From Candidatus Latescibacterota bacterium (GTDB lineage Bacteria; Latescibacterota; UBA2968; UBA8231): a stretch of 64,000 nt of DNA. How positions within the stretch are numbered: position 1 is the stretch's first letter; every line of letters starts with the position of its first letter. Below the pieces are notes generated by a model. The model saw nothing but the letters and a program-made list of their open reading frames with translations, searched no databases and was not told where the DNA came from. Shown piece after piece: positions 1-64,000 of this stretch. Location of the stretch: the NCBI GenBank assembly GCA_964291625.2, contig OZ220090.1, positions 864,001 through 928,000 on the forward strand. Direction: 5' to 3'. Both the position numbers and the translations under genes were made by a program.

Positions 1-1
1 C

Positions 2-109
2 ATCCGCATCGGCGCCGACGCCCGGGGCACCCGCCTCTCGGGGAACTCCTTCGAGGGGCTGGTGGAGGACGTGGCCGGAGGCCCGGTGGAGCCCGACCCG
101 GGCGCCTGA
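2..109 (+). CDS. 3' end of a gene entering from the left edge, product unknown
   Basis: Open frame IRIGADARGTRLSGNSFEGLVEDV...GA ending TGA at 107-109, 3 nt before the next gene. Confidence 0.55.
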   Translation: MRIGADARGTRLSGNSFEGLVEDVAGGPVEPDPGA

Positions 110-112
110 CCG

Positions 113-1525
113 TTGGAGCGCTTCCTCCTCGTCGACTTCGGCACGACGAGCACCAAGTCGGCCCTCCTGCAGCTGGACAGTGGACGCTTCGAGCGCCTGC
201 GCCGGCACCCGGCCCTGGCCGCCGTCCCCGGGCCGGCCGGGCATCACGAGGTACCGCTGGCCGCCATCCGCGAGCGCTTTCGCGATCTGTGCGCCGAGGC
301 CTGGTCCGCTTCGGACGGCGGTTTCGAGGGCATCGTCCTGTGCAGCGAGATGCACGGCTTCGCCCTCCTGCACCCCCGGACCCGCGAGCCCCTCACCCGG
401 TACGTCTCCTGGCTCGACGGCCGCTCCCTGGAGAGGGTGGAAGGACACAGCTCCTTCGACCTGGTGGCCGCCCACCTCGGGGACGACTTCCGGCGCCTCA
501 CGGGCATGCGGCCTCGGCCCGGGTTCCCGCTGATCAACCTCGTCCACTGCGCGCGCACGATGGACCTCCCTCCCGAGGCGGAGATCGTCTCCCTGCCCGG
601 CTGGCTCTGCGGCGCCGGGGCGGGCGGTCCTCCGCCGGAGCACCCGACCATCCTGGCGGGGATGGCCCTCTACGACGTGTCCCGGCAGGAGATCGCACCG
701 GAGCTGCTGGAGACGGCGCGGGAGCTTGGCGCCGTGTCGCCGATCCCGGGCGAGCCCTGCTCCGAGGAGACCGTCGCCGGATACTGGACCGGCCCCCGGG
801 GTCCGGTGCCGATCTACGCCGGCGTGGGAGACCACCAGTGCTCGGTGCTCGGCGCCGGCGTGGTCGAGGGGAGGACGGCCTCCGTCAACCTCGGCACCGG
901 AAGCCAGGTCGCCGTGCCGGGGGCCCCGCGGGATCAGGCCTTCGAGCACCGTCCCTTCTTCGACGGCCTCGACCTGACCGCCGTCACCCACATCCCGGCG
1001 GGCCGGGCCCTCGCCGAGTTCGTCGGCTTCCTGGAGAAGGTTTCGGAGCGCTCGGCGCCCTCCGGCGGCGGCTCCGGACCGGACTGGTGGGCGGAGCTGG
1101 CCGCCCTCGGCGCCGGAGACGTGGAGGCCGCCACCCTGGAGGTGGACCTGGCCGTCTTCGAGGGGGCCCGGGGTTTCCGGTCGGGGGGCGGCATCGGCGG
1201 TCTGCTCGAGGGCGGCCTGACCCCGGAGAACTACCTCGCCTCCGTGCTGCGCGCCTTCGTGACCCAGTACGCCGAGGTCCTGGACCAGCTGGACCCCGGC
1301 CGGCGCCTGGAGGAGGTCGCCCTCGGCGGCGGCATCGCCCGCAACCTGCCCCACCTGGCGGAGCTGCTGTCGCGGGCCTCGGGGCGGACCGTGCGCGGGG
1401 CCTGCGCCCTCGACGAGTCCCTCCTGGGCCTGCGGGCCCTCGCCCTGCGCTGCGCCGGACGGGTCCCGACGGCGGCGGAGGCCTGGCGGCTCCACGGGCG
1501 CAACTGCGAGATCGTGGATGGGTGA
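113..1525 (+). CDS. FGGY-family carbohydrate kinase (sedoheptulokinase-like)
   Basis: N-terminal VDFGTTSTK, CSEMHG, SWLDGR, GDHQCS and VNLGTGSQ motifs; TTG start. Confidence 0.8.
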   Translation: MERFLLVDFGTTSTKSALLQLDSGRFERLRRHPALAAVPGPAGHHEVPLAAIRERFRDLCAEAWSASDGGFEGIVLCSEMHGFALLHPRTREPLTRYVSWLDGRSLERVEGHSSFDLVAAHLGDDFRRLTGMRPRPGFPLINLVHCARTMDLPPEAEIVSLPGWLCGAGAGGPPPEHPTILAGMALYDVSRQEIAPELLETARELGAVSPIPGEPCSEETVAGYWTGPRGPVPIYAGVGDHQCSVLGAGVVEGRTASVNLGTGSQVAVPGAPRDQAFEHRPFFDGLDLTAVTHIPAGRALAEFVGFLEKVSERSAPSGGGSGPDWWAELAALGAGDVEAATLEVDLAVFEGARGFRSGGGIGGLLEGGLTPENYLASVLRAFVTQYAEVLDQLDPGRRLEEVALGGGIARNLPHLAELLSRASGRTVRGACALDESLLGLRALALRCAGRVPTAAEAWRLHGRNCEIVDG

Positions 1526-1561
1526 AATGAGCACGAACCGCCGTGACGAGAGCAGGCGCCC

Positions 1562-1936
1562 ATGCCTCTGATCGAGGTGGAGGTCGTCGCCGACGACCAG
1601 CTGGGCCCGACCCTGGCCCCGAGGCTGGCCGAAGCGGCCGGCGGTGCGCTGGACGCACCCGCAGGACAGACATGGGTGCGCCTGCGCCGGTTGACGACCG
1701 CCTCCTACGCCGAGAGCGGCGGCGGGCCTCCCTCCGGCGTGCGGCCGGTCTTCGTCCAGGTCCTGCTGGCCCGGCTGCCCGACGAGGCGGCCCTGGCTCG
1801 ACAGGCGGCCGCCCTGAGCGCGGCGGTCGCCGAGGTCTGCGGCCGCCCCGCCGATCACGTGCACGTGGTGTTCTCGCCCGCGGGGACCGGCCGCGTCGCC
1901 TTCGGCGGACGGCTCCTGCGAGGGGATGGAGAGTAG
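1562..1936 (+). CDS. Tautomerase superfamily protein (4-oxalocrotonate tautomerase-like)
   Basis: Pro-1 start MPLIEVEV, two beta-alpha-beta units, C-terminal VHVVF...AFGG. Confidence 0.7.
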   Translation: MPLIEVEVVADDQLGPTLAPRLAEAAGGALDAPAGQTWVRLRRLTTASYAESGGGPPSGVRPVFVQVLLARLPDEAALARQAAALSAAVAEVCGRPADHVHVVFSPAGTGRVAFGGRLLRGDGE

Positions 1937-1951
1937 CGCTCGCTGGCGGGG

Positions 1952-2685
1952 CTAGGCTTCCGCCGAGCGCGCGAAGAGCCAGGCGCCTACGGCCATGTAG
2001 GCGAGACCCACGGCGCAGGTCACGGCCAGGGAGGCGATCAATTCGGCGTATCCGACGCCCAGGCCCGTGAGCGGGTCCCATCTCACGATCTCGGAAATCC
2101 CCGAGTCGGGCAGTACCAGGGCCTTGGCCCTGGAATGGAACCAGGTCCCGGACAGGACCACGGCGGCCGACGCCAGCCCCTTGAAGCGCGGCACCAGGAG
2201 CCGGACCACGGCGGCGACGCAGGCGAGGCTGGAGACGAACACCAGGAGTCCGAAGTAGAGGGCCGCCGCCGTCGCCCAGGCGACAACGGGGTCGATGGCC
2301 GGCATGGGGTCCATGTAGGTGGAGCCGAGGAGGAGCTCGTGGATCCCCGGCAGGGCCAGGCCGCCCGCCAGGAAGAGGGCCGCCCCCAGGCTGACGTGGG
2401 CGGCCACCTTGGCCAGCAGCGGCCAGGCGCGGCCCACGGGCAGCGACAGCAGCTGGTAGTGGGTGCCCATGCGCCACTCGCGGGTCACCGACTTGACGAG
2501 CAGGGCCGGCAGAATGAAGGCGCTCGCCCCGATGAGCAGCACCAGCCCCAGGAGCGCCAGCGCCATCGTGGCCGAGGGCCCCACGGCGGCCGCGTAGAGT
2601 CCGATCCCGGCGGTCGAGGCCAAGGCGAAGACGGCTACCAGCCGCAGCTCCTTCAACTCCTTCACATACAGCGCGGCCAGGGGGC

Positions 2686-2689
<4 letters not shown>
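1952..2689 (-). CDS. ABC-2-type transporter permease
   Basis: GTG start overlaps the ATPase stop (GTGA); LYVKELKE and EWRMGT..LLSLPV..LAK motifs; about 6 hydrophobic segments. Confidence 0.75.
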
Positions 2690-3375
<686 letters not shown>

Positions 3376-3489
3376 CCCGTCCCTCCTGCCATGGAGAGAG
3401 GAACGCCGCCGGGCCCGGAGGTTGTCAAGGCCCGGCCCCGTGCGCTTAGGTGAAGCAATCCACACGAACCCGCAGCGGAGGACGAACCG

Positions 3490-4713
3490 ATGAAGATCAC
3501 GGATATCGAGGTCATCCCCATCGCCATGCCCCTGGCCGCCCGCTACGGCGACGCCGCCGGCCGGGTGCGCATGGGGGGCATCGACGACCACGTGGTGGTC
3601 AAGGTCCACACCGACAACGGCCTGACCGGGTACGGCGACTACGAGGACGTGCCCCACATCGACGAGTCGGTGATCCAGTCCCTCATCGGGCGCAGCCCCT
3701 TCGACTTCATCAACAACGACCTCAACCTGGCCCTCGGCATGGCCCTCTACGACGTGATGGGAAAGTACCTGGAGGTGCCGGCCTACAAGCTGATCGGCCA
3801 GAAGCTGCGCGACGCCGTTCCCTGCGCCGCCTGGACGCGGCCGTGCCCGCCCGAGGTCTTCGCCGGCGAGGTCCGGCGCTCGGCCGAGCAGGGCTACCGG
3901 GTCTTCAAGATGCACTCCAACGCCCGCTATGACGTGATCGAGCAGACCCGGGCCGCCGCCGACGCGGTACCGGCAGGCTTCAAGCTGCACTGGGACTTCA
4001 ACCACAACCGCAGCCCGGGGGTGGTGCTGCCCATCCTCGCCGAGATGGAACGGGACCACTCCCACATCGTAGGCTTCGTCGAGGACCCCCTTCCCTGGCA
4101 GGACGTCGACGGCTGGGCGAGACTGCGCGCCAAGTCGAAGATCCCCCTGATCATGCACGTGCCCCAGCTCGGCGGCATCCAGGAGGTCATGGCCGGGGCC
4201 GCCGACATCTACATGACCGGCGGCGCCATCGGCCGCACCCTGCAGGACGGCTTCGCCTACGGCCGGGCCAACGTGCAGGTCCTGATCCAGCAGTCGGGTG
4301 GAGCCCTGATGAAGGCCCTCACCCTGCACCAGGCCGCGGTGCTGCCCACGGCCACGGCCCACGTCATCACCCTGGACGACCAGTACGAGCGCGACATCGC
4401 GGCACCGGTGGCCGTGGACGAGGGCTTCTCCCGCGTCCCCGAAGCGCCGGGCCTCGGCCTGGAGGTGGACGACGACGCCATCGCCGAGTTCGCCCGCGGC
4501 GAGCGCCTGCGGCGGGTGGAGTACATCGGCGTCCTGACCCTGCCCGGCGGCAGGCGGATGTTCACGAAGGGATCGCCGGGCGTGCAGCAGCTCACCGGCT
4601 TCGAGGAGGGCGCCCTGCCGGGGATCGGCTTCGAGTACTGGGAGGACGACGGCAGCGAGGAGTACCGCGAGGCCCGGGCCCGTCTCGACGCCGAGGAGAC
4701 CTACATGGTCTGA
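3490..4713 (+). CDS. Mandelate racemase/muconate lactonizing enzyme family protein (enolase superfamily)
   Basis: MKITDIE start, ALYDVMGK, FKMH, metal-ligand region DFN/EDP, PGLGLEVD; GGAGG RBS. Confidence 0.85.
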   Translation: MKITDIEVIPIAMPLAARYGDAAGRVRMGGIDDHVVVKVHTDNGLTGYGDYEDVPHIDESVIQSLIGRSPFDFINNDLNLALGMALYDVMGKYLEVPAYKLIGQKLRDAVPCAAWTRPCPPEVFAGEVRRSAEQGYRVFKMHSNARYDVIEQTRAAADAVPAGFKLHWDFNHNRSPGVVLPILAEMERDHSHIVGFVEDPLPWQDVDGWARLRAKSKIPLIMHVPQLGGIQEVMAGAADIYMTGGAIGRTLQDGFAYGRANVQVLIQQSGGALMKALTLHQAAVLPTATAHVITLDDQYERDIAAPVAVDEGFSRVPEAPGLGLEVDDDAIAEFARGERLRRVEYIGVLTLPGGRRMFTKGSPGVQQLTGFEEGALPGIGFEYWEDDGSEEYREARARLDAEETYMV

Positions 4714-4791
4714 GGAGGGGGCGGGTCGGTCAGCGGCGATGAGCCATGCCCGCACCCGCTCGACGCCCCCACATGGCCCGCCGCCCGAGAA

Positions 4792-4876
4792 GAGCGACCG
4801 TCAGCGGCGGCGGGCGGTGCCAACGGCCGCGACGGCCCCCGTGGTCCGAGCCCGAGCGACCGTCAGCGGCGGCGGG
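4792..4876. repeat. 23-bp exact direct repeat GAGCGACCGTCAGCGGCGGCGGG (4792-4814, 4854-4876)
   Basis: Read directly; the second copy contains the stop of the dehydrogenase; partial third copy near 4728. Confidence 0.8.
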
Positions 4877-5858
4877 TCAGCCAGGCCTTCACCCGCGGGT
4901 GGTGGAGGACCTCCGGCCGCAGCACGTCCTCCGGCTCGCGGCCGTGGATGACGTCGGTGACCTGCTCGAAGGTGCGCGTGTCCAGCCGCCGCACCGACTC
5001 GACGGTGATGCCGCCGTTGTGGTTGGTGCAGATGATCCGCGGGTGGTCCTTGTGCACGGCGCGGGTGTCGTTCACGGGATCGTCGACGACGTAGTAGGTC
5101 AGACAGCCCTCCTCCACGGCGCGCAGGGCGTTGTCGTCGCAGACGAGGTTGCCCCGCGACGGGTTGATCAGCGACGCGTGGGGGCGCATCGCCTTCAACT
5201 GCTCGTAGCGGACGATGGTGTCGTCCCCCGAGACGTGGAGGCTCACCGTGTCGCTCTCCTCGAAGAGGCGCATGGGATCGTCCACGGCCTCGGCGCCGAG
5301 GCGGGCGGCGACCTCGTCGATGTCGGGGCGCACGTCGTAGACCAGCAGACGGCCCGAGTCGCCCAGGAGGGGTCGGGCGCGCAGGGCCACCTCCTGGCCG
5401 ATGCGGCCGAAGCCATAGAGGCCGAGGGTGGAGCCCCGGGCCTCGTATGTGGGGATGATGGTGAAGTCGCCGGCGTGGGACATGCGGTTGAGGGTCCAGG
5501 TCCGCTTCAGGGTCGCCATCCACTGGGCGATGGTGTACTCGGCGACGGTGTCCATGTGCACGGGGGTGATCGTCACCGGCACGCCGAGCTCGGTGGCCAC
5601 GTCGATCTGGACCTTGTCGTAGCCGACCCCCCAGCGGGCGATGAGGCGCAGGTCGGTGCCGCGCTCGTAGAACTCGCGGTGCACGAGGTTGGAGTTGGCG
5701 ATGACGGCGACGACGCCGCCGGCCATGTCGCCGGTGAGCTCGGAGTCGTATTCGACGAGTTCGGCGATCTCCCCCAGCTTCGCCAGGCCGGCGCGCCTGT
5801 GGTCGGAGGCGAAGGCCTCGTTGCGGAAGATCGTCGCCAGCAGGACCCTCGGTTTCAT
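4863..5858 (-). CDS. D-isomer-specific 2-hydroxyacid dehydrogenase
   Basis: RWGVGYD, Rossmann GFGRIG, INPSRG, catalytic His in TNHNGG; start MKPRVLL after GAGAGG. Confidence 0.88.
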   Translation of the reverse strand: MKPRVLLATIFRNEAFASDHRRAGLAKLGEIAELVEYDSELTGDMAGGVVAVIANSNLVHREFYERGTDLRLIARWGVGYDKVQIDVATELGVPVTITPVHMDTVAEYTIAQWMATLKRTWTLNRMSHAGDFTIIPTYEARGSTLGLYGFGRIGQEVALRARPLLGDSGRLLVYDVRPDIDEVAARLGAEAVDDPMRLFEESDTVSLHVSGDDTIVRYEQLKAMRPHASLINPSRGNLVCDDNALRAVEEGCLTYYVVDDPVNDTRAVHKDHPRIICTNHNGGITVESVRRLDTRTFEQVTDVIHGREPEDVLRPEVLHHPRVKAWLTRRR

Positions 5859-5945
5859 GGCCTCTCCTTTCGCGTCGATAGTATAGGCCGCCCTCCCGCG
5901 GGCGGCTTGTGAGTCCCAGCCGGGCTTCGCACCTTTGCCGAGGTC

Positions 5946-7103
5946 ATGACCCCCTACCACCTCCTGCGCCCGCTCCTCTTCCGCTTCGACGCCGAGAGGG
6001 CCCACGGAGCGGCCCTGGCCGCGGCTTCCGCCGTCGGCGCCGTCGCCCTCGGACGGGCCGCGCTGCGGTCGATCCACGGCTTCGAGGACGAGAGGCTGAC
6101 CACCGAGGTCGCCGGCCTGCGGTTCCCCAATCCCCTGGGCCTGGCGGCCGGCTTCGACAAGAACGGCCGCGCCGTGCGGGCCCTCGCCTGCCTGGGGCTG
6201 GGCCACGTGGAGATCGGCTCGGTCTCGGCCCGTCCGTCGCGGGGCAACCCCCGCCCGCGGCTGTTCCGCCTGCCCGCCGACGAGGCGATCGTCGTCAACT
6301 ACGGCGTTCCCAACGACGGCGCCGACGCCGTCTGCCGCCGCGTCGCCGACCGGCCGATCCCGGTGCCCCTCGGGGTGAACCTCGTGGAGACCAACAGCGG
6401 CCGGCCGGCCGCGGCCGACGAGGTGATCGCCGAGCTCGTCGAGGCCGCCCGCGCCTTCGCCGGGCCCGCCGACTACCTCACCCTCAACCTCAACTGTCCG
6501 AACACGACCGCCGGCGCCAGCCCCTTCGACGACCCCGCGGCCGTGGCCGCCCTGCTGGCGGAGCTGGCCGCCGTCGACGGTCTGCCTCCGGTCTTCCTGA
6601 AGGTCACGGCGCGGACCGATCCGCCCTTCATCGAGTCCCTCCTCGAGGCCGTCGACCCCTTCCCGCTGGTGGCCGGCTTCGTCTTCAACCTGCCGCCGGG
6701 CAAGGACTACTCCCTGCGCACGCCCGCGGCCGTGGTCGACCCCCTTCCCGGCACCCTGTGCGGACCACCGGCCCGGGGGCTCCTCGACGACGCGGTCCGG
6801 GCCTGGTACGGCCGCATCGACCGCCGCCGGCACCGCATCATCGGATCGGGGGGCATCGCCTCGGCCGAGGACGCCTGGCGCAAGATCCGCCTCGGGGCGT
6901 CGCTGCTGCAGCTCTACACGGGCCTCGTCTACCACGGCCCCGGCCTGGTGCGGCGCATCAACCGCGGCCTGGTGCGCCTGCTGGAGGCCGACGGCCTGAC
7001 CCATGTGAGCGAAGCCGTGGGGCTGGACAGCGCCTCCGCCCGCGGACCCCGGCCCTCCGGAGAGCCGGGGTCCGCGCGCCCCCTCGCTCCGGCCCGTCCA
7101 TGA
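5946..7103 (+). CDS. pyrD: Dihydroorotate dehydrogenase, quinone-dependent (class 2)-like
   Basis: RPLLFRFDAERAH, NPLGLAAGFDKNG, GNPRPRLFRL, GASLLQLYTGLVYHGP; divergent loop NLNCPN. Confidence 0.8.
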   Translation: MTPYHLLRPLLFRFDAERAHGAALAAASAVGAVALGRAALRSIHGFEDERLTTEVAGLRFPNPLGLAAGFDKNGRAVRALACLGLGHVEIGSVSARPSRGNPRPRLFRLPADEAIVVNYGVPNDGADAVCRRVADRPIPVPLGVNLVETNSGRPAAADEVIAELVEAARAFAGPADYLTLNLNCPNTTAGASPFDDPAAVAALLAELAAVDGLPPVFLKVTARTDPPFIESLLEAVDPFPLVAGFVFNLPPGKDYSLRTPAAVVDPLPGTLCGPPARGLLDDAVRAWYGRIDRRRHRIIGSGGIASAEDAWRKIRLGASLLQLYTGLVYHGPGLVRRINRGLVRLLEADGLTHVSEAVGLDSASARGPRPSGEPGSARPLAPARP

Positions 7104-7380
7104 CGCCCACGGACCCGCCCTGGGGCCCGAAGCCGCTCGCGATCTGGCCGGCGGCCGGGTTGCGACCTCGGCAGAAGGATGGTCCGTGCAGCGTCGCCCC
7201 GGACCGCCGATGACCCCCGCCCGACCCGCCCTGTGCCTCGAGGCCGCGCCGGACCTGGCCAGCGGCCGGGCTGCGACCTCGGCAGAAGGGCGGTCCCCAT
7301 CACGCCTCGCCCCGGCCCGCCGGTGACCGCCCCCCTCCCCGCCCTGCGGCTCGAGGCCGCTCCCGACCTGGCCGGCCGCG
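7100..7380 (+). repeat. Three degenerate tandem copies (about 110-bp period) of the pyrD-end/PhyH-start junction
   Basis: Units start at 7100, 7210 and 7323; all share cccgccctg...gaggccgc...ctggcc; copies 1 and 2 share gcgacctcggcagaagg. Confidence 0.75.
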
Positions 7381-8132
7381 AGCGCGCCGTCCGCGAGCAG
7401 GGGTTCGCCTACCTGCCGGGCCTGCTCGACGCCGGCCGGATCGCCGCCCTGCGCGAGGCCATGGACCGCGCCGAGCCGCTGACGGAGAGCTTCGACCGCC
7501 TCGAGGAGCCGCCAGGGCACCCCTTCTACCACAAGGTCATCAACAACGCCTTCAACCGGGACCTCCTCTTCCTCTCCTACCTCGACTTCCCGGAGGTGAT
7601 CGAGCTGGCCGAGGCCCTCCACGGGGACGACTGCCACGTCATCGGCATGACCGCCTGGCTCACCGGTCCGGGGCGCCCGGACCAGGGCCTGCACGCCGAC
7701 TGGCAGCCCCTGACCCTGCCCGAGGACGTCATGGACGATCCCCGCGTCGAGATCCCCGTCTTCATCACCACCGCCCACTTCTACCTCGACGACCTGACCG
7801 AGGAGCTGGGGCCGACGGTCTTCGTGCCGGGCAGCCACCGCGCCGGACGGCCCCCCGACGGCGATCGGGCCTGGCGCGGGGTGGGTGAGCACAGTCTCCT
7901 GTGCGGCGCCGGCGACGTGGTCGTCTTCCGCTCCGAGGTCTGGCACCGGGGCACGGCCAACCGCGGCGACCGCGTCCGCTACCTGCTGCAGGTGCACTAC
8001 GCCCGGCGCATGATCACCCAGAAGTACCCGCCCTACCTGAACCGCTTCCGCTTCGACCCGGCCATCCTCGAGCAGGCGACGCCGCGCCAGCGCCGGCTGA
8101 TGGGCGACCACCGGCCGAGCAACTACGACTGA
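7323..8132 (+). CDS. Phytanoyl-CoA dioxygenase (PhyH)-family Fe(II)/2OG oxygenase
   Basis: HxD (LHADW), GPTVFVPGSH, WHRGTAN and R; GTG start inferred. Confidence 0.85.
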   Translation: MTAPLPALRLEAAPDLAGRERAVREQGFAYLPGLLDAGRIAALREAMDRAEPLTESFDRLEEPPGHPFYHKVINNAFNRDLLFLSYLDFPEVIELAEALHGDDCHVIGMTAWLTGPGRPDQGLHADWQPLTLPEDVMDDPRVEIPVFITTAHFYLDDLTEELGPTVFVPGSHRAGRPPDGDRAWRGVGEHSLLCGAGDVVVFRSEVWHRGTANRGDRVRYLLQVHYARRMITQKYPPYLNRFRFDPAILEQATPRQRRLMGDHRPSNYD

Positions 8133-8147
8133 ATCGACGGAGCTCTC

Positions 8148-8798
8148 ATGCACTCCTCCACCCTCCGCGGCACCGACTTCGCCCTGACCCTCGAGGGGGT
8201 CCCCGTCTCCCACGCCGAGTTCTTCGAGGGTTTCGCGCGCACCCGGCGCCTCGGGGTGGTCTGCCCCTCCCCCCTCGACGGCCTCGGCGCGGCGGCCCTG
8301 GTCATGGCCCACGTGACCGCCTTCTACGACGACTACCGCGCCGCGGGCGGTGAGTTCTTCGCCTACCCCGACTTCTTCACCCTCCAGCGCGCCCCCGCGA
8401 CCGCCAACTACTCCATGCTCGACATCTGGCCGAACCACAAGAACGTCTCCATCGGGCCGGCGCCGGGCGACTGCGTCGACGCCGTGACCGACCGTGCCGT
8501 CGACGTCCTGCTGGTGCCCGAGGGCGGGACCCGCGAGCACGAGCTGCAGCCGCAGCAGGACGCCGCCCTGCGACGGCTGGTGCGCGACTGCTACCTCTAC
8601 GGCCCGGGCGGTACCGTCGACGACCCGGACCTGACCGTCTCCTGTCCGCGGGACCCGGTGGCCGGGTGGATGGAGAGCGTCCGCTCCAGCCTCGACGGCG
8701 GCAACGGCGCCGGCGAGCCGGCCGAAGGGAACGGGTCCGGCGCCATCACCCAGTCCTTCCGCCGGCTTTCCCTCGACGGGGCCCTCCCCCATATCTGA
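8148..8798 (+). CDS. Hypothetical protein
   Basis: Typical codon bias, GGAG RBS, protein-like composition; no family recognised. Confidence 0.7.
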   Translation: MHSSTLRGTDFALTLEGVPVSHAEFFEGFARTRRLGVVCPSPLDGLGAAALVMAHVTAFYDDYRAAGGEFFAYPDFFTLQRAPATANYSMLDIWPNHKNVSIGPAPGDCVDAVTDRAVDVLLVPEGGTREHELQPQQDAALRRLVRDCYLYGPGGTVDDPDLTVSCPRDPVAGWMESVRSSLDGGNGAGEPAEGNGSGAITQSFRRLSLDGALPHI

Positions 8799-8867
8799 AG
8801 CGGTGGCGGCGACGGCGCCCGGCTGACTCCGGCGTCTTGCCTCGGTATCGGCCGGTACCCTATCTCG

Positions 8868-10019
8868 GTGGGCATGCCCATGCCTGCCAGGGACCTCTGG
8901 GCCCGCATCCAGAAGCAGCTCCAGGGCCGCGCCGAGGACGAGCAGCTCCGGCTGCTGCAGTCCCATCTGGATGAGCTCCACGACGAGTGGAAGGGGCCCT
9001 ACAAGGAGCTGCGCGACCGCCTCCGCCGGCGGGTGGCCCGGCTGCAGGGCCACGCCAGCGTCCGCTCCCGCGCCGGGCACGAGGACCCCTTCCACGTCAA
9101 GGGCCAGGGCGATGCGCAGATCGCCGTCTGCGGGTCTCCGAACACGGGCAAGTCGACCCTCGTCCAGGCCTGGACGGGTGCGGCCACGGTCGTGGCCGGT
9201 TACCCCTTCGCCACCCAGCATCCGGTCCCCGGGATGCTGGCCTGCCCCGGGGGTGCCCTGCAGCTTGTGGACACGCCCCCCGTGGTGCCGGGTCTGGCCC
9301 TGGGCGAGGGCGCCGGCCGGCCCCTCCTGCACCTGTTGTCACGGATGGACGCCCTCGCCCTGGTCATCGACCTGACAGGATCCGTCGAGGCCCAGGTGGA
9401 GATCCTGCTCTCCCAGCTGGCCGAGGTGGGGGTGCGCCCCGTGCCGGGGCCGGTGACAACCCTCTATCGCGCCAAGGAAAAGGAAGGGGTGAGGTTCCTC
9501 GGCGTCGGTCTGTCCCGGCCCGAGGAGGCGGCCGCGCGCCGGATCCTGCGGCAGGCCGGACGGGACCATGCCGAGGTCACCCTGCGCGGCGCCTTCGCCG
9601 AGGACGAGCTGGCGGCCCAGGCCGCGGGCGAGAGCCTGACCCCGGCGGTGCTGCTGGGGACGCGGGCCCGGGAGACGGGAGCCGAGCGCGCCCGCGCCCG
9701 CCTCCGGGAGCTGCCGCCCGGGTTCCGCGTGGTCCCCGTCGGCCCGGACCCGGCCGCGGCGCGGACGGCGGCGGCAGAAGCCCTGCAGGCCGCTCTCGGC
9801 CTGGTGACCGTGTCGCTGCTGGACCGCCCCAAGCCGGAGGCCGACGCCGAGGAGCTGCTCGTGCCCCTGGCCAGCGAGGTCGGGGCCATCGCCCGTCGAC
9901 GCCATGCCCGCCCGCCGAAGGAGGCCCGTCTCTGGGGCCGCTCCGCCGACCGGCCGGGCCAGGTGGTCAGACTCAGCCACCTGGTCCAGGCGGGGGACCG
10001 CATCTACCTCCGCCCTTGA
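8868..10019 (+). CDS. DRG/OBG-family GTP-binding protein with C-terminal TGS domain
   Basis: G1 GSPNTGKST, G2 YPFAT, QLVDTPP, C-terminal ARLWGRS...GQVV...H...GD; start may be ATG 8874 or 8880. Confidence 0.75.
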   Translation: MGMPMPARDLWARIQKQLQGRAEDEQLRLLQSHLDELHDEWKGPYKELRDRLRRRVARLQGHASVRSRAGHEDPFHVKGQGDAQIAVCGSPNTGKSTLVQAWTGAATVVAGYPFATQHPVPGMLACPGGALQLVDTPPVVPGLALGEGAGRPLLHLLSRMDALALVIDLTGSVEAQVEILLSQLAEVGVRPVPGPVTTLYRAKEKEGVRFLGVGLSRPEEAAARRILRQAGRDHAEVTLRGAFAEDELAAQAAGESLTPAVLLGTRARETGAERARARLRELPPGFRVVPVGPDPAAARTAAAEALQAALGLVTVSLLDRPKPEADAEELLVPLASEVGAIARRRHARPPKEARLWGRSADRPGQVVRLSHLVQAGDRIYLRP

Positions 10020-10054
10020 CGGCGTTGCCCACGGCCGGGGCCGCCGCTATCCTG

Positions 10055-12580
10055 ATGCGCCGTCCTCTCCCGCAACCGGTGCACCTGGTCCCCGGAGGCT
10101 CCGTGCTCCACCCGCCCGAGCTGCTCGACCGCTTCCGCGCCGACGACGGTGTCCGCACCCGCGCCGAGGCTCGGGCGGAGCCCTGGCGGCGGTACTCCCT
10201 CGACGACCTGTGGTCCCTGGTCTTCGGCCCCCGCATCACGCGCTCGTGGATGGTGTGGTCCGACGGCGACTGCCCGGCCTGCCGCCGGCCGGTGAACATG
10301 TACGCCTGGGAGATCGACCCCTTCGCCGAGCCCTGGAAGCTGCGCTGCCCCCACTGCGGCGAGCGCTTCCCGAAGAACGACTTCGCCGCCTTCCACGAGT
10401 CCGGCCTGGACGAGGCGGGTCTCTTCGACCCGGACCGCGCCGACCGGGGCCTGCTGTTCAACGCCGGGCACGCCGACCCCGGTGACCCGCTGCGCGACTA
10501 CGGCGTCGACGACGGCGGCGGGGTTCCCGGCGACGGCGGCCGCTGGAGGTTCATCGGCACCTGGCTGATCTACGGGCAGTGGAAGGGGCTCATCGTCGAC
10601 GGCGTCGAGCGGCTGGCCGCGGCCTACGCGGCCACCGGCGATGCCGGTTACGCCCGGAAGGCCGGCGTGCTCCTCGACCGCGTCGCCGACGTCTACCCGG
10701 CCTTCGACTTCGGCGAGCAGGCCGTCCTCTACGAGCGGAAGGCCGACCGCGGCTACGTGTCGACCTGGCACGACGCCTGCGAGGAGGTGCAGCGCCTGGT
10801 CCTGGCCTGGGACCAGGTGCGGCCGGCGGTGCTCGAGGACGGCGAGTTCCTGGCCTTCGTGAAGGAGAAGGCCCGGCGCTGGCAGGTCCCCTCGCCGAAG
10901 GCGTCGGGCGCCGCGATCTGCGCCCACATCGAGTCCCGCATCCTGCGCGACACCCTGCAGAACACGCCGAAGATCCAGTCGAACTTCCCCACCACCGACG
11001 TGGCCAACCTCCTGATCCGCACCGTCCTGGAGGGGCGCGAAGGCCTGGAGGAGGTCTACGGTCTGCTCGACGAGGTGATCGAGAAAGCCACCCGCGTCGA
11101 CGGCCTGACCGGCGAGAAGGGGATGGCCGGGTACGCGGCGATCTCGCCGCGTACGCTGGCCCGGTGCCTGTCCCTCTTCGCCCGCGCCGACGACGCCTTC
11201 CTGCCGCGGCTGCTCGAGCGCCACCCGTCCCTCGGCCGGCACTGGCGGTTCCACGTGGACGCGTGGGTGGGACAGCGGTTCTACCCCGACATCGGCGACA
11301 GCGGCGCCGCGGGAGGCAGTCACCCCGTCTACTGCGGCGCCCTCTTCGACCGCGGCGGCGGCGATCCCCTGGCGCCCTCGGCCTTCACCTTCTTCCAGCA
11401 GCTCTACGAGGCCACCGGAGACGCCGCCTTCTCCCAGGTCCTGCACCACGCCAACGGCGGCACCCTGGAGGGCCTCCCCCACGACCCGGGGCATCCGGAC
11501 CCGGCCGGCTTCCGGCGCGGCGTGAAGCAGGTCCTCGCGGACCAGGGTCCGAGGCCCGCCGTCGGCTCCTTCAACCGGCCCCGCTGGGGGCTGGCCGTCC
11601 TGCGCTCGGGGGACGACCGCCGGGCGCCCACGGCCTGGCTCGACACCGACTCCGGCGCCCCGGACAGCATCTACGGCGCCCCGGCCCCGTCCGCGAGGGG
11701 GCGCGGCGCCCACGGCCACGCCGACGGCCTGAACCTGGGGCTCTACTACCGCGGCGTCGATCTCATGGTCGACCTCGGATATCCCCCCGTGAACTACGGC
11801 GGCTGGGACTCGCCCCAGGCCGAGTGGTACCGCCGCACGGCGAGCCACAACACGGTATGCGTCGACGGCCTCGACCAGGCGACGGCGGCCAGCGACACCC
11901 TCTGGTGGCTCGACGAGGACGAGGTCCGGGGCATCTGCGCCTCCTCGCCCGGCATGGTGGACGGCGGCCGCTTCGAGCGCACGCTGGTCATGGTGAACAC
12001 TGGCGAGGAGGACGCCTACCTCGTGGACGTGCACCGGGTGCGCGCCGGCCGCGACCACGCCCGCTTCCTGCACGCCACCTTCGGGAGCCTGACCACCGAC
12101 GCCCTGCGGACCCGGCCCACGGAGGAGTACGGCCACGGCACCCTGATGCGAAGCTTCCGCCTCGACCCGAGCCCGGCCGAGGGATGGACCGCCGAGTGGC
12201 GGGTCGAGGACGTGAACGGCCTCGCCTCCCCCGGCTCCGACCTGCGCCTGCGCTACACCGACGTGAGCCGCGGGCCGGCGGCGGGCACCTGCGAGGGCTT
12301 CGCCCTCATCGGCCACTACGGCGACCGGAACGAGCGCTGGCTCCTCCGCCTCGTGCAGCGGAATCGAGCCGACGAAGCGCCCCTGACCTCGGTCTTCGCC
12401 GGCGTCCTCGAGCCCTGCGACGGCGCCCCGGCCGTGCGCGGCGTGCGCCGCCTCGACGACGGCGGCGGCGCCGACGTGGACGAAACCGTGGAGCTGGAGA
12501 TCTCCCTCGCCGACGGCGGGCTCGACCGCATCGCCGTCGGCGTCGGCGACGACGTGCGGGTCCGGCGGAGCCGTCCGTGA
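10055..12580 (+). CDS. Heparinase II/III-family polysaccharide lyase-like protein
   Basis: HGHADGLNLGL, DLGYP and TASHNTVCVDG motifs; YPDIGD; start uncertain (10055 or GTG 10103). Confidence 0.75.
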   Translation: MRRPLPQPVHLVPGGSVLHPPELLDRFRADDGVRTRAEARAEPWRRYSLDDLWSLVFGPRITRSWMVWSDGDCPACRRPVNMYAWEIDPFAEPWKLRCPHCGERFPKNDFAAFHESGLDEAGLFDPDRADRGLLFNAGHADPGDPLRDYGVDDGGGVPGDGGRWRFIGTWLIYGQWKGLIVDGVERLAAAYAATGDAGYARKAGVLLDRVADVYPAFDFGEQAVLYERKADRGYVSTWHDACEEVQRLVLAWDQVRPAVLEDGEFLAFVKEKARRWQVPSPKASGAAICAHIESRILRDTLQNTPKIQSNFPTTDVANLLIRTVLEGREGLEEVYGLLDEVIEKATRVDGLTGEKGMAGYAAISPRTLARCLSLFARADDAFLPRLLERHPSLGRHWRFHVDAWVGQRFYPDIGDSGAAGGSHPVYCGALFDRGGGDPLAPSAFTFFQQLYEATGDAAFSQVLHHANGGTLEGLPHDPGHPDPAGFRRGVKQVLADQGPRPAVGSFNRPRWGLAVLRSGDDRRAPTAWLDTDSGAPDSIYGAPAPSARGRGAHGHADGLNLGLYYRGVDLMVDLGYPPVNYGGWDSPQAEWYRRTASHNTVCVDGLDQATAASDTLWWLDEDEVRGICASSPGMVDGGRFERTLVMVNTGEEDAYLVDVHRVRAGRDHARFLHATFGSLTTDALRTRPTEEYGHGTLMRSFRLDPSPAEGWTAEWRVEDVNGLASPGSDLRLRYTDVSRGPAAGTCEGFALIGHYGDRNERWLLRLVQRNRADEAPLTSVFAGVLEPCDGAPAVRGVRRLDDGGGADVDETVELEISLADGGLDRIAVGVGDDVRVRRSRP

Positions 12581-14394
12581 ACGCGGCTCCTGGCACCCCC
12601 GCGCGGGAGGCGGCCGAGCGGCTGGCCGCCGGCCTCTACCCGCACCAGGTGGAAGGGCTCGCCTTCCTCCTCGGCCGGCGGCGGTCGATCCTGGCCGACG
12701 ACATGGGCCTGGGCAAGACCCGCCAGTCCGTCCTCGCCCTGGTCCACGCCGAGCCCCGGGGCCCGTGGCTGGTGGTCTGCCCCGCCTCGGTCAAGCGCAA
12801 CTGGGAGCGCGAGATCCGCCTCGTCCTGCCGGACGCGGCCACCCACGTCGCCGGCCCGGCCCCGGTGCCGGAGCCCGGCTTCGGCGGCTGGGTGATCATC
12901 AACTACGACATCCTCAAGCGGACCTTCGACGACCTGCTGCGCCACGAGTGGCGGGGGCTGGTCTTCGACGAGGCCCACTACCTGAAGAACCACACCTCCC
13001 AGCGCTCGAAGCTGTCGACGCGGCTCGTCGACCGGACCGCCGGCGACCCCATGGTCCACGCCCTCACCGGCACCCCCCTGACCAACCGGCCCCGGGACCT
13101 GTTCCCGCTGCTGCAGCTCGTCGACCACTCCCTGGGCCGTTCGTTCCTCGGCTTCGCCAGGCGCTACTGCGCCGCCGAGAAGAACGACTACGGCCACTGG
13201 ATCACCTCCGGGGCCAGCAACATCGAGGAGCTGGCCGTGCAGCTCCACGGCATCATGCTGCGGCGCAACAAGGACGAGGTCCTCGACCTGCCGCCGAAGG
13301 TGCGCTCCTGGATCGACGTGGACATCCCCGAGAAGGCCCGGGAGGCCCTCGACGAGGGGGTGCGCGCCTTCCTCGGCGACGGCGCCCGGCGCGACACCCG
13401 GGGCCGGCGCATGGGGATCGGCATGCTCGCCTCGGCGCGCAAGCACATGGCCATCGCCAAGAGCCGCCACACCCTGGAGTACGTGCAGGGCGCCGTCGAC
13501 CAGGGCGAGAAGGTCCTCGTCTTCACCGGCTTCACCAACCCCGGCCGGCGGTTCGTGCGCCACTTCGGAGAGCAGGCCGTGGCGGTCACCGGCAAGACCC
13601 CGGTGAGCCAGCGCCAGGAGCAGATCGACCGCTTCCAGGAGGACGACTCGGTGCGCGTCTACGTGGGGCAGATCCACGCCGGCGGCACCGGCGTCAACCT
13701 GACGGCGGCGCGCCAAGTCGTCTTCAACGACCTCGACTGGGTCCCCGCCAACCACTGGCAGGCCGAGGACCGGGCCCACCGCATCGGCCAGGCGGGCACG
13801 GTGAACGTGACCTACATGGTCGCCCGGGGCACGATCGAGGAGTTCGTGCGCACCGTGCTGGAGAACAAGGCGCGCATCGTCGACGAGCTGGTCGAGGGCC
13901 GCTCCCTCGGCGACCTCGACGCCGACGTGATGAGCGAGCTGCAGCGCATGCTCCAGAAGCTGGACGTGAGCGCCGAGAGCCTGCGGTCCGGCGAGCACGG
14001 CCGCGAGCACATGGCGCAGGTCCTGAGGGACGCCGGCGAGGAGTACATCCGGGAGCAGGGGGAGCGCCTCGGCCCGGAGACGAAGGCGGCCCTGGTGCCG
14101 GTCTCGGAGGGGGCGATCCAGGCCCTGGCGGCGGTCCTGGCCGGCCCCCGGGAGCGGGTCTACCGCATCGCCAGCTCCCGCGACCCGGGCGTGCGCTACA
14201 CCGTCGAGGTGGTCGGCGCCGACGTCACCTGCGACTGCCGCGGCTTCCACTACCGCGGCGCCTGCACCCACGCCCGGACCCTGAAGGAAAGCCTGGTGGC
14301 CGGCGGTCCCGTGCCGCCGGCGTACGAACGGGCCGAAGCCGGGGCCCCGGCGGCCGCCGCCCCGGGCGACGGAGTCGACGCCCCCCGACGATGA
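12577..14394 (+). CDS. SNF2-family helicase (HARP-like) with C-terminal SWIM zinc finger
   Basis: LADDMGLGKT, DEAH, LTGTP, QAEDRAHRIGQ; CDC...CTH at the C-terminus; GTGA overlap with upstream gene. Confidence 0.88.
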   Translation: MNAAPGTPAREAAERLAAGLYPHQVEGLAFLLGRRRSILADDMGLGKTRQSVLALVHAEPRGPWLVVCPASVKRNWEREIRLVLPDAATHVAGPAPVPEPGFGGWVIINYDILKRTFDDLLRHEWRGLVFDEAHYLKNHTSQRSKLSTRLVDRTAGDPMVHALTGTPLTNRPRDLFPLLQLVDHSLGRSFLGFARRYCAAEKNDYGHWITSGASNIEELAVQLHGIMLRRNKDEVLDLPPKVRSWIDVDIPEKAREALDEGVRAFLGDGARRDTRGRRMGIGMLASARKHMAIAKSRHTLEYVQGAVDQGEKVLVFTGFTNPGRRFVRHFGEQAVAVTGKTPVSQRQEQIDRFQEDDSVRVYVGQIHAGGTGVNLTAARQVVFNDLDWVPANHWQAEDRAHRIGQAGTVNVTYMVARGTIEEFVRTVLENKARIVDELVEGRSLGDLDADVMSELQRMLQKLDVSAESLRSGEHGREHMAQVLRDAGEEYIREQGERLGPETKAALVPVSEGAIQALAAVLAGPRERVYRIASSRDPGVRYTVEVVGADVTCDCRGFHYRGACTHARTLKESLVAGGPVPPAYERAEAGAPAAAAPGDGVDAPRR

Positions 14395-14440
14395 CCCCGC
14401 CATCCCTCACCCGCCGGCGCCGCCGGCGCACGGAGATCCC

Positions 14441-15796
14441 ATGACGACGCTCGACGCCACGGAGCTCAGGCAACTCGACGGAGACCACTGCTGGCATCCC
14501 CTCTTTCAGCACGGGCCGCGCGGCTCCGACAACCCCCTCCTCGTCTTCGAGCGCGGCGAGGGCAGCACCCTCTACGACGCCGAGGGGCGGGCCTTCCTCG
14601 ACGCCGGCGGCGGTCTGTGGAACGTCAACGTCGGCTACGGCCGCACGGAGATCTCGGAGGCCGCCTTCGAGCAGCTCCAGCGCCTGCCGTTCTACCCGCA
14701 CTCGCAGATCAACGAGCCGGCGGCGCGGCTGGCGGCGAGGCTGGCGGAGCTGCTGCCCGGAGGGCTGTCCCGCACTTTCTACACCAACAGCGGCTCCGAG
14801 GCCAACGAGACCGCCTTCAAGATCGCCCGCCAGTGCCAGCGGCAGCGCCACCCCGGGCAGAACCGCTACAAGATCCTGGCCCGTTACCAGGGCTACCACG
14901 GCTTCACCCTCGGGGCCCTGTCGGCCACCGGGCAGGTCGGCCGCCGGCAACCCTACGAGCCCCTGGTGCCCGGCTTCCTCCACGTCGACCCGCCCTACTG
15001 CTACCGCTGCCCCCTGAACCTGCGCTACCCGGAGTGCGGCCTCGCCTGCGCCGACGAGTTCGACGAGCTCATCCGCCGCGAGGGGCCGGAGACGGTGGCC
15101 GCCGTGGTCGTCGAGCCCGTCATCGGCGGCGGCGGCGTCATCGTGCCGCCCGACGACTACCTGCCCCGTCTGCGGGAGATCTGCGACCGCTACGAGGTGC
15201 TGCTCATCACCGACGAGGTGATCACCGGGTGGGGGCGCACGGGACGGCTCTTCGCCTGCGAGCACTGGGGGGTGGTCCCCGACATCATGGTCCTGGCCAA
15301 GGGCATCACCTCCGGGTACCTGCCCCTGGGGGCGACGGTGGTGACCGAGGAGATCTTCGACGCCTTCCGCGGCGAGCCCGGCGACGGCCGCGAGTTCGCC
15401 CAGGTCTGCACCTACGGCGGCCACCCGGCCTGCTGCGCCGCGGCCCTGGCCAACATCGACATCCTCACCGGCGAGCGGCTGTGGGAGAGGGCCGCCGAGG
15501 TCGGGGCCCACCTGCTCGAGGGACTGGGGAAGCTCTCCTCGCCGGTGGTCGGCGAGGTCCGCGGCCTCGGCCTGATGCTCGCCGTGGAGCTGGTCGACGA
15601 GAGCGGCGCCCTGCTGGAGGCCGGGCGCACCGCGGCGGTGAAAGGCGCCCTGCGGGACGAGGGCGTGCTCGTGGGCCAGATGAGCCACGCCGTGCGGGGT
15701 CCCAACAGCGTCCTGACCCTGTCGCCGCCGCTGGTCCTCGGCCGGGACGAGGCGGACCGCATCGTCGAGGCCTTCGCGCGGGCCCTGCCCGGCTGA
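14441..15796 (+). CDS. Class-III PLP aminotransferase
   Basis: NSGSEANE, GYHGFT, DEVITGWGRTG, PLP lysine in LAKGITSGY. Confidence 0.9.
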   Translation: MTTLDATELRQLDGDHCWHPLFQHGPRGSDNPLLVFERGEGSTLYDAEGRAFLDAGGGLWNVNVGYGRTEISEAAFEQLQRLPFYPHSQINEPAARLAARLAELLPGGLSRTFYTNSGSEANETAFKIARQCQRQRHPGQNRYKILARYQGYHGFTLGALSATGQVGRRQPYEPLVPGFLHVDPPYCYRCPLNLRYPECGLACADEFDELIRREGPETVAAVVVEPVIGGGGVIVPPDDYLPRLREICDRYEVLLITDEVITGWGRTGRLFACEHWGVVPDIMVLAKGITSGYLPLGATVVTEEIFDAFRGEPGDGREFAQVCTYGGHPACCAAALANIDILTGERLWERAAEVGAHLLEGLGKLSSPVVGEVRGLGLMLAVELVDESGALLEAGRTAAVKGALRDEGVLVGQMSHAVRGPNSVLTLSPPLVLGRDEADRIVEAFARALPG

Positions 15797-15816
15797 CGGC
15801 GCGCCCGCCCTTCTGC

Positions 15817-16185
15817 TCAGGCGTACCCCAGGGCCTCCAGCTCCTCCTCGTCGAAGCCCATGTAGTGGGCGATCTCGTGGACGAGGGTGATCTCCAGCTC
15901 CTCCTCCAGGTCGGCGCGGTCGGGGAAGTCGTACTCCAGGGCGCTCTGGTAGATGCGGATGACGGCCGGCAGGTCGCCCGAGTCCTCCACCCGGCGGTCG
16001 GGCAGCGGCGTGCCGGTGAACAGGCCGTAGACGTAGGTCTCCGGGTCGCCGTACATCTCGTCCATCAGCTCCCGGTCGGGCCAGTCCTCGACGATGACGG
16101 CGAGGTTGTCCATCGCCTCCCGGAAGGACTCGGGGATCCGGGTCAGGGCGGCCTCCACCAGCGCCTCGAAGCGCTTTCGGTTCAC
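15817..16185 (-). CDS. Zincin_1 (DUF1025-type) minimal metallopeptidase
   Basis: FEALVEAAL, YGLFTG, ITLVHEIAHYMG (HExxH); GTG start. Confidence 0.85.
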   Translation of the reverse strand: MNRKRFEALVEAALTRIPESFREAMDNLAVIVEDWPDRELMDEMYGDPETYVYGLFTGTPLPDRRVEDSGDLPAVIRIYQSALEYDFPDRADLEEELEITLVHEIAHYMGFDEEELEALGYA

Positions 16186-16199
16186 GGCTTCTCCGGTCC

Positions 16200-18935
16200 C
16201 TATCGCAGCAGGAGCATCCGCCGGCGCAGGTAGAGGCCGCCGACGAAGAGCTCGCAGTAGTAGTAGCCGCTGGCCGCCCGCAGGCCGCGCTCGTCGCGGC
16301 CGTCCCACTCGATCTGGAACACCCCCGGCGCCGCCTCCTGGTCCAGCAGGCGGCGCACGAGGCCGCCGAGGAGGGTGCGCACCTCCAGGGTCATGGGGCC
16401 GCTGCCGCCGAGGGAGGCCGGCAGAGGGGGCACGCTGAACTCGATCACCGTGCTCTCGACGAAGGGGTTCGGGTAGTTCTGGGCGAGCTCGAAACCGACG
16501 GGCTGGCGCGGGTCGGAGTTGAGGAAGGGGGTCCAGTCCACCGGGCCCGTCATGCGGGCCTCGATCTCCCCGGCCTCGGCCGTTCCCCACCAGTTGCGCC
16601 GTGCGTCGATGGGGTGGGGGGTGGCGTTGACCACCAGGACCCCGGCCTCGACCACGGTGTTGAGCTGCAGGCGGAGAGGCACCGGAAAGCCCTCGGCCAG
16701 GACGACCGTGTCGACCTGGGCGAAGCGGTTCCGCAGGATCCGGGCCGCCGCGTGGGTGGACCGGAGGGCCAGCCGGTAGCCGGCCAGGTCGTTGCCCTCG
16801 AGCAGCACGGCCTCGGTGCGGCGCAGGTGCAGACCCAGCCCGGACCCGGAGAAGCGGTTGCCGTTGATGGTGCCGCGGGCGCCGTCCCCCATCACCAGGT
16901 CGGGGCCTTCCGAACCGGGGCCGTTCTGCCGCAGGTCCGAACCGGACAGGAAGAGGAAGCCGCCCTCGCAGACGAGTCCCTGTCCGCAGTGGCGCAGGTC
17001 AAGGTCGTCGGCCTCGACGGGGGCGCCGCCGCGGAGGACGATCCCGGCGCCGCCGGCGCCGGTCACCTCGACGCCGTGGAGGCGGACCGGGCCGTCGACG
17101 GACTCCAGGCGCAGACCCGTTCCCGCCGGGTCCCGGATCTCCACCCTCGACAAGTCCTGGTGGCGCCCCGACCCCTGGATGGTCAGGCCGTCGGTGGCGT
17201 GCTCGATGACGACCTCGTGCAGGTCCAGGCCGCCGCTGGCCGAGACCTGGATGCCGCCCCAGTCCCCGGGGGCCGGCTGCGGCGCGGCGGAGGCGAAGAG
17301 CACGGGGCCGGTGGCGGTCAGGACGCCGTCGACCACGATCTGCCCCCGGTCGGGGTCGGTGCCGGCGCCGAGGCCGTCGGGCGCGACGAGGACGACGGTG
17401 CCGGCCTCCAGGTGCAGGTCGGAGCCCGCGAGGACGCGCACGTCGCCGACGATCTCCACCGTGTCCCGCCACACCGGGTCGCGGATCGGCCCCGCCCGTC
17501 TCGAGTCCTCCAGGGTCAGGTCGGCGGCGAAACCGCCGGCGGTCCGCCGGATGCGGTTGACGTTCACCCGGTTCAGGGCCGGGTTGGTGATCGGCGACAA
17601 CTCGGTGAAGCGGACCCCGTCGTAGGGGTCGGTGGCGTCGCCCAGGTTGCCGGCGTGCCCCTTGTTGTACTCGGCGTCGAGGGACCAGAAGTCGAGGTTG
17701 TCCCCTCCCAGGGACGCCGCGGGGCGGGTGCCGAGGGGAAAGCCGGCGTCGGTGTAGCGTCCGTCGGCGCAGACCAGGTCGACGAGCTTGCGCCGCTCCA
17801 GGTCGTTGCTGCCGGCGGCCTCCTGGACGTGCCAGATGAGCACCCCGCTGGCGGGCAGGTCGCGGTCGTAGTGGCTGCCCTCCGCGCCGCGGTGCTCCAC
17901 CAGCAGGTACTCGCCGTCGTCCACGGGCATCTCGTAGACCCTGCCGCCGCGGTTCACGTCGGTCAGGGGCGCCCCGTCCATGGAGCCGGTCACCTGCACG
18001 AGGCGCTCGTTGTCCTCGCCCAGCCATCCGAGCTCCCGGAGACTCCAGGCGCAGAACGGGTTGGGACCGCGGTTGCTGTCGTTCCATCCCCGGAGGCCGT
18101 GGGCCATGAGCCCCCAGTAGCCGATGCCGCCGGAGTGGCGGTCCAGCTCCGACGCAGGATCGTAGCGCCTCACATCCCGATCGTAGAGGTCGGGCAGGCC
18201 GAGGAGGTGGCCGATCTCGTGGGCGATGATGCCGGCCGCTTCGCCGAAGCTGCGGCCCCGCTGCAGGGTCCCGCCGCCGTCGGCGTCGGCGCGGACGCGG
18301 ATGGGGAGACCGCCCAGGCCGGTGTCCGAGGTACGGAAGGCGGTGGCAAGCCCCAGGCTGGCGACGCCGTTGGCGTCTCCGCGGATGAATCCGGTCGGGG
18401 TGGACTGCACCACGAGAAGCACGAGGTCGACGTAGCCGTCGTCGTCGCCGGAGTCCGGCACCCGGTCCGGACCGTCGTCGTCGAAACGGCGGAAGTCGAC
18501 GTCGGGGTCGGCATCGGCGGCGGCGAGGACCTCGCGGCTGAAGTTGCCGAAAAGGCCCGCGTCCCCGGCCAGGTAGTCCGAGACGGGACCCGCGGAGGTG
18601 TAGACCTTCGGGAGGGCCTCCCCCTCCAGCCGGAACTGGCCGCCGGACATCTCGTGGAAGAAGTGGGAGAGGCTGCCCGGCAGGCCGGGGTCGAAGAGGT
18701 CGGCGGCGAAGGCCGGAGCCGCCGGCGGCCCCTCCTCGCCGCGGAACCGGGCGAAGATGACCAGCGCCCGCAGGCGGCCCTTGGCGGGCAGCGATGCCGA
18801 CGCCGGGCGCAGGGCCGGGTCGAGGGCGTGCCCGCAGACACCGGCCGGCGCCGGCGCCGGGGCCAGCAGGCTGCAGCCGAGCAGTAGGAGGGCGGGAACG
18901 CTGCTCCCGCGGCTGTGGCGGCCGGTGTTCCTCAC
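16200..18935 (-). CDS. Secreted M6 (immune inhibitor A-like) metalloprotease with beta-helix and FlgD/T9SS-CTD-like C-terminus
   Basis: Signal-like N-terminus, [26 protein letters not shown], parallel beta-helix repeats, LAQNYPNPF...WDGRD...SGYY; start approximate. Confidence 0.8.
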
Positions 18936-19110
18936 TCGGCAGGGTAGTATAGGGGCGGTCCGGGGGCCGGGGAACCCCGGAGACCGCCTGCCGCGGGACC
19001 TCGGGTCCCCCCCCGGCCGGGAGGGGCCGGGGCCTTTGACACGGAGACGGTCCCCGGTTTCCTTCGGCCATGTCTCATACCACGTCCCATTCCAACGGAA
19101 GGCAGGGATC

Positions 19111-20520
19111 ATGGCCGACATCGACACCGTGCTCAGGATGATCACCGATGGCAACCTGGAGTTCGTGGACCTCCGCTTCACCGACCCGCGCGGGCGCTGG
19201 CACCACGTGACGATGACCGCCGACGCCTTCGACGAGGACGCCTTCGAGGACGGCGTCATGTTCGACGGCTCCTCCATCAACGGCTGGAAGAGCATCGACC
19301 AGTCCGACATGGCCCTGCTCCCGGATCCCGCCACCGCGAGCGTCGATCCCTTCATGACCGATCCGACCCTGTACCTCATCTGCAACGTCCACGAGCCGAC
19401 CACGGGCGAGCGCTACTCGCGCTGCCCCCGGTGCACCGCCCGCGACGCCGAGGCGCACCTGCAGTTCTCCGGCATCGGCGACACCGCCTACTTCGGCCCC
19501 GAGCCCGAGTTCTTCCTCTTCGACGACGTCCGCTTCGGGGTCGAGGCCAACCACACCTTCTACGCGGTGGACGACGCCGAAGGGCCGTACAACCGGGGCC
19601 GGGAGACCGAAGGCGGCAACAAGGGGCACCGGCCGCGCACCAAGGGCGGCTACTTCCCGCTGCCGCCGGTCGACTCCGCCCAGGACATCCGCGCCGACAT
19701 GCTCAAGGCGCTGGACCGCGCCGGGGTCTCCGTCGAGAAGCACCATCACGAGGTCGCCGCCAGCCAGCACGAGCTGGGCATCGAGTTCGCGCCCCTGACG
19801 GTCATGGGCGACAAGCTCCAGGTCTACCGCTACGTCGTCCTCAACGTGGCCGGACAGCACGGCAAGTCCGCCACCTTCATGCCCAAGCCCGTGGTCGGCG
19901 ACAACGGCTCCGGCATGCACACCAACCAGTCGCTGTGGAAGGACGGCGAGACCCTGTTCTCCGGGTCCGGGTACGCCGACCTCTCCGAGACCGCCCTCCA
20001 CTACATCGCCGGCATCATGAAGCACGCCCGCGCCATCAACGCCTTCGCCAATCCCAGCACCAACAGCTACAAGCGCCTGGTGCCCGGCTTCGAGGCGCCC
20101 GTGCTGCTGGCCTATTCGGCCCAGAACCGGTCGGCCTCGTGCCGCATTCCCCACTCGGCCTCGCCGCGGGCCAAGCGCGTGGAGATCCGCTTCCCCGACG
20201 CCACCGCCAACCCCTACCTGGCCTTCTCGGCCATGCTCATGGCGGGCCTGGACGGCATCGAGAACCGCATCGATCCCGGCCCTCCCATGGACAAGGACCT
20301 CTACGCGCTCCCCCCCGAGGAGCTGAAGGACATCCCCACGGTGGCCCACTCCCTGCGCGGCGCCCTGGAGGCCCTCGACGCCGATCACGAGTTCCTGACG
20401 CGGGGCGACGTCTTCACCAAGGACCAGATCGACGCCTACATCGAGCTCAAGGAGGAGGAGGTGGTGCGCTTCGAGCAGGCCCCCCACCCCGTCGAGTTCG
20501 ACATGTACTACTCCATCTGA
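19111..20520 (+). CDS. glnA: Glutamine synthetase type I
   Basis: [32 protein letters not shown], adenylylation site DKDLY. Confidence 0.97.
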
Positions 20521-20539
20521 GGCAGCGGCCGGGTCGAAG

Positions 20540-23494
20540 ATGGGCGCGCCGTCGTCGAACGTCCTGGCCGCCGCCGCCGGGGCCCCGGGGTTCCCCGGCC
20601 TGCGGGGCCACCGGCCGGACCAGGCCGAGGCCGGGATCGACCGCCTGGGGGAGGCGGCCGCCCGCGCCGGCCGCGAAACCCTCGCCGCGGCCCTGGAGTC
20701 CCCCGAGGGCCGGGTGTTCTTCTCCTTCCTCTGCGGCAACAGCCCCTACCTGGGCCGCCTCCTGCTGCGGGACCTGGAGTTCACCCAGTCCCTGGTGGAA
20801 GAGGCCCCGGAGGCGGTCACCCGGCGGCTGCTCGACGATCTCGCCGCGGCCGACCCGGCCATGGACCGCGACCGGCTCATGGGGTTCCTGCGGCGCCAGC
20901 GCAGCCGCGTGGCCGTGGTGGCGGCGGTCTACGACTGCTTCGGCATCCGCGGCGTCATGGAGTGCGCCGAGCTGCTGTCCGACATGGCCGACCACGCCGT
21001 GCGCCTGGCCGTCGCCCACCTCCTCCTGGGCCGGGCGCGGCGCGGCGACCTGGAGCTGCCCGGGGAAGAGGGCCGGTGGGGATACTTCGTCCTCGCCATG
21101 GGCAAGCACGGCTCCCGCGAGCTGAACTACTCCTCCGACATCGACCTCATCGTCCTCTACGACCCGTCCCGCGTGCGCTACACCGGCCGCAAGAGCCCGG
21201 GCGACTGCTTCGCGCGGGTCACGCGCGACCTGACGGGCATCCTCCAGTCCCGCACCGGCGACGGCTACGTCTTCCGCACCGACCTGCGCCTGCGGCCCGA
21301 CCCGTCCTCGACGCCCCCAGCCGTCACCGTCGACTTCGCCCTCGACTACTACCTCCGCTTCGGCCGCACCTGGGAGCGCACCGCCCTGATCAAGGCCCGC
21401 CCCGTGGCCGGCGACCTGGCCGCGGGCGAGGTCTTCCTGGAGCGGCTGTCGCCGTTCATCTGGGACGATGGACTCGACTTCACCTCGGTCGACGAGATCC
21501 GCTCCATGAGCCAGCAGATCCACGACTTCCACGGCCACGGAGCCGTGACCGCCGCCGGCCACGACGTCAAGCTGGGACGGGGCGGCATCCGCGAGGTCGA
21601 GTTCTTCGTGCACATGCACCAGCTCGCCTACGGGGCCCGCAACCGCCGCCTGAGGGGGCCCCGGCTGCTGGCCATGCTGGAGGTCCTCGACGGCGAGCAC
21701 CACCTGCTGCCGGCCGAGGCGGCCACCCTGCGCGAAGCCTACCTGCTGCTGCGGCGCGTCGAGCACCGCCTGCAGATGATCAACGACGACCAGACGCAGA
21801 AGCTGCCGGAATCGGCCGACGGGCTCGAGCACGTGGCCGCCCTCATGGGCCTTCCCTCGAGGCGGGAGCTGGAGAGCCGGGTCGAGCAGGCCTGCCGGGA
21901 GGTCCACGATCTCTACCGCACCCGCTTCGACGTCCCCGAGAGCGAGCAGGACGTCACCGCCGTGATCCTGGACGGGCCGGAGGGCGGCAACCCCGACGCC
22001 GTCGAACGGCTGGAGGCCGCCGGCTTCGCCAAGGCGCCGACGGCCGTCGAGATCTTCCGGGGGTGGGCGGCGGGCCACCACGCCTCGACCGCCCCGGAGC
22101 GTTCCCGCGCCATCCTCCGCGAGATCCTCCACGAGGTCATCGAGGCCCTCGGGCGGACCCCCGACCCGGACCGCGCCCTGGCGCGCATGGACAGGTTCCT
22201 GGCGGCCCTCCCGGAGGAGATCTCCCTGCTTCCCATGCTCCGGGCCCATACCTGGCTCCTCCGTCTGCTGGCCATGGTCATGGGCAGCGCCCCGCGCATC
22301 GCCGACACCCTCGGCGGCAACCCCCGGCTCCTGAGGGCCGTCCTCGAGCCCGGCTTCTTCCTGCCGATCCCGGACCGGGAGCAGCTGGCCGGCGAGCTGG
22401 GGGAGCGCCTTGAGGGTTGCGGGGACCCGCAGGAGCGGACCCGCCAGGTGGCGGGCTGGGCCGGGGACCGGCGCTTCCAGGTGGGCGTGCAGTCCCTGGA
22501 GAACCTGATCACCGTGGACGAGGCCGCCGCCGCCCTCTCGCACGTGGCCGAGGTGGTCGTCGAGGTCTTCCTCGCGGACGTGCTCGCCGGGCTGGAGGCG
22601 CATCACGGAAGGCCCGCCGTGGGCTGCGCCGTGGTGGCCATGGGCAAGCTCGGCGCCGGGGAGATGACCTTCGAGTCGGACCTCGACCTGCTGCTGGTGG
22701 CCGACCTCCCGGACGACCGGGAGACCACCGCCGGTCCCGCCCCCATCGAGGCGGGGCGCTTCTACGGGCGCGCCGCCCGGCGCCTCATCGCCGCCCTCGG
22801 CAGCCGCTCGCCCTCGGGCCCGCTCTACGAGGTCGACATGCGCCTGCGGCCCTCGGGCGAGAGCGGCCCCCTGGTGACCACCCTGGCCGCCTTCCGGGAG
22901 TACCACGCCGGCGCGGCCTGGACCTGGGAGCAGATGTCCCTGACGCGGGCCCGGGTCCTCTGCGGCGACGAGGCCGCGGCCGCGGCCGTGGGCCGGGAGA
23001 TCCGGCAGGTCCTGACCCGCCCCCGCGATCCGGAGGCGCTGCTGCGGGAGGTGGCCGCCATGCGCGACCGCATCGCCGCCGAGTACCCGCCGGGCGACCC
23101 CTTCGAGCTGAAGTACGCCCGCGGCGGCCTGGTCGACCTGGAGTTCATCGCCCAGTACCTGCAACTGCTGCACTCCCACGACCGCCCCGAGGTCCTGGCC
23201 GGCGGCACCGCCGCCTGCTACGAGGCCCTCGCCGGCGCCGGCCTCCTCGACGACGAGGAGGCGCGGTTCCTCGCCGGCGCCGTGCGCATGCAGCGCGCCC
23301 TTCAGGGCCTGGTGCGGCTGACGTGGAACGAGGAGACCGCGGTGCGCGACGCCCCCGAGGCCTTGCTGCGGAAGCTGGCGGCGGCCCTGGAGTGCACGGG
23401 GTTCGACGAGCTGGAGGACCGGCTCCGCGCCACCCAGGAGAGGGCCTTCGGCGTCTACCGGGAGCGCATCGGCGGGCCGGCGCAGGAGGCGTAG
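20540..23494 (+). CDS. glnE: Glutamine synthetase adenylyltransferase/adenylyl-removing enzyme
   Basis: Two NT domains: MGKHGSRELNYSSDIDL/DLRLRP and MGKLGAGEM..SDLDL/DMRLRPSG; GGIREVEF and GGLVDLEF. Confidence 0.95.
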   Translation: MGAPSSNVLAAAAGAPGFPGLRGHRPDQAEAGIDRLGEAAARAGRETLAAALESPEGRVFFSFLCGNSPYLGRLLLRDLEFTQSLVEEAPEAVTRRLLDDLAAADPAMDRDRLMGFLRRQRSRVAVVAAVYDCFGIRGVMECAELLSDMADHAVRLAVAHLLLGRARRGDLELPGEEGRWGYFVLAMGKHGSRELNYSSDIDLIVLYDPSRVRYTGRKSPGDCFARVTRDLTGILQSRTGDGYVFRTDLRLRPDPSSTPPAVTVDFALDYYLRFGRTWERTALIKARPVAGDLAAGEVFLERLSPFIWDDGLDFTSVDEIRSMSQQIHDFHGHGAVTAAGHDVKLGRGGIREVEFFVHMHQLAYGARNRRLRGPRLLAMLEVLDGEHHLLPAEAATLREAYLLLRRVEHRLQMINDDQTQKLPESADGLEHVAALMGLPSRRELESRVEQACREVHDLYRTRFDVPESEQDVTAVILDGPEGGNPDAVERLEAAGFAKAPTAVEIFRGWAAGHHASTAPERSRAILREILHEVIEALGRTPDPDRALARMDRFLAALPEEISLLPMLRAHTWLLRLLAMVMGSAPRIADTLGGNPRLLRAVLEPGFFLPIPDREQLAGELGERLEGCGDPQERTRQVAGWAGDRRFQVGVQSLENLITVDEAAAALSHVAEVVVEVFLADVLAGLEAHHGRPAVGCAVVAMGKLGAGEMTFESDLDLLLVADLPDDRETTAGPAPIEAGRFYGRAARRLIAALGSRSPSGPLYEVDMRLRPSGESGPLVTTLAAFREYHAGAAWTWEQMSLTRARVLCGDEAAAAAVGREIRQVLTRPRDPEALLREVAAMRDRIAAEYPPGDPFELKYARGGLVDLEFIAQYLQLLHSHDRPEVLAGGTAACYEALAGAGLLDDEEARFLAGAVRMQRALQGLVRLTWNEETAVRDAPEALLRKLAAALECTGFDELEDRLRATQERAFGVYRERIGGPAQEA

Positions 23495-23496
23495 GA

Positions 23497-25515
23497 CTAC
23501 CGGCCCCGGCGGCCGGCCCCACCCCCGGCGGACCGGCGCCGTTCCTGCCGCCCGCGGAAATCGGCGAGCTCATCCGCAAAGCGCCGTTCGTTCGGCAGCA
23601 AGGCAAGGGCGGCCTCGAAGGCGGCCTCGACCTCGCTTGCCGGCGAACGCAGCCAGTCCAGCGTTCGCGCCAGGTCACGTGACGCCCAGGCTCGGCGAGC
23701 GGTCGGGGCCTCCATCTGAGTCACCCGTTCAAGCAGTCCTCGGGCCTCGACCAGCAGCCGACGGTTGACGTCCCGCCACGACCCCCGCCTCTTCCTCCGG
23801 GCCTCCTGGGCCAGCCGCATCTTGGTCTGGGCGAATTCATGGAGAGCGCGGACGTCGGCCCACGCCTCCTCTCCGGCTTGCTCGAAGTACCTGTGCGCCG
23901 CCTGCGGATCACGGAGTCGGCGCGCCAGAATCGCGGCGTCGATGGCATCCTGGCCAGTGACGATCCTGGGCAGAGCGTCGAGCAGGCGCTTTGCATCCTC
24001 CTCCCTCCCGCTCGCCAGGAAGGCTTCGATCAGGACATTCGCAACGTTGGCCTGGGCGACCTGGGGACCTCGTGCCCTGAATCCCTCGAACAACGCTTCC
24101 GCTTCTTCCAACTGGCCCCGGTCCCTGTAGAGGCGAACCATCTCGGCCGCCAACGTCGCTGACGACTCGTTCGCTTTCCATGCGTCCCGTACCCGCCTGA
24201 AGGCGTCCTCGTCATTGCCGACGGTGCGCAGATAGGCGGCGTCCTGAATTGCCGAAACGGCGGCAAACTCGGGATGCGCCGGCAGGGTCGCGCGGAAGTA
24301 GGTCCTCCCGGGATCGAAGTCGAAGACCGGCTTCGGCGAACCGTTCCGGGTCATGGCCTCGACCATCTGCGGCAGTCCGGTCAAGCGTCCCTCGGCGAGC
24401 TTGAGCTCCTTGAGAAACTCGCCGATGCGCCGGTTGCGGGCCGGCACCGGCGGCACGGGGCCGACATCGAGGTGGTGTTGTTCGATGCCGGCGACCGGAC
24501 CCGGATAGCTGATCACCTCGATACGGTCCGGGTAGAGATAGACCTTGGTTGGTTCGACGACATCCGGACGATAGGCCCGGTGATAGACGGCGTTGACCAG
24601 GGCCTCTCGCATCGCGACCTGGGGATAGCTGACCCAGCCCCGAACCCGGCTGCGGTCGCGCTCCTTCTGCAGATGGGCCTGGGAAAGGCCTTCGAGGTGG
24701 CGAAGGCACTCCTGCAACTGATCGGCGAGGGGGCCCCGGAAGATGCGCTCGTCCAGCACGTTGCCGGGGCGATCCGCGGCAAAGCGGACCACTTCGATGC
24801 GGGCCCCCGGAAACCACTTTTCCGGGTCTTCCGAGAAGAACAGCAGACCGACGTTGCGCGGCACCTCGTGGTCATTGACAGGTGTCGTCAAGCGCATGCG
24901 CCGGTAGACTTCGAGGTCGTCGGCCTCGTCGATCAGGCCGCTCCCCACGTCGCGGAGATACTCCCTCGTCCTGGTCGCGCGGAGATCCGCGAGCCGGGCG
25001 CCGGGGGCCGGCCGATCGTCCCAGGGTACGCGGGCGGTCTGCTCCAGCAGCATCTCGAGCTGGCCGTGCGTCTCGGCGTCGACCGTGGCATGTCCGACCC
25101 GGACCCAGTACTTCCAGTTGTTCCTGCGATCCGGTGCCCGATGGGGGCGGCCGACGCTGGCCGGCGCCCAGATCACAAGAACACGCCGGTCCTGAACGAG
25201 CTCCGGCGAGAACACCGGTTCGTAGCTGGGTTGCAGAGCCTTGCAGCGGCCCCGCAGCCACCGTTGGGCGGCGTCGACGTCCTCGTCGCTGAGCCCGGCC
25301 GGCGGCAGCACGGCCCGGCTGTCCTGCTCCGCGACGCCGATGACGACGTAGCCGCCGTTCAGATTCTGGAGGTCGTTCGCGAAGGCGCACACCGTTCGCA
25401 GGACCTGGCCGGCCGTATGGTGTTCGTCCCAGCTCGCCTTGAATTCCACGCGCGTCGACTCGACGGACCGCTGGTGCAGCAGATCGTCGATATTGATCGG
25501 GAGAATCGTGCTCAT
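23497..25515 (-). CDS. Schlafen/AlbA_2 domain + HATPase_c_4 (RecG-like C-terminal) + TPR-like helical tail
   Basis: ESTRVEFK, VCAFAND..GGYVVIGV, REALVNAVYHRAY, RNRRIGEFLKEL; codon usage differs from neighbours. Confidence 0.8.
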   Translation of the reverse strand: MSTILPINIDDLLHQRSVESTRVEFKASWDEHHTAGQVLRTVCAFANDLQNLNGGYVVIGVAEQDSRAVLPPAGLSDEDVDAAQRWLRGRCKALQPSYEPVFSPELVQDRRVLVIWAPASVGRPHRAPDRRNNWKYWVRVGHATVDAETHGQLEMLLEQTARVPWDDRPAPGARLADLRATRTREYLRDVGSGLIDEADDLEVYRRMRLTTPVNDHEVPRNVGLLFFSEDPEKWFPGARIEVVRFAADRPGNVLDERIFRGPLADQLQECLRHLEGLSQAHLQKERDRSRVRGWVSYPQVAMREALVNAVYHRAYRPDVVEPTKVYLYPDRIEVISYPGPVAGIEQHHLDVGPVPPVPARNRRIGEFLKELKLAEGRLTGLPQMVEAMTRNGSPKPVFDFDPGRTYFRATLPAHPEFAAVSAIQDAAYLRTVGNDEDAFRRVRDAWKANESSATLAAEMVRLYRDRGQLEEAEALFEGFRARGPQVAQANVANVLIEAFLASGREEDAKRLLDALPRIVTGQDAIDAAILARRLRDPQAAHRYFEQAGEEAWADVRALHEFAQTKMRLAQEARRKRRGSWRDVNRRLLVEARGLLERVTQMEAPTARRAWASRDLARTLDWLRSPASEVEAAFEAALALLPNERRFADELADFRGRQERRRSAGGGAGRRGR

Positions 25516-25682
25516 GGGTGCATACCGGCTGCCCCGGCCTCTTTCGGCGAGTACCGGAGCAGGGTCAGAGTACGTATGTGGGGAGTTGTCAGGTAGTATA
25601 TGGGGGGTCCCATGGCCAAGGAACCCCCGGGGGTGACAGGAGGCGGCGCGGGCTCCGGGGCCGGGGTCACACCGGCTCCCTG

Positions 25683-25864
25683 TGCAGACGGTGCCTCTGC
25701 TATCTGCTTCGGGCTGAGTCGGGGATGGCCACCTCCAGCAGCCCTTCCTCCAGCAAGGGCCGGAGCACCTGGTCCCCGAAACCTGAGTACGGTCCATCTT
25801 CCCGGCCAGGAGCCATCGAATCCCCCTTTGGACCTCTCGGACAAGCAATTGCGGAGGACCTGAA
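25683..25864 (-). pseudogene. Decayed Fic-like C-terminal winged-helix coding fragment
   Basis: Minus strand reads QVLRNCL / DRT / FGDQVLRPLLEEGLLEVAIPDSARSR*QRHRL with frameshifts and an in-frame TAG at 25700-25702. Confidence 0.6.
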
Positions 25865-25917
25865 CTTGGTGCCTACTTGGTGCCTACTTGGTGCCTACTT
25901 GGTGCCTACTTGGTGCC
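25865..25917. repeat. Tandem repeat of 11-bp unit CTTGGTGCCTA (about 4.8 copies)
   Basis: Read directly from the sequence. Confidence 0.95.
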
Positions 25918-26215
25918 CGACCTGGCTCTGGGCCCGGCACCTGCCGGTCCCCTCGGCCGGGACTTCCGCTGCCGGACGACGGAGGGTTGTGGTCACCCAG
26001 TGGTCGACCTGATCACCGGCGCCGCCACCCGTGGTCCCGGCAGAACTCCCGAATCCGCCGGATGGGGCACGCTCTTCCCCGTCTCACGTGCGTGATGGGT
26101 TGCTCGACGGGATGTTCGAGAGACAGCAATCCCGCCGCCTTCCGGGCCCGCAGTCTCGAGCGCGGCGGGACCGTGCGCCCGGGCATCCGGTTCTGAGTCG
26201 ATGCACACGTAAAGA

Positions 26216-26255
26216 GGCCGGCACCGGCCCGGAGCGAATCCGGCCGGTACCGGCC
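26216..26255 (-). terminator. Probable intrinsic terminator of the 26292-26930 gene
   Basis: GGCCGGCACCGGCCCGGA-loop-TCCGGCCGGTACCGGCC hairpin followed by TCTTTA on the minus strand. Confidence 0.5.
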
Positions 26256-26291
26256 AAATGGGTACTTCCGACCCCCTGAGAGGAGCCCGGC

Positions 26292-26930
26292 CTACCGGAG
26301 CGAGCCCGCCTTCAGGGCGCCCCAGCTCATCTCGCTCACAGCGGTCCCGGCGTCGGCGACCCGCTGGTACTGGATCGTCTCTTCACCTCCGTCCTCGGTG
26401 GCGGACGTGATCGACAGGGTGTCGCCGTCGACGGACCAGGTCACCTCGTCGGAGAACCCGGCGAGGAAGTCCTGCTGTTCTACCTCGCCGAGGAACTCGT
26501 TGACGAAGTTCGCCTCGAAGGCCGGGTAGTCCGCCGCGGAGATCCCGGCGAAGCCCGCGGCAAAGGCGGCCAGGGCCTTGGCGACCTCGGTGAGGACCTC
26601 GAGGAAGGGGCGGTCGCCGATGAGCATCACCAACTCGGGGATGTCGACGCGGAGCTTGTCGCCCTCGACCTCGTAGGTGCCGGTGCCGTCCACCGTGATC
26701 TTCTCCACGGGGATCTCCGTGGTAGCCACGACCGACTGGAACTCCTCTCCCAGCGTGACCTCCTGGGCCATCGTGAAACCGCCGTCGGGATCAAAGGTCA
26801 GGCGCACGGTGACGTCGTTGCCTTCCTCGTCGACGAAGCCCCCCTCCCAGGAGCCGTGGAGGGCTTCCTCGGCATGGAGGGGAAGGACGAGCAGGCAGAG
26901 AAGCGGGACAGCAGACAGGATGGGGCGCAT
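26292..26930 (-). CDS. Secreted hypothetical protein (lipocalin-like beta-rich) with C-terminal TAVSEMSWGALK motif
   Basis: Signal peptide MRPILSAVPLLCLLVLPLHA, LHGSW start of the mature region, AGGAGG RBS. Confidence 0.75.
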   Translation of the reverse strand: MRPILSAVPLLCLLVLPLHAEEALHGSWEGGFVDEEGNDVTVRLTFDPDGGFTMAQEVTLGEEFQSVVATTEIPVEKITVDGTGTYEVEGDKLRVDIPELVMLIGDRPFLEVLTEVAKALAAFAAGFAGISAADYPAFEANFVNEFLGEVEQQDFLAGFSDEVTWSVDGDTLSITSATEDGGEETIQYQRVADAGTAVSEMSWGALKAGSLR

Positions 26931-27198
26931 GGAGCACCTCCTGGTTAGGGTTGCGTTGATGTCGATATCAATTGGCAGACCCTCCAGACCGGGTCGGGTT
27001 TCTGGCAAGGGCCTGCAGGATGCGCTGCAGATGCAGCACACCACGGCACCGGCCGCAACGGGTTTCGTGCTCGTGCGCACGCCGGCCGCCGAAGGGGAGC
27101 CATCGATCTGACAAAGGGGATGCTGCCTAATGACGGGCGTTTGCCCTAGATTGTCAAAGAGACGGTTACCCTCGTCCGACCGCAAGAGAGGAGATTCC

Positions 27199-28062
27199 AT
27201 GTCCGCCCAGCTTCTCGAGGGAGCCCCTGTCGCCGACAGGATCCTCGCCGAGGTCGCCCACAGGGTCGCCCGCCTGAATGAGCGGGGGCTCTCCGTCGGG
27301 CTCGGGACGATCCTGGTGGGAGAGGACGCGCCGAGCGCCGGGTACGTGCGCAAGAAGCACGAGACGGCGGGGCGGGTGGGCATCGAGTCGTACCATCGCG
27401 AGCTGCCCTCCAGCGCGTCGCCGGACGACCTCATCGGCGCCGTGCGCGAGTACAACGAGGACGACGGCGTCGACGCCTACCTGATCCAGTATCCCCTGCC
27501 CGACAAATTCGACTATGCCGCGGCGGTGGGCGCCATGGCGCCGGAGAAGGACGGCGACGGACTGCATCCGGAGAGCCTGGGCCGGCTGGTGCTGCAGGAG
27601 CCGGGGCCGGTGCCGGCGACGCCGGCGGGGATCCGCGAGATGCTGATCCACTACGGGATCCCCGTCGAGGGGCGGGAGGTCGTCGTCGTCGGCCGCGGGC
27701 CCACCCTCGGCCGCCCGCTGGCCCTGCTGCTGTCTCAGAAGGCGCCGGGCGCCAACGCCGCGGTCACCGTGGTCCACACCGGCGTGAGCGACATGGCCGC
27801 ATACACCCGGCGGGCGGACATCCTCATCGCCGCCGCCGGGGTCCCGGGGATCGTCACGCGGGAGATGGTCCGCGAGGGGGCGGTGGTGGTCAGCGGCGGC
27901 ATCACCTGGAGGGGGAAGCGGCTGATCCCGGACGTGGCCGAGGACGTGGGCGAGGTCGCCTCGTGGATCACCCCGCGCCTGGGCGGGGTCGGCCCGACGA
28001 CGGTGGCCATGCTGCTGCGCAACGCCGTCGCCTGCGCCGAGCGGCGCCGGGGACTCGCCTGA
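27199..28062 (+). CDS. folD: Bifunctional methylenetetrahydrofolate dehydrogenase/cyclohydrolase
   Basis: YVRKK, QYPLP, PEKDGDGLHP, VVVGRG, ITPRLGGVGPTTVAML; AGGAG RBS. Confidence 0.92.
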   Translation: MSAQLLEGAPVADRILAEVAHRVARLNERGLSVGLGTILVGEDAPSAGYVRKKHETAGRVGIESYHRELPSSASPDDLIGAVREYNEDDGVDAYLIQYPLPDKFDYAAAVGAMAPEKDGDGLHPESLGRLVLQEPGPVPATPAGIREMLIHYGIPVEGREVVVVGRGPTLGRPLALLLSQKAPGANAAVTVVHTGVSDMAAYTRRADILIAAAGVPGIVTREMVREGAVVVSGGITWRGKRLIPDVAEDVGEVASWITPRLGGVGPTTVAMLLRNAVACAERRRGLA

Positions 28063-28072
28063 TGGCGGCCGG

Positions 28073-29440
28073 TCAGGCGGTCCAGGGGCCGGTGATGGCC
28101 AGGGTGATCCCGGGCGACTGGATGTTCACGTAGAGGATGCGGCCGTCGGGCGAGAACGTGGCGCCGGCGAACTCGGACCCGTTGAAGGCGTTGCGGCCGA
28201 GCTTGTAGATCCCCCCCTCGGGAGTGACCCCCACCAGGTGGTTGTCGCCGCCGCCGTCCTCGCAGAGGATGACGTCGCCCCAGGGGGTGACCACCAGGTT
28301 GTCGCAGTTCTCCACCAGGTCGCCGTCGTCGGGCTCGATGAACAGCTCCAGGGTGCCGGGCGAGGCCGCCTCCTCGGGCGTCCCCTCCGCGGGGCTCGGC
28401 TCGTAGCGCCAGACCTGCCCCTTCTTCTTCTTGCCGCCGCTGGTGCAGGCGAAGTAGACGGCCTCCCGGCCGTACCACATGCCCTCGCCCCGGGCGAAGC
28501 GGGCGGCGCCCTTGTCCCACCCCTGGTCGCGCAGGTCGTCGTCGGGGGACTCCACATCCTCCACGTCGACCCAGGCGGCGGGCAGGCGGTCGCCGGGAGC
28601 CACGTCCCGCGACTTCCAGTTGCGCGTGTCCAGGCTGGGCCGGTCGAGGGCCATGAGCGCCTGCAGGCGCCCCCCGGCGGCCAGGCGGCCCGGCTCGTCG
28701 GGCAGGTAGCGGTAGATGAGCCCGTCGCCGGCGTCCTCGGTCTGGTAGACGATGCCCGACGCCGGGTGCACGGCCACGGCCTCGTGGTTGAAGCGGCCCA
28801 TCGCCTTGAGGGCCACCGGCTCCACCACCCCCGTGGCCGGTCCCGCCGGCACCTCGAAGTTGTACCCGTGGTCCTGCTCGTGGTGGTCGTCGGCGCGCTG
28901 GGTCGTCTCTTCGCAGGTGATCCAGCTGCCCCAGGGGGTGAGGCCGCCGGCGCAGTTGCGCACCGTGCCCACCAGGCTGAGGTAGTGGCTCTCCCGCTCG
29001 CCGCCGGGACCGATGACGAAGGTGGTGGTCCCTCCCTGGGGCGGGTCGCCGCCGCCCCAGTCGTAGAACCGCTCCCTCGGGACCTTGCCGATGCGCTCGT
29101 TCTCCTCCCCGAAGGCGCCGACCTTGCGGGCCCCCGAGGTCAGCTCGTGGTTGCAGACCAGCAGGGTCCGTCCCTCCGCCCCGGGAAAGGCGGCCATGGC
29201 GTCGGGCAGCCCCGGAACCAGGAGACCGTCGGTCATCTCGTCGCCGGTGCGGGAGATCACCCGGTAGGTGAAGCCCGCGGGCAGGTCGACGATCCCGCCG
29301 GGGTCCGGCAACATGGGGCCGTAGCCGGCGGCGATCCCCTCCTCGGGGGTCTCCCCCCAGACCACGTGGCGCTGCAGCCCTTGGAATCCCACGGTGACGG
29401 CGGCCGCCGACTTCAGGAACTGCCTTCTTGTGACGGGCAT
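28073..29440 (-). CDS. Tat-exported PhoX/DUF839-family alkaline phosphatase
   Basis: TRRQFLK Tat motif, NCAGG.TPWGSWITCEE, MGRFNHEA, RGEG, NCDN, CEDG, SEFAG, NIQ. Confidence 0.88.
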   Translation of the reverse strand: MPVTRRQFLKSAAAVTVGFQGLQRHVVWGETPEEGIAAGYGPMLPDPGGIVDLPAGFTYRVISRTGDEMTDGLLVPGLPDAMAAFPGAEGRTLLVCNHELTSGARKVGAFGEENERIGKVPRERFYDWGGGDPPQGGTTTFVIGPGGERESHYLSLVGTVRNCAGGLTPWGSWITCEETTQRADDHHEQDHGYNFEVPAGPATGVVEPVALKAMGRFNHEAVAVHPASGIVYQTEDAGDGLIYRYLPDEPGRLAAGGRLQALMALDRPSLDTRNWKSRDVAPGDRLPAAWVDVEDVESPDDDLRDQGWDKGAARFARGEGMWYGREAVYFACTSGGKKKKGQVWRYEPSPAEGTPEEAASPGTLELFIEPDDGDLVENCDNLVVTPWGDVILCEDGGGDNHLVGVTPEGGIYKLGRNAFNGSEFAGATFSPDGRILYVNIQSPGITLAITGPWTA

Positions 29441-29495
29441 CTGCTCGATCCTCCCTCCGGGGTGCATGACTCCCTGAGAAAATACCGGTTCCAGG

Positions 29496-30383
29496 CTACG
29501 GCGGCGAGACGAGGCGCAGGGCGTTCTGCGAAAACAGCTTGCGCAGCACCGGCGGCTCCAGGTCCATGCCGAGGAGCCAGGAGCGCAGCTCGTCGCCCGG
29601 GGCGTCGCGGCCGAAGAGCAGCCGGTCCTGGTAGCGCTCGAGGAACCCGCGGGCGTGGTCCGGGTCGCGCCGCATCGCTCCCAGGCCGGAGCCGGCCGAC
29701 AGGTCCGCCCACAGATTGGCGAAGGTGTCCAGCAGCCGGATCAGCTCGCCGCCGGGCCGCACGGGTCCGGTGGGGTACACGGCCGCCTCGGTGGCCTCGT
29801 CGCCGGAGATGTAGCGCCAGAACCCCGGCGCGTGGCCGATGAAGACCGTCTCCGGGCAGGCCCGCAGGGTGCGCTCCAGGGGACCGGCGCCGCCGCCGTA
29901 CCAGCGCGGCTGGTACCGGGGCCGGCCGCCGGCCGGGTCGGGCAGAAACGGCACGTCGAGATGCAGGACCACGGGCATGCCGAGCTCCCCCGCCAGCCGG
30001 AACACCTCCCACGCCCGGGGGTCGTCGAGGAGCATGCGGTAGCTCCACTCGCCGCAGACCCGGACCCCGGCCTCGTGGGCCCGCCGCAGTTGCTCCGGCG
30101 CCGAGTCCTCCCGCGGACAGGGGCAGAAGCCGCCCACGAAACGGTCGGGGAAACTCCGGCACGCCTCGATCACGTCGGGCAGGGGGCAGCCGGCGTGGGT
30201 GCCGTCGGGGCGCAGGTTCCTCGGGCTGAAGCCGCCCTCCCATCCGGAGACGTGCTCGTCGGGCGGCAGGTACCAGGTCAGGGCCCAGCAGCGCTCGATG
30301 CCGAAGGCGTCCATCTCCGCCACCACCTCCGCCGGACCGAGGCCGTGGTACCAGACGTGGTTGTGGGCGTCGATGATCCGCAT
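29496..30383 (-). CDS. Amidohydrolase_2-family metal-dependent hydrolase
   Basis: IIDAHNH, PVVLH, FIGHA, RLLFGRD, NALRL. Confidence 0.85.
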   Translation of the reverse strand: MRIIDAHNHVWYHGLGPAEVVAEMDAFGIERCWALTWYLPPDEHVSGWEGGFSPRNLRPDGTHAGCPLPDVIEACRSFPDRFVGGFCPCPREDSAPEQLRRAHEAGVRVCGEWSYRMLLDDPRAWEVFRLAGELGMPVVLHLDVPFLPDPAGGRPRYQPRWYGGGAGPLERTLRACPETVFIGHAPGFWRYISGDEATEAAVYPTGPVRPGGELIRLLDTFANLWADLSAGSGLGAMRRDPDHARGFLERYQDRLLFGRDAPGDELRSWLLGMDLEPPVLRKLFSQNALRLVSPP

Positions 30384-30384
30384 C

Positions 30385-31596
30385 TCAGGCCGTCTTCCGC
30401 CGCAGGGTTTCCGGCACGAGGGTGGCCAGCAGCACCGCCCCGAGGACGCCCACCGCGGCGATCACGAGCGGCGCCGTGTGCAGGTCGGCCACCTCGCCCA
30501 CCCGGCCCACCACCACGGGGCCGGCCGCCGAGCCGCCGTCGCCGACGAGGCGCCACAGGCCGAGGAACTCCCCGCGTGCCCGGTCCGGAGAGAGGTCCGC
30601 CCCCAGGGTCATCATCGTCCCCGAGCCGAGGCCGTTGCCGATCCCGAAGGCCATGGCGGTCAGGCCCAGGGTCCAGAACGTCTCCGTCAGGGGGATCACG
30701 GCCATGGCCGCCGACTGGAGCAGGAAGGAAGGCACATAGGCGTACTTGCGCCCGCGGCGGTCCATGATCTGGCCGGCGGGTACGAACATGAGCATGTCCA
30801 GGGCGTACGACAGGCTGAGCATCAACCCCACGGCGCCCGTCTCCAGCCCCAGCACCTCCGCGGCGTAGAGGGGGATCACCGCCGTGCGGGCGCTGCGGAC
30901 CATCTGGCCGCAGAGCTGCCCCGAGCCGGCGCTGGCCAGCACCTTCCAGTGGCCTTTGAGAACCTGGGCCTGGCCCCGCAGGACCTGCCCCGCGGAGAGG
31001 CTGCCGCGAGGAGAGCCGCCTCTCTCCTTGACCCACCGGGCCGCCGCGGCCACGCCGGCCAGCCTCAGGAGTGCGACCAGCAGGAAAGGCACTCGCAGGC
31101 CGAAGGCCTCCGCCGCCAGACCCCCGAGGACCGGTCCCGCGAAGGAGGTGATGCGGCCGATCCCCCCGAAGACCGAGTAGATGCGGCCCCGCTGGGCCAC
31201 CGGCACCACGTCGGTCATGTAGGTGTGGCGGGCGATGTTCCACAGGGCCGTGAAAGCCCCGGCCAGGAGTCCGTAGGCGAGCAGCTCCAGCAGGCTCCGG
31301 GCCTGGAACATGGCCGCGGCCATGACCGCCATGCCGAGGCCGCCCACCATCATGGTGCGCTTCTGCCCGAAGCGGCGCGTGGCCATGCCGGCGGGTACGT
31401 CGAAGAGCAGGTTGCCCAGCCCCTCGGCGGCCAGCACGACGCCTACCAGGCTGTAGCCCGCATCGAAGGAGAGGGCGAAGAAGGGCAGCACGGGCATGAT
31501 CAGCCCGCGGCTGAGGGCGACGCAGCCCGAGGGCAGCCAGATGGAGAGCACCACCCGCCGGTTGACCAGCCGCGCCCTGGGAGGCCGGGAGGTCAC
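30385..31596 (-). CDS. MFS transporter
   Basis: About 12 hydrophobic segments, motif A-like GQIMDRRGRK; GTG start overlapping the sulfatase stop. Confidence 0.85.
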   Translation of the reverse strand: MTSRPPRARLVNRRVVLSIWLPSGCVALSRGLIMPVLPFFALSFDAGYSLVGVVLAAEGLGNLLFDVPAGMATRRFGQKRTMMVGGLGMAVMAAAMFQARSLLELLAYGLLAGAFTALWNIARHTYMTDVVPVAQRGRIYSVFGGIGRITSFAGPVLGGLAAEAFGLRVPFLLVALLRLAGVAAAARWVKERGGSPRGSLSAGQVLRGQAQVLKGHWKVLASAGSGQLCGQMVRSARTAVIPLYAAEVLGLETGAVGLMLSLSYALDMLMFVPAGQIMDRRGRKYAYVPSFLLQSAAMAVIPLTETFWTLGLTAMAFGIGNGLGSGTMMTLGADLSPDRARGEFLGLWRLVGDGGSAAGPVVVGRVGEVADLHTAPLVIAAVGVLGAVLLATLVPETLRRKTA

Positions 31597-32978
31597 GGAC
31601 GGCGGGACGGCGCGTTGTGCTCGTTGTTGCGGAAGGCCTCCGACTCGTAGTACGCGAAGTCGCGCCCGCCGGTGTCGCGCCACCAGGCGTCGGCCTGCTC
31701 CGCGAGGCGGCGCTCCACCCCGGCGTGCTCCGGTTGGCCGGCGAGGTTGGTCAGCTCGTGGGGGTCCGCCGCCAGGTGGTAGAGCTCGGCGGCCCCCGCC
31801 TCCTCCTCCCCGAAGTAGCGGACGAGCTTCCAGTCGCGGGTGCGCACCCCGTAGAAGGGGTGCACGCCCCAGTAGGCGGCGTAGTGCTCGAAGAACACGG
31901 CCTCCTCACCCTGCGGACGGGCGTCGGCGGCCAGCGCCCCGCACAGGTCTCCGTGAGGGAAGTCGGCCTCCACCCCCGCCAGGGCGGCGAGCGTGCCCGC
32001 CACCTGCACCGAGGAGACCAGGTCGTCCACCTGCCCCCGGCGGGGGCTCACGCCGCGGGGCGGCTTCAGGAGGAAGGGCACGCGGTAGAGCTCGTCGTAC
32101 GGCAGGGTCCCCTTCAGGCGCATGCCGTGGCCGGCCATCATGTCGCCGTGGTCGCTGACCACCGCCACGAGGGTGTCCTCCCACAGGCCGAGGCGGCGGA
32201 ACTCGCCGGCGACCTCGGCGAACTGGGCGTCGGTCCGGGCGATCATCGAGTAGTACCGGGCCAGCATGTCCCGCGCCTCGGCCTCGGAGCCGGCCCCGTG
32301 GGACCCGTCGGCCGCGTGGGCGGCCTGGAAGGCGGGCTTGTTCTCGAAGCTCTCCCCGTGGTAGCTGGCCGGCAGTTCCATCGAGTCGGCGTCGAAGCGG
32401 CCGCGGAAGGCGGGCTCGTGGAAGAAGGGCGGGTGCGGGAGGTTGGTCGAGAAGGTGAGGAACAGGGGCCGGCCGTCGGGCTCGTACTCGCGCAGCCAGG
32501 CCACCGTGTCCCGTGCGGCCACGTAGTCCCGGCGCAACCCCCGGGGCACGTCGGCGAGGCCGACCCGCTCCGCCTCGCCGTCGTCGACCCGGACCTCGTC
32601 GTGGTCGATCCCCTCGTCATACCCCAGGTCGGGCAGGGGCACGCCGAAGTGGCACTTGCCGAACCAGGCGGTGCGGTAGCCGGCCTCCCGGAAGACCCGC
32701 CCCAGGGTCGGGAACCGGGTCGGGGAGAGCCGGTTCTGGTGGCCGTGGAACCCGTAGTTGACGACCACGCCGCACTCGTGGGGGTAGCGGCCGGTGACGA
32801 GAGAAGCCCGGGACGGCACGCACTGGCCGTGGGCGCTGATCATGTGGGTGAAGCGGACCCCCTCGCCGGCCAGGGAGTCGAGGAAGGGGGTGTGGGCCGC
32901 CGGGTCGCCGGCGCAGCCCATGGGCGCCGCCTGCATCTGGTCGCAGATGAGGAGGAGGACGTTCGGGCGGCCGCTCAC
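31593..32978 (-). CDS. Sulfatase (Cys-type formylglycine)
   Basis: RPNVLLLICDQ, CVPSRASLVTGRYP, GKCH, PHPP, SDHGD. Confidence 0.92.
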   Translation of the reverse strand: MSGRPNVLLLICDQMQAAPMGCAGDPAAHTPFLDSLAGEGVRFTHMISAHGQCVPSRASLVTGRYPHECGVVVNYGFHGHQNRLSPTRFPTLGRVFREAGYRTAWFGKCHFGVPLPDLGYDEGIDHDEVRVDDGEAERVGLADVPRGLRRDYVAARDTVAWLREYEPDGRPLFLTFSTNLPHPPFFHEPAFRGRFDADSMELPASYHGESFENKPAFQAAHAADGSHGAGSEAEARDMLARYYSMIARTDAQFAEVAGEFRRLGLWEDTLVAVVSDHGDMMAGHGMRLKGTLPYDELYRVPFLLKPPRGVSPRRGQVDDLVSSVQVAGTLAALAGVEADFPHGDLCGALAADARPQGEEAVFFEHYAAYWGVHPFYGVRTRDWKLVRYFGEEEAGAAELYHLAADPHELTNLAGQPEHAGVERRLAEQADAWWRDTGGRDFAYYESEAFRNNEHNAPSRRP

Positions 32979-32979
32979 C

Positions 32980-33897
32980 TCAGACCCGCAGCCGCTCGAG
33001 CTCGTCCTCGGAGAGCTCGTCGTCGCCGGCGGCGGCGTTCATGGCGGCCTGCTCCGGCGACCTGGCGCCCGGGATGGCCACGGGGTTCACGGGGTGGGAG
33101 ATGACGTAGCCCAGGGCCGTGGAGACCATGTCCTGCGGCTCCACCCGCTCCCGCAGGCGGTCGACCTGCCGCAGCTGCTCCAGGTACTGCTCGCGGCCGG
33201 CGCCCCCCTCGTTGTACCCGGAGCGGATGTCGTCGGTGAAGACGCTCTCGGGGGTGTAGCGCCCCGACAGCAGGCCCTTGGCCAGGGGCCCCCGCACCAT
33301 GACCGCGATCTGCTGGGCCCGGCAGTAGGGCAGGAACTCCGCCTCGCAGCGGCGCTGGATGATCGACCAGTCGACCTGCACCACCTTGCAGCCGCCGTCG
33401 TGGTTGAAGCGCCGGAGCGCCTCCAGGCTGTTGGTGGAGATACCGTAGCAGCGCAGGCGGCCCTCCTCCTGGAGGGCGCGGAAGCCCTCGAGATAGACCG
33501 ACGGGTCCTCGATATCACCCTCGTGGCAGAGGAGGACGTCGTGGTAGTCGGTGCGCAGCCGGTGGAGGGAGGCGTGGGCACAGAGGCGGATCATGTCGGC
33601 CGAGGTCTTGGGCACCTCCTGACCGGTGCGCTTGCCCCAGTTGCCGATCTTGCTGACCACGTGGACCCGGTGGCGGATGCCGGCCAGGGCCCGTCCCAGC
33701 CGCTCCTCGGAGAGGCCGTTGGGGAGGCCGTAGGACTCGGCCGCGTCGAAGAGGTTCATGCCGTGGTCGAAGGCGGCGCGCACCGTGGCGAAGGCGGTGG
33801 GCTCGTCCACCGGCCCCCACTGATTGCCGATGTTCCAGGTCCCGAGGCCGATGGCCGAGACCTTCCATCCCGTGCGTCCGAAGTCCCGGTACAGCAT
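32980..33897 (-). CDS. Aldo/keto reductase
   Basis: VSAIGLGTW, FDAAESYG, SEERLG, SLHRLRTDY, PLAKGLLSG, IPGA. Confidence 0.92.
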   Translation of the reverse strand: MLYRDFGRTGWKVSAIGLGTWNIGNQWGPVDEPTAFATVRAAFDHGMNLFDAAESYGLPNGLSEERLGRALAGIRHRVHVVSKIGNWGKRTGQEVPKTSADMIRLCAHASLHRLRTDYHDVLLCHEGDIEDPSVYLEGFRALQEEGRLRCYGISTNSLEALRRFNHDGGCKVVQVDWSIIQRRCEAEFLPYCRAQQIAVMVRGPLAKGLLSGRYTPESVFTDDIRSGYNEGGAGREQYLEQLRQVDRLRERVEPQDMVSTALGYVISHPVNPVAIPGARSPEQAAMNAAAGDDELSEDELERLRV

Positions 33898-34034
33898 CAG
33901 AGCCTCTCCCCCGAGGTATATTCCCTGGTCATGGAAGCGCGATCCGAAGGCCGCGTCACCCGCCCCCGGGGCGCCGTGGCCGGCTCGAATCTAACGCCGC
34001 CCCCGGGCGGGCACCACGACGGCGGCGGCGCCCC

Positions 34035-35093
34035 GTGAAGGTCGCCCTCCTGCTCTCGGGCGGCGTCGACAGCTCCGTCGCCCTGCGCCTGCTCCAGGAG
34101 TCGGGGGAGCACGAGATCACCGCCTTCTACCTGAAGGTCTGGCTCGAGGACGAGGTCCACACCTTCGGCGGCGGCTGCCCCTGGGAGGAGGACCTGCGCT
34201 ACGTGCGCGCCACCTGCGAGGCCGCCGGCGTGCCCCTGCGGATCGTGCCCCTCCAGGCGGAGTACCGCGAGCGCGTCGTCGAGCAGGTCCTGGCCGAGCT
34301 GCGCCGCGGCGGCACCCCGAGTCCGGACATCCTCTGCAACCGGCGGGTCAAGTTCGGCGCCTTTCTGGACCACCTGGGCGGCGGCGGCGGGCGGGTCGCC
34401 TCCGGTCACTACGCCCGCGTCGAGCGGGGGCCCGAGGGCCGCTGCCGCCTCCTGCGCGGGGCCGACCCGGTCAAGGACCAGACCTACTTCCTCTCCCACG
34501 TCACCCAGGACCAGCTCTCGCGCCTGCTCTTCCCGGTGGGCCACCTGGCCAAGAGCGAGGTCCGCCGCCTGGCCCGCGACTTCGGCCTGCCGGCGCGCCG
34601 GCGCCCGGACAGCCAGGGGATCTGCTTCCTGGGCAAGATCGACTACCGGGAGTTCGTCGAATTCCACCTCGGACGGCGGCCGGGGGCGATCGTCGACGTT
34701 GACACGGGGCGCCGCCTCGGCGAGCACCAGGGGTACTGGTTCTACACCATCGGCCAGCGCTTCGGCCTCGGCCTGGGCGGCGGCCCCTGGTACGTGGTGG
34801 GCAAGGAGATCGAGGAGAACGTGATCCGCGTCGTCCACGGCGACCGCCGGCGGCAGCGCAGCCGCCGCGTCCTCGAGGTGGCCGGGGCCAACTGGATCGA
34901 CGGGCCTCCGTCCGCGGAGAGACTGCAGGTCCGGCTCCGCCACGGCCCCGGCAGCCCCGGCTGCCTCCTGGAGCCGCTCGGCCCCGGCCGCTGGCGCCTC
35001 ACCCTCGACGAGGCCGACCCGGGTGTGGCCCCCGGCCAGCACGCCGTCCTCTACGACGGCGAGGTCTGCCTCGGCGGCGCCGTCATCTGCTGA
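34035..35093 (+). CDS. mnmA: tRNA-specific 2-thiouridylase
   Basis: SGGVDSS, TPSPDILCNRRVKFG, SGHYAR, KDQTYFL, DSQGICF, YTIGQR, APGQ. Confidence 0.95.
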   Translation: MKVALLLSGGVDSSVALRLLQESGEHEITAFYLKVWLEDEVHTFGGGCPWEEDLRYVRATCEAAGVPLRIVPLQAEYRERVVEQVLAELRRGGTPSPDILCNRRVKFGAFLDHLGGGGGRVASGHYARVERGPEGRCRLLRGADPVKDQTYFLSHVTQDQLSRLLFPVGHLAKSEVRRLARDFGLPARRRPDSQGICFLGKIDYREFVEFHLGRRPGAIVDVDTGRRLGEHQGYWFYTIGQRFGLGLGGGPWYVVGKEIEENVIRVVHGDRRRQRSRRVLEVAGANWIDGPPSAERLQVRLRHGPGSPGCLLEPLGPGRWRLTLDEADPGVAPGQHAVLYDGEVCLGGAVIC

Positions 35094-35095
35094 CC

Positions 35096-35875
35096 ATGGC
35101 GGCCTCGGAGGGGACCGGCCCCGAGCGGCTGGCGGCGCTCCTGCGCCCGGCGTCGCGGATCTTCCTGTTCACCGGGGCCGGCATCTCCACGGGCAGCGGC
35201 ATCCCCGACTTCCGCGGACCCCGGGGGGTGTGGAGGACCCGGCGCCCCGTGTACTACCAGGACTTCCTGCGCTCCGAGGAGGCCCGCGTCGAGCACTGGG
35301 ACTTCAAGCTCGAGGGCTGGGCGGTCTTCCGCGACGCCGAGCCGACCCCCGCCCACGAGGCGGTCGCCTCCCTGGAGCGGGCCGGCAAGGTCGGCCTCGT
35401 GGTCACCCAGAACGTGGACGGCCTCCACGCCCGGGCCGGCACCTCCCGGGAGCGCCTCGTGGAGATCCACGGCACCAACACCGAGGTCGAGTGCCTCACC
35501 TGCGGGGCCCGCTCCGACCCGGAGCCGCACCTCGAGGCCTTCCGGAGCACCCGGGTGCCGCCCCGCTGTGCCTGCGGCGGCCTGCTGAAGTCGGCCACCA
35601 TCAGCTTCGGCCAGGACCTGGTCGCCGCCGATCTCGAGCGCGCCGGCGCCGGCGCCCGCAGCGCGGACCTGGCCGTCTCCCTCGGCTCGACCCTGTCCGT
35701 GTACCCCGCCGCCTCCCTGCCCCTGGCGGCGGCTGCCGGCGGGGCTCCCTACGCCGTCGTCAACCGCGGCGGGACCGAGCACGACGGCCGTCCCGAGGTC
35801 ACCCTGCGCCTGGAAGGCGACGTGCAGGAGCTGTTCCCGCCGGCGGTGGAGGCGGCCCTCGCCGTCGGCGGCTGA
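35096..35875 (+). CDS. Sir2-family NAD-dependent deacylase
   Basis: TGAGISTGSGIPDFRG, TQNVDGLH, EIHG, CxxC...CxC zinc site, GSTL.VYPAA. Confidence 0.92.
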   Translation: MAASEGTGPERLAALLRPASRIFLFTGAGISTGSGIPDFRGPRGVWRTRRPVYYQDFLRSEEARVEHWDFKLEGWAVFRDAEPTPAHEAVASLERAGKVGLVVTQNVDGLHARAGTSRERLVEIHGTNTEVECLTCGARSDPEPHLEAFRSTRVPPRCACGGLLKSATISFGQDLVAADLERAGAGARSADLAVSLGSTLSVYPAASLPLAAAAGGAPYAVVNRGGTEHDGRPEVTLRLEGDVQELFPPAVEAALAVGG

Positions 35876-35896
35876 TCCGGGGACGCGGTCCGGCCA

Positions 35897-36256
35897 CCCC
35901 GGGCCCGGTCTCTCCGCGGGGAGCGGGTCACGCAGATTGGCGGGCCTCCGGGGGGGCACTTGGCCCCGGGGCCATGGGGCACCGTCCGGCATCCCGGATC
36001 CCGGGGCCATGGAGGCTTCCTCGCTCCCCGTTCCCTGTCTGGTTTCCGCCAGGTTCCCCGGCGCCCACCTCGCGCCCGTCTCCGGCCACCTCCGCCGATT
36101 CTCTGGCACCTCCCCGGCGCCCAACTGGCGCGCCTCCCGTGTCCTGTCTCCCGACGCCTCCCTGGCGGAAGCTTCCCGACACCACCAGGCATCCCCGGGC
36201 CGCGGTCTCTCCGCCGGCAGCGGGTCCCGCAGATTGCCGGCCCCTGGGGGCCCTGG
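35897..36256. repeat. About 60-bp imperfect direct repeat (35897-35960 and 36193-36256) in a 457-bp intergenic region
   Basis: CCCCGGGCC(G)CGGTCTCTCCGC..G.AGCGGGTC.CGCAGATTG.CGG occurs twice. Confidence 0.7.
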
Positions 36257-36332
36257 ATGGAGCCAAGCCAACCCGAGCCTTGTCCTCCGGCCTCCCGGGA
36301 CGGGCGACCGGCGCCGCCCTATCTTCCCCGCC

Positions 36333-37082
36333 ATGGAACAGTCAGAGACCCAGGAGACCCCCTACCGCGCCCTCACGGCGACACAGGTCGAGAGCTTCCG
36401 GCGGCAGGGGTTCGTGATCCCCGGCCTCCAGCTGGAGGCCGAGGAGGTGGAGTCCCTCGGCCGCGAGTACGACCGCGTCTTCGCCGAGGCCCGCGAGTCC
36501 GAGCGCTTCCGCAATCTCTCCGGCGAGGACGCCGGCGACGAGATGCTGCAGATCACCCAGGTCTGCGAGCGCAGCCTCGACTTCCGCCGCCTCCTGTACC
36601 ACCCGCGGATCCTCGACGTGGCGGAGGACCTGATCGGCCCCAACATCCAGCTCTTCCACGACCAGGCCCTCTACAAGCCGGCCCACCACGGCGGGCCCAT
36701 CCACTGGCACCAGGACAACGCCTACTGGCAGTGCCTGCCCGCGGACCTGGTGAGCTGCTGGCTCACCTTCGACGACGTGGACGCCGACAACGGCGCCATG
36801 CACGTGATCCCGGGCTCGCACATGGCGCCGGTCGAGCACCAGCGCGGAGACGTGCTCCTCGACGCCGGCGGCGACGACGCCGACTCCGCCTTCGTCGCCG
36901 AGCTGCCGGCGGGGGGGATCATGTTCCACCACTGCCAGACCCTGCACCACACCCGGCCGAACCGCACCGGCCGCCGGCGACGCGCCTTCGCCATCCACTA
37001 CATGCGGCCGGGGACCCGTTCCGCCCACGCGGGAGAGATGCCGATCAGCTTCTCCCGGCCGCTGTTACGCTGCCGGATCTGA
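36333..37082 (+). CDS. PhyH-family Fe(II)/2OG dioxygenase
   Basis: WHQDNAYW, NGAMHVIPGSH, HHCQTLH, RRAFAIHY. Confidence 0.9.
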   Translation: MEQSETQETPYRALTATQVESFRRQGFVIPGLQLEAEEVESLGREYDRVFAEARESERFRNLSGEDAGDEMLQITQVCERSLDFRRLLYHPRILDVAEDLIGPNIQLFHDQALYKPAHHGGPIHWHQDNAYWQCLPADLVSCWLTFDDVDADNGAMHVIPGSHMAPVEHQRGDVLLDAGGDDADSAFVAELPAGGIMFHHCQTLHHTRPNRTGRRRRAFAIHYMRPGTRSAHAGEMPISFSRPLLRCRI

Positions 37083-37148
37083 TTCTTTCTGTGAAGTCGC
37101 ACGGCGCCGCCCCCGCCCTCCGTTACGCTGCTGGATCCAACCCTTGAC

Positions 37149-38603
37149 ATGAGATTCCGCGGCGCCCCTCCCGGACCCGCTCTCGAGGACCTGCGGGAGA
37201 TCCTCGGGGACCGCCTGAGCACCTCCGCCGCCGACCGCGGGGCCCGCGCCCGGGACGCCTCCCACCACCGCCCGGAGGCGCCCGACGCCGTCGCCTTCCC
37301 TACCTCCACCGAAGAGGTCGCCCGCGTCCTGGCCGTCTGCCACGCCCACCGCTTCCCCGTCATCCCCCACGGGGCCGGCACCGCCGTCGAAGGCGGGATC
37401 GTCGCCGTCCACGGCGGCCTCTGCCTGGACCTGCGGCGCATGGACCGCATCGTCGAGGTCAACGGCGCCGACATGGACGCCCGCGTCGAGGCCGGCGTGC
37501 GCCGCAAGCAGCTCAACCGCCACCTCGAGGAGACCGGCACCGGGCTGCACTTCCCCGTCGATCCCGGGGCCGACGCCACCCTGGGCGGGATGGCCGCCAC
37601 CCGCGCCTCCGGCACCGAGGCCGTGGGCTACGGCACCATGCGCGAGAACGTCCTCGGCCTGACAGCGGTCCTCGCCGACGGCCGCGTGGTGCGCACCGGC
37701 ACGCGGGCCCGCAAGTCCTCCGCCGGGTACGATCTGACCCGCCTCCTCGTCGGCTCCGAGGGCACCCTCGCCGTGATCACCGAGGTCGGTCTGCGCCTGG
37801 CGCCGGTGCCGCCGGCCACGGCGGCCGCCGTCTGCCCCTTCCCCACGGTGGCGGCGGCCGTGGACTGCGCCCTCGAGCTGCTGCCGGGTCCGGCGCCGGC
37901 CCGCTGCGAGCTGCTCGACGAGGTGCAGATGGAGGCCACCCGCCGCTACGCCGGGCTCGACCACGAGCCGCTGCCGACCCTGTTCCTGGAGTTCCACGGC
38001 ACCGCCGGGCGGGTCGAGGAGGCCGCCCGGGCCGCGGACGGGATCGCCTCCCGCTTCGGCGGCGGGCCCTTCCGCTGGGCCACCGAGCGGGCCGAGCGCG
38101 AGCGCCTCTGGCAGGCGCGGCACGACGGCTATTACGCCAGCCTGGCCCTGCGCCCGGGCTCGGTGGGCTACGTCACCGACGTCTGCGTGCCGGTGTCGAG
38201 CCTGGCCGAGTGCATCGAGCGCACCCGGCGCGAGATCGACGCCTGCGGCCTGACGGCGCCCCTCTACGGCCACGTGGGGGACGGCAACTTCCACGTGGTG
38301 GTCCTCATCGACCCGGACGATCCCGGGGAGCTGGCCGTGGCCCGCGGCCTCGGCGAACGGATCGTCGATCACGCCCTCGACCTGGGCGGCACCTGCAGCG
38401 GCGAGCACGGCATCGGCCTCGGCAAGGTCGACGCCCTGGAGCGCGAGTGCGGCGAGGCCGTGGAGGTCATGGCCGCCATCAAGTCGGCCCTCGACCCGGC
38501 GGGCATCCTCAACCCCGGCAAGGTGCTGCGGCCCCGGGGGGATTGTGCTATCGTAGGCCGCCCCGAACCGCCCCCGAACCCCATTCAGGCCACGAATCCA
38601 TGA
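37149..38603 (+). CDS. FAD-linked oxidase (D-lactate dehydrogenase/GlcD family)
   Basis: PVDPGADATLGGM, KSSAGYDL, GSEGTL, GHVGDGNFH, SGEHGIG, LNPGK. Confidence 0.9.
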   Translation: MRFRGAPPGPALEDLREILGDRLSTSAADRGARARDASHHRPEAPDAVAFPTSTEEVARVLAVCHAHRFPVIPHGAGTAVEGGIVAVHGGLCLDLRRMDRIVEVNGADMDARVEAGVRRKQLNRHLEETGTGLHFPVDPGADATLGGMAATRASGTEAVGYGTMRENVLGLTAVLADGRVVRTGTRARKSSAGYDLTRLLVGSEGTLAVITEVGLRLAPVPPATAAAVCPFPTVAAAVDCALELLPGPAPARCELLDEVQMEATRRYAGLDHEPLPTLFLEFHGTAGRVEEAARAADGIASRFGGGPFRWATERAERERLWQARHDGYYASLALRPGSVGYVTDVCVPVSSLAECIERTRREIDACGLTAPLYGHVGDGNFHVVVLIDPDDPGELAVARGLGERIVDHALDLGGTCSGEHGIGLGKVDALERECGEAVEVMAAIKSALDPAGILNPGKVLRPRGDCAIVGRPEPPPNPIQATNP

Positions 38604-39817
38604 AGATCACCGACGTCGAGACGATCCTCATCAACCCGAAGCTGGCGGCGCGCAACGCCGGCCAGAAACCCCGCTTCACCGGCATCGACACGCAGACGAT
38701 CTACAAGGTCGTCCTCGATAACGGCGTCGTCGGCTGGGGCGACACGCGCGGCCACGCCCCCATCTCCGACGACGGCAGGGCGGCCCTGGTGGGGACGAAC
38801 CCGGTCCTGCACCTCTCCGCCGACCATCCCACCGGGCTTCACGGCGCCCTCTACGACGCCGTCGGCAAGAGCCTGGAGGTGCCCGCCTGGGCGCTGATGG
38901 GCCGCAAGCACCGGGACCGGGTCCCCGTCGCCGCCTGGACCCGCCCCGCCTCCCCCGAGGACCTGGCCGCCGAGGTGCAGCGCTCGGTGGACGAGGGCTA
39001 CATGTACTTCAAGATCCACACCTGCGACTACTACTGCGTCATCGAGCAGACCCGGGCCGTGGAGGACGTGGCGCCCGCCGGCTTCAAGATGCACTACGAC
39101 TTCAACCACAACCGCACCTCGACGTCGGTGATGCGCCTCGTCGACGAGATCGAGAAGTCGTGGGTCGTGGGGGTGCTGGAGGACCCCCTCGTCTGGCGCG
39201 ACGTCGACGGCTGGCGGCGGCTCCGGGAGAAGACCTCCCTGCCCCTGCTCATGCACGTGCCCGCCCTCGGCGCCGGCCCCGAGATCATCAACGGCTGCGC
39301 CGACCTCTACATGGTCGGCGAGCACGGCATCCCCCTCTCCATCCGCCGAGGCTACGCCTGCGCCGAGGCCAACGTCTCCACCGTCATCCAGCTCACCGGG
39401 GGCACCCTGAGCAAGGCGATGGGCCTGCACCTGGCGGCGGTCCTGCCCAACGTGAGCCACATGACCAACCTCGACGACCAGTACGACGAGGACGTCACCG
39501 GGGGCCGCATCGAGGTCGCCGAGGGCAGCTCCCCGATCCCCGACGGACCCGGCCTCGGCGTCGAGGTGGACGAGTCCGAGCTCGAGCGCATCCGCCGGAA
39601 CCCGAAGACCGTGATCCCGCAGCACATCTGCGTCCTCCACATGCCGCGGGGCGGCCGCTACTACACGCGGGGCTACCCCGGCGTCGAGAGGATGACCGGC
39701 TTCCCCGAGGGCAACGTCCGCGGGATCCGCCTCGAGGTGTGGGAGGAAGACGGCTCCGAGGAGTGGCAGCGGAGGTGGGAGGGCCTGGCCGGCGGCTGGG
39801 TGCTGGAGCGGAGCTGA
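38600..39817 (+). CDS. Mandelate racemase/muconate lactonizing enzyme family protein (paralog of 3490-4713)
   Basis: MKITDVE, AAWTRP, GFKMHYDFNHNR, EDPL.W.DVDGW, LDDQY, PGLGVEVD. Confidence 0.85.
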   Translation: MKITDVETILINPKLAARNAGQKPRFTGIDTQTIYKVVLDNGVVGWGDTRGHAPISDDGRAALVGTNPVLHLSADHPTGLHGALYDAVGKSLEVPAWALMGRKHRDRVPVAAWTRPASPEDLAAEVQRSVDEGYMYFKIHTCDYYCVIEQTRAVEDVAPAGFKMHYDFNHNRTSTSVMRLVDEIEKSWVVGVLEDPLVWRDVDGWRRLREKTSLPLLMHVPALGAGPEIINGCADLYMVGEHGIPLSIRRGYACAEANVSTVIQLTGGTLSKAMGLHLAAVLPNVSHMTNLDDQYDEDVTGGRIEVAEGSSPIPDGPGLGVEVDESELERIRRNPKTVIPQHICVLHMPRGGRYYTRGYPGVERMTGFPEGNVRGIRLEVWEEDGSEEWQRRWEGLAGGWVLERS

Positions 39818-39837
39818 CGGGGCCCGCCCAGGACCTC

Positions 39838-40674
39838 GTGACGCACGGGCCCCGCTTCGAGCCGGAGGTCTTCCCGCCCGGGGGCGACCTCGGCCGTTGC
39901 CTGTTCTTCGCCTTCCGCGGCGACCGCCTCCTCTTCCGCCCGGAGCCGGCCGACGGCGACGGCCTGCTGCCGAGGGCGGCCTCCTTCGACGAGATCGGCG
40001 CCGCCGCCGGGGACCCCCACTACCTCGGCCGGCGCGGCGGCCTCCACAGCTTCGCGGTGGATCTCGGCGACGACGCCGAGCCGCCGGCGGGCATGGACCT
40101 GCAGGGCCTGCGCAGCCTCTACGGCGCCCTCGACGAGGAGACCTTCCGCCTCGCCGGGCGCGCCTTCCAGATCCTCGACTGGGACCGCACCCACCGGTTC
40201 TGCGGCCGCTGCGGCGCCGCCACCCGCCCCCACGAGCGTGACCGCGCCCGCCAGTGCCCGGACTGCGGCCTCCTCTGCTTCCCGCGGGTGGCGCCGGCGG
40301 TGATCACCCTGATCCACAAGGGCGACGAGTTCCTGCTGGCGCGCAACGCCCGCTTCCCCCGGGGCCGCTACTCGATCATCGCCGGCTTCGTCGAGCCCGG
40401 CGAGACCCTGGAGGAGGCCGTGGCCCGCGAGATCCGCGAGGAGGTGGGCCTCGAGGTCACGGAGATCGCCTACCAGTCGAGCCAGCCCTGGCCCTTCCCG
40501 CACTCGCTCATGGTGGGGTTCCGGGCGCGCTGGGCCGGCGGCGAGATCGCCGTCGACGACGACGAGATCGTCGACGCCGGCTGGTACAGCGCCCGCCGCC
40601 TGCCGCCGTCGCTGCCCGACCCGATCAGCATCTCCCGGCGCCTGATCGACGCCTTCCTCGCCGAGCATCCGTGA
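39838..40674 (+). CDS. nudC: NADH pyrophosphatase (Nudix)
   Basis: FCGRCG...CPDC zinc ribbon, AGFVEPGETLEEAVAREIREEVG Nudix box, SQPWPFPHSLM. Confidence 0.93.
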   Translation: MTHGPRFEPEVFPPGGDLGRCLFFAFRGDRLLFRPEPADGDGLLPRAASFDEIGAAAGDPHYLGRRGGLHSFAVDLGDDAEPPAGMDLQGLRSLYGALDEETFRLAGRAFQILDWDRTHRFCGRCGAATRPHERDRARQCPDCGLLCFPRVAPAVITLIHKGDEFLLARNARFPRGRYSIIAGFVEPGETLEEAVAREIREEVGLEVTEIAYQSSQPWPFPHSLMVGFRARWAGGEIAVDDDEIVDAGWYSARRLPPSLPDPISISRRLIDAFLAEHP

Positions 40675-41327
40675 TGGCCGCGGCCCGGACGCTGACCAAG
40701 GCGGAGAAGGCGGCCGTCATCCTGGAAACCCTCGACGGCCTCTACCCGATGCCGCCGATCCCCCTCTCCCACCGCAGCCCCTACGAGCTGCTCATCGCCG
40801 TCCTGCTCTCGGCGCAGACCACGGACGTCAAGGTCAACGAGGTGACGCCCGTCCTCTTCGCCCGCGCCGACACGCCGGAGAAGATGGTGAAGCTCGAGGT
40901 GGAGGAGATCCTGGAGATCGTGCGCACCGTGGGGCTGGCCCCGGGCAAGTCGAAGAACATCCACCGCCTCTCCGAGCTGCTCCTGGAGCGCCACGGCGGG
41001 CGCGTGCCCGAGAGCCTGGAGGAGCTGGAGGCCCTGCCCGGCGTCGGCCACAAGACCGCCTCCGTCGTCGTCGCCCAGGCCTTCGGGAAGCCCGCCTTCC
41101 CCGTGGACACCCACATCCACCGCCTCGCCTGGCGCTGGGGGCTGTCGAGCGGCCGCAACGTGGAGCAGACCGAGAAGGACCTGAAGCGCGCCTTCCCCGA
41201 GGAGACCTGGAACCGCCTCCACCTGCAGATCATCTACTTCGGCCGCGAGCACTGCCCGGCCCGCGGCCACGACCTGGCCTCCTGCCCGCTGTGCAGCGTC
41301 GTGGGTCGGCGGAGCCTGCTCAAGTAG
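40674..41327 (+). CDS. nth: Endonuclease III
   Basis: LLSAQTTD, HhH LPGVGHKTA, VDTH, C-terminal Cys cluster. Confidence 0.93.
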   Translation: MAAARTLTKAEKAAVILETLDGLYPMPPIPLSHRSPYELLIAVLLSAQTTDVKVNEVTPVLFARADTPEKMVKLEVEEILEIVRTVGLAPGKSKNIHRLSELLLERHGGRVPESLEELEALPGVGHKTASVVVAQAFGKPAFPVDTHIHRLAWRWGLSSGRNVEQTEKDLKRAFPEETWNRLHLQIIYFGREHCPARGHDLASCPLCSVVGRRSLLK

Positions 41328-41413
41328 CCTGGGCGAGACTGCCCCGACCTGCCCGTCCGGCCCGGGGGGCGCCGGCATCGGCAGGAGCGGGCTTGCCCTT
41401 CAGGGAGTAGTGA

Positions 41414-42091
41414 TTGACAATCCCTATCGACATGGAAACCCGGGGAATGGACGATGTCTTCGTGGCCGCGGCCCGGCTGCAGGAGCTGGTGCACGACGCC
41501 GTTCTGGTCGACGGTTCCGCGGGCGTTCACCACGCCGCTCACCGGATCTCGCTCGACGACGACCACGTCGTCCGGGACCTGCGCGATCGCTTCGACGATG
41601 TGCTGGCCGATCTCGAGGCCACCGAGGGCTGGATCACGGCGCGAGTGCAGCGGCCGGTGCTGATCCTCGGCCGTCTCGACGGTGTGGAAACGGGGATCCG
41701 GAACCTCATCCGCCAGCGGCCACTGGAGGTCGAAGAGGTGTCGGTCGGGGAACGCATCCTGCGGGTACCGACCCTGTCCGAGATCGCCCGCATCAAGGCG
41801 TGGCTCTGCCTGATGCGGAATGCCACCCGCGACTATCTCGACTTCGCCGCCCTCGCCGACCGACTTGGCGACCGGGAGGCGGTCGGCGTCATCGTGGGGA
41901 TGGACCGCTACTACGCCGATCAGCTCGGTCCCGGAGGCCGCCGTGTCGCCACCCAAGTCGCCAGGCAACTGGCCGAACCCCGTCCCGACGACCTGTCGGA
42001 ACACCGATGGCGCGACTGGCGGACCGTCGTCGACGCCTGCCGCCGGATCGCCGTCGGGGTCCTCGATCGGCTCGCGGAGGATTCGCGGTGA
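41414..42091 (+). CDS. AbiEii/AbiGii-like nucleotidyltransferase (putative toxin)
   Basis: VLVDGSA...HRISLDDDH, ARIKAW...RNATRDYLD resemble AbiEii motifs; start may be ATG 41432 or 41447. Confidence 0.55.
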   Translation: MTIPIDMETRGMDDVFVAAARLQELVHDAVLVDGSAGVHHAAHRISLDDDHVVRDLRDRFDDVLADLEATEGWITARVQRPVLILGRLDGVETGIRNLIRQRPLEVEEVSVGERILRVPTLSEIARIKAWLCLMRNATRDYLDFAALADRLGDREAVGVIVGMDRYYADQLGPGGRRVATQVARQLAEPRPDDLSEHRWRDWRTVVDACRRIAVGVLDRLAEDSR

Positions 42092-42579
42092 ACCATCGCC
42101 ACCTGGAGGTCGTCACCGGCACTCCGCCCGAGGCGCAACCGCTGGCTGCCATCGTCGATATTCTCCAGCGGGGCGATCTCGAGGAGTGGCGGCCGATCGC
42201 CCAAGCCATTCGCCGGGATCCGATGGGTGAGTTCGCCGGCAAGGTGCTGCACCTGTTGGACGCCTACCCGATGTACGGGACCTCCTCCCTCTGGCGGTCG
42301 TGGATCGACCGTTGCCGGGCGCGCGCCGAGGGTGCCGCGCCGTCGAAGGAGGTGGCACCCGCGGCCCTCCGGCGGCGGCTGGGGATGACCCAGGTGGAGG
42401 TCGCCGGGCGGATGGGCATCTCCCAGTCCGACCTGTCCAAGCTGGAGCGGCGGCGCGATCTGCGGCTGTCCACGCTGCGGTCGTACGCGCAGGCCCTCGG
42501 CGGCAGGATTCGAGTTCTCTTTGTCGCGGGCGACGGCACGACGGCCATCCGGTTGGACGACGCGGACGTCAGGAGCTGA
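42088..42579 (+). CDS. XRE-type HTH protein (putative antitoxin/regulator)
   Basis: LRRRLGMTQVEVAGRMGISQSDLSKLERR; GTGA overlap with the upstream gene. Confidence 0.75.
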   Translation: MNHRHLEVVTGTPPEAQPLAAIVDILQRGDLEEWRPIAQAIRRDPMGEFAGKVLHLLDAYPMYGTSSLWRSWIDRCRARAEGAAPSKEVAPAALRRRLGMTQVEVAGRMGISQSDLSKLERRRDLRLSTLRSYAQALGGRIRVLFVAGDGTTAIRLDDADVRS

Positions 42580-42627
42580 CCGCAGGGCGCCGGTTCAGAC
42601 TGTGCTGATTGCTCCGGGCCTATAGCC

Positions 42628-42804
42628 ATGACGATTCCTACAGAGGATCCCGACGCCGGTCTGGAGATACGCGAAGGATTCGCAGGCAAGTTGCAGGCGT
42701 CACTGAAGAGAGTGGCAAATGGGGGCCGCACTCGTTCGGCCGACCAAGTAGCGAAGAGGCAGGACCTGTCCTGGGGACGTGCCGGGTCGAGTTCACCGGC
42801 ATAG
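42628..42804 (+). pseudogene. Remnant of a type II antitoxin followed by a RelE-like start
   Basis: 58-aa frame DPDAGLEIREG...LQASL..VANGGRTRSADQVAK..DLSW; an overlapping frame reads CRVEFT. Confidence 0.35.
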
Positions 42805-42818
42805 TGGAAGGGGGTGGC

Positions 42819-44492
42819 TCACCGAACGCGTCTCGCGCCCTGCCTCAGCACGTCCTCCGCTATCCTTGCCCCGGTCCTGTTCGGTCCGGCGAATATCAGA
42901 CAATACAGAGCCCGGCCATTGGTGCTCTGAATCTCCCGGGCAGTGGAAACGTAGCCGAAAACATCCTTGAGCCGTCTGCGATACCACTTGACCAGGATAT
43001 CGCCAGAGTCTCCTACCTTGCTGATGTTGTCGCTGCCGAACATATCGTGACCCTGCTCGTAGAGCAGATCGTACCACTCACTCGTCCCGAAGTATCGGTC
43101 GAGCTTGTTGCGTTCGCTGGCGCTGAACTGCCCGCTTCTCTTTAGCAACCGCTGGATGGCCATGCCTACGGGGAAGTTCAGGAAGACCTCCATGGCCTCC
43201 GTCCTTCCCATTTCAACAAGGGTGTCCCAACGAACCTGCATGCCGAAGGGATCCAGGAAAACGACGCCGCGCCACTTCTTCCAATCGACCTTCGAGATCA
43301 GCCTGCGCAAGTACTCATTGCAGTCTTGCGACCGCACATGGATTCTCCGTTCCGACTTTCTGTAGCCTTGCTTCAGGCTCCTGAGTTGCGAGCGACGACT
43401 CTCATCGATCTCGATAAACACGTAGTCCGTAAAGGGCTTCTCCAGTTCCAGAGCGACACGGGGTGAACCGCCGATGTACTCTTCGGTGCCGCTGTCCTGC
43501 TCTACGTGAGCGGAGAAGCCAAGCAGCAGTTCCTGAGCGGCATCTCTCTCTTCCTGGCGACGGACGCGCAGGGTTCCCGGCCCTGCAAAGGCATCGATGT
43601 AGAAGTATCCCTCGAACCGCTGCTTGCTGAGAATCGTTGTGTATGCGTGGAGGTACTTGCGGAGACACTCCAGCTGCTCCGTCGCCCAAGGGCCGACATC
43701 CGGCGGGTCTTCCGCACCATCGCCGGGTGCGCCTGCCGCTTGCAGCGACGCTCCGGCCCGGCGGCGGGCATCCACTTCCGGGTACTCCAGCCACTGTCGT
43801 CCATCGAGGGTGTTCCCCCCCGCCTTGGGAGTGCGTCCTCCCCATTGCTTGAAGAAGAAGGCAACACCCTGAGCCTGACATTGGTCGCGCAGGGAGCGGG
43901 CCCATCCGGGCTGCATCGGCCGGGCTTCCGGACCGCTCTCGCCTCCCGCGATGACCCAGTGGATGTGCTGCAGATCCACCTCACCCAGGGGACCGATCAG
44001 AGGCTCGAAGGAAACGAAGCGCACCGAGGCCCTGGTCTGCTGCAAGTGCCGAAGTCGAGTCAAGGCCGCGGCGTCCTCGACGGACACGCCCAACCAGATA
44101 TGAGGGGGAGCCTCCCCGCCCCGGTAGCGATCCCGGACGAACCGACGCATGAGAGAGCTGCGCTTGGTGAGCACTTGGTAGATGTGCCAGTCGGCGCGCT
44201 CCATGGTGTCGAACACGCGCCGGATGTACTCGATGGGAATGTCCTTGTGAAAGAGGTCGCTCATCGAGTTGACGAAGATGAGCTGCGGGCGCCGCCAGTG
44301 GGTGGGTTGATCCAGGCGCCTGGGGCGCAGGGTCAGATCGAAGCCGGACTCGAAGGGGTGCCCTTCAACGCCTCGGAAGCGCTCGGAGAGGCGCTCGGCA
44401 TAGCAGTGATCGCAGCCCGTGCTGACCTTTGTGCAGCCCGTCACCGGGTTCCAGGTGCTGTTGGTCCACTCGATCGTGCTCTTGAGAGCCAT
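42819..44492 (-). CDS. Fusion of DUF5131 (phage Gp37/Gp68, three-Cys motif) and TcmP (three-Cys-motif partner, SAM-methyltransferase fold)
   Basis: TWNPVTGCTKVSTGCDHCYA, NSMSDLFH, GGESG, FFFKQWGG; then GPW...YIDAFAGPG, VFLDPFG, EVFLNFP in one frame. Confidence 0.85.
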   Translation of the reverse strand: MALKSTIEWTNSTWNPVTGCTKVSTGCDHCYAERLSERFRGVEGHPFESGFDLTLRPRRLDQPTHWRRPQLIFVNSMSDLFHKDIPIEYIRRVFDTMERADWHIYQVLTKRSSLMRRFVRDRYRGGEAPPHIWLGVSVEDAAALTRLRHLQQTRASVRFVSFEPLIGPLGEVDLQHIHWVIAGGESGPEARPMQPGWARSLRDQCQAQGVAFFFKQWGGRTPKAGGNTLDGRQWLEYPEVDARRRAGASLQAAGAPGDGAEDPPDVGPWATEQLECLRKYLHAYTTILSKQRFEGYFYIDAFAGPGTLRVRRQEERDAAQELLLGFSAHVEQDSGTEEYIGGSPRVALELEKPFTDYVFIEIDESRRSQLRSLKQGYRKSERRIHVRSQDCNEYLRRLISKVDWKKWRGVVFLDPFGMQVRWDTLVEMGRTEAMEVFLNFPVGMAIQRLLKRSGQFSASERNKLDRYFGTSEWYDLLYEQGHDMFGSDNISKVGDSGDILVKWYRRRLKDVFGYVSTAREIQSTNGRALYCLIFAGPNRTGARIAEDVLRQGARRVR

Positions 44493-44529
44493 CTCGGCCG
44501 CCCTTGTTCAGTGTGGTATTAGATGCTCA

Positions 44530-44558
44530 AATGTATACATATCTTACTCTGCAATCAA
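44530..44558 (-). promoter_or_regulatory. Putative sigma70 promoter of the DUF5131-TcmP gene
   Basis: TTGATT-N17-TACATT on the minus strand in an AT-rich patch; palindrome ATGTATACAT (44531-44540) overlaps the -10. Confidence 0.4.
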
Positions 44559-44653
44559 CCCGGCTCCTCGACGGAGAATAGGGCAATCGCTCTATCGTCG
44601 CCGATCCCCCGGGTCTGGTGCCTCGCAACCAGTCAAGGGCTATCTTGAGCCCA

Positions 44654-46027
44654 ATGCCCACTTCCCTCGCCTTCCGCGACAGCCGGCTGCCGCAGGAGCC
44701 GTCCCAGGACGACCTGCGGGCGGCCGCCGCCGACTACGAGGCCGTCTGCCTGGCCAACATGCGCGCCGTGGTCGAGCGCTTCGAACGCCACGGCGGCGCC
44801 TATCCCTTCGTCGACACCAAGCTCGACCTGCGCTCCGGGCGGGACCACCCGGCCGGCGACCCGGTCCGGGGCCGCGACACGATCTACGGCTGGATCCAGG
44901 GCCGGGGGCTGGAGGCCGTGGCCGGTCACGCCCTCTGGGCCGAGGCGGACCCGCGCCCGCCGCTGCAGGAACTGGCGCCGCGGCTACGGGCCATGGCCGC
45001 GGCCGTCCTCGACTCGGTGCGGCGTCTGCGGGCCCGCAACGAGGGCCACCTGTTCTTCTTCATGTCCCCCGACGGCTCCCCCTTCATCATCGGCCCCGGG
45101 GACCGCCGCGAGCCGGTGGAGGTCACCGCCGCCACGCCGAGCGGCTTCAGCGACCTCTTCGGCGCCAAGGGCCTCTTCGCCGCTGCCCGCCTCCTCGGGG
45201 ACTCCGCCGCCGCAGCCGAGGCCGTGGAGTGGATGGGGCGGGTCTCGGCCGACATCTGGTCGAGGCGCTTCGCCAGCGACCAGCAGCCCCTGGACCCGAC
45301 GAACCCGATCGAGACCCTCCCCGGCCGCCACGGCCACGGGCCGTACATGATCCAGCTCGGCGCCGCCTCCCTCGGCGCCCGGGCCGGGCTTGCCGGCGCC
45401 GCCGAGGACGGGCTGCGCATGGTCCGCCACGTCCTCGACAACCACGCCAACCTGGACGGCCGCGCCGGGTTCCGGAAAGGCGACTTCTGGGAGTTCGTCG
45501 ACGACGAGGGGCAGCCCCTGCTCGACGAGGGCCTGATCCTCTCCGACCCGGGCCACGCCCTGGAGTTCGTGGGACTCGCCTTCAAGCTCCTGGGGGAGGC
45601 GGGAAACCGGTCCGAGGCCGCCGCTCTCACAGGCCCCCTCTTCCGGGTGATGGACCGGGTCTTCGGCTACGGCTTCCAGCCGGGGCCGGGCGGGATCTGC
45701 AAGGCCTACGACCTCGTGGCCCGCCGCCCCATCCACACGGACATGCCCTGGTGGAGCCTGCCCGAGACGATCCGGACGGCGGCCCTGGCCTGGCGGGCCC
45801 TGGACGACGACGGGGAGAGGCGGCGCTGCCTGCGCATCTGGGCCGCCTGCCACAACGCCTTCTTCGAGCACTTCCTGCGGCCCGAGGTTCACCTGATGGC
45901 GGTGCAGATGCGCGCCGCCGACGGCTCCGTCTCCCCGGCGATCCCGGCCACGGCCGACGCCGACCCCGGGTACCACACGGGGCTGAGCCTCCTCGACGTG
46001 GTCGAGGCCGTGAGGACCGCCCCGTGA
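44654..46027 (+). CDS. AGE/N-acylglucosamine 2-epimerase-like (alpha/alpha)6 protein
   Basis: YGWIQGR, SDLF, DPGHALEF, WWSLPET, DPGYH motifs. Confidence 0.65.
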   Translation: MPTSLAFRDSRLPQEPSQDDLRAAAADYEAVCLANMRAVVERFERHGGAYPFVDTKLDLRSGRDHPAGDPVRGRDTIYGWIQGRGLEAVAGHALWAEADPRPPLQELAPRLRAMAAAVLDSVRRLRARNEGHLFFFMSPDGSPFIIGPGDRREPVEVTAATPSGFSDLFGAKGLFAAARLLGDSAAAAEAVEWMGRVSADIWSRRFASDQQPLDPTNPIETLPGRHGHGPYMIQLGAASLGARAGLAGAAEDGLRMVRHVLDNHANLDGRAGFRKGDFWEFVDDEGQPLLDEGLILSDPGHALEFVGLAFKLLGEAGNRSEAAALTGPLFRVMDRVFGYGFQPGPGGICKAYDLVARRPIHTDMPWWSLPETIRTAALAWRALDDDGERRRCLRIWAACHNAFFEHFLRPEVHLMAVQMRAADGSVSPAIPATADADPGYHTGLSLLDVVEAVRTAP

Positions 46028-47571
46028 GCTGGGACACCGTCCTCGTCGGCGCCGGCGCCGCCGGCTGCGTCCTCGCCGCGCGTCTGTCGGAGGCCGGGCG
46101 GCGGGTGCTGCTGCTCGAGGCGGGCCCCGACTTCCCCGACCCGGAGGAGATGCCCTCGGAGGTGCGGCGGGCCTACGGCGAGCGGGGCATCTGGTCCCGG
46201 GCCTTCGGCTACAACACCCGCTTGGGATGGGGCTACCGGGCGCGCGCCACCGACACGCACCCGGACATGTACGTCCCCCGGGGCCGCCTGGTGGGCGGCT
46301 CCAGCGCCGTCAACGCCCAGATCTTCCTCCGCGGCCTGCCCGAGGACTACGACGGCTGGGCCGCCGCCGGCAACCCGGCGTGGGCCTGGGAGAAGGTCCT
46401 GCCCTGCCTGAAGCGGATCGAGGCCGACCCGGACTTCGACGACGACTTCCACGGCGCCGAGGGGCCGATCCCGGTGCAGCGGTTCTCCTACCAGGAGTGC
46501 GCGGCCGAGCAGAAGGCCTTCTACGACGTCCTGCGCGACCGGGGACAGCCCGACTGCCCCGACCACAACGACCCGGACTCCACCGGCGTCGGGCCCCTGC
46601 CCCTGAACAACGCCGGCGGCATCCGCTGGAGCGCCGCCCTCGGCTACCTGACCCCCGAGGTCAGGGCGCGCCCCAACCTGGAGATCCGGGCCCGGGCCCC
46701 GGCGGGGCGGATCGTCGTCGAAGGGGGCCGCGCCGCGGCCGTGGAGATGCGGGGTCCCGCCGGCGTGGAGCGCGTCGACGCCGGGGAGATCATCCTCACG
46801 GGCGGCGCCATCGGCTCCCCGCAGCTGCTGCTGCTCTCCGGGATCGGGCCCGCCGGCGACCTGGAGGCCCTGGGCATTCCCGTGCAGGCCGACCTGCCGG
46901 GGGTGGGCGGCAACCTGCGCTGCCACGCCCAGTGCGGCCTCAGCGTCGAGGCGCAACCCGCCTTCCTCGGCACCGGGGAGGGACCGCCCCTCCAGATGGC
47001 CTGCCGGTACACGGCCGCCGGCTCCGGCCTGCGCAACGACATGTTCCTCCACCCCGGCTCCGCCGCCCCCCGGGGCGGGTACTACCACGACACCGAGGTC
47101 GTCGGCTTCAACCTGGTGGCCTCCATCTATCTGGCCGCAGGCGCGGGAAGTCTGCGCCTGGCGTCCACCGATCCCGGACGGCAGCCGCTGCTCGACTACA
47201 ACTACCTCGGGGACTCCGCCGACCTCGACCGCATGCGCGAGGGCGTGCGGATCCTCCTCGACATGCTCGACCAGGAGGCCTTCCGCCGAATCACCCGGGG
47301 GCCGCTGAACATCTCCCCCGCCGACACCGCCTCCGACGCCGCCCTCGACGACTGGATGCGCCGCGTCGTGGCCACCAGCCACCACGTCTCCGGCACCTGC
47401 AAGATGGGCCCCGACAGCGACCCGGCGGCCGTCGTCGACGAGTGCGGCCGGGTGAAGGGGGTGGAGGGGCTGCGGGTGGCCGACGCCTCGATCATGCACG
47501 ACTGCATCCGAGCCAACACCAACCTGGCGACCATGATGATCGCCGAGCGCCTGGCCGAGCTGATGGCCTAG
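46024..47571 (+). CDS. GMC oxidoreductase (choline dehydrogenase-like)
   Basis: VGAGAAG, RGRLVGGSSAVN, SPQLLLLSGIG, HHVSGTCKMG, LRVADAS, NTN. Confidence 0.92.
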   Translation: MSWDTVLVGAGAAGCVLAARLSEAGRRVLLLEAGPDFPDPEEMPSEVRRAYGERGIWSRAFGYNTRLGWGYRARATDTHPDMYVPRGRLVGGSSAVNAQIFLRGLPEDYDGWAAAGNPAWAWEKVLPCLKRIEADPDFDDDFHGAEGPIPVQRFSYQECAAEQKAFYDVLRDRGQPDCPDHNDPDSTGVGPLPLNNAGGIRWSAALGYLTPEVRARPNLEIRARAPAGRIVVEGGRAAAVEMRGPAGVERVDAGEIILTGGAIGSPQLLLLSGIGPAGDLEALGIPVQADLPGVGGNLRCHAQCGLSVEAQPAFLGTGEGPPLQMACRYTAAGSGLRNDMFLHPGSAAPRGGYYHDTEVVGFNLVASIYLAAGAGSLRLASTDPGRQPLLDYNYLGDSADLDRMREGVRILLDMLDQEAFRRITRGPLNISPADTASDAALDDWMRRVVATSHHVSGTCKMGPDSDPAAVVDECGRVKGVEGLRVADASIMHDCIRANTNLATMMIAERLAELMA

Positions 47572-47730
47572 GGGCCCAGGTACACCGTCTTCCGCACGCT
47601 CTCCAGTCTGCCCTCGAGATACAGGTAGACTCCCGATCCCCTCTCCCGGGGTCCCACCTGAGCCGGCTCGCTCCCGGCCCGAGGACTTCGTCCACCAGTA
47701 CTTCCTCAAGTTGGCCGATGGCAGGAGTGT
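47568..47730 (-). pseudogene. Frameshifted paralogous copy of the CotH gene's C-terminal sorting-domain coding sequence
   Basis: Reads IGQLEEVLVDEVLGPGASRLRWDPG / SGVYLYLEGRLESVRKTVYLGP*, matching LGQYEGVLVDAAVPAGRSRFTWTPG..AGIYLF...GRLEAVRKAAYLRE*. Confidence 0.6.
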
Positions 47731-47777
47731 TGCCAATCGACCCGGTTGGTACCGCCGGCTCAGAGCCTCCGAGCAAC

Positions 47778-50474
47778 TCACTCTCTCAGGTACGCCGCTT
47801 TCCGCACGGCTTCCAGCCGTCCGTCCACCTCCAGGGCGAAAAGGTAGATTCCAGCCCCCCTATCCCCGGGCGTCCATGTGAACCGGCTGCGGCCAGCGGG
47901 CACGGCCGCGTCGACCAGAACCCCCTCATACTGGCCCAGGGTGTTGTAGACCTTGAGGGTAGCCCACGCCGTCCTGCCCAGATCGAGGTTGAATGCGACC
48001 GTTGAGGAGAAGGGATTGGGAGTCGACTCCGACAGAACGAAGGGCACCCAGGAGTCGCCCGTGCCACGATGGGTGTAGACACTGTTGGCCGCGCCCGGGG
48101 TTCCACCCGCCTCAAGGGAAGCCATCCAGCTCGCGGGGTCTTCGTTGTCCAGATCGTAGTGGCGCAGTTCCAGGGTGGGGCCGTCCCCGTCGGCCTCCTC
48201 CGGCCAGGGCGGATCATCGCCATAGACGACCGAGTCGACCAGCAAGCCGTGACGGTCGTACAGGCGAATCGATTCTCCGCTGTTCCTCAATCCGAAATCG
48301 AAGTCTCCGAGGCAAGCGGCTTGGGACAGGAACTGCAGGGCCCTTCGGTCCTGACAGAGCACGAGGAATCCACCCGGCTGAACGAGGGTTCGATCGGGCA
48401 ACACGAAGGAGTGCTCATCGTTGCCGTCCCTGAAGAACCAGCCGGACAGATCGGCCGGGTTGTCACCCGCATGGTACAGCTCGACCCAGTCCCCCGTATC
48501 CCGGCCATCGGAGGAGTGGTAGTTTATCTCGTTGATCACGACCTCCGGGGAGGGAAGGGAGATCCTGGAGTAAACCCAGTCTGCGCGAGATGTCAGCGTT
48601 GCCAGGGCAGGGTCCAGCAGCTTCAATGTATCGCCGGAGGAAATCTCAAAGAAGAGATCACCGAATACCGGTGTTCGGGGGAAGAGATGCTGGGCGACAT
48701 CTCTCTTCGAGGAGAGTACCAGGGTGTCCCCCGCGGCAAGGCGGGTCCCCGGGGGGAACATGAAGCGGTTGAAGTACTCCCCGGACTGGAAGCTGCAGTA
48801 GGCGAGGTTCAGCTCTGATCCACCGGCGTTTGCGATTTCGACGAAGTACTCATTCCGCATCTCATGGACCTCGCCAATCCTCAGCCGCTCATACTCCTTC
48901 CTGGTGGCGCCACTTGCATTCAGGGCCAGGGTCTTGGTGGCCTTGTAGTTGATGTAGAACAGGCCGTTGGGCGGATAGCTGTAGGCCCCGGCCCGGAAGG
49001 CATAGGGTACGAGGCCGAGGAAGTTGGCGGGAAGAAGGAGGCGGTTGCCGTACACCAGGTCCCCCGCCTGCAGATCGTCGTGCTGTCCGTCGTCAAAGAG
49101 GGGGAGCTTCCTGATCTCCATGGCCTCTCCCCAGGTGTAGGAAGTCAGGTCGGTAGTGTACTCGACGACTACCGATTGGGGAACGGGAGAAGTTGCGCGA
49201 AAGATGACGCCCCGATCGTCCCCCATGGTTACAGGGAATGGAGTAGAGCAGTACAGATTCGACAGGGGTTCCTTTTCGAAGAAGGTAGAGTTGGTGAGAG
49301 AGGATCTCCTGGCGCTCAAGAACCCTTTCAGGCGGGAGATCTCCCGATCAAAATCCTCGTTTGTGCCTCTCTTGAAATCATCCAGGTATACGTCAGATCT
49401 GATCAGTCCGTAAGTCGAATCGATCTGAGCCTCCACCAATTCAAAACCCCGGCCTGTAACCGTATGGACCATCTTCCAGAAGGCTCGTCGAAGAGTCTCG
49501 TACTCCATCAGCCTTTGGAACAATAGATGGTATCGAAAGGAGTAAGTCAGGTAGGTAGTTTCGAAATAGGGTCGGTATTCGCCAGTCCAGTGGTTGCCGA
49601 AAGAAGCGTCATGATCCCACGGCAGAATCTGCTCCAGCCTTCCCTCGGGGTTGAAATAGAGCAAGGTGTTCTTTACCACCGAGTCAAAGCTGGAGATCGC
49701 ATAGGCAACGGCGAAATAGTGGAGAGCACCCTCTACGTTCACAATGTGAGGCAACCGCGCCTGAAGATCCTCGTGGGACAGGTAGAAGACCTGATTGAAC
49801 AGGCGCTGCAAGTCCGTGTAGTCCGATTCTGTCCCTGCCTTCTTGTTCCATGCGACAGCATAGTTGGTGAAGTCCAGCAAGGGCGCGGTGCTCCCGGCGT
49901 TGTTCTCGGACTTGAAGAGACTGCCGGGCTGCAGATGGTAACGCTCCAGGAACTCCTCTCCAGGCTCTTCCACCTGAACGAAGACGCCCATGAACATGTC
50001 GTTGACCATGAGGCTGATGTGCCGGACAGCAGGCGCCGGATGTCCAAGGGACCGAAAGAGCATCATGGCCAGGGCGTTGCGCATCAGGGAGAGGTCGGTG
50101 TACTCGGCGTTGAGATTGAGTTCTCTCACTCCGAGTGGATTCCGGCGGTTCTCAAACCAGACTTTCCAGCTCTTCTTCCGGTGCTTGCGGGCCGTGGCTC
50201 CCCTGAACCTCACCTCGCACGCCTGCCTCTGACCGGCAAAGGAGAATCGGGCGGGGAATCGAGTCTCTTCGTGGGGTGACTGATTCAGAGCGTCCAGGTC
50301 CTGGGGATCGATGGTCAGGTGATACACGGGGAGTCTGAGCTGTTCCTCGCTGGCGAGGACAGGGATGACCGTGACGGAGACCAGGACCAGGATTGGTGCG
50401 AGGAAGGGAAGGGCCCATGTGCCATGGTCCGACTTGGCGCCGAACCGTGCATCACGCCGCAACGTCATCGCCAC
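47778..50474 (-). CDS. Secreted CotH-family kinase with lamin-tail domain(s) and FlgD/T9SS-CTD-like C-terminus
   Basis: VRFRG..KKSWKV, LNAEYTD.SLMRN, KN..LY, LPWDHDASFG; VVINEINYH..DWVELY; PNPF...VYNTLGQ; N-terminal hydrophobic signal. Confidence 0.85.
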   Translation of the reverse strand: MAMTLRRDARFGAKSDHGTWALPFLAPILVLVSVTVIPVLASEEQLRLPVYHLTIDPQDLDALNQSPHEETRFPARFSFAGQRQACEVRFRGATARKHRKKSWKVWFENRRNPLGVRELNLNAEYTDLSLMRNALAMMLFRSLGHPAPAVRHISLMVNDMFMGVFVQVEEPGEEFLERYHLQPGSLFKSENNAGSTAPLLDFTNYAVAWNKKAGTESDYTDLQRLFNQVFYLSHEDLQARLPHIVNVEGALHYFAVAYAISSFDSVVKNTLLYFNPEGRLEQILPWDHDASFGNHWTGEYRPYFETTYLTYSFRYHLLFQRLMEYETLRRAFWKMVHTVTGRGFELVEAQIDSTYGLIRSDVYLDDFKRGTNEDFDREISRLKGFLSARRSSLTNSTFFEKEPLSNLYCSTPFPVTMGDDRGVIFRATSPVPQSVVVEYTTDLTSYTWGEAMEIRKLPLFDDGQHDDLQAGDLVYGNRLLLPANFLGLVPYAFRAGAYSYPPNGLFYINYKATKTLALNASGATRKEYERLRIGEVHEMRNEYFVEIANAGGSELNLAYCSFQSGEYFNRFMFPPGTRLAAGDTLVLSSKRDVAQHLFPRTPVFGDLFFEISSGDTLKLLDPALATLTSRADWVYSRISLPSPEVVINEINYHSSDGRDTGDWVELYHAGDNPADLSGWFFRDGNDEHSFVLPDRTLVQPGGFLVLCQDRRALQFLSQAACLGDFDFGLRNSGESIRLYDRHGLLVDSVVYGDDPPWPEEADGDGPTLELRHYDLDNEDPASWMASLEAGGTPGAANSVYTHRGTGDSWVPFVLSESTPNPFSSTVAFNLDLGRTAWATLKVYNTLGQYEGVLVDAAVPAGRSRFTWTPGDRGAGIYLFALEVDGRLEAVRKAAYLRE

Positions 50475-51222
50475 GGCCCCTTCCTTCGAGACAGCTGTCG
50501 ATGACGTAGCGGTACTTCGAGTATCCGCGCTGCACCAGACAGAAGCGCTTGATCAGGTCCAGGGCCCAGAACGGCACCAGGGACTCGGTCTTGATCTCCA
50601 GGACGACGGGAGAGTCCGTCCACTGCGCGGTGACCTCGTCGTCGTAGTAGCTCATCTCCCCGTCAGGGCTCCACAGGTCGTATGAACCGCGCATCAGGCG
50701 GTAGCGCATGGCGCGGTCGAAGGTGATGCGGCCGTAAGCGTCGACCTCGCTGACGAAGGGCTCCCGTTCGTAGCGCACGTGCAGGACTGGTTCGGTACCG
50801 TACAGATGGTGCAGGTCGACGAAGGTGCGGGGCATGGCCTCGCGCCGGGGCGGTGTGCGGTCCCGCCGGCGGACTTGAAGCACCTCGGGCCACTCGCTCG
50901 CGGCGATGCGCTCGCGGACCTTCCAGACGGTGCGGCTGTGCCGGTACTTGACCTCGAGGGTGGCGGACTCGACGCGGCCGGTGCCGTAGTAGCGGACCCT
51001 CGGCTTGAAGCGCAACAGCTGGCGTAGTCGGGTGTCGTGGTAGAAGCGCAACCCGGGCGTGTCCATGTAGACGCTGTTGACCGTGTAGCCTGGCTCCTCC
51101 GCGGGGAGGTTGGCGTCGAGGGAGAACAGGGGCTGGATGAACTCGCGGATCTCCGCGGCCAGCTCTTCGGTCACCGTGTACTTCAGCTCGTACCGGTGGA
51201 TGGGGGCGAGGTCAACCGCCAT
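50452..51222 (-). CDS. VTC-domain (polyphosphate polymerase, CYTH-like tunnel) protein
   Basis: RYELKY, NSVYMDTP, KPRVRYY, LEVK, YEREPF, RITFD, VLEIK, YSKY. Confidence 0.88.
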   Translation of the reverse strand: MAVDLAPIHRYELKYTVTEELAAEIREFIQPLFSLDANLPAEEPGYTVNSVYMDTPGLRFYHDTRLRQLLRFKPRVRYYGTGRVESATLEVKYRHSRTVWKVRERIAASEWPEVLQVRRRDRTPPRREAMPRTFVDLHHLYGTEPVLHVRYEREPFVSEVDAYGRITFDRAMRYRLMRGSYDLWSPDGEMSYYDDEVTAQWTDSPVVLEIKTESLVPFWALDLIKRFCLVQRGYSKYRYVIDSCLEGRGRGDDVAA

Positions 51223-52528
51223 GGCCCCTCTCCTGCGGCGGCAGCGGCGGCAGCGACTGCGGACCGTCGATCCCCAGCTTGTAGTACAGGAAGTAGAGGG
51301 CGTGGGACAGATCGCGCTCGCCCTCGGCGATGGCGACCTGGGCATCCAGGATCGTGCGCTCCAGTTCGAGGATCTCGTCCGCCGGCACCGTGGGGTGGTC
51401 GTACGTCCGGACGACCACGAGCGACGCGGCCTGGATGACGGCCTCCCCCTCCCGTCGAGTCAGGTTGCGGGCGAGCAGTGCCTCGGCGTAGTCGGAAAGC
51501 CCTTCGCAGACCTCGTCGGCAATGCGCTGCCGAACCGCTGCGGCCTCCAGCCCGCTCTCGGACACCGCAAGGGAGAGGCCGGCCAGGTTGTCCGCATTGC
51601 GGTTGAACAGAGGGAGCTCCACCCCGAAGGCCAGCTCGTGCCAGTCGTCTTCACCCCCCTCGACATGTCGCGACATCTCCAGGAAGGACAACTGCGGCAG
51701 GAGTCGCCGCCTCTCGAAGTCGTGCCTGTCGAGGGCGAGCTGGTGCCTCTCCTCGGCCAGACGAAGCTCCGGGCGGTTGGCGTAGGCGAGGGTCACGAGC
51801 TCTTCCTCGTTCCCGACGATCCCGGGAAGGGGCTCGGCGGCCAGCTGGATCCGCGCCGAGACGCCCGTCAGACGCCGCAACCTGCGCTCCTCCTCCCGCA
51901 GCGCATGCAGACTTCGAAGGTGGACCTGCCGCGCCTCGGCGACGGCCGTCCTGGCCTTGGTGAGGTACACGATCGACCGCCGGCCATGATCGACCATGGT
52001 CTCGATCTGGGAGATCCGCCGGCTCTCGTTCTCGATCCGCATCGCTGCCAGGCGCGCCAGCTCGGCGTACATGGTGAGGTCGGCGCAGGACCGGCGCACC
52101 CGCGAGGCCAGCCAGTGCCGCTCGCGTATGGCCTCGGCCCTGCGCTCCCACATCGTCACTTGCCTCCGCTGTCTGCGCACCCTCGCTTCGCCGAGTGCCG
52201 GCGGACGCCAGCGGATGCCGATCTCGTACTCGTCGATCCGGGCCCTCCTGCGCCGGGCGGCCAAGTTGCGCACGCGGATCTCGGGATTGTCGATCCAGTC
52301 GAGGGAGCGCATGCGGTGAGTGCGGAGATCGGCCTCTGACTCGAGCAGGCCGATCCTGGGGTTGTTGCGCAGACCGATGGCCACCGTCTCTTCGATGGTC
52401 AGGGGCAGCTCCTGTCCCTCGCCGCCGGCAGCCCCCGCGTCCTGGCCGCCCTCGCTCGGGGCCGCAGTCGAGCAGAGGCCGACGCCGAGGGGGACCAGCA
52501 CGGCTGCGAGAGACCGGCCGCAGCTCAT
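51212..52528 (-). CDS. TolC/CzcC-family outer membrane efflux protein
   Basis: Signal peptide, LTIEETVAIGLRNNP, AYANRPEL, LLPQL, GVELPLFNRN; coiled-coil pattern. Confidence 0.8.
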   Translation of the reverse strand: MSCGRSLAAVLVPLGVGLCSTAAPSEGGQDAGAAGGEGQELPLTIEETVAIGLRNNPRIGLLESEADLRTHRMRSLDWIDNPEIRVRNLAARRRRARIDEYEIGIRWRPPALGEARVRRQRRQVTMWERRAEAIRERHWLASRVRRSCADLTMYAELARLAAMRIENESRRISQIETMVDHGRRSIVYLTKARTAVAEARQVHLRSLHALREEERRLRRLTGVSARIQLAAEPLPGIVGNEEELVTLAYANRPELRLAEERHQLALDRHDFERRRLLPQLSFLEMSRHVEGGEDDWHELAFGVELPLFNRNADNLAGLSLAVSESGLEAAAVRQRIADEVCEGLSDYAEALLARNLTRREGEAVIQAASLVVVRTYDHPTVPADEILELERTILDAQVAIAEGERDLSHALYFLYYKLGIDGPQSLPPLPPQERGHGG

Positions 52529-53613
52529 GGCCCGGCTCTCCCCTCGGCCGCGCCGCGCCCTGCGCCAGTAGCCGCGAAGATCACGGAGGATCGATCGACG
52601 AGGCCCACGCGCACCGACTCGCCAGGCAGCAGAAGGTGACCGGCCTCGAGGACGACGCGCACCTTGCGGGCCCACAGCATCTGCCCGCGAAGCCACAGCC
52701 GCTCCGGCATCGGTGAGTACCCTGGATGGACGAAGTCGATCCGCCCCCTGGCGTCGAAATCGCTCGACCGTCTCGACATCACTTCCACCGCCTGTCCGAC
52801 CCGCCACTGCAGGTCCTCGGTCTCCGGCACGTAGACCTCCACCACGGAGACCTCGGCGCTCTCCACGGTGATGATGGGCAGGAAGGCGTCGACCGTACTG
52901 CCCGGCCGAGCCAGGATCCGGGAGACCAGGCCCGCAGAGGGCGACCTGACCGTTCGATACTCGATGCGCTGGTCTATCCGCGTGATCGACTGGCGGACCT
53001 CGTGGATGCGCTGCATGCGGTCTCCGAGAAGGGAGGTCAGGACGCTGTCGCCGAAGGCCGGATCGTCGCTGCCGAGCTGCACCACCTCGGGCCGGAGGAG
53101 CGCCGACCGTTCGGCGACGGACCGCGCCAGGGCATCGCGGCGAATGGTCATGCGGGTCAGGTCCCGGTCATGGCCCAGGCCGGCCTTCTCCGCGGCCACC
53201 AGGGCGTCGATCTCCCGGCCGAGGGCGTCGAGCTCCGCCTCCTCGGCCTGTACCTCGGCGTATTCCCCGGAGACGCGCAGCCGCAGCAGGTCGTACTCGA
53301 CGTGGTGGCGGCGCCGGTCCGCCGCCGCGATCGACTCCAGGACGGTCAGCTCTTCCGCACGCAGTCGCCTCTCCGCCGACAGGTCCGACACGTCCAGGCG
53401 AGCCAGGACCTGTCCGGCCACGACGGTCTCGCCCACTGCGGCGTGGATCTCGTGGATGGTCCCCCCTTCGCGCGCACCCACCGACTGCTCCGTCGACACG
53501 ACGGTACCCAACAGATACGGATCGACCTGCCACTGCCAGTAGCCGCAGACGGCAGCGATCACGGCCGCGACCCACAGGCCACGGAAGGAGTTCTTCGTCA
53601 GCCAACGCTTCAT
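52525..53613 (-). CDS. HlyD-family periplasmic adaptor
   Basis: N-terminal TM, lipoyl halves GETVVAGQVLARLD and VRSPSAGLV..PG, VYVPE, GRIDFVHP, LLPG. Confidence 0.85.
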   Translation of the reverse strand: MKRWLTKNSFRGLWVAAVIAAVCGYWQWQVDPYLLGTVVSTEQSVGAREGGTIHEIHAAVGETVVAGQVLARLDVSDLSAERRLRAEELTVLESIAAADRRRHHVEYDLLRLRVSGEYAEVQAEEAELDALGREIDALVAAEKAGLGHDRDLTRMTIRRDALARSVAERSALLRPEVVQLGSDDPAFGDSVLTSLLGDRMQRIHEVRQSITRIDQRIEYRTVRSPSAGLVSRILARPGSTVDAFLPIITVESAEVSVVEVYVPETEDLQWRVGQAVEVMSRRSSDFDARGRIDFVHPGYSPMPERLWLRGQMLWARKVRVVLEAGHLLLPGESVRVGLVDRSSVIFAATGAGRGAAEGRAGP

Positions 53614-53616
53614 GGA

Positions 53617-54300
53617 CTACACCTCGACTGCCGAAGTGTGGTTCATGAAGGTCAGCCCGCGAATGCCTTCGATCTCTCCCAGGGCCTCGATCAGTCGCGT
53701 CGCATCCGCCTCCCGGACGAGCTTGACCTGGTAGGTGCAGTCCACCAGGTCGCCCTGGGCCACGTCGCGCATCGTCACCAGGCCGAAGGTCCGCGGTATC
53801 TGCTGCAGTACCTGGGCTACCTGGGCGGCGAAGTCGGGCGCCGCCGGGATCTGGAAGCGCACGAGTCCATCGTATTTCATGCGCGTGCCGAAACGAGAGG
53901 AATGCATGACCACGGCGATGGTACAGAACAGGGCCGTGGCGAAGGCGGCAGCGATGTAGCTCTGCACCCCGCTGGCCACGCCCGCACCGAGAGCGGCGAA
54001 GAGGAAGACCAGGTCCCGGGGATCGCGCAGGTTGGTGCGGAAACGTATGATCGCCAGCGATCCCACGATGCCGATGCCCCGGGCCACGTTGTCGCCGATG
54101 GCGATCATCAGCAGACAGGTGACGAGGCTGCCCAGGACCATGGTCTCCATCAAGCCCCGCGACCAGGAGAGGCCCTGGAACGTCCACTCGTAGACCACGG
54201 CGATCGTGCTCGACAGGCAGAAGGCGACTACCAGGGAGAGCAGCACCGTGTTCCAGTGGAGCTTGATCGTCCCGAAATCGAGCAACAGGCTGTCCATCAT
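53617..54300 (-). CDS. DUF4956-family membrane protein
   Basis: IGDNVARGIGIVGSLAIIRFRTNLRDPRD..FLF...G; C-terminal soluble domain; AAGGAG RBS. Confidence 0.88.
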   Translation of the reverse strand: MMDSLLLDFGTIKLHWNTVLLSLVVAFCLSSTIAVVYEWTFQGLSWSRGLMETMVLGSLVTCLLMIAIGDNVARGIGIVGSLAIIRFRTNLRDPRDLVFLFAALGAGVASGVQSYIAAAFATALFCTIAVVMHSSRFGTRMKYDGLVRFQIPAAPDFAAQVAQVLQQIPRTFGLVTMRDVAQGDLVDCTYQVKLVREADATRLIEALGEIEGIRGLTFMNHTSAVEV

Positions 54301-54333
54301 CCGATCTCCTTCATTTGGACACAGCGCCACACG

Positions 54334-54349
54334 TGCAAGAATTGTGCCG
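54334..54349 (-). promoter_or_regulatory. Sigma54 (-24/-12) promoter of the DUF4956-HlyD-TolC-VTC-CotH operon
   Basis: Minus strand CGGCACAATTCTTGCA: GG-N10-GC, close to the TGGCAC-N5-TTGC consensus, 33 nt before the ATG. Confidence 0.8.
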
Positions 54350-54436
54350 TCCACGAGGCCCCGGCCGCGGTACCGCCCCGGCCTGTCTCTGGCTGCACCC
54401 CGGACCACTGGCAGGAGACAGTCCCATCGGTGGTCC

Positions 54437-54520
54437 GTCCGGTTCTCCGGGACGACTCCGTCTTTCCGCTTTCCTGGACGGGCCTTCGGCCCGGTCGGCG
54501 CTCCGTCCGATTCTCCGGAC
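54437..54520. promoter_or_regulatory. Three GTCCG-N6-CGGAC-like dyads, candidate enhancer (UAS) sites
   Basis: GTCCGgttctcCGGGA (54437-52), TTCCGctttccTGGAC (54464-79), GTCCGattctcCGGAC (54505-20). Confidence 0.55.
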
Positions 54521-54652
54521 CGGGGCAGCAGCCGGCCCGGGGCATGGCAGACCGCCGGCCCCACCGGTGCCGGCGCGGCCGACTTGCAGACGATCAGGGT
54601 GCTGAGGGGGCGAGGGAGACGCAGAGGCCGCGTCTCCCCGGGACGCGGCGGG

Positions 54653-57600
54653 CTACTCGCGGGAGGCCGGGATCACCTGGAGGAGCTGGCGCTGCCGCAG
54701 CTCTCCATCCTCCAGGTACACACAGACGTACAGTCCAGGAGACACCAAGCGGCCGCCGCGGTCGGTTCCATCCCAGGCGAGGGTGCGGCTCTCCGGACCT
54801 GCGGTCAGTCTCTCCACCAGCTCGCCCGCCGTGTTGAAGATCCGTATCTCGACTCTTCCCGAGCCACGGAACCAGAAGGTCGCGGGCTGCCCCCGCGAAA
54901 CCGGATTGGGATAGCTGTAGACGGCGATCTGCTCGTCGATCACCTGCGCCGTCAGGATCACGGTGCGGGTGCCCCCGTCCCCGGTCAGGCTCAGGGTCTC
55001 CTCGATCCTCTCCGACTCCCCCGACAGACCGCCGTCGATCCCCGACCGGAAGAGGATCCACACCTCCGCCGTATCCCCGGGCGCCAGGCTGAAGGACGAC
55101 AGTTCCGCGGCGAACTGCCGGGTGTCGTCGACTGTCCGGGGATCGAGATTGAGCCGTGCATCGCCGCGGTTGTGCACCGGCAGGCTCTTCCACAGGGAGT
55201 CGCCCACGGAGACGGCGCCGAAGTCCAGGGTATCGGCAAGGACTTCCAGCACGGGCGCCACTCCTGTGATCGTGAACGACACCTGGATTGTCGGCTGGTC
55301 GGGATCGCTGCTGTCTATGGTCAGGACACTCGAGTCCGGGCCGAGCCGATCGGGAGAGACACGGATCGTGATCTCGCTGGTCTCCCCGGGTTCCAGGGGC
55401 CAGGGAAAGCGGTCCTCCAGAGCCTCCATGGGCTCACCGTCCCAGAGGAATCCCTCGATGACCAGCTCTGCCTCACCCGTGTTGGCAAGGGTCAGGACCA
55501 CCGGGACGGCCTGATCTGCCCGGACCTCGCCCAGTTCCACCAGGCGCGGCTCGACTTCCAGGCGCGGCTTGATTCCCCGCCCCCTCAGCGGCACGTCGAG
55601 GAAGCTCTTGTCAGGGTCGTTGCTGGTCAGGCCCAACGATGCCTCCACAATACTGGCGTCGCGAGGACTGAAGGTGACCACCACGGTCGTATCCCTCCCC
55701 GGTTCCAGGTCGAAGGACTCGGGCGATACCTGGAATTGCTCATCCGTCGTCGCTGCGCCCACACCCAGCAGACCTGTGCCGCTGTTTTCCACGACCAGGG
55801 TCTCTTCGCCGGACTTGCTCACGGCCACTTCTCCGAAGAAGACCGTATCGGAGACGGATACCTGGATCTGCGGCTTCTGGCTGCCGGCTTTGAGATCGAC
55901 GATGATCACCGGCGCATTCGGATCGTTGGTCGTGAGCACCAGCGCCGCCTCAATCCTCGGGTAGTTGGCCGAAGGATCGAATTTCAGCTCCATGACCAGA
56001 CTGTCACCCGGACTGATGCTGACCCCGGGGCCGGGGCGCTCCACCTCGAACTCCGGTTTGGTGGTGATGAGCTGGTTGATCACCAGATCGGCCTCGCCCC
56101 GGTTGTAGAGCGTCAATTCCCTGTGGACGGGCTCGCCGGAGATGCCGAAGTCGACGCGATCGGAGGACAGACCGATCTCGGGGATCAGCTGGGACATGAC
56201 AATGCTCACGCTGTCGCTCTCGAGCCCCGGGGCGGCGACCTTCACCGTGGCGATTCCGGGCAGGGTGCCCGCGGTAAAGGAGACGCTGGCCATGCCCTCC
56301 ACCACCACGGCGCTGGACACCTCCAGGTCGCCCAGATCCTCGGGACCTTCGACAATCGAGAAGGAGATCTCCGTACTGTTGTCGGTCTTGAGCCGCCCCC
56401 CGAGGGAGTCCTGCACCACGGCGGTCAGGATCGACGTGTCCTCGCCGTTGGCCCGGATGCTCGCAGGTGAGGCGGTGAGGACGATCTTGAACCGGGTCAG
56501 GACGATACCGAAGGCCCCTCCCCCGACGGTGCCGGCGTAGACTTGCCGGGGACGAGAGAGCCCCATGGCCACGGAGAGCACATCGGGGTGGGTCAGACCC
56601 GGCTCGATGGGCTGCCAGCTGTCGCCGCCGTCCAGGCTGCGGAAGACCCCGCCGCGGGTGCCGGCGTACAGGTGTGATGAATCGGCCGGGTCCGCGACCA
56701 GGGCGCGAATCGACGAAGAGGTCAGCCCCGCGTTGATCCCCTCCCAGGTGAGGCCGTCGTCCAGGCTGCGGAAGATCCCGCCGTCGGTTCCGGCAAAGAC
56801 GGCACGGCCCGCCCCATCCAGGGCCAGGGCCCGCACCGCCAGCCCCCCCATGCCGGCGCTCGAGGGCGTCCAGGTCGAGCCCCCGTCCCCGCTGCGGTAG
56901 ACCCCCTCCCCGGTGCCGGCAAAGACAACCTGCCCCCCCGGATGCAGGGCCAGGGCCCGCACCGACAGGGCAGCCAGCCCCTGGCCGTCGGACGGCCAGC
57001 TCAATCCCCCGTCGAGGCTGCGGAAGACCCCCTTCTCCGTGCCCGCAAAGACGGTCGTCCCCGTCGCCCCCGCCGCCAGGGACTGCACGGTCAGGGTATC
57101 CAGCGCCTCGGCCGCTGACGACCAGGTCGAGCCGCCATCGAGGCTGCGGAAGACTCCGCTGCGAGTGCCGGCGAACATCCGCAGAGGCGAACCCGGGTCG
57201 ACCAGGAGCGCATGGACGTCCAGCTCGGCCTGACTGCGCGTCCAGGAAGCGCCCCCGTCGAAGCTGCGGAAGATCCCGGACTCCCCCCCCGCGTGCAGGC
57301 GCAGTGCGTCGGAAGGATCGACGGCCAGGGTGCGCACCGACATGGCTGACAGACCGGTGTTCGCCTCCTCCCACCTCGTCCCCCCGGCGAGGCGGAACAC
57401 CCCGGCCCGGGTACCCGCATACAGCCGCGAGCCGTCGAGGGAATCCAGCCACAGGGCACGCACGGGTACCGTGGGCAGGCCCTCGTCGAGAGCGGTCCAG
57501 GAAGCGCCCCCGTCGAGGCTGCGGAAGACCCCGGACCCGCCCGCCGCGTAGAGCCGCAGGTCGTCGGAGGGGTCGACGGCCAGTGCCTCGACCGCTGACA

Positions 57601-58336
57601 GCCGGGACCCCTCGCCGGCCGGCTCCCAGCTGGCGCCCCGGTCGCCGCTGCGGAAGAGGCCGGCGTCCGTGCCCGCGTACACCCATGCCAGGCCGCCGTC
57701 CACGGCCAGGACCGATACCCCGGCCCCGTCCAGCCCCTCGCCGGCGTCGCTCCACGTCTGCCCCCTGTCCTCGCTCAGGAAGACGCCGGCCTCCGTACCC
57801 GCGTACAGCCGCAGGGTATCGGCGGCCTCCACGGCCAGGGCATGCACGGGACCCGCCAGCCCCTGGCTGGGGTTGTTCCACGTCACCCCCCCGTCCGTCG
57901 TCGACAGAAAGCCGGCGTCCGTACCCGCGTACGCGCGCAGGGGGTCGCGGGGATCGATGGCCAGGGCCGCCACCGACAGAGGCTCCGACTCCTCCCCGGA
58001 GGACCACGTCGCGCCGCCGTCCAGGCTGCGGAACAACCCGGCATCGGTGCCGGCCAACAGGTAGGAGGGGCGGTCCGGGTGCACCGCGAGACTCCGCACG
58101 ACCCGGCCGGCGATGCCGGAGGCGGTCCAGGTCGCGCCCCCGTCGAGGCTGCGGAAGACCCCATCCATGGTGCCGGCATACACGACCTGCCCGTCGCCCG
58201 GCCGCGTGGCCAGGGCCTGGACCGGCCCCCCGTAGAGACCGAGCGGACTCCAGAGATTGTCGGCGCTCCAGGCCCTCGGCGCGGCTCCGAGCAGCATCAC
58301 GCCCGCCAGCAGGCTTCGCCTCCCCCGCGCCGTCAC
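54653..58336 (-). CDS. Large secreted protein: BNR/Asp-box beta-propellers + Big_1-like + four ASH/choice-of-anchor-D-like Ig domains + FlgD-like CTD
   Basis: Signal peptide; 13 GxFRSxDGGxxW-type repeats; LTASPASIRANG; DFG.V...N.G...L...ND units; YPNP...IFNTAGELV...WDG. Confidence 0.85.
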   Translation of the reverse strand: MTARGRRSLLAGVMLLGAAPRAWSADNLWSPLGLYGGPVQALATRPGDGQVVYAGTMDGVFRSLDGGATWTASGIAGRVVRSLAVHPDRPSYLLAGTDAGLFRSLDGGATWSSGEESEPLSVAALAIDPRDPLRAYAGTDAGFLSTTDGGVTWNNPSQGLAGPVHALAVEAADTLRLYAGTEAGVFLSEDRGQTWSDAGEGLDGAGVSVLAVDGGLAWVYAGTDAGLFRSGDRGASWEPAGEGSRLSAVEALAVDPSDDLRLYAAGGSGVFRSLDGGASWTALDEGLPTVPVRALWLDSLDGSRLYAGTRAGVFRLAGGTRWEEANTGLSAMSVRTLAVDPSDALRLHAGGESGIFRSFDGGASWTRSQAELDVHALLVDPGSPLRMFAGTRSGVFRSLDGGSTWSSAAEALDTLTVQSLAAGATGTTVFAGTEKGVFRSLDGGLSWPSDGQGLAALSVRALALHPGGQVVFAGTGEGVYRSGDGGSTWTPSSAGMGGLAVRALALDGAGRAVFAGTDGGIFRSLDDGLTWEGINAGLTSSSIRALVADPADSSHLYAGTRGGVFRSLDGGDSWQPIEPGLTHPDVLSVAMGLSRPRQVYAGTVGGGAFGIVLTRFKIVLTASPASIRANGEDTSILTAVVQDSLGGRLKTDNSTEISFSIVEGPEDLGDLEVSSAVVVEGMASVSFTAGTLPGIATVKVAAPGLESDSVSIVMSQLIPEIGLSSDRVDFGISGEPVHRELTLYNRGEADLVINQLITTKPEFEVERPGPGVSISPGDSLVMELKFDPSANYPRIEAALVLTTNDPNAPVIIVDLKAGSQKPQIQVSVSDTVFFGEVAVSKSGEETLVVENSGTGLLGVGAATTDEQFQVSPESFDLEPGRDTTVVVTFSPRDASIVEASLGLTSNDPDKSFLDVPLRGRGIKPRLEVEPRLVELGEVRADQAVPVVLTLANTGEAELVIEGFLWDGEPMEALEDRFPWPLEPGETSEITIRVSPDRLGPDSSVLTIDSSDPDQPTIQVSFTITGVAPVLEVLADTLDFGAVSVGDSLWKSLPVHNRGDARLNLDPRTVDDTRQFAAELSSFSLAPGDTAEVWILFRSGIDGGLSGESERIEETLSLTGDGGTRTVILTAQVIDEQIAVYSYPNPVSRGQPATFWFRGSGRVEIRIFNTAGELVERLTAGPESRTLAWDGTDRGGRLVSPGLYVCVYLEDGELRQRQLLQVIPASRE

Positions 58337-59934
58337 GGCGGTTCCGTCCGTCCCCTCAGCAGCTCGAAGAGGCGGTTGCTCCCCTGTGCCTTCCGCAGAT
58401 ACTCCAGCTGCGCCAGTCCGGCCAGGTCGACCCGGCGGCCGGCCAGGTCGATGGGACCGCCGCGGCTGAGGCGGGCCGCTTCGCGATAGCAGTTGGCGGC
58501 GCCGGCGAAGTCGCCGGAGAACTCCGACAGCAGGCCGGCCACGTAGTAGGTGTGGGGGTAGCTGGGATCCAGCCGCGCGGCGGTCAACAGCCCCTGCTCC
58601 GAGTAGGGGGGCTCCCGGCTCCGCAACCGGCTGTAGACCCTCGCCACCGCGGCGACGGCCTCGGGGTGGTGCTCCAGGGAAAAGGAGCCGCGCAGCCGCA
58701 CCCGGCCTTCCAGGAGAATCTCGAAGAGATAGGGCCCCTCGAGCAGGTAGCCAGTGCCTTCAAGCCAGTCCGCGGCGGGCTGGAAGGGAAACGCCACCCC
58801 GTGGTCGGAGAGGTGCAGATCATCCGTACCGACCTCTTCGAGGACCACCCCGTCGGGACCGTAGAGGATCAGCTTCGGACGTCGATCGGCCCAGTCCTGC
58901 CCCGAGGCGGGGTAGCGAAGCTCGATCTGCAGCAGGGCTTCATCCACCGGCCACAGACGGGCCTCGGGGGCCGGCTCTCCGTCGCGCTGCAGGCGCCAGC
59001 CGTCGAAGTGGAGGGGAAACTGGTACCGCCCCCAGGAGGCGGCCACCCCCAGGGTCCTGGTGTCGCCCAGGAAGGGCCGATCCTCCACGACGTACTGGGC
59101 GGTGCCGCGGCCCGAGCCGACCGTCAGACCCAGGCGCCAGCCCGTGCCCACGCCCGAGGTCCGCTCGACGGCACCGCTCAGGCCCAGGTCGAGAGGCCCC
59201 GGCGCCAGAAGCGCGTTGGCACCGAGGGTCCAGCGTCCGCTGCGAGGCTGGTAGCCGAATGACAGGAACGGGCGTCCCCGTACCACGGCGGCGCTCAGAA
59301 CCGGGTTCCAGGAGGCTCCTTCCAAGGTCGACCAGGCATTGCGCACCGTCGCTCCGAGGCGCAGCTCGAAGGCCTTGTCGACGGCCAGGGCCGCCAGTCC
59401 TCCGAGGTCCAGCCCGACGTCGCTCCAGCTCTGGCTGCCGGTATCGACCCGGAGCCAGTGGATCCCCAGGCCGAGCTGGGGCGGGCCTGCATCGCTCCAG
59501 GGCCGCAGCCCCTCAAACGCCTTGCCCGCTGCCATCACGACACGGGCTTCGCCATGGGAACCGTACCCCTCGATGTTCCCCTGGGCGTCCGACCGCAGCA
59601 CGCGGCCGGTGCCCAGGCGGTCCAGGCCGACTCCCGCGCCCCACGAGTTGGTGCTGCGCACGAGACTGACCAGGTCGTGGCCGAGGTCCAGCCCATCGAA
59701 CAACTCGGCGTGGGAAAAGGCCGCGTGGTACCGTCGCTCCAGCCGTGCCAGACCCGCCGGGTTCCAGTAGAGCGCCCCCTGGTCCGCGGCCACCGCCACC
59801 GAGGCCGGCCCCAGCACCGCGGCCCGTCCCCAGGCCGCGGGATGGGCGAAGGCCCCCTCGACCTGGCCCTGGACCCGCTCGGCGCCCGCCAGCAGGAGCG
59901 GCCAGGCCCACGCCAGGCTCCTGGCGCACTTCAT
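58333..59934 (-). CDS. PorV/FadL-like outer-membrane beta-barrel with C-terminal TPR-like region
   Basis: Signal peptide, ALYWNPAGLARL, GLDLGGL, GATVRN, alternating beta pattern; C-terminal AARLDP.Y...YY..G...GDFAGA..YREA. Confidence 0.6.
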   Translation of the reverse strand: MKCARSLAWAWPLLLAGAERVQGQVEGAFAHPAAWGRAAVLGPASVAVAADQGALYWNPAGLARLERRYHAAFSHAELFDGLDLGHDLVSLVRSTNSWGAGVGLDRLGTGRVLRSDAQGNIEGYGSHGEARVVMAAGKAFEGLRPWSDAGPPQLGLGIHWLRVDTGSQSWSDVGLDLGGLAALAVDKAFELRLGATVRNAWSTLEGASWNPVLSAAVVRGRPFLSFGYQPRSGRWTLGANALLAPGPLDLGLSGAVERTSGVGTGWRLGLTVGSGRGTAQYVVEDRPFLGDTRTLGVAASWGRYQFPLHFDGWRLQRDGEPAPEARLWPVDEALLQIELRYPASGQDWADRRPKLILYGPDGVVLEEVGTDDLHLSDHGVAFPFQPAADWLEGTGYLLEGPYLFEILLEGRVRLRGSFSLEHHPEAVAAVARVYSRLRSREPPYSEQGLLTAARLDPSYPHTYYVAGLLSEFSGDFAGAANCYREAARLSRGGPIDLAGRRVDLAGLAQLEYLRKAQGSNRLFELLRGRTEPP

Positions 59935-61825
59935 TCGAACAGTCCCACCAGGTCGTCCCTCCCCAGCATTCCCGCCAGGACGGCCGCCCTGCGGGCATTC
60001 TCCGCGGACAGCCCGCCGCGCCGCGCGATGCGCAACATCTCCGCCCACGCCTCGCCGGCCGTCACCGGCACCAGCACTTCGACCTCGGCGCCGGGATCGA
60101 CCTGCAGACGCTCGACGTAGTCGGCCTGGCCGGGACGCTGGACGTGCAGCGTGTAGGCCCCGGGAAGGAGCGGCGAGAAACGGATGGGAAGACGGTCACC
60201 GAGGCGGTTCTCCTCGGTCGCCTCCTGCAGGAAGAGCCGGGCCCGAAAGGCGACCTCGTCCCCCAGGTCGAGGGTATCGACCTGCGCTCTGACGCGCAGT
60301 CCGGCCGGCTCCTGCTCGAGGGAAACCCGCACCGTGGTCTCGTCGACCACCTCGATGCGTTCGGGGGCGACCGGACAGCCGACCCCGTACCGGGCCGCTC
60401 GCAACTCCAGCTGCCTCAGGTTGGCCCGACCACGGATCAGGCGCTCGTCGAAGACCACGAGGCCCTCCGAGTCCGCCCGGCCCAGCAGGAGGTCCGCGGC
60501 CCACAGGTCGATGCCGGGCCAGGGTACCCCTTGCCCGTCGACCACGGTCACGGCTACGGGCTTGGGCTCGAACACGACCCGCAGATCGTAGACGCCGGGC
60601 CCGGGAGACTCGGCGGCAAGCGGCCCCGCTCGAAGACGAGCCCCAACTGGACGAGGCTGATCCGTTCGAGCTCGTCGGGGGCCAGTCGCTTTCTCACCTG
60701 CACACGTCCCCGGCGGTTCGTGGTGCCGGCCGCCGCGGCGTCGAGCAGGACGTCGACGCCGGGGAAGGGCCGCCCGGAGGTGTCCAGCACCTCGATGGTG
60801 AACAGGTTCTCGGCCGGGCGCAGCAGGACCGACTTGCGGATGCGGCCCGGACGGAGCATCTCCACCACGGGCGAGGTCGGACTGGCTTCGTACCCGGGCC
60901 GCACCACGGCGAAGGTGTGGCGGCCAGGCTCCACGGGGAAGACCCCCGGGGTCACTCCGAGAGTGTCGCCGTCGAGCACGACGATCGAGCCAGGGGGATC
61001 GGAGTCCACCTGGAGGAGGGGCGGCACGATCGAGAATCCGCGCACGGCCTCCTCGTTCCAAAGCCGGGGCTCCCCGCCGGCGGCGTCGGTCACCCGGACC
61101 GCGACCTCCCCGAGGCCGACGTGGCCATCGCCGTCTTCGTCGCGGCCCGTCTCCAGCTCCTGGAGCAGGCGAGCAGTGAACCCGCCGTCCACGGCGCGCC
61201 GGCTGCCGACCTCGACCACGCCGGCGCTCTCCGGAAGGAAGTCCCCCCGATGCGCGCCGGGTGTGAATCCGTCGTACTCCCGGTCGTCGGCGGGCGAATC
61301 GGGGCCGGTGAACCCCTTGCCGCCCTCCCCGCTGTACGAGGCGTCGATGACCGCGCAGGTCCGGGTCGTTCTCAGGCGCTGGAGGAACTGGCCGATCTCG
61401 TCGTCGCGCAGGAAGCTCTCCCCCGTCGCCCCCTGGGCGTCAAAGGGCAGGAGGCACTCGTCGTACTGATCGACCTGCTCGTCGAGAAAGAGATCGTCCT
61501 CGAGGCGGGAACCGCGTCCCGAGAAGTAGAACAGGAACAGATCGTCCCCGCCCACCTGGCTGATGAGCGCCTGAAAGGCCCGATGGATGCCCTCGTAGGT
61601 GGCGGCCGAATCGGTGAGGGCCACGATGCGGTCGAACCCGCCTTCCACGGTCAGGAAGCGCTGCAGGGCGCCGACTTCGGAGACCGGGTGCTGCAGGGTC
61701 GGCACCCCCGAACTCTCGGGATAGGCCGCCACGCCCACCAGCAGGGCCCAGCGTTGGGCGCTCCAGGAGGCTTGACACAGACCCAGGAGCAGGACCGCCA
61801 CAGCCAACCCCGTCCGCCGGCCCAT
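59931..61825 (-). CDS. Secreted caspase-like (C14) pseudo-protease + PEGA domains, split by one frameshift near 60625
   Basis: RWALLVGV, YFSGRG, ECLLPFDA, IDASYSG; PEGA VDSDPPGS...GVTP; the frame of 59931-61061 continues the protein and ends in an ATGA overlap. Confidence 0.7.
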
Positions 61826-61829
61826 GGAC

Positions 61830-63860
61830 TCACCGCTGCTTGAGACGGTACTTGCGGATCAGGTCGTAGAGACGGCTGCGCGACAGGCCCAGATCGCCGG
61901 CCACCGCCTCCAGCTGCCAGTCCTTCTCCTCGAGCTTGTCCAGGATCCACTTGCGCTCGAATGCCTCGCGGGCCTTGCGCAAGGTCAGACCCTTGTCGAG
62001 ATCGAGCTCGGCCGCTTCCTCGGGCCCCTCCTGCAGGCGGCCCCAGAGGTGAAGGGCCTGCAGGCGCTCTCCCCCGGCCATGGCCCGGGAGTAGGTCAGC
62101 TGGTTCTCCAGCTCGCGGATATTCCCCGGCCACGGATAGCCTCCGAGCAGTTCCAGGGCCGCCGGGTCGATCCCGGCGGGGTAGTCGGCCAGGAAGTGCT
62201 CCACCAGCAGCGGCACATCCATGAGCCGCTCGCGCAGGGGCGGCAGGGGGATGACCATCACGTAGAGGCGGTAGAACAGGTCGGCTCGGAACCGCCCCTC
62301 GGCGACCTCCTTGTCGAGGTCCCGGTTGGTGGCGCAGACCAGGCGCACGTCCACCGGGCGCGGATGCTCCTCGCCCACCCGCTGTACCTCCCCCTCCTGC
62401 AGGACCCGCAGCAGCTTCACCTGGGTGGAGGGGCTGGTCTCGCTGATCTCGTCCAGAAGCAGAGTGCCGCCGGTCGCTGCCTCGAACAGTCCCTTGCGAT
62501 CCTGTTCCGCCCCGGTGTAGGCCCCCTTCCTGTGACCGAACAGCTCGCTCTCGAGCAGACTCTCGGTCAGGGCGCCGCAGTTGATGCCGATGAACGGCCC
62601 CTCCCGCCGGGCGCTCGTCCGGTGGATCGTGCGCGCCACCTCCTCCTTCCCCGTGCCGGTCTCGCCGTGGACCAGCACGGTTATGTCCGATTCACTCGCC
62701 TTCTGCATGAGGGCGAAGACGCGCCGCATGTTGTGGCTCTGACCGATGATGTGGGGGAACGGCTGCTCCCCCCGGGGCACGGGTTCGACCTGGGGCAGGT
62801 GCACACCTCCGCCCGCCGGGACCGGGGCCTCTTCGCCTCCCGTTCCTCCCCCGTCCCGTGCGCGCCGCAGGGCTTCTTCCAGCAGCCGGTTGCGGATGCG
62901 GCAGAGACCATCGTCCCTCCGGCGAACGGCCCCCAGCAGTTCCATCCGGGTAACCACCGGGGAGGTGCGGTCGTGGCGCGGCGGCTCTCCGCCGTCGAGC
63001 AGGGCCCCGAGCCACCGGGCGCCCTCGGCCGAACGGGTGAGGCCCGCCACGACCCGCTGCAGATTGTCGTCGCCGCCGTTGAGCAGATGCTCCGCCGCCT
63101 CTCCGACCCCCAGGTCGGGATGCTCTTCCAGGAGCGCACACAGGCGCGCCGTGAGATTGGGGTGCCCCTGGGTCCACTCGTAGACCGGGGCGGTCAGGGA
63201 CCCCCCTCTGGCGTCGGCCCGCTCGAGGAGCTGGAGCATCTGCCCGACCCCCTCGATGTCGAAGTCGGTGGTGTAGACCTCCTCGCTGATGTTGAAGGGC
63301 GACAGACCGCTCTCCGGAGCGATGAGGGTTCGCGGGTCCGTGGCCCCGGCCAGGACGAATACATATCGCTCGAACTCGGGCTGGGTAGCGCGTTCGTTGT
63401 AGACCGTGCGGATGGTGCCGAAGAAGCCCTCCCGCCAGGGCTCGGGAATCGCCTCGAACTCGTCGAGAGTCACGACGATGCGCTTCACCCCGGCGCAGCC
63501 CGCTATCGTCTTGAGGTCCTGGTAGAACCCGATCGATTCGGCGCCGGCTTCCACCGTGGTCCGCTCCGCCACGGAGAGGGCCCCGGCAATGCGATCCCCG
63601 ACAAAGCCGTAGAGCTGGGCGCATCCGGCGTCCTTCACCGGGGTCAGGTCGATCGGCACCGAGACGTACACGTCGGCTGACAGGCGGCGGTGCAGGTGAT
63701 ACAGGAGGCTGGTCTTTCCCGTCTGGCGGGCCCCCAGCACCGTCACGTAGTGGCCGCGCCGGACCAGTTCCAGCACTTCGTCGTCCACCGCTCTCTCCAC
63801 GTAGAGGCTCTGGTCGGGATCGGCGATGGGACCGCGCGTCTGGATCTTCCTCGGTGCCAT
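61830..63860 (-). CDS. AAA_35/STAND-like NTPase fused to a sigma54 enhancer-binding AAA+ domain and Fis-type HTH
   Basis: YVER, GARQTGKTS, TLDEFE, SPFNI, WTQGHP; then GETGTGKE, ESELFGH.KGAYTGA, LDEI, RFRADLFYRL, WPGNIREL, LGLSRSRLY. Confidence 0.88.
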   Translation of the reverse strand: MAPRKIQTRGPIADPDQSLYVERAVDDEVLELVRRGHYVTVLGARQTGKTSLLYHLHRRLSADVYVSVPIDLTPVKDAGCAQLYGFVGDRIAGALSVAERTTVEAGAESIGFYQDLKTIAGCAGVKRIVVTLDEFEAIPEPWREGFFGTIRTVYNERATQPEFERYVFVLAGATDPRTLIAPESGLSPFNISEEVYTTDFDIEGVGQMLQLLERADARGGSLTAPVYEWTQGHPNLTARLCALLEEHPDLGVGEAAEHLLNGGDDNLQRVVAGLTRSAEGARWLGALLDGGEPPRHDRTSPVVTRMELLGAVRRRDDGLCRIRNRLLEEALRRARDGGGTGGEEAPVPAGGGVHLPQVEPVPRGEQPFPHIIGQSHNMRRVFALMQKASESDITVLVHGETGTGKEEVARTIHRTSARREGPFIGINCGALTESLLESELFGHRKGAYTGAEQDRKGLFEAATGGTLLLDEISETSPSTQVKLLRVLQEGEVQRVGEEHPRPVDVRLVCATNRDLDKEVAEGRFRADLFYRLYVMVIPLPPLRERLMDVPLLVEHFLADYPAGIDPAALELLGGYPWPGNIRELENQLTYSRAMAGGERLQALHLWGRLQEGPEEAAELDLDKGLTLRKAREAFERKWILDKLEEKDWQLEAVAGDLGLSRSRLYDLIRKYRLKQR

Positions 63861-63885
63861 GGATGCTCTCTTCGGTGGCTGGCGC

Positions 63886-63999
63886 CTACGCGGAGGCCAG
63901 GTTATCTCCGTTCGCCGCGGCCAGGTCCCGGGCAAACCCCGTTCCCGGCTTCACCTGCTCGATGGCCTCGGCGATGTTCTTCACTCTGTGGAGGATGTC
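63886..63999 (-). CDS. 3' end of a gene entering from the right edge, product unknown
   Basis: Open frame DILHRVKNIAEAIEQVKPGTG...LASA* ending TAG 25 nt before the activator start. Confidence 0.45.
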   Translation of the reverse strand, partial: DILHRVKNIAEAIEQVKPGTGFARDLAAANGDNLASA

Positions 64000-64000
64000 C

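Follow-up and report, generated by a model that had tools for sequence, protein, structure and literature searches.

What does a bacterium do with a periplasmic adaptor and an outer-membrane channel whose genes share an operon in which no pump is encoded? This question is raised by five tightly packed genes on the minus strand of the window, a stretch of 64,000 nucleotides from a Candidatus Latescibacterota genome. By their Pfam matches the products are a DUF4956 protein, an adaptor of the HlyD type (MFP), an outer-membrane channel with TolC fold (OMF), and two proteins with VTC and CotH-LTD domains respectively.

Layout of the operon

The original prediction placed a five-gene operon, joined by overlaps or a 3-nt gap, at 47778-54300. 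Our coordinates match these exactly. The features discussed here are:

47778..50468, minus strand: CotH kinase-like protein, 896 aa, predicted secreted (CotH 187 bits, LTD 97 bits)
50452..51222, minus strand: VTC-domain protein, 256 aa, predicted polyphosphate (polyP) polymerase, soluble (Pfam VTC 95.2 bits)
51212..52528, minus strand: OMF with TolC/CusC fold, 438 aa (Pfam OEP 30 bits)
52525..53613, minus strand: MFP, HlyD/EmrA-type periplasmic adaptor, 362 aa (HlyD_D23 45.2 bits, HlyD_3 38.4 bits)
53617..54300, minus strand: DUF4956 inner-membrane protein, 227 aa (Pfam DUF4956 44.4 bits)
54334..54349, minus strand: sigma-54-type motif resembling a promoter, CGGCAC-N5-TTGCA, 34 nt before the start codon of DUF4956
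54653..58336, minus strand: BNR/sortilin-propeller and ASH/HYDIN-Ig surface protein, 1227 aa (Pfam)
61830..63935, minus strand: sigma-54 enhancer-binding protein (Pfam Sigma54_activat 235 bits)

The DUF4956 and MFP genes are separated by the 3-nt gap, the MFP and OMF genes overlap by 4 nt (ATGA), OMF and VTC by 11 nt, and VTC and CotH by 17 nt (23 nt with a GTG start). Four of the open reading frames extend further upstream than the genes. The DUF4956 frame covers 53617-54564, with the real start at ATG 54300 after an AAGGAGA ribosome-binding site; the OMF frame (51212-52807) starts at ATG 52528, the VTC frame (50452-51345) at ATG 51222, and the CotH-LTD frame (47778-50474) at ATG 50468, as set by comparison with a related locus, L002.

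An adaptor and an outer-membrane channel with no pump was the central observation behind the original prediction, and it holds: Pfam searches found no ABC, RND, MFS, PET or other pump gene in the operon or in the scanned flanking reading frames (37149-47571 and 54653-63935). The DUF4956 protein, with five predicted helices, is indeed the only polytopic inner-membrane protein, the MFP having a single N-terminal hydrophobic helix. No glycosyltransferase was found in the cassette.

The pattern [CT]?GG[CT]A[CT]-N5-TTGC[ATC] matches only once in the 64-kb window, both strands included. L002 and L008 have a sigma-54-type motif at the same site; over all 48 loci the count is 3, against a background of 0.004 per 260 nt. 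Judging from its sequence it may serve as a promoter, and the enhancer-binding protein could be the regulator that acts there on the cassette. In L002 (87% identity) and L008 (89%) the BNR/sortilin protein also sits directly upstream, and BNR/sortilin giants also lie upstream at L039 and L046. Its stop codon is followed by a 352-nt gap with a hairpin, and it is a separate transcription unit that may be associated with the cassette. RNA library X7 contains contigs, 96-99% identical, that map to pieces of all four core genes and span the junction of OMF and VTC; they give a weak hint of transcription, with DNA carry-over as another possible source.

Recurrence of the cassette

Of 67 VTC-related loci, 50 show the order DUF4956-MFP-OMF-VTC. 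The full cassettes come from diderms of at least eight phyla (Latescibacterota, Gemmatimonadota, Myxococcota, Fidelibacterota, Calditrichota, KSB1, Ignavibacteriota and Bacteroidota), and because the gene order repeats so often the arrangement is far beyond chance. All but 4 of the remaining loci are interrupted by contig ends, and in 9 further incomplete loci the OMF gene lies directly upstream of VTC. In most loci the core genes are -26 to +23 nt apart, and their stop and start codons overlap. The MFP and OMF genes are inserted between VTC and DUF4956, which adjoin each other everywhere else. The conservation of HlyD and TolC with the cluster, on which the original prediction depended, is borne out, both being kept with VTC and DUF4956. 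The absence of a pump also extends to the relatives, as 135 of 136 neighbouring reading frames at 49 loci are not pump components. The single exception is MacB-like; at locus L045 a MacB-type permease is encoded 0.9 kb upstream.

DUF4956 is the most conserved of the core proteins across phyla (52-93% identity), compared with VTC (40-88%), MFP (31-86%) and OMF (27-88%). In a quick tree a branch with support 100 separates the cassette VTCs from the rest, and cassette VTC and DUF4956 proteins make up a separate, long-branched subfamily. Cassette-type DUF4956 occurs in 7 of the 121 genomes of our phylum sample and in none of 7 congeners. This patchy distribution marks the cassette as an accessory trait.

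Neighbours that recur encode LTD and CotH surface proteins, not resistance or metabolic functions. CotH is present at 19 of 49 loci and LTD-only proteins at 12 more, 31 together; CotH itself is absent from the immediate neighbourhood at 30 of the 49. The expected VTC/DUF4956/CotH neighbourhood is therefore frequent, but CotH is not a fixed partner. Some neighbours are related to phosphate: PHO4 and PhoU_div at L058, and phytase-like propellers that adjoin the MFP or are fused to it.

Beyond the cassette, 21 of 30 other diderm loci have a second, independent MFP lineage before VTC-DUF4956, with no adjacent OMF gene. It shares just 12% identity with the first lineage but is clearly homologous to it (hhalign probability 98.9%, E 2.9e-17), and matches MacA and EmrA in the PDB. 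The other 9 diderm loci have no MFP. Both MFP and OMF are absent from the monoderm loci and from a Patescibacteria locus, L067. The expectation that MFP and OMF accompany this cluster in diderms and not in monoderms needs correcting for the diderms, where the two are not always present; three architectures occur, and a rule of "diderms always, monoderms never" fails because of the 9 loci without MFP. Together with the 21 loci that have an MFP and no adjacent OMF, these show that crossing of the outer membrane is not general to VTC-DUF4956.

Folds and residues of the encoded proteins

The score of the VTC protein lies well above the Pfam cut-off (23 bits), and the match is to the VTC model, not to any other CYTH family. 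The family profile matches yeast Vtc4 (3g3q) at E 7.6e-7, and also 5iiq and 8i6v. In the alignment K15, R76, R78, K93 and Y152 correspond to Vtc4 K200, R264, R266, K281 and Y359, and R154, E210, S236 and K237 to R361, E426, S457 and K458. These nine Vtc4 residues bind triphosphate or its Mn2+, and eight have been confirmed by mutation, according to the accessible text of the source (10.1101/2023.01.27.525886). In 78 VTC sequences eight of the tunnel residues never vary, and the conservation of K15 is at least 90%. The equivalent of K458 is kept, whereas inactive Vtc2/3 have Ile or Leu. The proposed Vtc4-type tunnel domain retains the catalytic residues of Vtc4, down to the lysine missing from its inactive relatives. 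The protein is the VTC domain alone, with no fused SPX or three-helix TM domain; the homologues gathered were those of 244-282 aa. Its gene is single in a genome that also encodes PPK1 and PPK2, so the VTC protein is an extra, specialised enzyme. To our knowledge no bacterial VTC-domain protein is known to synthesise polyP, and a literature search found none shown to do so. Other tunnel enzymes of the TTM/CYTH superfamily are triphosphatases or cyclases.

The DUF4956 protein is modelled as five helices followed by a C-terminal ACT-like domain (AF2, pLDDT 77.7; residues 144-226, beta-alpha-beta-beta-alpha-beta). Foldseek returns ACT domains for this part, with two C-terminal domains of MgtC, 7qa5 and 2lqj, among the top ten (E 2-4e-3). 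All three members tested match Pfam MgtC below its gathering threshold (17.0, 18.3 and 19.6 bits against 31.4; E 0.001-0.008), over positions 1-117 of 121, the whole TM part of DUF4956. The predicted build is MgtC-like. Five helices and an ACT-like domain rule out a Vtc1-like small TM subunit, and so the idea of a split Vtc-like synthase and translocase applies to the catalytic half only. R86-F87-R88 and D96 are invariant in 78 DUF4956 sequences. The periplasmic exposure is tiny, and the docking surface for the MFP would therefore be small. The MgtC family is tied to Mg2+/phosphate physiology, not to polymers. We know of no MgtC-family protein that conducts anything, nor of a link between MgtC and VTC, MFP or OMF.

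The MFP exceeds the Pfam cut-offs for HlyD_D23 and HlyD_3, with sub-threshold NCBIfam matches to RND_mfp and EmrA, and PDB matches to EmrA, MexJ and MacA (E 0.001-0.01). At 31 of the 50 cassette loci it carries an extra C-terminal beta-propeller, which is periplasmic. The OMF family profile matches CusC, SilC, TolC and OprM (best E 1.1e-9, for CusC over the full length), and the AF2 model (pLDDT 89.5) is similar to TolC structures (Foldseek E 5.5e-17, TM 0.64-0.69). Despite its weak OEP score, profile and model identify it as a true TolC-family protein with a complete TolC fold, and the OMF gene is kept in all 50 full cassettes. The genome (G000) holds further MFP- and OMF-like reading frames.

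The CotH protein has an N-terminal hydrophobic segment, two lamin-tail domains (LTD) and a C-terminal beta-sandwich tail without a Pfam match; the tails of its homologues are FlgD_ig or Por_Secre_tail. Bearing on export through a T9SS, the genome encodes SprA and shows at least 19 Por_Secre_tail matches. Bacillus cereus CotH (5jd9) matches at E 1.2e-34. Both catalytic aspartates are retained, D264 and D287 corresponding to D228 and D251 of B. subtilis CotH (PMC7821199, accessible text), with the numbering offset derived by hand. The gene is single in the genome, with a GC content of 55-61% in surroundings of about 70%.

A candidate polyphosphate secretion system and its alternatives

We tentatively propose, with a probability of roughly 0.45, that the four core genes encode an envelope-spanning synthase-dependent polyphosphate secretion system. 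Soluble VTC at the cytoplasmic face would turn the gamma-phosphate of ATP into polyP, like yeast Vtc4. The growing chain would pass to a DUF4956 oligomer, probably via the invariant basic loop RFRT..RDPRD, and through it across the inner membrane. The membrane-anchored MFP, bearing a periplasmic beta-propeller in most lineages, would span the periplasm to the TolC-fold OMF, which would free polyP at the cell surface. There the adjoining secreted LTD and CotH proteins may bind or use it, CotH conceivably with polyP as phosphodonor, as in the original prediction. If this is true, it is an undescribed machine that makes polyP and pushes it out of the cell; we found no published description of such a synthase-exporter. 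In its favour are the conserved gene order, the second MFP lineage, the missing pump, the Vtc4 residue set beside PPK1 and PPK2, the strong conservation of DUF4956 and the phosphate-related neighbours. Against it count the lack of a known polyP-making bacterial VTC protein, the triphosphatases and cyclases among tunnel enzymes, a membrane partner unrelated to Vtc1 with little periplasmic surface, the diderm loci without MFP or OMF, the patchy distribution and the loci without CotH.

That said, the genes might encode a tripartite exporter for something other than polyP, be it a small molecule, an ion or a complex of metal and phosphate. DUF4956 would then be a novel type of inner-membrane transporter, and VTC a motor or regulator that hydrolyses nucleotides or triphosphates instead of a polymerase. 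The conserved synteny is equally compatible with this and with polyP, MFP-OMF pairs usually carry small molecules or proteins, and both the triphosphatases and cyclases of the TTM/CYTH enzymes and the Mg2+/phosphate physiology of MgtC relatives would fit. We nevertheless consider another cargo unlikely, given the full Vtc4 polymerase residue set, including the lysine lost in Vtc2/3, the match to the VTC model among CYTH families, and neighbours that are LTD and CotH surface proteins instead of resistance or metabolic genes. It is also conceivable, and to us similarly improbable, that polyP stays in the cell or periplasm, where it would be stored in the envelope, act as a buffer or feed polyphosphorylation; the MFP and OMF would form a scaffold or have some other function. 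The periplasmic propeller agrees with this, as do the diderm loci without MFP (9 of 30) or adjacent OMF (21), and the monoderm loci and L067 that have neither; the available text of an S. intermedius preprint suggests that the polyP may remain cytoplasmic (10.1101/2024.04.20.589940). However, the OMF, whose TolC fold is complete, is kept in 50 of 50 cassettes and would be an unusual exit duct without cargo, and PPK1 is already present for internal polyP.

Could the MFP and OMF simply serve a pump encoded elsewhere, their placement reflecting shared regulation or chance? OMFs, and sometimes MFPs, are shared with unlinked pumps, as with E. coli TolC, and the permease near L045 and the other MFP- and OMF-like reading frames of G000 might be read in this way. 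We regard it as very improbable, since the two genes are inserted between DUF4956 and VTC with overlaps of stop and start codons in 50 loci of at least eight phyla, the cassette VTCs fall on one side of a well-supported branch of the quick tree, an independent MFP lineage is tied to VTC-DUF4956, and only one of the 136 neighbours belongs to a pump.

Comparison with known systems

Similar gene neighbourhoods are described for Gram-positive bacteria, where cotH, polyP-polymerase and DUF4956 genes adjoin pel operons (10.1101/768473). The accessible portions of the pel-locus papers describe a tunnel like that of Vtc4, and a 4-TM protein that carries an ACT domain (10.1101/768473; 10.1101/2024.04.20.589940). 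These loci (Whitfield et al., S. intermedius) share the adjacent CotH, VTC and DUF4956 families with the cassette; however, they have neither MFP nor OMF, and in those portions the authors assign them no function. The MgtC/SapB family shares the build of five membrane helices and then a cytoplasmic ACT-like domain, but the cassette protein falls in DUF4956 and scores under the MgtC gathering threshold.

The eukaryotic VTC complex (Vtc4/Vtc3 or Vtc2/Vtc1) resembles the cassette in its catalytic tunnel domain, with the nine triphosphate/Mn2+-binding residues, and in pairing a cytoplasmic polymerase with a membrane partner. In contrast, the cassette VTC lacks SPX and a DUF202/Vtc1-type three-helix TM domain, and its membrane partner is the separate, unrelated, MgtC-like DUF4956. 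The eukaryotic complex delivers to the vacuole lumen, whereas the cassette would deliver to the cell envelope via MFP and OMF.

Like EmrAB-TolC, MacAB-TolC and HlyBD-TolC (type I secretion), the cassette combines a membrane-anchored adaptor of HlyD/EmrA type with a channel of TolC fold, the two genes being adjacent. Unlike these systems, it has no ABC, MFS, RND or PET component, DUF4956 being its only polytopic protein, and its MFP often carries the extra propeller.

In working principle only, the cassette recalls synthase-dependent secretion of alginate (Alg8/Alg44/AlgK/AlgE), cellulose, PNAG and Pel, each combining a polymerase in the inner membrane with a partner crossing the periplasm and an exit in the outer membrane; the periplasmic domain of Alg44 is itself MFP-like. 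Those systems make a glycan with a membrane glycosyltransferase and release it through a beta-barrel porin with a TPR partner, whereas the cassette would make inorganic polyP with a soluble tunnel enzyme, and its exit is a TolC-type duct.

The operon and its surroundings

Five co-directional genes, assigned by Pfam and all on the minus strand, occupy 47778-54300. Their start codons were chosen by comparison with orthologues, and an AAGGAGA ribosome-binding site precedes the start of DUF4956.

Genes of the operon, from DUF4956 to CotH
53617-54300, minus strand: DUF4956 protein, 227 aa (Pfam DUF4956, 44.4 bits)
52525-53613, minus strand: HlyD-type periplasmic adaptor (MFP), 362 aa (Pfam HlyD_D23 and HlyD_3)
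51212-52528, minus strand: OEP-family outer-membrane channel (OMF), 438 aa (a weak Pfam OEP match, 30 bits)
50452-51222, minus strand: VTC-domain protein, 256 aa (Pfam VTC, 95.2 bits)
47778-50468, minus strand: CotH protein with two lamin-tail domains (LTD), 896 aa (Pfam CotH, 187 bits; LTD, 97 bits)

In this order the junctions are a 3-nt gap followed by overlaps of 4, 11 and 17 nt. The original prediction described five genes joined in this way, with an adaptor and an outer-membrane channel among them, and both the Pfam matches and the junctions bear this out. It also held that these genes, the first four of which we call the cassette, come without a classical pump. This claim stands: Pfam found no transporter genes among the window ORFs scanned on both flanks, and at 49 related loci (136 ORFs of 180 aa or more, at most two per side of the cassette) the sole pump part was a MacB_PCD/FtsX protein, 0.9 kb upstream in locus L045. 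Other membrane transporters among these neighbours are an SSF symporter (L040), an ion channel (L006, L009) and a PHO4 phosphate transporter with PhoU_div, which adjoins a Myxococcota cassette (L058:10782-12433).

One flank in the window holds a BNR/sortilin/ASH surface protein, an ORF of unknown function (571 aa), a caspase/PEGA protein and a sigma-54 activator. The other holds a GMC oxidoreductase, a DUF5131 protein, a 256-aa ORF without a Pfam match (41234-42004), an MR_MLE_C enolase C-terminal-like protein and a FAD-linked oxidase. The DUF5131 ORF (42819-44492, minus strand, 557 aa) has a full domain (326 bits) and lies inside a local GC dip (61%). The window genome, 5.9 Mb in 2 contigs, encodes a single VTC gene and a single CotH gene, plus PPK1 and PPK2.

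The DUF4956 start is preceded, at a distance of 34 nt, by a near-consensus sigma-54-type motif (54334-54349, minus strand), the sole match in the 64-kb window and common only to L002 and L008, the two closest loci. The sigma-54 activator gene (61830-63935, minus strand) is 7.5 kb upstream. A scan for sigma-70 promoters found none, and the number of terminator-like sites (2) is within the range of chance. Contigs from an RNA library labelled as sponge metagenome (run X7), 96-99% identical, cover parts of VTC, OMF, MFP and DUF4956, and one of them bridges the OMF/VTC junction; these hint that the cassette is transcribed, with DNA carry-over as a possible source. Relatives of the core genes are also found in DNA contigs of two further sponge-metagenome runs (X6 and X10) and of run X2.

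Conservation and gene order

Scanning with a VTC alignment, one genome per species, yielded 67 loci, which were then examined by tblastn with the window proteins and by ORF delimitation. The same-strand order DUF4956-MFP-OMF-VTC occurs in 50 (49 loci plus L047, whose VTC runs past the contig edge), so the proposed conservation of HlyD and TolC genes with VTC and DUF4956 is confirmed. Nine more are cut by contig ends and still have OMF directly upstream of VTC, five begin at VTC and are hence uninformative on gene order, and two (L067, from Patescibacteria, and L068) have VTC-DUF4956 without MFP or OMF. Locus L004 is a partial second copy on the chromosome of L003, without DUF4956. The two MFP-OMF-VTC copies have equal identity values to the window and L004 begins inside MFP; the pair reflects a segmental duplication or else an artefact of assembly. 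In L020 (5886-6311) DUF4956 is seemingly truncated or frameshifted, with a 141-aa ORF and a 253-nt gap before MFP, in a cassette that is otherwise complete.

Record titles and tree labels place cassettes in Latescibacterota, Gemmatimonadota, Myxococcota, Fidelibacterota, Calditrichota, KSB1, Ignavibacteriota and Bacteroidota, and the loci nearest to the window cassette carry the Latescibacterota label. When 78 VTC proteins were placed in a quick maximum-likelihood tree, a long branch (length 2.96, SH-aLRT 100) set the 48 cassette rows apart from the rest, and a single origin is therefore possible. The cassette is an accessory trait: cassette-type DUF4956 matches (at least 60% identity) were found in 7 of 121 genomes of the window phylum sample, and in 0 of the 7 other genomes of the window genus, which are 76-96% complete.

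VTC is also found outside the cassette. In a sample of the phylum of L016 it is present in 87 of 151 genomes, a tally that takes in two unpublished genomes (G149 and G093), neither used otherwise. Of 106 listed places, 38 with enough flanking sequence were chosen non-randomly (20 top-scoring, 18 lower-scoring), and 2 were added from other genomes. Custom HMMs identified 7 cassettes, 3 lone weak VTC matches and 30 adjacent VTC and DUF4956 pairs among these 40 regions. A conserved gene of 349-367 aa sits before VTC in many non-cassette VTC-DUF4956 loci. The alignment of its products (11 rows), a second MFP lineage, matches the cassette MFP profile with an hhalign probability of 98.9% (E 2.9e-17, 12% identity), as well as MacA, EmrA, ZneB and AcrA in the PDB, and one such MFP has a Pfam HlyD_3 match. 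An HMM of this alignment locates the second-lineage MFP immediately before VTC in 21 of the 30 non-cassette diderm loci (e.g. L109:6871-9421 and L129:6022-8571, within the range L099-L136). The remaining 9 have the order DUF4956-VTC, and in 5 of them (L116, L125, L126, L131, L132) a weak CotH match adjoins VTC; the L125 protein, the only one of the five checked by Pfam, scores 56 bits for CotH. Upstream of DUF4956-VTC-CotH in that locus (L125:4042-7216) lie genes for a PEP mutase, an enzyme of phosphonate synthesis, together with a GT2 glycosyltransferase and a dehydrogenase. No OMF gene was detected within ~8 kb in the 30 loci by a cassette-derived HMM of limited reach, which divergent OMFs may escape.

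Because the presence of MFP and OMF and the gene order differ among the loci scanned, we distinguish three diderm architectures: DUF4956-MFP-OMF-VTC, MFP-VTC-DUF4956 and DUF4956-VTC, some of the last with a CotH-like neighbour. The first two coexist in one genome, G003. The expectation that MFP and OMF would accompany the module in diderms and not in monoderms agrees, for monoderms, with L067 and with two preprints (10.1101/768473; 10.1101/2024.04.20.589940), where cotH, a polyP polymerase gene and DUF4956 adjoin pel operons in streptococci, clostridia and bifidobacteria. It fails among the diderms, where 9 of the 30 loci have no MFP and the HMM located an OMF near none of the 30.

CotH had been described as a frequent neighbour of VTC and DUF4956. 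This is true of 19 of 49 cassette loci (18 in the neighbour scan, plus L008 by tblastn), though not of all. LTD proteins occur without CotH in 12 more of the 49, most with three LTDs and a T9SS tail. The window CotH gene has a GC content of 55-61% versus ~70% around it, and is 90% identical to that of L008 and 57% to that of L002, opposite to the core genes, which are closer to L002; on these grounds the CotH module seems to have been exchanged between lineages. We considered CotH as a type I substrate of HlyD/TolC and rejected this, given the N-terminal signal-like segments of the CotH and LTD proteins and the T9SS tails of homologues. Other surface proteins are found directly upstream of the cassette, namely Cthe_2159-type beta-helix proteins of ~600 aa (L025:3863-5707, L044:3975-5774, L065:3332-5185) and very large BNR/sortilin-propeller proteins in the window clade (window 54653-58336, minus strand) and in two Myxococcota loci (L039:99-5897; L046:20-5515).

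The predicted parts of the machine

Against yeast Vtc4 (3g3q) the VTC profile gives an alignment with E 7.6e-7. In a Vtc4 cryo-EM preprint (10.1101/2023.01.27.525886), triphosphate is held by six basic residues, S457 and Y359, and Mn2+ by E426, and the inactive Vtc2 and Vtc3 have Ile or Leu in place of K458. We counted the alignment manually, allowing for a 3-residue tag offset, which pairs Vtc4 K200, R264, R266, K281, Y359, R361, E426, S457 and K458 with window VTC K15, R76, R78, K93, Y152, R154, E210, S236 and K237, respectively. Eight of the nine are invariant in 78 bacterial VTC sequences of all types and K15 is nearly so. The window VTC is therefore equipped as a polymerase would need to be, and we predict that it is one.

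A single-sequence PDB search with OMF gave no match. A profile of 50 OMF orthologues matches CusC over its full length (E 1.1e-9), and also SilC, TolC, OprM and MtrE. The AF2 model (pLDDT 89.5) has a two-repeat strand-and-long-helix pattern, and its best Foldseek matches are TolC structures (E 5.5e-17, TM 0.64-0.69). These profile and structure matches settle the TolC-family identity of OMF. The window MFP matches EmrA, MexJ and MacA in the PDB. It is one of 19 short MFPs (333-405 aa) among the 50 cassettes; the other 31 are 653-697 aa long, with DUF6929, DUF6910 and phytase-like matches in the C-terminal half of 5/5 proteins tested, 3/5 above the DUF6929 cut-off. For this fused propeller a profile search found no PDB relative, and the Atlas leads only to DUF3616, DUF6929, DUF6910 and phytase-like clusters. 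Three short-MFP loci (L015, L033, L042) have a separate NHL/phytase-like/SdiA-regulated propeller gene close by; a custom HMM found no homologue of the fused propeller in the window genome at E <=1e-3.

DUF4956 had been proposed to form a split Vtc-like synthase/translocase with VTC, a comparison that our results bear out for the catalytic half only. In an AF2 model (29-row alignment, pLDDT 77.7) five helices (16-134) are followed by a beta-alpha-beta-beta-alpha-beta domain, for which Foldseek returns ACT domains, with the C-terminal domains of MgtC from P. aeruginosa and M. tuberculosis within the top ten. Pfam MgtC spans the full length of three divergent members, under the cut-off (E 0.001-0.008). 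Fold and sequence searches gave no solved relative of the membrane part and no likeness to Vtc1. From the helices, the ACT-type domain and the Foldseek and Pfam alignments, we conclude that DUF4956 is like MgtC in build and unlike Vtc1. Cassette orthologues are 52-93% identical between phyla, above every other cassette protein, and across 78 sequences Y37, G80, R86-F87-R88, D96, F101, G107 and G111 do not vary. The positive-inside rule would put the RFRT..RDPRD loop on the cytoplasmic side. Contig C1 of the window genome encodes two further DUF4956 paralogues without a VTC gene (L139:4169-6081, L140:1469-5208); the start of a phytase-like/SdiA-regulated propeller gene overlaps one of them, and the other comes after a 923-aa Omp85-superfamily protein. 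Partnering envelope proteins at the inner membrane may thus be a general role of DUF4956 proteins.

A candidate polyP exporter and its rivals

In all other settings VTC and DUF4956 are partners, the genes for MFP and OMF lie between them as an insertion, a classical pump is absent and a second MFP lineage has been recruited to the pair. For these reasons we argue that MFP and OMF work with VTC-DUF4956, and consider it highly improbable that they serve a pump encoded elsewhere. Given the Vtc4-type catalytic residues, polyP is the most likely product, and with a TolC duct present export is its most likely fate. We give the joint claim, that VTC makes polyP and that this is exported through the cassette, a probability of roughly 0.45. 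A different cargo, with VTC as a motor or regulator, seems unlikely to us in view of the same residues. Similarly, polyP could be made and retained within the envelope, which the duct renders rather improbable.

A wider hypothesis, which we regard as tentative and somewhat doubtful, is that of a new class of trans-envelope secretion machine, driven by polymerisation, whose product is put to use at the surface. Without a classical pump, a Vtc4-like enzyme would push inorganic polyP through an MgtC-like channel into the MFP and on through the TolC duct. Lamin-tail-domain proteins would hold the polyP at the cell surface, where it would serve as phosphoryl donor of CotH kinases acting where ATP is absent. 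A polyP-using CotH kinase is an attractive but speculative idea, and what speaks for it here is the gene neighbourhood and the intact pair of catalytic Asp residues. The cassette suggests a testable source of extracellular phosphoryl donor for secreted CotH-type kinases. Its relatives occur in sponge-metagenome contigs, and sponges are a habitat in which symbiont polyP is thought important for phosphorus cycling (Zhang et al. 2015, as described in a citing passage).

The three-gene module of cotH, polyP polymerase and DUF4956 has already been published, and the accessible text of the two preprints (10.1101/768473; 10.1101/2024.04.20.589940) assigns it no function, in agreement with the original prediction. 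Our literature search, with supplements and subscription journals outside its scope, found no published description of a VTC-DUF4956 link to MFP and OMF, and no account of an MgtC-like DUF4956 in the context of VTC. On the wider hypothesis, the large MgtC/DUF4956 superfamily would gain its first transport function. If the cassette does export polyP, MFP-TolC systems would gain a new engine. Bacterial polyP is held to be an intracellular product of PPK1 and PPK2, and the VTC route is regarded as eukaryotic; the cassette would then be a second bacterial polyP synthase and the first dedicated route of polyP export.

Follow-up and report, generated by a model that had tools for sequence, protein, structure and literature searches.

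It is probable, from comparative analysis of the window (the whole 64,000-nucleotide stretch of Latescibacterota DNA considered here), that the 354-bp spacer in front of the DUF4956 gene holds a sigma-54 promoter and enhancer-like dyads serving the VTC operon, that these dyads are most likely bound by the activator encoded in the neighbourhood, and that they belong to a regulon of seven promoter regions. The computed results described below concern the sequence elements, how well they are conserved, how they co-occur across the genome and how their distribution follows that of the activator.

The target operon lies on the reverse strand and starts with the DUF4956 gene (53617-54300; Pfam DUF4956, E 1.6e-11), which is followed by a gene for an HlyD-type membrane-fusion protein, or periplasmic adaptor (52525-53613; Pfam HlyD_D23 and HlyD_3, with an NCBIfam RND_mfp match below the cut-off), a TolC/OEP-type outer-membrane channel gene (51212-52501; Pfam OEP; start uncertain, as the ORF is open to 52807), a VTC-domain, polyphosphate-polymerase-like gene (50452-51222; Pfam VTC, E 5.9e-27; start also uncertain, with the ORF open to 51345) and, as the last one, a CotH kinase-like gene with two lamin-tail domains (47778-50474; Pfam CotH, E 6.5e-55, and LTD). 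The gene beyond CotH is convergent. No account of the regulation of the DUF4956/VTC/CotH module was found in the open-access literature searched.

The earlier note had proposed a sigma-54 element with exact GG-N10-GC spacing just upstream of the DUF4956 ribosome-binding site, and this proposal was borne out. The extended sigma-54 consensus is TGGCAC-N5-TTGCW, with GG and GC 10 nt apart. The element CGGCACAATTCTTGCA (54349-54334, reverse strand; CGGCAC-N5-TTGCA, identified by pattern match) fits this consensus at 15 of its 16 positions, the mismatch being the first one (C instead of T), and its GG and GC show the exact -24/-12 spacing, which gives a predicted +1 around 54323. It is located about 37 nt 5' of the conserved DUF4956 ATG at 54297 and 35 nt from the start at 54300 chosen by the gene caller; both positions are ATG codons, of which the relatives keep only the second. 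The ribosome-binding site AGGAG (54310-54306) is also conserved in the relatives. Among the three species with an orthologous spacer (this genome, G000, and its relatives G002 and G006), 13 of the 16 positions of CGGCACAATTCTTGCA are invariant, including every position of the GG/GC core. In addition, the genome encodes RpoN (Sigma54_DBD, E 9.9e-62), the absence of which would have spoken against the proposal. Pattern counts point in the same direction, as TGGCAC-N5-TTGC has 17 matches across the genome, compared to 0-6 for each of the other spacers of 0-12 nt, and 36 of the 47 GGCAC-N5-TTGC sites, that of DUF4956 among them, fall in the 12% of the genome called non-coding by a crude gene caller of our own, which is based on GC3 and did not pick up the CotH gene. 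Scans of the 354-bp spacer for sigma-70-like promoters, T-tract terminators and Rfam families were all negative. On the basis of these sequence comparisons, we regard the element at 54349-54334 as a real sigma-54 element.

Taken by sequence alone, the sigma-54 match and the dyads do not go beyond chance: TGGCAC-N5-TTGCW with at most one mismatch matches the window twice where 0.8 matches are expected, and at least 2 were also obtained in 18 of 100 shuffles. What does exceed chance is the pair of copies of the 14-mer CCGGAGAAYCGGAC, the conservation in sister species and the genome-wide co-occurrence of the dyad family with sigma-54 sites. Transcript data were of little help here. An RNA library, X1 (labelled as a sponge metagenome, word share 0.16), provided contigs on parts of both operons of the cluster with 90-99% identity, which cannot give start, strand or level and may come from DNA in the library. 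Among the matches listed in two runs, no RNA contig piece covered 54279-54392, a hole that proves nothing.

The eleven genes of the two operons are all on the same strand, so it was considered whether the main promoter is something other than the sigma-54 match, the VTC operon being transcribed mostly by read-through from the six-gene operon upstream or from an unrecognised promoter. A GC-rich hairpin with perfect 9-bp arms follows the stop codon of the last upstream gene (54614-54638, reverse strand; -24.5 kcal/mol), but it was rejected as a terminator, being unconvincing: it has no T tract, its folding energy (z -1.9) was matched in 11 of 200 shuffles, and the relatives do not keep it; a consensus scan for T-tract terminators at the spacer found none. 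With termination so poorly supported by the hairpin, some transcripts of the upstream operon may continue into the VTC operon. That 0.8 one-mismatch sigma-54 matches are expected per window also speaks for a main promoter other than this match. However, the -24/-12 core is kept in three species in a spacer with 57% invariant columns, it lies at the right distance from a conserved ribosome-binding site and start codon, and its enhancer sites are those that also accompany five further intact sigma-54 promoters. Even under read-through, the operon would still fall under a second sigma-54 promoter with the same sites, described below. Read-through or an unrecognised promoter as the main source of VTC operon transcription thus appears very unlikely to us.

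Upstream of this promoter, the earlier note had described three related GTCCG-N6-CGGAC dyads at about 90-170 bp. The distances were close to those found, as the starts of the three sites are 172, 131 and 105 nt away from the -24 GG on its upstream side, with centres at -189.5, -148.5 and -122.5 from the predicted +1, whereas the stated pattern held exactly for one site only. Site 1, GTCCGGAGAATCGGAC (54505-54520, reverse strand, as are the others), is an exact GTCCG-N6-CGGAC in which all 16 positions are invariant in the three species, compared to 57% for the whole spacer. Site 2, GTCCAGGAAAGCGGAA (54464-54479), 41 bp downstream of site 1, is a conserved variant, GTCCA-N6-CGGAA, with 14 of 16 positions invariant. 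The weaker site 3, GTCCCGGAGAACCGGAC (54437-54453), has a 7-nt spacer (GTCCC-N7-CGGAC) and 12 of 17 invariant positions, and its counterpart in the relatives takes a 16-nt form with an N6 spacer and is degenerate there. In this genome, site 3 lies within a 24-nt direct repeat of site 1, 88% identical and 68 bp away; the 14-mer CCGGAGAAYCGGAC has two copies in 5.9 Mb, both of them in this spacer and separated by those 68 bp. Sites 1 and 2 are thus two conserved 16-bp imperfect palindromes, and since 41 bp is about four helical turns, they would be on the same face of the DNA. The arrangement as a whole corresponds to that of upstream activator sequences, with dyad symmetry, multiple copies, a position roughly 80-200 bp upstream and phasing on one face. 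Between the sites and the promoter there is a further conserved block, GTCCGGGGTGCAGCCAGAGACAGGC (54381-54405, reverse strand; 21 of 25 positions invariant), perhaps a half-site or a region where the DNA bends. The power of these footprints is limited because only three species are available and these are kin. The background of invariant columns is 57% in this spacer and 62% in that of the activator operon.

As a genome-wide signal, the generic GTCCG-N6-CGGAC pattern was rejected (27 occurrences against 11-29 for spacers of 0-13 nt), as was a mismatch scan with a 17-mer for related sites, which was too noisy (31 matches at 3 mismatches, 333 at 4). The family that proved to be enriched is a more specific one, GTCCRG-RAAA-NNGGAM, pairs of which, 40-41 bp apart, occur upstream of six intact sigma-54 promoters and of one with a defective -12. 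These seven promoter regions correspond to the DUF4956 operon, the caspase/STAND/bEBP operon that includes the activator gene, and five repeated modules on contig 1, near-identical and about 200 bp long, located in front of genes for secreted VIT-vWA, beta-propeller and LRR-peptidase proteins. For an independent measure, we used a position weight matrix trained on only 5 sites located beside activator homologues in three other genomes (G015, G005 and G023), for which it is circular. In G000 (11.8 million strand positions), 14 of its 25 best matches were in the seven promoter regions, and 12 of the 25 were located at most 260 nt upstream of GGCAC-N5-TTGC on the same strand, when about 0.03 would be expected. 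Site 1 ranked 18 genome-wide and site 2 ranked 25 (score 17.1), with site 3 scoring 12.7. The 41-bp pairing of sites 1 and 2 recurs in all five contig-1 modules; overall, the distance within pairs is 40-42 bp for the G000 promoters and for G015, and 33 bp for G005. Across the phylum outside the genus and G015, the paired-site pattern was found in 6 places, none of them with a sigma-54 site within 260 nt; these 6 places resemble chance or coding matches, being comparable to the 8 matches of a reversed control pattern.

The repetition of the modules allows another reading, in which a repeated or mobile promoter cassette has left the dyads behind as passive remnants without a function in binding. 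The five contig-1 copies are near-identical, in G000 one module separates VOC-type and VIT-vWA genes that are adjacent in G007, and site 3 resembles a recent copy of site 1. In contrast, the spacers before DUF4956 and before the activator operon have only the 16-bp sites in common with the contig-1 modules, with different flanks; no columns of these spacers are better conserved than the sites; and the pairing at 40-42 bp and the orientation to the promoter recur in G015, which belongs to a different genus. We therefore find passive remnants hardly credible as an explanation. The regulon seems to have expanded by copying of a portable enhancer and promoter cassette in front of secreted-protein genes.

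The second sigma-54 promoter of the cluster (G000:C2:931019-931006) heads the operon that contains the activator gene, and its two sites, GTCCAGAAAATCGGAC and GTCCGGAAAAGCCGAC, are 40 bp apart and conserved, with an extra site in the relatives. Promoter and dyads together correspond to window-equivalent positions 67006-67118, just beyond the window. The first gene of this operon encodes a 1016-aa caspase-PEGA-STAND protein, of which only the 3' end (63886-64000, reverse strand) is in the window, as it runs to the equivalent of 66936. It is followed on the same strand by the gene of the candidate activator, a bacterial enhancer-binding protein (bEBP) of 701 aa (61830-63860), and then by genes for a caspase-PEGA protein (60554-61825), a PEGA-like protein of 214 aa (59931-60575), a 533-aa protein whose N terminus is weakly PorV-like (58333-59934) and a BNR/ASH-Ig protein of 1227 aa with a C-terminal FlgD_ig domain (54653-58336), all assigned with Pfam and NCBIfam. 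Gaps or overlaps between the genes in 54653-61825 are of 4 nt at most, a layout that suggests their co-transcription with the activator gene. The proposal that 47.8-64 kb forms one regulated unit has to be amended accordingly: the regulatory link was supported, but there are two transcription units rather than one, and the regulated extent is larger, reaching about 67.1 kb and including five promoters on another contig.

The activator gene lies 7.5 kb upstream of the VTC operon promoter, and the next-nearest bEBP genes on the same contig are more than 120 kb away. Its product matches Sigma54_activat (PF00158, E 3.7e-70, residues 396-562) and AAA_35 (PF14516, E 5.4e-13). The sigma-54 AAA+ domain contains the Walker motifs GETGTGKE and LLLDEI, and its sigma-54 contact loop is GAYTGA, not GAFTGA, in G000, G002 and G006; a Phe-to-Tyr change in this loop should be tolerated. 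The Walker A and B motifs of the AAA_35 domain are also intact (GARQTGKTS and VTLDEFE), and the top Atlas feature matches were AAA_35 and nSTAND clusters, which is consistent with a STAND-like NTPase. The Pfam search detected no repeat domain in residues 263-396. The C-terminal HTH includes the helix SRSRLYDLIRKY, visible by eye, although HTH_8 (PF02954) gave no match on the activator at E <=0.001; the homologue in G015 does match it (8.4e-06), and the database relatives P0002 and P0003 carry PF02954. Among the best 25 of 29 matches to NCBIfam, no named equivalog (NifA, NorR, NtrC, RtcR, PspF and others) reached its cut-off. Within the phylum, a fusion of AAA_35 to a sigma-54 activator was found in only 3 of 168 genomes, and among 29 database relatives of the domain in only 3; other proteins combine AAA_35 with TIR, CHAT, SpoIIE phosphatase or OmpR-type DNA-binding domains. 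A sigma-54 promoter with upstream activator sites is in itself ordinary, being textbook biology; what is new is that the activator carries a sensor domain of the AAA_35/STAND type, and no description of such an activator was found in the open-access literature searched on nSTAND, PEGA, caspase and sigma-54 or on Latescibacteria.

The earlier note had put forward that the dyads link the VTC operon to this neighbouring activator, and such a link is supported by comparison across genomes: helix and dyads co-occur, the control loci lack the dyads, and in G007 bEBP and promoter module are both absent. The activator homologues in G015, G005 and G023, only 42-59% identical, have in common the helix SRSRLY[DE]L, and downstream of each of their genes lie the same dyads together with a sigma-54 promoter, G023 showing a single clear site. 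Counting G000, G002 and G006, all six bEBPs with this helix adjoin dyads and a sigma-54 site, whereas the helix is present in none of the 18 other strong bEBPs of G000. No sigma-54-linked dyads were detected at 40 control bEBP loci, 6 plus 34, the latter being those with an identifiable bEBP ORF among 44 and yielding one matrix hit scoring at least 15, at 2.9 kb from the gene end. A search for the bEBP in genome and metagenome contigs recovered a single orthologue, that on the G006 contig; the other matches, limited to the AAA+ part or to distant relatives of the N-domain, were discarded as candidates and served as negative controls. Within the genus, the exact motif is present in 6 of 10 genomes and in none of four genomes (G007, G009, G001, G003) that all lack the bEBP. 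In G007, a complete single-contig genome without such a bEBP, an 84% identical VIT-vWA gene has about 25 nt before it and no promoter module. Likewise, DUF4956 copies away from the bEBP (G006:C5, 88%; G010, 77%) show neither a sigma-54 site nor dyads.

The promoter and its sites could be real and still be used by another protein, either one of the approximately 18 other sigma-54 activators or a repressor or architectural protein, the local bEBP being merely nearby. The genome has 19 strong Sigma54_activat matches, Fis-type HTHs are all broadly similar, and the assignment of the bEBP to the sites comes from sequence comparison. Moreover, G004 (83% complete, 400 contigs) contains a module of the contig-1 type, and no bEBP of the activator's type was found in it; the search for SRSRLY-type HTHs in G004, G008, G007, G009 and G001 returned only HTHs of other activators, 31-38% identical. 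Against this, no other bEBP of G000 has the SRSRLY helix, diverged homologues that do have it are always beside the same dyads, as the 40 control loci are not, and the sites vanish together with the bEBP in the four genomes named above. We consider a different binder unlikely, and the neighbouring AAA_35-type bEBP is supported as the protein that uses the dyads.

From these data we infer binding, signal, activation and transcription start. The 354-bp spacer would act as a working sigma-54 promoter for the DUF4956, HlyD adaptor, TolC-like channel, VTC and CotH kinase genes, with the activator encoded 7.5 kb upstream as the likeliest binder of sites 1 and 2 and of the weaker third site. In this protein, an AAA_35/STAND-like NTPase stands where a receiver, GAF or PAS domain is usual, and a signal perceived through it would release the AAA+ ring or cause it to assemble at the paired sites; looping would then bring the ring to the promoter-bound sigma-54 holoenzyme, and ATP hydrolysis would drive promoter opening. 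The presence of the same sites before the activator's own six-gene caspase/PEGA/STAND operon would result in positive feedback, and their presence at the other promoters would make the VTC operon one arm of a seven-region regulon, one region of which has a defective -12.

A broader reading is possible, if rather doubtful: the STAND-type sensor fused to a sigma-54 bEBP may be the transcriptional output arm of a conflict-like caspase/PEGA/STAND cluster, in which a trigger would lead to surface remodelling and not to cell death, through induction of the cluster itself, of a CotH/polyphosphate-polymerase-like export module and of secreted proteins, the regulon having grown by the spread of the ~200-bp cassette. 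If so, a battery of secreted adhesin- and peptidase-like proteins would remodel the cell surface in a sponge-associated Latescibacterota lineage. Apart from this, the promoter offers a first concrete, testable regulatory handle on the widespread and functionally obscure CotH-VTC-DUF4956 module, in an uncultured phylum where regulation is almost uncharted, and the SRSRLY helix and the 16-bp site form a clean candidate protein-DNA pair, testable in E. coli without culturing the organism.

Among known systems, NtrC acts at glnAp2 from paired dyads some 32 bp apart, which share one face of the DNA and precede the -24/-12 promoter by about 100-150 bp, through looping and assembly of the AAA+ ring. 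The paired same-face dyads described here are similar, but they are about 41 bp apart and there is no receiver domain or partner kinase; the NCBIfam ntrC match of the activator is below the cut-off. RtcR (CARF-AAA+-HTH) resembles it in having an N-terminal sensor of a type otherwise found in conflict or defence systems, and the best PADLOC match of the activator was RtcR_PspF2 (residues 364-673, E 3.1e-105). The match is confined to the AAA+ and HTH part, with AAA_35 instead of CARF at the N terminus, and the score for the NCBIfam RtcR model (NF038308) was 281, its cut-off being 650. MalT, AfsR and other transcription activators of the STAND type combine an NTPase switch domain with variable output domains, a design to which the activator conforms. 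The same combination, and the grouping of caspase, PEGA and STAND genes in one operon, appear in the STAND/caspase/PEGA conflict systems of Kaur et al. 2020 (PMC7159879). Unlike in all of these, the activator described here has a sigma-54 AAA+ domain as its output; the main text of that paper has no occurrence of "sigma-54", and one passage in it names NtrC-like AAA+ ATPases. PADLOC system models identified in the cluster only "caspase" and weak candidate-family matches.

At norVW of E. coli (PMC2831303), NorR serves a sigma-54 promoter from three enhancer sites upstream of it and is encoded by a neighbouring gene, a layout like that proposed for the VTC operon; its regulatory N-terminal domain gates the AAA+ domain, as may occur here. 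The activator is not NorR, since the NCBIfam NorR model, aligned to residues 370-674, gave 312.8 bits, below its cut-off of 476; in addition, its sensor is an AAA_35/STAND-like NTPase where that of NorR is a GAF domain, and both the site sequence and the regulon are different. Regarding the target genes, no pel locus was found beside the operon in the 47-64 kb stretch. The closest parallel is the accessory module adjacent to Gram-positive pel loci, presented in bioRxiv 10.1101/768473, in which CotH, polyphosphate polymerase and DUF4956 genes are contiguous. The same three gene families are grouped here, but they come with an HlyD adaptor, a TolC-like channel and a sigma-54 promoter in a diderm member of the Latescibacterota.

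All genes from 47.8 kb to past the end of the window lie on the minus strand of the G000 genome, which comprises 5.9 Mb in two contigs at 70% GC. In transcription order, and with domains assigned from Pfam/NCBIfam profile searches, a first operon is headed by a caspase-PEGA-STAND NTPase of 1016 aa (63886 to window-equivalent 66936) and continues with the activator (61830–63860; AAA_35, Sigma54_activat and AAA_lid_14), a caspase-PEGA protein (60554–61825), a PEGA-like protein of 214 aa (59931–60575), a protein of 533 aa whose N terminus is weakly PorV-like (58333–59934), and a BNR/ASH-Ig protein of 1227 aa with a FlgD_ig C-terminal domain (54653–58336). A spacer of 354 bp separates the latter from the DUF4956 gene (53617–54300), which is followed by genes for an HlyD-type adaptor (52525–53613), an OEP/TolC-like channel (51212–52501), a VTC-domain protein (50452–51222), and a CotH kinase-like protein with lamin-tail domains (47778–50474). 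Within both strings, neighbours overlap or are at most 25 nt apart. The CotH gene was missed by our GC3-based gene caller, which called its neighbours (GC3 0.87–0.90), suggesting that its GC3 is lower and that it may differ in origin.

An earlier note had claimed a sigma-54 element upstream of the DUF4956 ribosome-binding site, and CGGCACAATTCTTGCA was indeed read in the spacer at 54349–54334 of the minus strand, with a core kept in three species and an initial C where the consensus has T. Downstream of it come AGGAG (54310–54306) and ATG codons at 54300 and 54297, only the second of which is kept in relatives; the called start codon lies 35 nt downstream, and taking GC as −13/−12 places the predicted transcription start near 54323, in agreement with the earlier note. 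The gene for sigma-54 (rpoN) is present in G000, and the genome uses the canonical consensus, as TGGCAC-Nn-TTGC stands out with 17 occurrences at n = 5 from the 0–6 at each other n between 0 and 12. Thirty-six of the 47 GGCAC-N5-TTGC sites, that of DUF4956 included, fall in the non-coding 12% of the genome, as assigned by the same home-made, crude caller that missed the lower-GC3 CotH gene. A scan of the 354-bp spacer found no sigma-70-like promoter, T-tract terminator or Rfam family.

Three GTCCG-N6-CGGAC dyads had also been claimed further upstream. Site 1 (GTCCGGAGAATCGGAC, 54520–54505) is exact, whereas site 2 (54479–54464) is the variant GTCCAGGAAAGCGGAA and site 3 (GTCCCGGAGAACCGGAC, 54453–54437) has a spacer of 7 nt. 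The generic dyad was ruled out as a stand-alone signal, with 27 occurrences in the genome versus 11–29 at other spacer lengths. Allowing one mismatch, a window should hold 0.8 matches to the sigma-54 pattern, and 18 of 100 shuffles held at least two; by themselves the sigma-54 and dyad strings do not exceed chance. The 14-mer CCGGAGAAYCGGAC has two copies in the whole genome, both in the DUF4956 spacer and inside a 24-nt direct repeat (88% identical, 68-bp spacing).

The orthologous locus occurs in two sister species, G002 and G006, whose activators share 92% and 90% identity with that of G000, and whose DUF4956 proteins share 93%. In a spacer alignment of these three related species, the only ones carrying it, 57% of the reference columns were invariant, compared with 13 of 16 in the promoter (every core position being retained), 16 of 16 in site 1, 14 of 16 in site 2 and 12 of 17 in site 3. 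Upstream of site 1, a block CAGCACCCTGATCGTCTGC (54586–54604, minus strand) showed 16 of 19 positions invariant in the three species.

A second sigma-54 site, GGCACGCTTGTTGC, was located just past the window (G000:C2:931019–931006), 70 nt upstream of the 1016-aa gene that opens the activator's operon, with dyads GTCCAGAAAATCGGAC and GTCCGGAAAAGCCGAC, 40 bp apart, upstream of it. Conservation extends to this promoter and its first site, and a 32-bp insertion in the sister species adds a further site. A divergent gene begins at 931250 on the plus strand, and between it and these sites lies a 44-nt block (L017, G000:C2:931150–931193, window-equivalent ~67150–67193) with 39 of 44 positions invariant and the inverted repeat CCGTTTCCGCCGGAACGG, which may be an operator or the promoter of the divergent operon. 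In addition, a relaxed pattern search of G000 revealed on contig 1 five promoter modules, each ~200 bp long and nearly identical to the others (L069–L073, near 1665211–1665314, 1932510–1932644, 3232086–3232232, 3649738–3649900 and 3930718–3930850), where GTCCGGGAAACCGGAC (GTCCGAGAAACCGGAC in one) is followed 41 bp on by GTCCAGGAAACTGGAA, the same pairing distance as between sites 1 and 2, and then by GGCAC-N5-TTGC; the copy near 3649900 is the one defective module, with a 1-nt deletion in its −12 element. The genes behind them all encode secreted proteins (two VIT-vWA, one VIT, one LDL-receptor-B/NHL propeller and one LRR-CARDB-M66 peptidase), which share a FlgD_ig-type domain with one another and with the 1227-aa protein of the window. 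Orthologous modules are present in G002, G004 and G006.

As to which protein uses these sites, the C-terminal helix SRSRLYDLIRKY occurs in the local activator only among 19 strong Sigma54_activat matches of G000; its contact loop is GAYTGA, and its HTH_8 match falls below threshold. Homologues with the same helix and different or diverged N-terminal domains were found in G015, of a different genus (42% identity; nSTAND2, Sigma54_activat and HTH_8), G005 (53% over residues 287–674) and G023 (59% over residues 357–675). Past each stop codon, dyads belonging to this family come within ~170 nt, together with a sigma-54 promoter: GTCCGGGAAAGCGGAC and GTCCAGTCGACCGGAC at a distance of 42 bp, followed by TGGCACGACACTTGCA, in G015; GTCCGGAGAACAGGAC and GTCCGGGAAACTGGAC, 33 bp apart, in G005; and GTCCGGAAAACAGGAT, the sole clear site, in G023. 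The genes driven in G015 and G005 are STAND/PEGA genes, with no VTC operon. A PWM trained on just the five foreign sites was then scanned on G000, where 14 of the best 25 matches in 11.8 million strand positions fell in the seven promoter regions of the two operons and the five contig-1 modules, and 12 of these 25 lay on the same strand as GGCAC-N5-TTGC and at most 260 nt upstream of it (~0.03 expected). No sigma-54-linked dyads were detected at six control activator loci with other helices (L008–L013). An activator ORF could be identified at 34 of 44 further control loci; none of these carried a SRSRLYDLIRKY-type helix, and together they gave one PWM match of at least 15, located 2.9 kb from the gene end.

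The exact motif GTCCRGGAAACYGGAM was found in six of the ten genomes of the genus (nine copies in G000, three each in G002 and G006, two in G004, and one each in G005 and G008), and not in G007, G009, G001 or G003. The N-terminal domain of the activator was found only in G000, G002 and G006 among 41 relatives, and likewise among 168 phylum genomes. The sister genome G007 (single contig, 95% complete) lacks such an activator, and its VIT-vWA orthologue (84% identical) stands directly 3' of the same VOC-type gene, across a gap of ~25 nt without the module that sits between these two genes in G000. A contig-1-type module is present on a ~3.9-kb contig of G004 (83% complete, 400 contigs), in which no activator of the local type was found. 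A paired-site scan of the phylum gave 20 places in 11 of the 168 genomes, against 8 for a reversed control pattern; 14 were in G000, G002, G006, G004 and G015, with a sigma-54 site at those inspected, and the other six had none within 260 nt. In G008 (L127, G008:C404:1540–1620), all that is left of a G005-type activator is its final 17 codons (RLYELIRKYGL...), which are fused to the tail of an unrelated ORF and precede G005-type dyads and a GGGCAT-type −24 element; this reflects either a deletion or a misassembly (assembly chimera).

DUF4956 copies apart from the activator, in G006 (88% identical) and G010 (77%), have neither sigma-54 site nor dyads. The former, the second copy of G006 (L062, G006:C5:708862–709542), lies directly 3' of a gene with a FlgD_ig-like C-terminal end, with a spacer of ~100 bp. 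The orthologue in G010, from another genus (L045, G010:C282:90–170), is in lower-GC DNA with a putative tRNA gene ~130 nt away on the opposite strand, a hint that the operon moves as an island.

Read-through from the upstream operon, which carries the same kind of sigma-54 promoter, may add to expression of the DUF4956-VTC-CotH operon, because the hairpin 3' of the 1227-aa gene, which lacks both a T tract and conservation (−24.5 kcal/mol, z −1.9), is insufficient to establish termination. Contigs from X1, a run of an RNA library labelled sponge metagenome (share of words 0.16), cover parts of both operons (47000–64000) at 90–99% identity, carry no start or strand information and possibly include DNA; this identity suggests, as a lead only, a related strain in a sponge-type habitat.

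The observation in the earlier note is partly confirmed, and from sequence comparison the full chain of functional promoter, enhancer sites and local activator is probable. The proposal that the local activator uses the dyads is backed by this comparative evidence, whereas the single unit of 47.8–64 kb gives way to a wider set, supported as two adjacent sigma-54 units (47.8–54.3 and 54.65–67.1 kb) plus the five distant promoters. Classical enhancer-dependent activation is the best-supported mechanism: activator dimers would bind pairs of imperfect 16-bp palindromes spaced by roughly four helical turns. Their AAA+ domains, once assembled, would reach the promoter-bound sigma-54 holoenzyme by looping and then open the promoter, an arrangement that works alike in NtrC/glnAp2. 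Positive feedback is predicted, since sites precede the activator's own operon.

The unusual part of the activator is its sensor, an AAA_35/STAND-like NTPase whose Walker A and B motifs are intact. In other proteins this domain is joined to TIR, CHAT, SpoIIE phosphatase or OmpR-type DNA-binding outputs, and of 29 database relatives only 3 have it joined to a sigma-54 domain. The ancestral targets appear to be STAND/PEGA/caspase genes like those driven in G015 and G005, with the VTC operon and the genes for secreted proteins seemingly recruited later, within the genus. STAND/caspase/PEGA conflict systems were described by Kaur et al. 2020 (PMC7159879), in whose main text a word search did not find "sigma-54" and NtrC-like ATPases are named once in passing. 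The trio of CotH, polyphosphate polymerase and DUF4956 is known as an accessory module next to Gram-positive pel loci, where its function is unknown (10.1101/768473). In the open-access literature searched, neither this type of activator nor the regulation of the CotH-VTC-DUF4956 module was found described, and among the matches listed the activator reached no NCBIfam equivalog cut-off. NorR/norVW (PMC2831303) resembles the present case, with three sites in a similar arrangement. For a sigma-54 activator bearing a sensor of the conflict type, the nearest precedent is RtcR (CARF-AAA+-HTH), which is also the best PADLOC match of the activator, of which it covers the AAA+ and HTH part only.

Follow-up and report, generated by a model that had tools for sequence, protein, structure and literature searches.

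A predicted sigma54-dependent activator with an AAA_35 NTPase module in place of its usual input domain in Latescibacterota

Sigma54-dependent activators are textbook examples of signal-controlled AAA+ ring assembly, and STAND and NLR modules are textbook examples of nucleotide-controlled oligomerisation. Activators of the bEBP type usually take their input through a REC, GAF, PAS, V4R or FHA domain. In bEBPs, NorR and NtrC1 among them, activity depends on ring assembly under control of the N-terminal domain. In a stretch of 64,000 nucleotides (the window), we analysed a gene whose product, P0001, resembles the NtrC-family bEBPs (NtrC, NtrC1/DctD, NorR, PspF) in its AAA+ domain, which has Walker A/B motifs and a GAFTGA-type loop, in its lid and in a predicted HTH. 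It differs from them in its input, a further P-loop NTPase that is unrelated to the first, spans ~333 residues and includes a winged helix, so that two nucleotide-driven assembly modules are predicted to lie in series. Judged from its sequence, P0001 is a sigma54-dependent activator in which a complete AAA_35 module replaces the usual N-terminal input domain. With both in a single polypeptide, the assembly of one may control that of the other.

An open frame without interruption (61830..63935, minus strand) contains the P0001 gene. Translation likely starts at the ATG at 63860, because the upstream gene stops at 63886-63888, a purine-rich stretch precedes this ATG, and the N-termini of homologues read MA.R.IQTRGP; the resulting 676-aa product has the extent given in the first-pass annotation. 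The AAA_35 module (residues 1-333) is followed by a 35-aa linker and then by the sigma54 AAA+ core, lid and predicted HTH (Table 1). Both Pfam and the located motifs bear out that one polypeptide holds two different P-loop NTPases with intact Walker motifs. They are not duplicates of each other, as the AAA_35 profile aligned with the protein's own sigma54 part at a probability of just 0.3% (hhalign). The linker is the least conserved segment, with 46% identity between the genome of the window (G000) and locus L018 compared with 72–80% for the flanking domains, and AlphaFold2 pLDDT falls below 50 from residue 340 onward.

Table 1. Features of the locus in window coordinates. Residues and motif positions are numbered on the 676-aa form of P0001; Pfam residue numbers, in the table and text, are on a 701-aa form (minus 25 gives 676-aa numbering).
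Feature	Position	Strand	Basis or remark
Accessory island, 19,693 bp, in-window part	47568..64000	.	blastn G167 vs G000
Second island operon: DUF4956, HlyD-like, OEP-like, VTC, CotH-LTD genes	47778..54300	-	Pfam
Sigma54-type -24/-12 promoter CGGCACAATTCTTGCA of second island operon	54334..54349	-	RBS + ATG follow at 54300
Putative activator-type sites GTCCGGAGAATCGGAC (54505-54520), GTCCAGGAAAGCGGAA (54464-54479), GTCCCGGAGAACCGGAC (54437-54453)	54437..54520	-	
Gene 5, 1227 aa, BNR/sortilin propeller, Ig-like, C-terminal FlgD_ig	54653..58336	-	Pfam
Gene 4, PorV/PorQ-like outer-membrane protein	58333..60048	-	Weak NCBIfam PorV_fam and PorV2 matches below cut-offs
Gene 3, secreted pseudo-caspase + PEGA	60554..61825	-	Pfam; continues in ORF 59931..61061
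Predicted AAA_35-sigma54 activator gene, P0001, 676 aa + stop	61830..63860	-	ORF, translation, Pfam, NCBIfam
Predicted Fis-type HTH, C-terminal, residues 631-671	61848..61970	-	HTH_8, NCBIfam
AAA+ lid, AAA_lid_14, 568-642 (701-aa numbering)	62010..62234	-	Pfam
GNIRELEN in lid, residues 579-586	62103-62126	-	
Sigma54-interaction AAA+ domain, residues 371-537	62250..62750	-	Sigma54_activat, Pfam
RFRADLFYRL region, residues 523-532	62265-62294	-	
Sensor I VCATN, residues 508-512	62325-62339	-	
Second Walker B TLLLDEI, residues 466-472	62445-62465	-	
GAYTGA, residues 446-451	62508-62525	-	
Second Walker A GETGTGKE, residues 399-406	62643-62666	-	
Linker, Gly/Pro-rich, residues 334-368	62757..62861	-	Lowest conservation, low pLDDT
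AAA_35 module, residues 1-333 (nucleotide-binding, helical with GHP motif, winged helix)	62862..63860	-	Pfam, relatives, AlphaFold2 model
TQGHPNLTARLC motif, helical domain, GxP-type	63138..63173	-	Motif location
Walker B of AAA_35 module, VVTLDEFE, residues 129-136	63453..63476	-	Motif location
Walker A of AAA_35 module, GARQTGKTS, residues 43-51	63708..63734	-	Motif location
Upstream partner gene P0031 (1034 aa), 3' end	63886..64000	-	Remainder beyond window at L009 2886..5990

The C-terminal half matched Sigma54_activat (PF00158) at residues 396-562 of the 701-aa form (E 3.7e-70; 235.4 bits, cut-off 20.2), covering profile positions 1-167 of 168. The motifs that define bEBPs, namely a GAFTGA-type loop, Walker A/B and the sensor and arginine-finger regions, were invariant in all four aligned fusion proteins. 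GAYTGA, also present in one paralogue, is a variant of GAFTGA with Tyr for Phe, a change that reportedly keeps activity in PspF. The AAA+ domain and its motifs uphold the description of this half as a bEBP with GAYTGA loop and arginine-finger region, but the HTH named with them reached only 16.5 bits with HTH_8 (656-696, 701-aa numbering), under the Pfam cut-off of 22. NCBIfam bEBP models (NorR, AtoC, TyrR) align through residues 671-676 of P0001, and PF02954 is on record for two of its homologues, P0003 and P0004. The genome encodes rpoN (DNA-binding domain at 209 bits) and 18 further sigma54-type AAA+ genes.

The N-terminal half matched AAA_35 (PF14516) at residues 40-263 of the 701-aa form (E 5.4e-13; 48.9 bits, cut-off 27) and reached 51.9 bits when searched alone, confirming its proposed AAA_35 identity by HMM. 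The Pfam match ends at profile position 237; relatives whose own matches take in the complete profile line up end to end with P0001 residues 1-333. Across 56 AAA_35 modules, G48, T50 and D133 are invariant and K49 and E134 are kept in 55 and 54, respectively, and the module is apparently catalytically competent. Leipe and colleagues reportedly defined the STAND motifs in 2004 as hhGRExE before the P-loop and GxP in the helical domain. P0001 carries a variant of the former, YVERxxD at residues 20-26 (R23 in 52/56 modules), and GHP at residues 232-234 (G232 in 56/56, P234 in 47/56). ATPase_2 was a secondary Pfam match in 13 of the 56 modules. By hhalign, the AAA_35 profile aligned with proteins whose sole P-loop region is Pfam-labelled nSTAND1 at a probability of 98.9% and with the NACHT region of P0186 at 25%, and gave no match to the NB-ARC part of P0222; the nSTAND3 match to P0001 itself had 21.4 bits, under its Pfam cut-off of 27.2. 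The comparison with P0222 also met a third AAA_35-like module, apart from the NB-ARC domain of that protein.

AlphaFold2 modelled the module at pLDDT 91.6 and pTM 0.90, with strands at 39-42, 65-71, 127-133, 166-172 and 193-196, helices across 202-288, and a C-terminal part of helix (301-309), hairpin (312-322) and helix (325-336). In the model, these form a nucleotide-binding domain, a helical domain and then a winged helix, which is the NOD core of the STAND class. With VIA-align, the best matches were 2qen (Z 21.7, 306 residues aligned) and 2fna (Z 20.7, 302 residues), followed by two plant NLRs (Z 16.8 and 16.6, 291 and 286 residues), MalT (8bob; Z 15.3 over 229) and CED-4 (Z 14.7 over 290); plant NLRs, CED-4, MalT and Avs proteins as a whole matched at Z 12–17 and up to 292 residues, and classical AAA+ proteins aligned across only about 205–220. 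Foldseek agreed with VIA-align (TM 0.66 for 2qen, 0.62 for 2fna). A PDB sequence search with the module profile gave P-loop-level matches only. The domain order and the superposition on NLRs and CED-4 over 286–292 residues thus bear out a STAND-like fold. Arch_ATPase and ORC/Cdc6 proteins rank among the best structural matches as much as STAND proteins do. The module, as modelled, is a STAND/ORC-type unit. The term NLR-like used in the first-pass annotation stands for the fold but not for a tripartite design: P0001 has no repeat sensor domain (LRR, WD40 or TPR, by Pfam) and is therefore not a full NLR-like protein.

In relatives, the slot after the module is taken by TIR, caspase, SpoIIE, cyclase, wHTH, SARP or XRE domains. 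Among 75 representatives, the C-terminal partners were TIR (5), Trans_reg_C (4), EAD7 (4), CHAT (3), cyclase (2), bDLD1 (2) and caspase (1), with no Sigma54_activat; family members also carry Death-like and PNP domains. Eighteen of the representatives have AAA_35 in tandem and 57 have a single stretch, two AAA_35 genes stand side by side in a Polyangiales contig, and WD40, TPR or PD40 repeats were found in 5/75. The view of AAA_35 as mainly a companion of TIR, caspase and WD40 does not hold: the commonest partner among the 120 nearest relatives listed is GAF-SpoIIE, and DNA-binding outputs are frequent there (Trans_reg_C 10, XRE 6, BTAD/SARP 4). Sigma54_activat occurs in three of these 120, all of one clade, and in none of 48 longer relatives; among the relatives examined, the predicted AAA_35-sigma54 output is confined to one Latescibacterota clade.

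Within this clade, the fusion is represented by 19 distinct sequences in three 90% clusters (identity to P0001 of 93–95% for P0002, 69–71% for P0003 and 67% for P0004), and the identical domain fusion is found in independent assemblies, at loci L011, L012 and L018. A scan of genomes recovered two close and two distant loci, and a metagenome scan one locus only. The sequencing runs that match these Latescibacterota are labelled sponge metagenome. Contigs from two other studies (X2 record 11, X4 record 27) bridge the junction between AAA_35 and sigma54 parts, so the fusion is real and conserved and not the assembly chimera that had been considered.

The likely input, missed in the first-pass annotation, is the product of the gene directly upstream, P0031, in which a second, divergent AAA_35-like module sits on a membrane pseudo-caspase protein. 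Its predicted order is signal peptide, pseudo-caspase, PEGA, transmembrane segment, a 250-aa region with no Pfam match, and the P-loop module, which aligned with the AAA_35 profile at a probability of 98.2% (E 5.7e-14, 223 columns; hhalign) and scored E 1e-11 with the A4 HMM. P0031 carries the canonical FFGREEEI upstream of its P-loop, and its counterpart of the helical-domain motif is SSCHPRIIQYLC. The two genes, 26 bp apart, belong to an operon of five genes that is conserved. Of 168 genomes, only the 3 with the fusion yielded high-scoring matches to P0031, as did L018. No other segment of the operon is as conserved as the AAA_35-like module of P0031 (92%, compared with 72% for the module of the activator). 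The caspase dyad is lost (SGRG and DAGYTG, against SGHG and DACHAG in active P0080), with His replaced by Arg in an alignment to metacaspase-4 (6w8r). Gene 3 has likewise lost it (SGRG for SGHG, DASYSG for DACHAG), and the L018 relatives of both pseudo-caspases also have neither His nor Cys (SGRG; DAGYSG, DASYTG). Gene 3 is broken in this assembly by a frameshift near 60600-60650 and is a single frame of 664–668 aa in L011, L012 and L018, where genes 4 and 5 are conserved too. One further frame, P0032 (L009 6061-7869, minus strand), was dropped because it looks like a spurious antisense frame.

The operon lies on an accessory island (as a whole G000 C2:911568-931260, window 47568-67260) that the collinear region of G167 lacks. 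The GC content of the island is 67.9%, compared with 69.6% for the genome. No boundary repeats longer than 9 bp were found at the island, and no integrase or phage genes were seen at its borders, the part inspected. CotH is present in G160 and G166 and absent from G167, G159 and G162. Both island operons have a -24/-12 promoter (GGCAC-N5-TTGC) preceded by paired GTCC-N8-GGAC sites; in front of both P0031 and the DUF4956-CotH operon (CGGCACAATTCTTGCA), promoter and sites are conserved in L011 and L012. Paired sites 40–41 bp apart occur at six promoters in the genome and at none in the reversed genome or in two simulated genomes, and the 16-mer form ending AATCGGAC is found only at the two island promoters. 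The other four cassettes are of a related subtype and sit at other places in the genome, beside VIT-VWA and propeller surface-protein genes; a different activator, a Reg_prop/Y_Y_Y bEBP, is encoded 5 kb from one of them. As this bEBP and P0001 are each present in three of the four cassette-bearing genomes of the genus and their distributions fit about equally, either is a candidate binder of the sites; the genomes in this comparison are closely related to one another and not independent. Upstream of the operon in L018, a 71% relative, there is no recognisable promoter or GTCC-N8-GGAC site, so the evidence for autoregulation comes from within one genus. A search of window 54000-64000 for sigma70-like promoters, with a consensus that may not apply to the phylum, found none. 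RNA-library contigs, in which DNA carry-over is possible and which show no transcript start, cover the genes and leave L009 2610-2991 and 5857-6047 uncovered.

We propose, at roughly an even chance of being right, that the AAA_35 module, by assembling, gates the ring of the activator, with P0031 as input and the two island operons as targets of activation. Nucleotide-dependent assembly of the module would decide whether the tethered AAA+ domains form an active ring. The signal would arrive from P0031 by contact between the two AAA_35-type modules, and P0031 and P0001 together would amount to a tandem AAA_35 protein, a common type in the family, divided between two polypeptides. The activator would then switch on both island operons, its own included, whose products would be surface or secreted proteins. 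Because the linker is flexible and variable, we lean towards positive control, with assembly promoting ring formation. A more tentative elaboration is a relay of two NOD units: an envelope cue on the dead-caspase ectodomain would lead to nucleotide-dependent assembly of the P0031 module, which would template assembly of the activator and thereby the sigma54 ring.

The same partner could act in the opposite sense, and we consider it unlikely that P0031 holds the activator inactive at the membrane until an envelope signal or nucleotide turnover frees it. Such logic is known for MalK-MalT and PspA-PspF. The co-occurrence, the AAA_35-like module and the conservation of P0031 serve this explanation as they do gating by assembly. 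It is established for bEBPs that an activator tethered to the membrane cannot act on DNA; a membrane-tethered partner would keep P0001 off DNA and therefore fits sequestration as well as activation. MalT is also among the structural matches, its entry (8bob, Z 15.3) being entitled 'negative regulation of the maltose system'. The flexible linker, from which we lean to positive control, is equally compatible with both.

Somewhat more doubtful is that the AAA_35 module alone answers the nucleotide state or a cytosolic ligand or protein, P0031 being co-expressed cargo or an unrelated paralogue. The 57 representatives with one AAA_35 stretch, many of which are module plus output only, are consistent with this, as is the weak BLASTP match between the two modules (E 0.011, at the P-loop only), but P0031 and P0001 strictly co-occur and are closely spaced, the module of P0031 is exceptionally conserved, and P0001 has no sensor domain of its own. 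A role in conflict, in which the AAA_35 module as a bacterial NLR would sense an invader protein and trigger transcription of the island, appears very unlikely. The TIR, caspase, CHAT, EAD7, Death-like and PNP domains of the family are typical of conflict systems, the locus sits on an accessory island, and RtcR-type models belong to PADLOC. However, the PADLOC 2.0 matches of the N-terminal module and the partner NTPase are weak and at P-loop level (PDC-S01 about 19–21 bits, PDC-S27 20 bits), P0001 has no repeat sensor, both caspase-like domains have no His-Cys dyad, the promoters are followed by genes for an efflux-type system and for surface or secreted proteins, not for known effectors, and the inspected island borders showed no integrase or phage genes. 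An artefact, be it a fusion created by misassembly or a pseudogene in decay, is next to impossible: indel errors or decay do occur at the locus, as the frameshift in gene 3 next door shows, but the frame is uninterrupted, its catalytic motifs are all conserved, and its 19 distinct sequences come from many contigs, with the junction present in three other assemblies and bridged in other studies.

If contact between the partners is true, gating by assembly would provide a transmembrane route with no histidine kinase, in which paired NOD-type modules link a pseudo-protease ectodomain to sigma54 polymerase; if the relay is true, a self-contained surface-protein island in Latescibacterota would be under kinase-free, NLR-style control. 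The outputs of the family, which include phosphatase, cyclase and DNA-binding domains and now a predicted bEBP, point to AAA_35 as a general signal-transduction module besides a part of conflict systems. The system is limited in reach, as it is confined to a single small clade of bacteria that are uncultured. It is compact, comprising an activator, a partner and two promoters whose repeats are defined, and testable in E. coli.

Among known systems, the proposed relay between P0031 and the activator recalls NAIP-NLRC4, where a sensor NOD protein nucleates assembly of a second, output-bearing NOD protein, by analogy only, as homology goes no further than the fold class. Over its whole length, the module is structurally closest to the archaeal Arch_ATPases PABY2304 (2qen) and SSO1545 (2fna), but these proteins stand alone and share 14% sequence identity with it, and their entry titles give no function. 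RtcR (CARF-AAA+-HTH) is likewise a sigma54 activator with an input domain from the conflict-system repertoire; the PADLOC RtcR_PspF2 CARF_AAA_HTH model matches P0001 at residues 364-673 (E 3e-105) and NCBIfam RtcR at E 2e-83, but this likeness is confined to the AAA+-HTH part, the N-terminus being an NTPase in P0001 and a ligand-binding CARF Rossmann domain in RtcR. Uncharacterised AAA_35-wHTH, -SARP, -XRE and -TIR proteins (for example P0005, 48–50% identical) share the 333-residue module with an output in the same position and differ in the output domain. In the literature searched, at the level of main texts, we found no description of an AAA_35-sigma54 activator fusion, in keeping with the first-pass annotation, which had not recognised the architecture as a described one; the main texts of PMC8195603 and PMC13581612 contain none, that of PMC7159879, a STAND NTPase paper, makes a passing remark on NtrC-like ATPases only, and supplementary architecture tables may bear on the matter. 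MalT, AfsR and GutR, cited as STAND regulators in PMC13581612, also join a nucleotide-binding oligomerisation module to a transcription output. They use LuxR or SARP outputs, sigma70 polymerase and repeat sensors of their own, whereas the predicted output of P0001 is a sigma54 remodelling ring driven by ATP, and the protein itself has no sensor domain. With these characterised regulators and the DNA-binding outputs of AAA_35 relatives, direct wiring to transcription, put forward earlier, is therefore not new in principle: STAND-type control of transcription was already known, and what is new here is a sigma54 AAA+ output on an AAA_35 module.

P0001, the AAA_35-sigma54 activator, lies in a single open frame and most probably starts at the ATG at 63860, judging from the end of the upstream gene (63886-63888), a purine-rich stretch 5' of the ATG and the N-termini of homologues, which all share MA.R.IQTRGP in the alignment. 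Translation gives a product of 676 aa; Pfam positions were counted on a 701-aa form. The first-pass annotation had described two different P-loop NTPases with intact Walker motifs, a GAYTGA loop, an arginine-finger region and an HTH. Besides the Pfam domains, we located two Walker sets, GAYTGA, sensor I, the arginine-rich stretch RFRADLFYRL and GNIRELEN, all unchanged across the four aligned fusion proteins (4/4). When AAA_35 was compared with the sigma54 part of P0001 itself, the hhalign probability was 0.3%, and outside the P-loop the two NTPase parts are unrelated. The earlier description was borne out; for the HTH, the HTH_8 match is sub-threshold. NCBIfam models for NifA, NorR, AtoC, RtcR and NtrC covered the stretch from residue ∼365 to the C-terminus, with scores all far under their equivalog cut-offs, so P0001 is a bEBP of no named subtype.

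Coordinates of the features in the window, in L009 (the locus sequence extending past the window end) and elsewhere in the genome (G000)
Feature	Location	Strand	Details
Open frame holding P0001	window 61830-63935	-	single ORF
AAA_35 in P0001	residues 40-263 (701-aa numbering)		Pfam, 48.9 bits against a cut-off of 27
Sigma54_activat in P0001	residues 396-562 (701-aa numbering)		Pfam, E 3.7e-70
AAA_lid_14 in P0001	residues 568-642 (701-aa numbering)		Pfam
HTH_8 in P0001	residues 656-696 (701-aa numbering)		Pfam, sub-threshold
Gene 1 (P0031)	L009 2886..5990	-	1034 aa, ends 26 bp upstream of P0001 start
Gene 3	window 59931-61825	-	pseudo-caspase-PEGA
Gene 4			PorV-like, weak match
Gene 5			1227-aa BNR/Ig protein, C-terminal FlgD_ig domain
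-24/-12 site GGGCACGCTTGTTGCT			just upstream of gene 1
-24/-12 site CGGCACAATTCTTGCA	window 54334-54349	-	precedes next operon
DUF4956, VTC, CotH-LTD set	window 47778-54300	-	joined with HlyD-like and OEP-like genes, sigma54-type promoter in front
Distant cassettes (L019-L022)	C1:1665210, 1932509, 3930717	-	near-identical to each other and to the next
Distant cassette (L019-L022)	C1:3232205	+	near-identical to the preceding three
Extra repeat copy	C1:3649738		no promoter within the limits used
Reg_prop/Y_Y_Y activator	L019 5401..8451 = C1:3237300-3240350	-	1016 aa, propeller input
Small G000-specific insertion	window 42611-44664		against G167; DUF5131 gene 42819..44492
Hydantoinase/oxoprolinase	L009 7932-10013	+	query frame without in-frame TGA

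Residues 1-345, searched against 1.84 billion cluster representatives, gave 6569 matches at E <=1e-3 and 4420 at E <=1e-10. As most of these covered residues 1-333 end to end, the N-terminal unit is a 333-residue module. AAA_35 was matched by 75/75 scanned representatives and 56/56 aligned modules, the latter with secondary Pfam matches to AAA_22 (41), AAA_14 (37), AAA_16 (33), ATPase_2 (13) and nSTAND3 (7). AlphaFold2, run on the alignment of these 56 modules, gave a confident model (mean pLDDT 91.6, pTM 0.90) with a five-stranded P-loop domain, then a helical domain, where the invariant glycine of TxGHP sits, then a winged helix (helix 301-309, hairpin 312-322, helix 325-336). By VIA-align against 48,161 PDB representatives, the model matched archaeal Arch_ATPases (2qen, Z 21.7, 306 residues aligned; 2fna, Z 20.7, 302), plant NLRs (9h2l, Z 16.8, 291; 9qlv, Z 16.6, 286), ORC2 (1w5s, Z 16.0, 288), MalT (8bob, Z 15.3, 229), CED-4 (2a5y, Z 14.7, 290), Avs5 (9jap, Z 14.2, 266), ZAR1 (6j5t, Z 12.9, 292) and Avs3 (8dgc, Z 12.0, 279), whereas classical AAA+ proteins aligned over ∼205-220 residues and left out the winged helix. 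Foldseek agreed with VIA-align. In profile comparisons, the module matched proteins with a single P-loop region labelled nSTAND1 in Pfam (hhalign 98.9%, E ∼1e-17, 255-309 columns) and, weakly, a NACHT region (probability 25%); local hhalign found no link to an NB-ARC region. We conclude from the predicted fold that the module is a NOD core of the STAND/ORC type, with Arch_ATPase as its nearest match. As a label, 'STAND-like', the term first used, is fair, given the fold match to NLR, CED-4 and MalT cores and the 98.9% match to nSTAND1-labelled proteins; 'NLR-like' was overstated, because P0001 has no repeat sensor.

An assembly chimera had been named at the outset among the things that could undo the finding. 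The same fusion is carried by P0002 (93-95% identical to P0001), P0003 from Candidatus Latescibacteria (69-71%; named only 'AAA family ATPase' in its public record) and P0004 (67%), within the same genus by two genomes that serve as species representatives (loci L011 and L012, 90-92%) and by a metagenome-collection contig, L018 (71%). Exact look-up gave 17 + 1 + 1 distinct fusion sequences in three 90% clusters, one of the listed sequences being publicly named 'sigma 54-interacting transcriptional regulator'. Contigs from sequencing runs of other studies also span the junction of the two halves (module end, L009 1862; sigma54 domain start, L009 1750): X2 record 11 covers L009 1658-1965 with 4 differences, and X4 record 27 covers L009 1588-1932 with 6. 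Together, these homologues, clusters and bridging contigs exclude a chimera; the fusion is genuine and recurs in separate assemblies. X2 is a metatranscriptomic library with contigs on 27/30 bins, which is compatible with expression of the fusion gene but no proof of it. Most runs holding the stretch L009 700-6400 are labelled sponge metagenome, and long pieces of X2 and X4 match it with few differences, which suggests that the source organism is sponge-associated.

Sigma54_activat occurred in none of the 75 scanned module representatives (0/75). Outputs after the module were TIR (5), Trans_reg_C (4), EAD7 (4), cyclase (2) and Death-like (2); CHAT lay N-terminal to it in 3/75, WD40/TPR/PD40 repeats were present in 5/75, and caspase, receiver, PNP and CHASE2 were found once each. 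Among 176 collected relatives, the C-terminal half of P0001 matched only P0002-P0004 (phmmer). A profile search of a 5.8-billion-protein collection, its reach limited by word sharing and by a ceiling of 8000 candidates, found PF00158 in the same three proteins only among 120 of 132 near-length matches, and in none of the longer relatives (absent from 48/48). By hand tally of the precomputed Pfam column, these 120 listed relatives carried SpoIIE (37), Trans_reg_C (10), XRE-type HTH (6) and BTAD/SARP (4). AAA_35 matches were present in 33/168 genomes of the phylum, with ∼700-aa frames only in G000 and the same-genus genomes G160 and G166; the close module was confined to 3/168 genomes, all of this genus (3/10 of its genomes), and the sigma54 domain was absent from the 4 other AAA_35 matches scanned in the phylum. 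The output survey and genome counts show that the sigma54 output is a rare, lineage-specific addition to a module often wired to transcription otherwise. Separately, P0222, on record with NB-ARC, TPR and TIR, has a C-terminal AAA_35-like module (residues 954-1208, hhalign 98.3%), and therefore two P-loop regions of unlike kinds in one chain.

The P0001 gene comes second in a compact run of five minus-strand genes, whose synteny is kept in L011, L012 and L018. The product of gene 1, P0031, reads in order as a signal peptide, a caspase-like domain, PEGA, a single transmembrane segment, 250 cytoplasmic residues that match no family and a P-loop module. This module, with weak matches to AAA_22, nSTAND6, ATPase_2 and nSTAND1, is a divergent AAA_35: hhalign matched it to the AAA_35 profile (probability 98.2%, E 5.7e-14, 223 columns), the aligned columns including a TGP motif ahead of the P-loop, the two Walker motifs, SPF-N and an HP..Q.LC motif, and an HMM of the 56 modules found it at E 1e-11. 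In the comparison of G000 with L018, no part of the operon is better conserved than this P0031 module (92% identity), P0001 showing 72% in its AAA_35 module, 46% in the linker, 80% in the sigma54 core and 67% in the HTH region. High-scoring matches to the cytoplasmic part of P0031 were found only in the three fusion-bearing genomes. Gene 3 encodes a secreted paralogue of the P0031 ectodomain (36-38% identical over ∼300 residues), and in G000 and L018 alike the catalytic dyad is gone from both caspase-like domains (SGRG for SGHG; DAGY(T/S)G or DASY(S/T)G for DACHAG). In G000, a frameshift near 60600-60650 splits gene 3, perhaps through an indel in the assembly, perhaps as a genuine break; L011, L012 and L018 have the gene as a single frame of 664-668 aa.

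Counts of -24/-12 sites by themselves were not above chance. However, a pair of GTCCrGrAAAnCGGAC-type repeats, spaced 40-41 bp, lies ahead of each of the two local promoters, and genome-wide such cassettes numbered 6 in G000 versus 0 in the reversed genome and 0 in two genomes simulated with a first-order model. With ∼0.2 expected, the exact 16-mer pattern was counted 3 times, and the form ending AATCGGAC is confined to the two local sites. If the GGGCACGCTTGTTGCT promoter is used, the Met of MSQGPALRRPW is the probable translation start of P0031; the operon behind CGGCACAATTCTTGCA encodes DUF4956, HlyD-like, OEP-like, VTC and CotH-LTD proteins. G167, whose genome belongs to the same genus and is a single contig, is collinear with G000 as far as window 47567 and resumes at window-equivalent 67261, so G000 carries an island of 19,693 bp; it holds exactly these two operons and their two cassettes, both kept in L011 and L012. 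CotH was found only in G160 and G166 among five genomes checked. Orthologues of the hydantoinase/oxoprolinase in G160, G166 and G167 each have one in-frame TGA.

As the island holds exactly both operons and both cassettes, P0001 would be its natural regulator. A rival candidate for the cassettes is a Reg_prop/Y_Y_Y sigma54 activator encoded 5 kb from one of the other four. These four share an extended sequence, in which GTCCGGGAAACCGGAC and GTCCAGGAAACTGGAA sites form a pair followed by a GGCAC-N5-TTGC promoter, and precede large surface-protein genes, all with a FlgD_ig domain: three VIT-type (two with VWA) and one LDL-receptor-type propeller; promoter to first solid gene is ∼340 nt in two of them. 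Within the genus, the genomes with cassettes are G000, G160, G166 and G165, those with the fusion G000, G160 and G166, and those with the Reg_prop/Y_Y_Y activator G000, G160, G165 and G167; L018 has no recognisable cassette. The activator-near-cassette arrangement is repeated on G160 contig C72.

The domain architecture, its fold and conservation, the homologous module in P0031, a sigma54 system in the genome and the island are established; the mechanism that follows is inferred. By analogy with relatives of its fold, the AAA_35 module may be a nucleotide-driven assembly switch. Since a bEBP works only in ring form, the N-terminal modules, by assembling or coming apart, could control whether the tethered AAA+ cores form their ring, and as the linker is variable and flexible, we favour assembly-promoted activation over a rigid inhibitory contact. 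P0001 has no sensor domain and P0031 offers an ectodomain and a homologous module; moreover, tandem or adjacent AAA_35 modules are common (at least two stretches in 18/75 representatives, two genes side by side in locus L014). We therefore propose that the modules of P0031 and P0001 could co-assemble, with P0031 supplying the signal. Equally coherent is membrane sequestration, in which the partner would hold P0001 and release it on signal. That the AAA_35 switch acts autonomously, or that the AAA_35-sigma54 protein serves in defence, is less likely. The fusion puts two ATP-driven assembly machines in series, and co-assembly with P0031 might form a kinase-free transmembrane relay; the interest is tempered by the narrow distribution, by STAND-type transcription factors already being known and by the contact between modules being a proposal only.

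Our literature search found no paper on PF14516 or describing a STAND NTPase-sigma54 fusion, nor was such a fusion found in the main texts of PMC8195603 and PMC13581612. Within this main-text scope, the initial impression that the architecture was not a described one holds: it is both real and rare, and apparently undescribed. NtrC-like ATPases come up a single time, as a broad parallel, in Kaur et al. 2020 (PMC7159879); the 2021 paper by Kaur et al. (PMC8195603) notes ECF-type HTH outputs in its main text, and that of the 2026 STAND survey (PMC13581612) cites MalT, GutR and AfsR as non-immune STANDs. Among known systems, P0001 fits best under two kinds at once, as a bEBP whose class of input domain is new and as an AAA_35/STAND-type module whose output is new.
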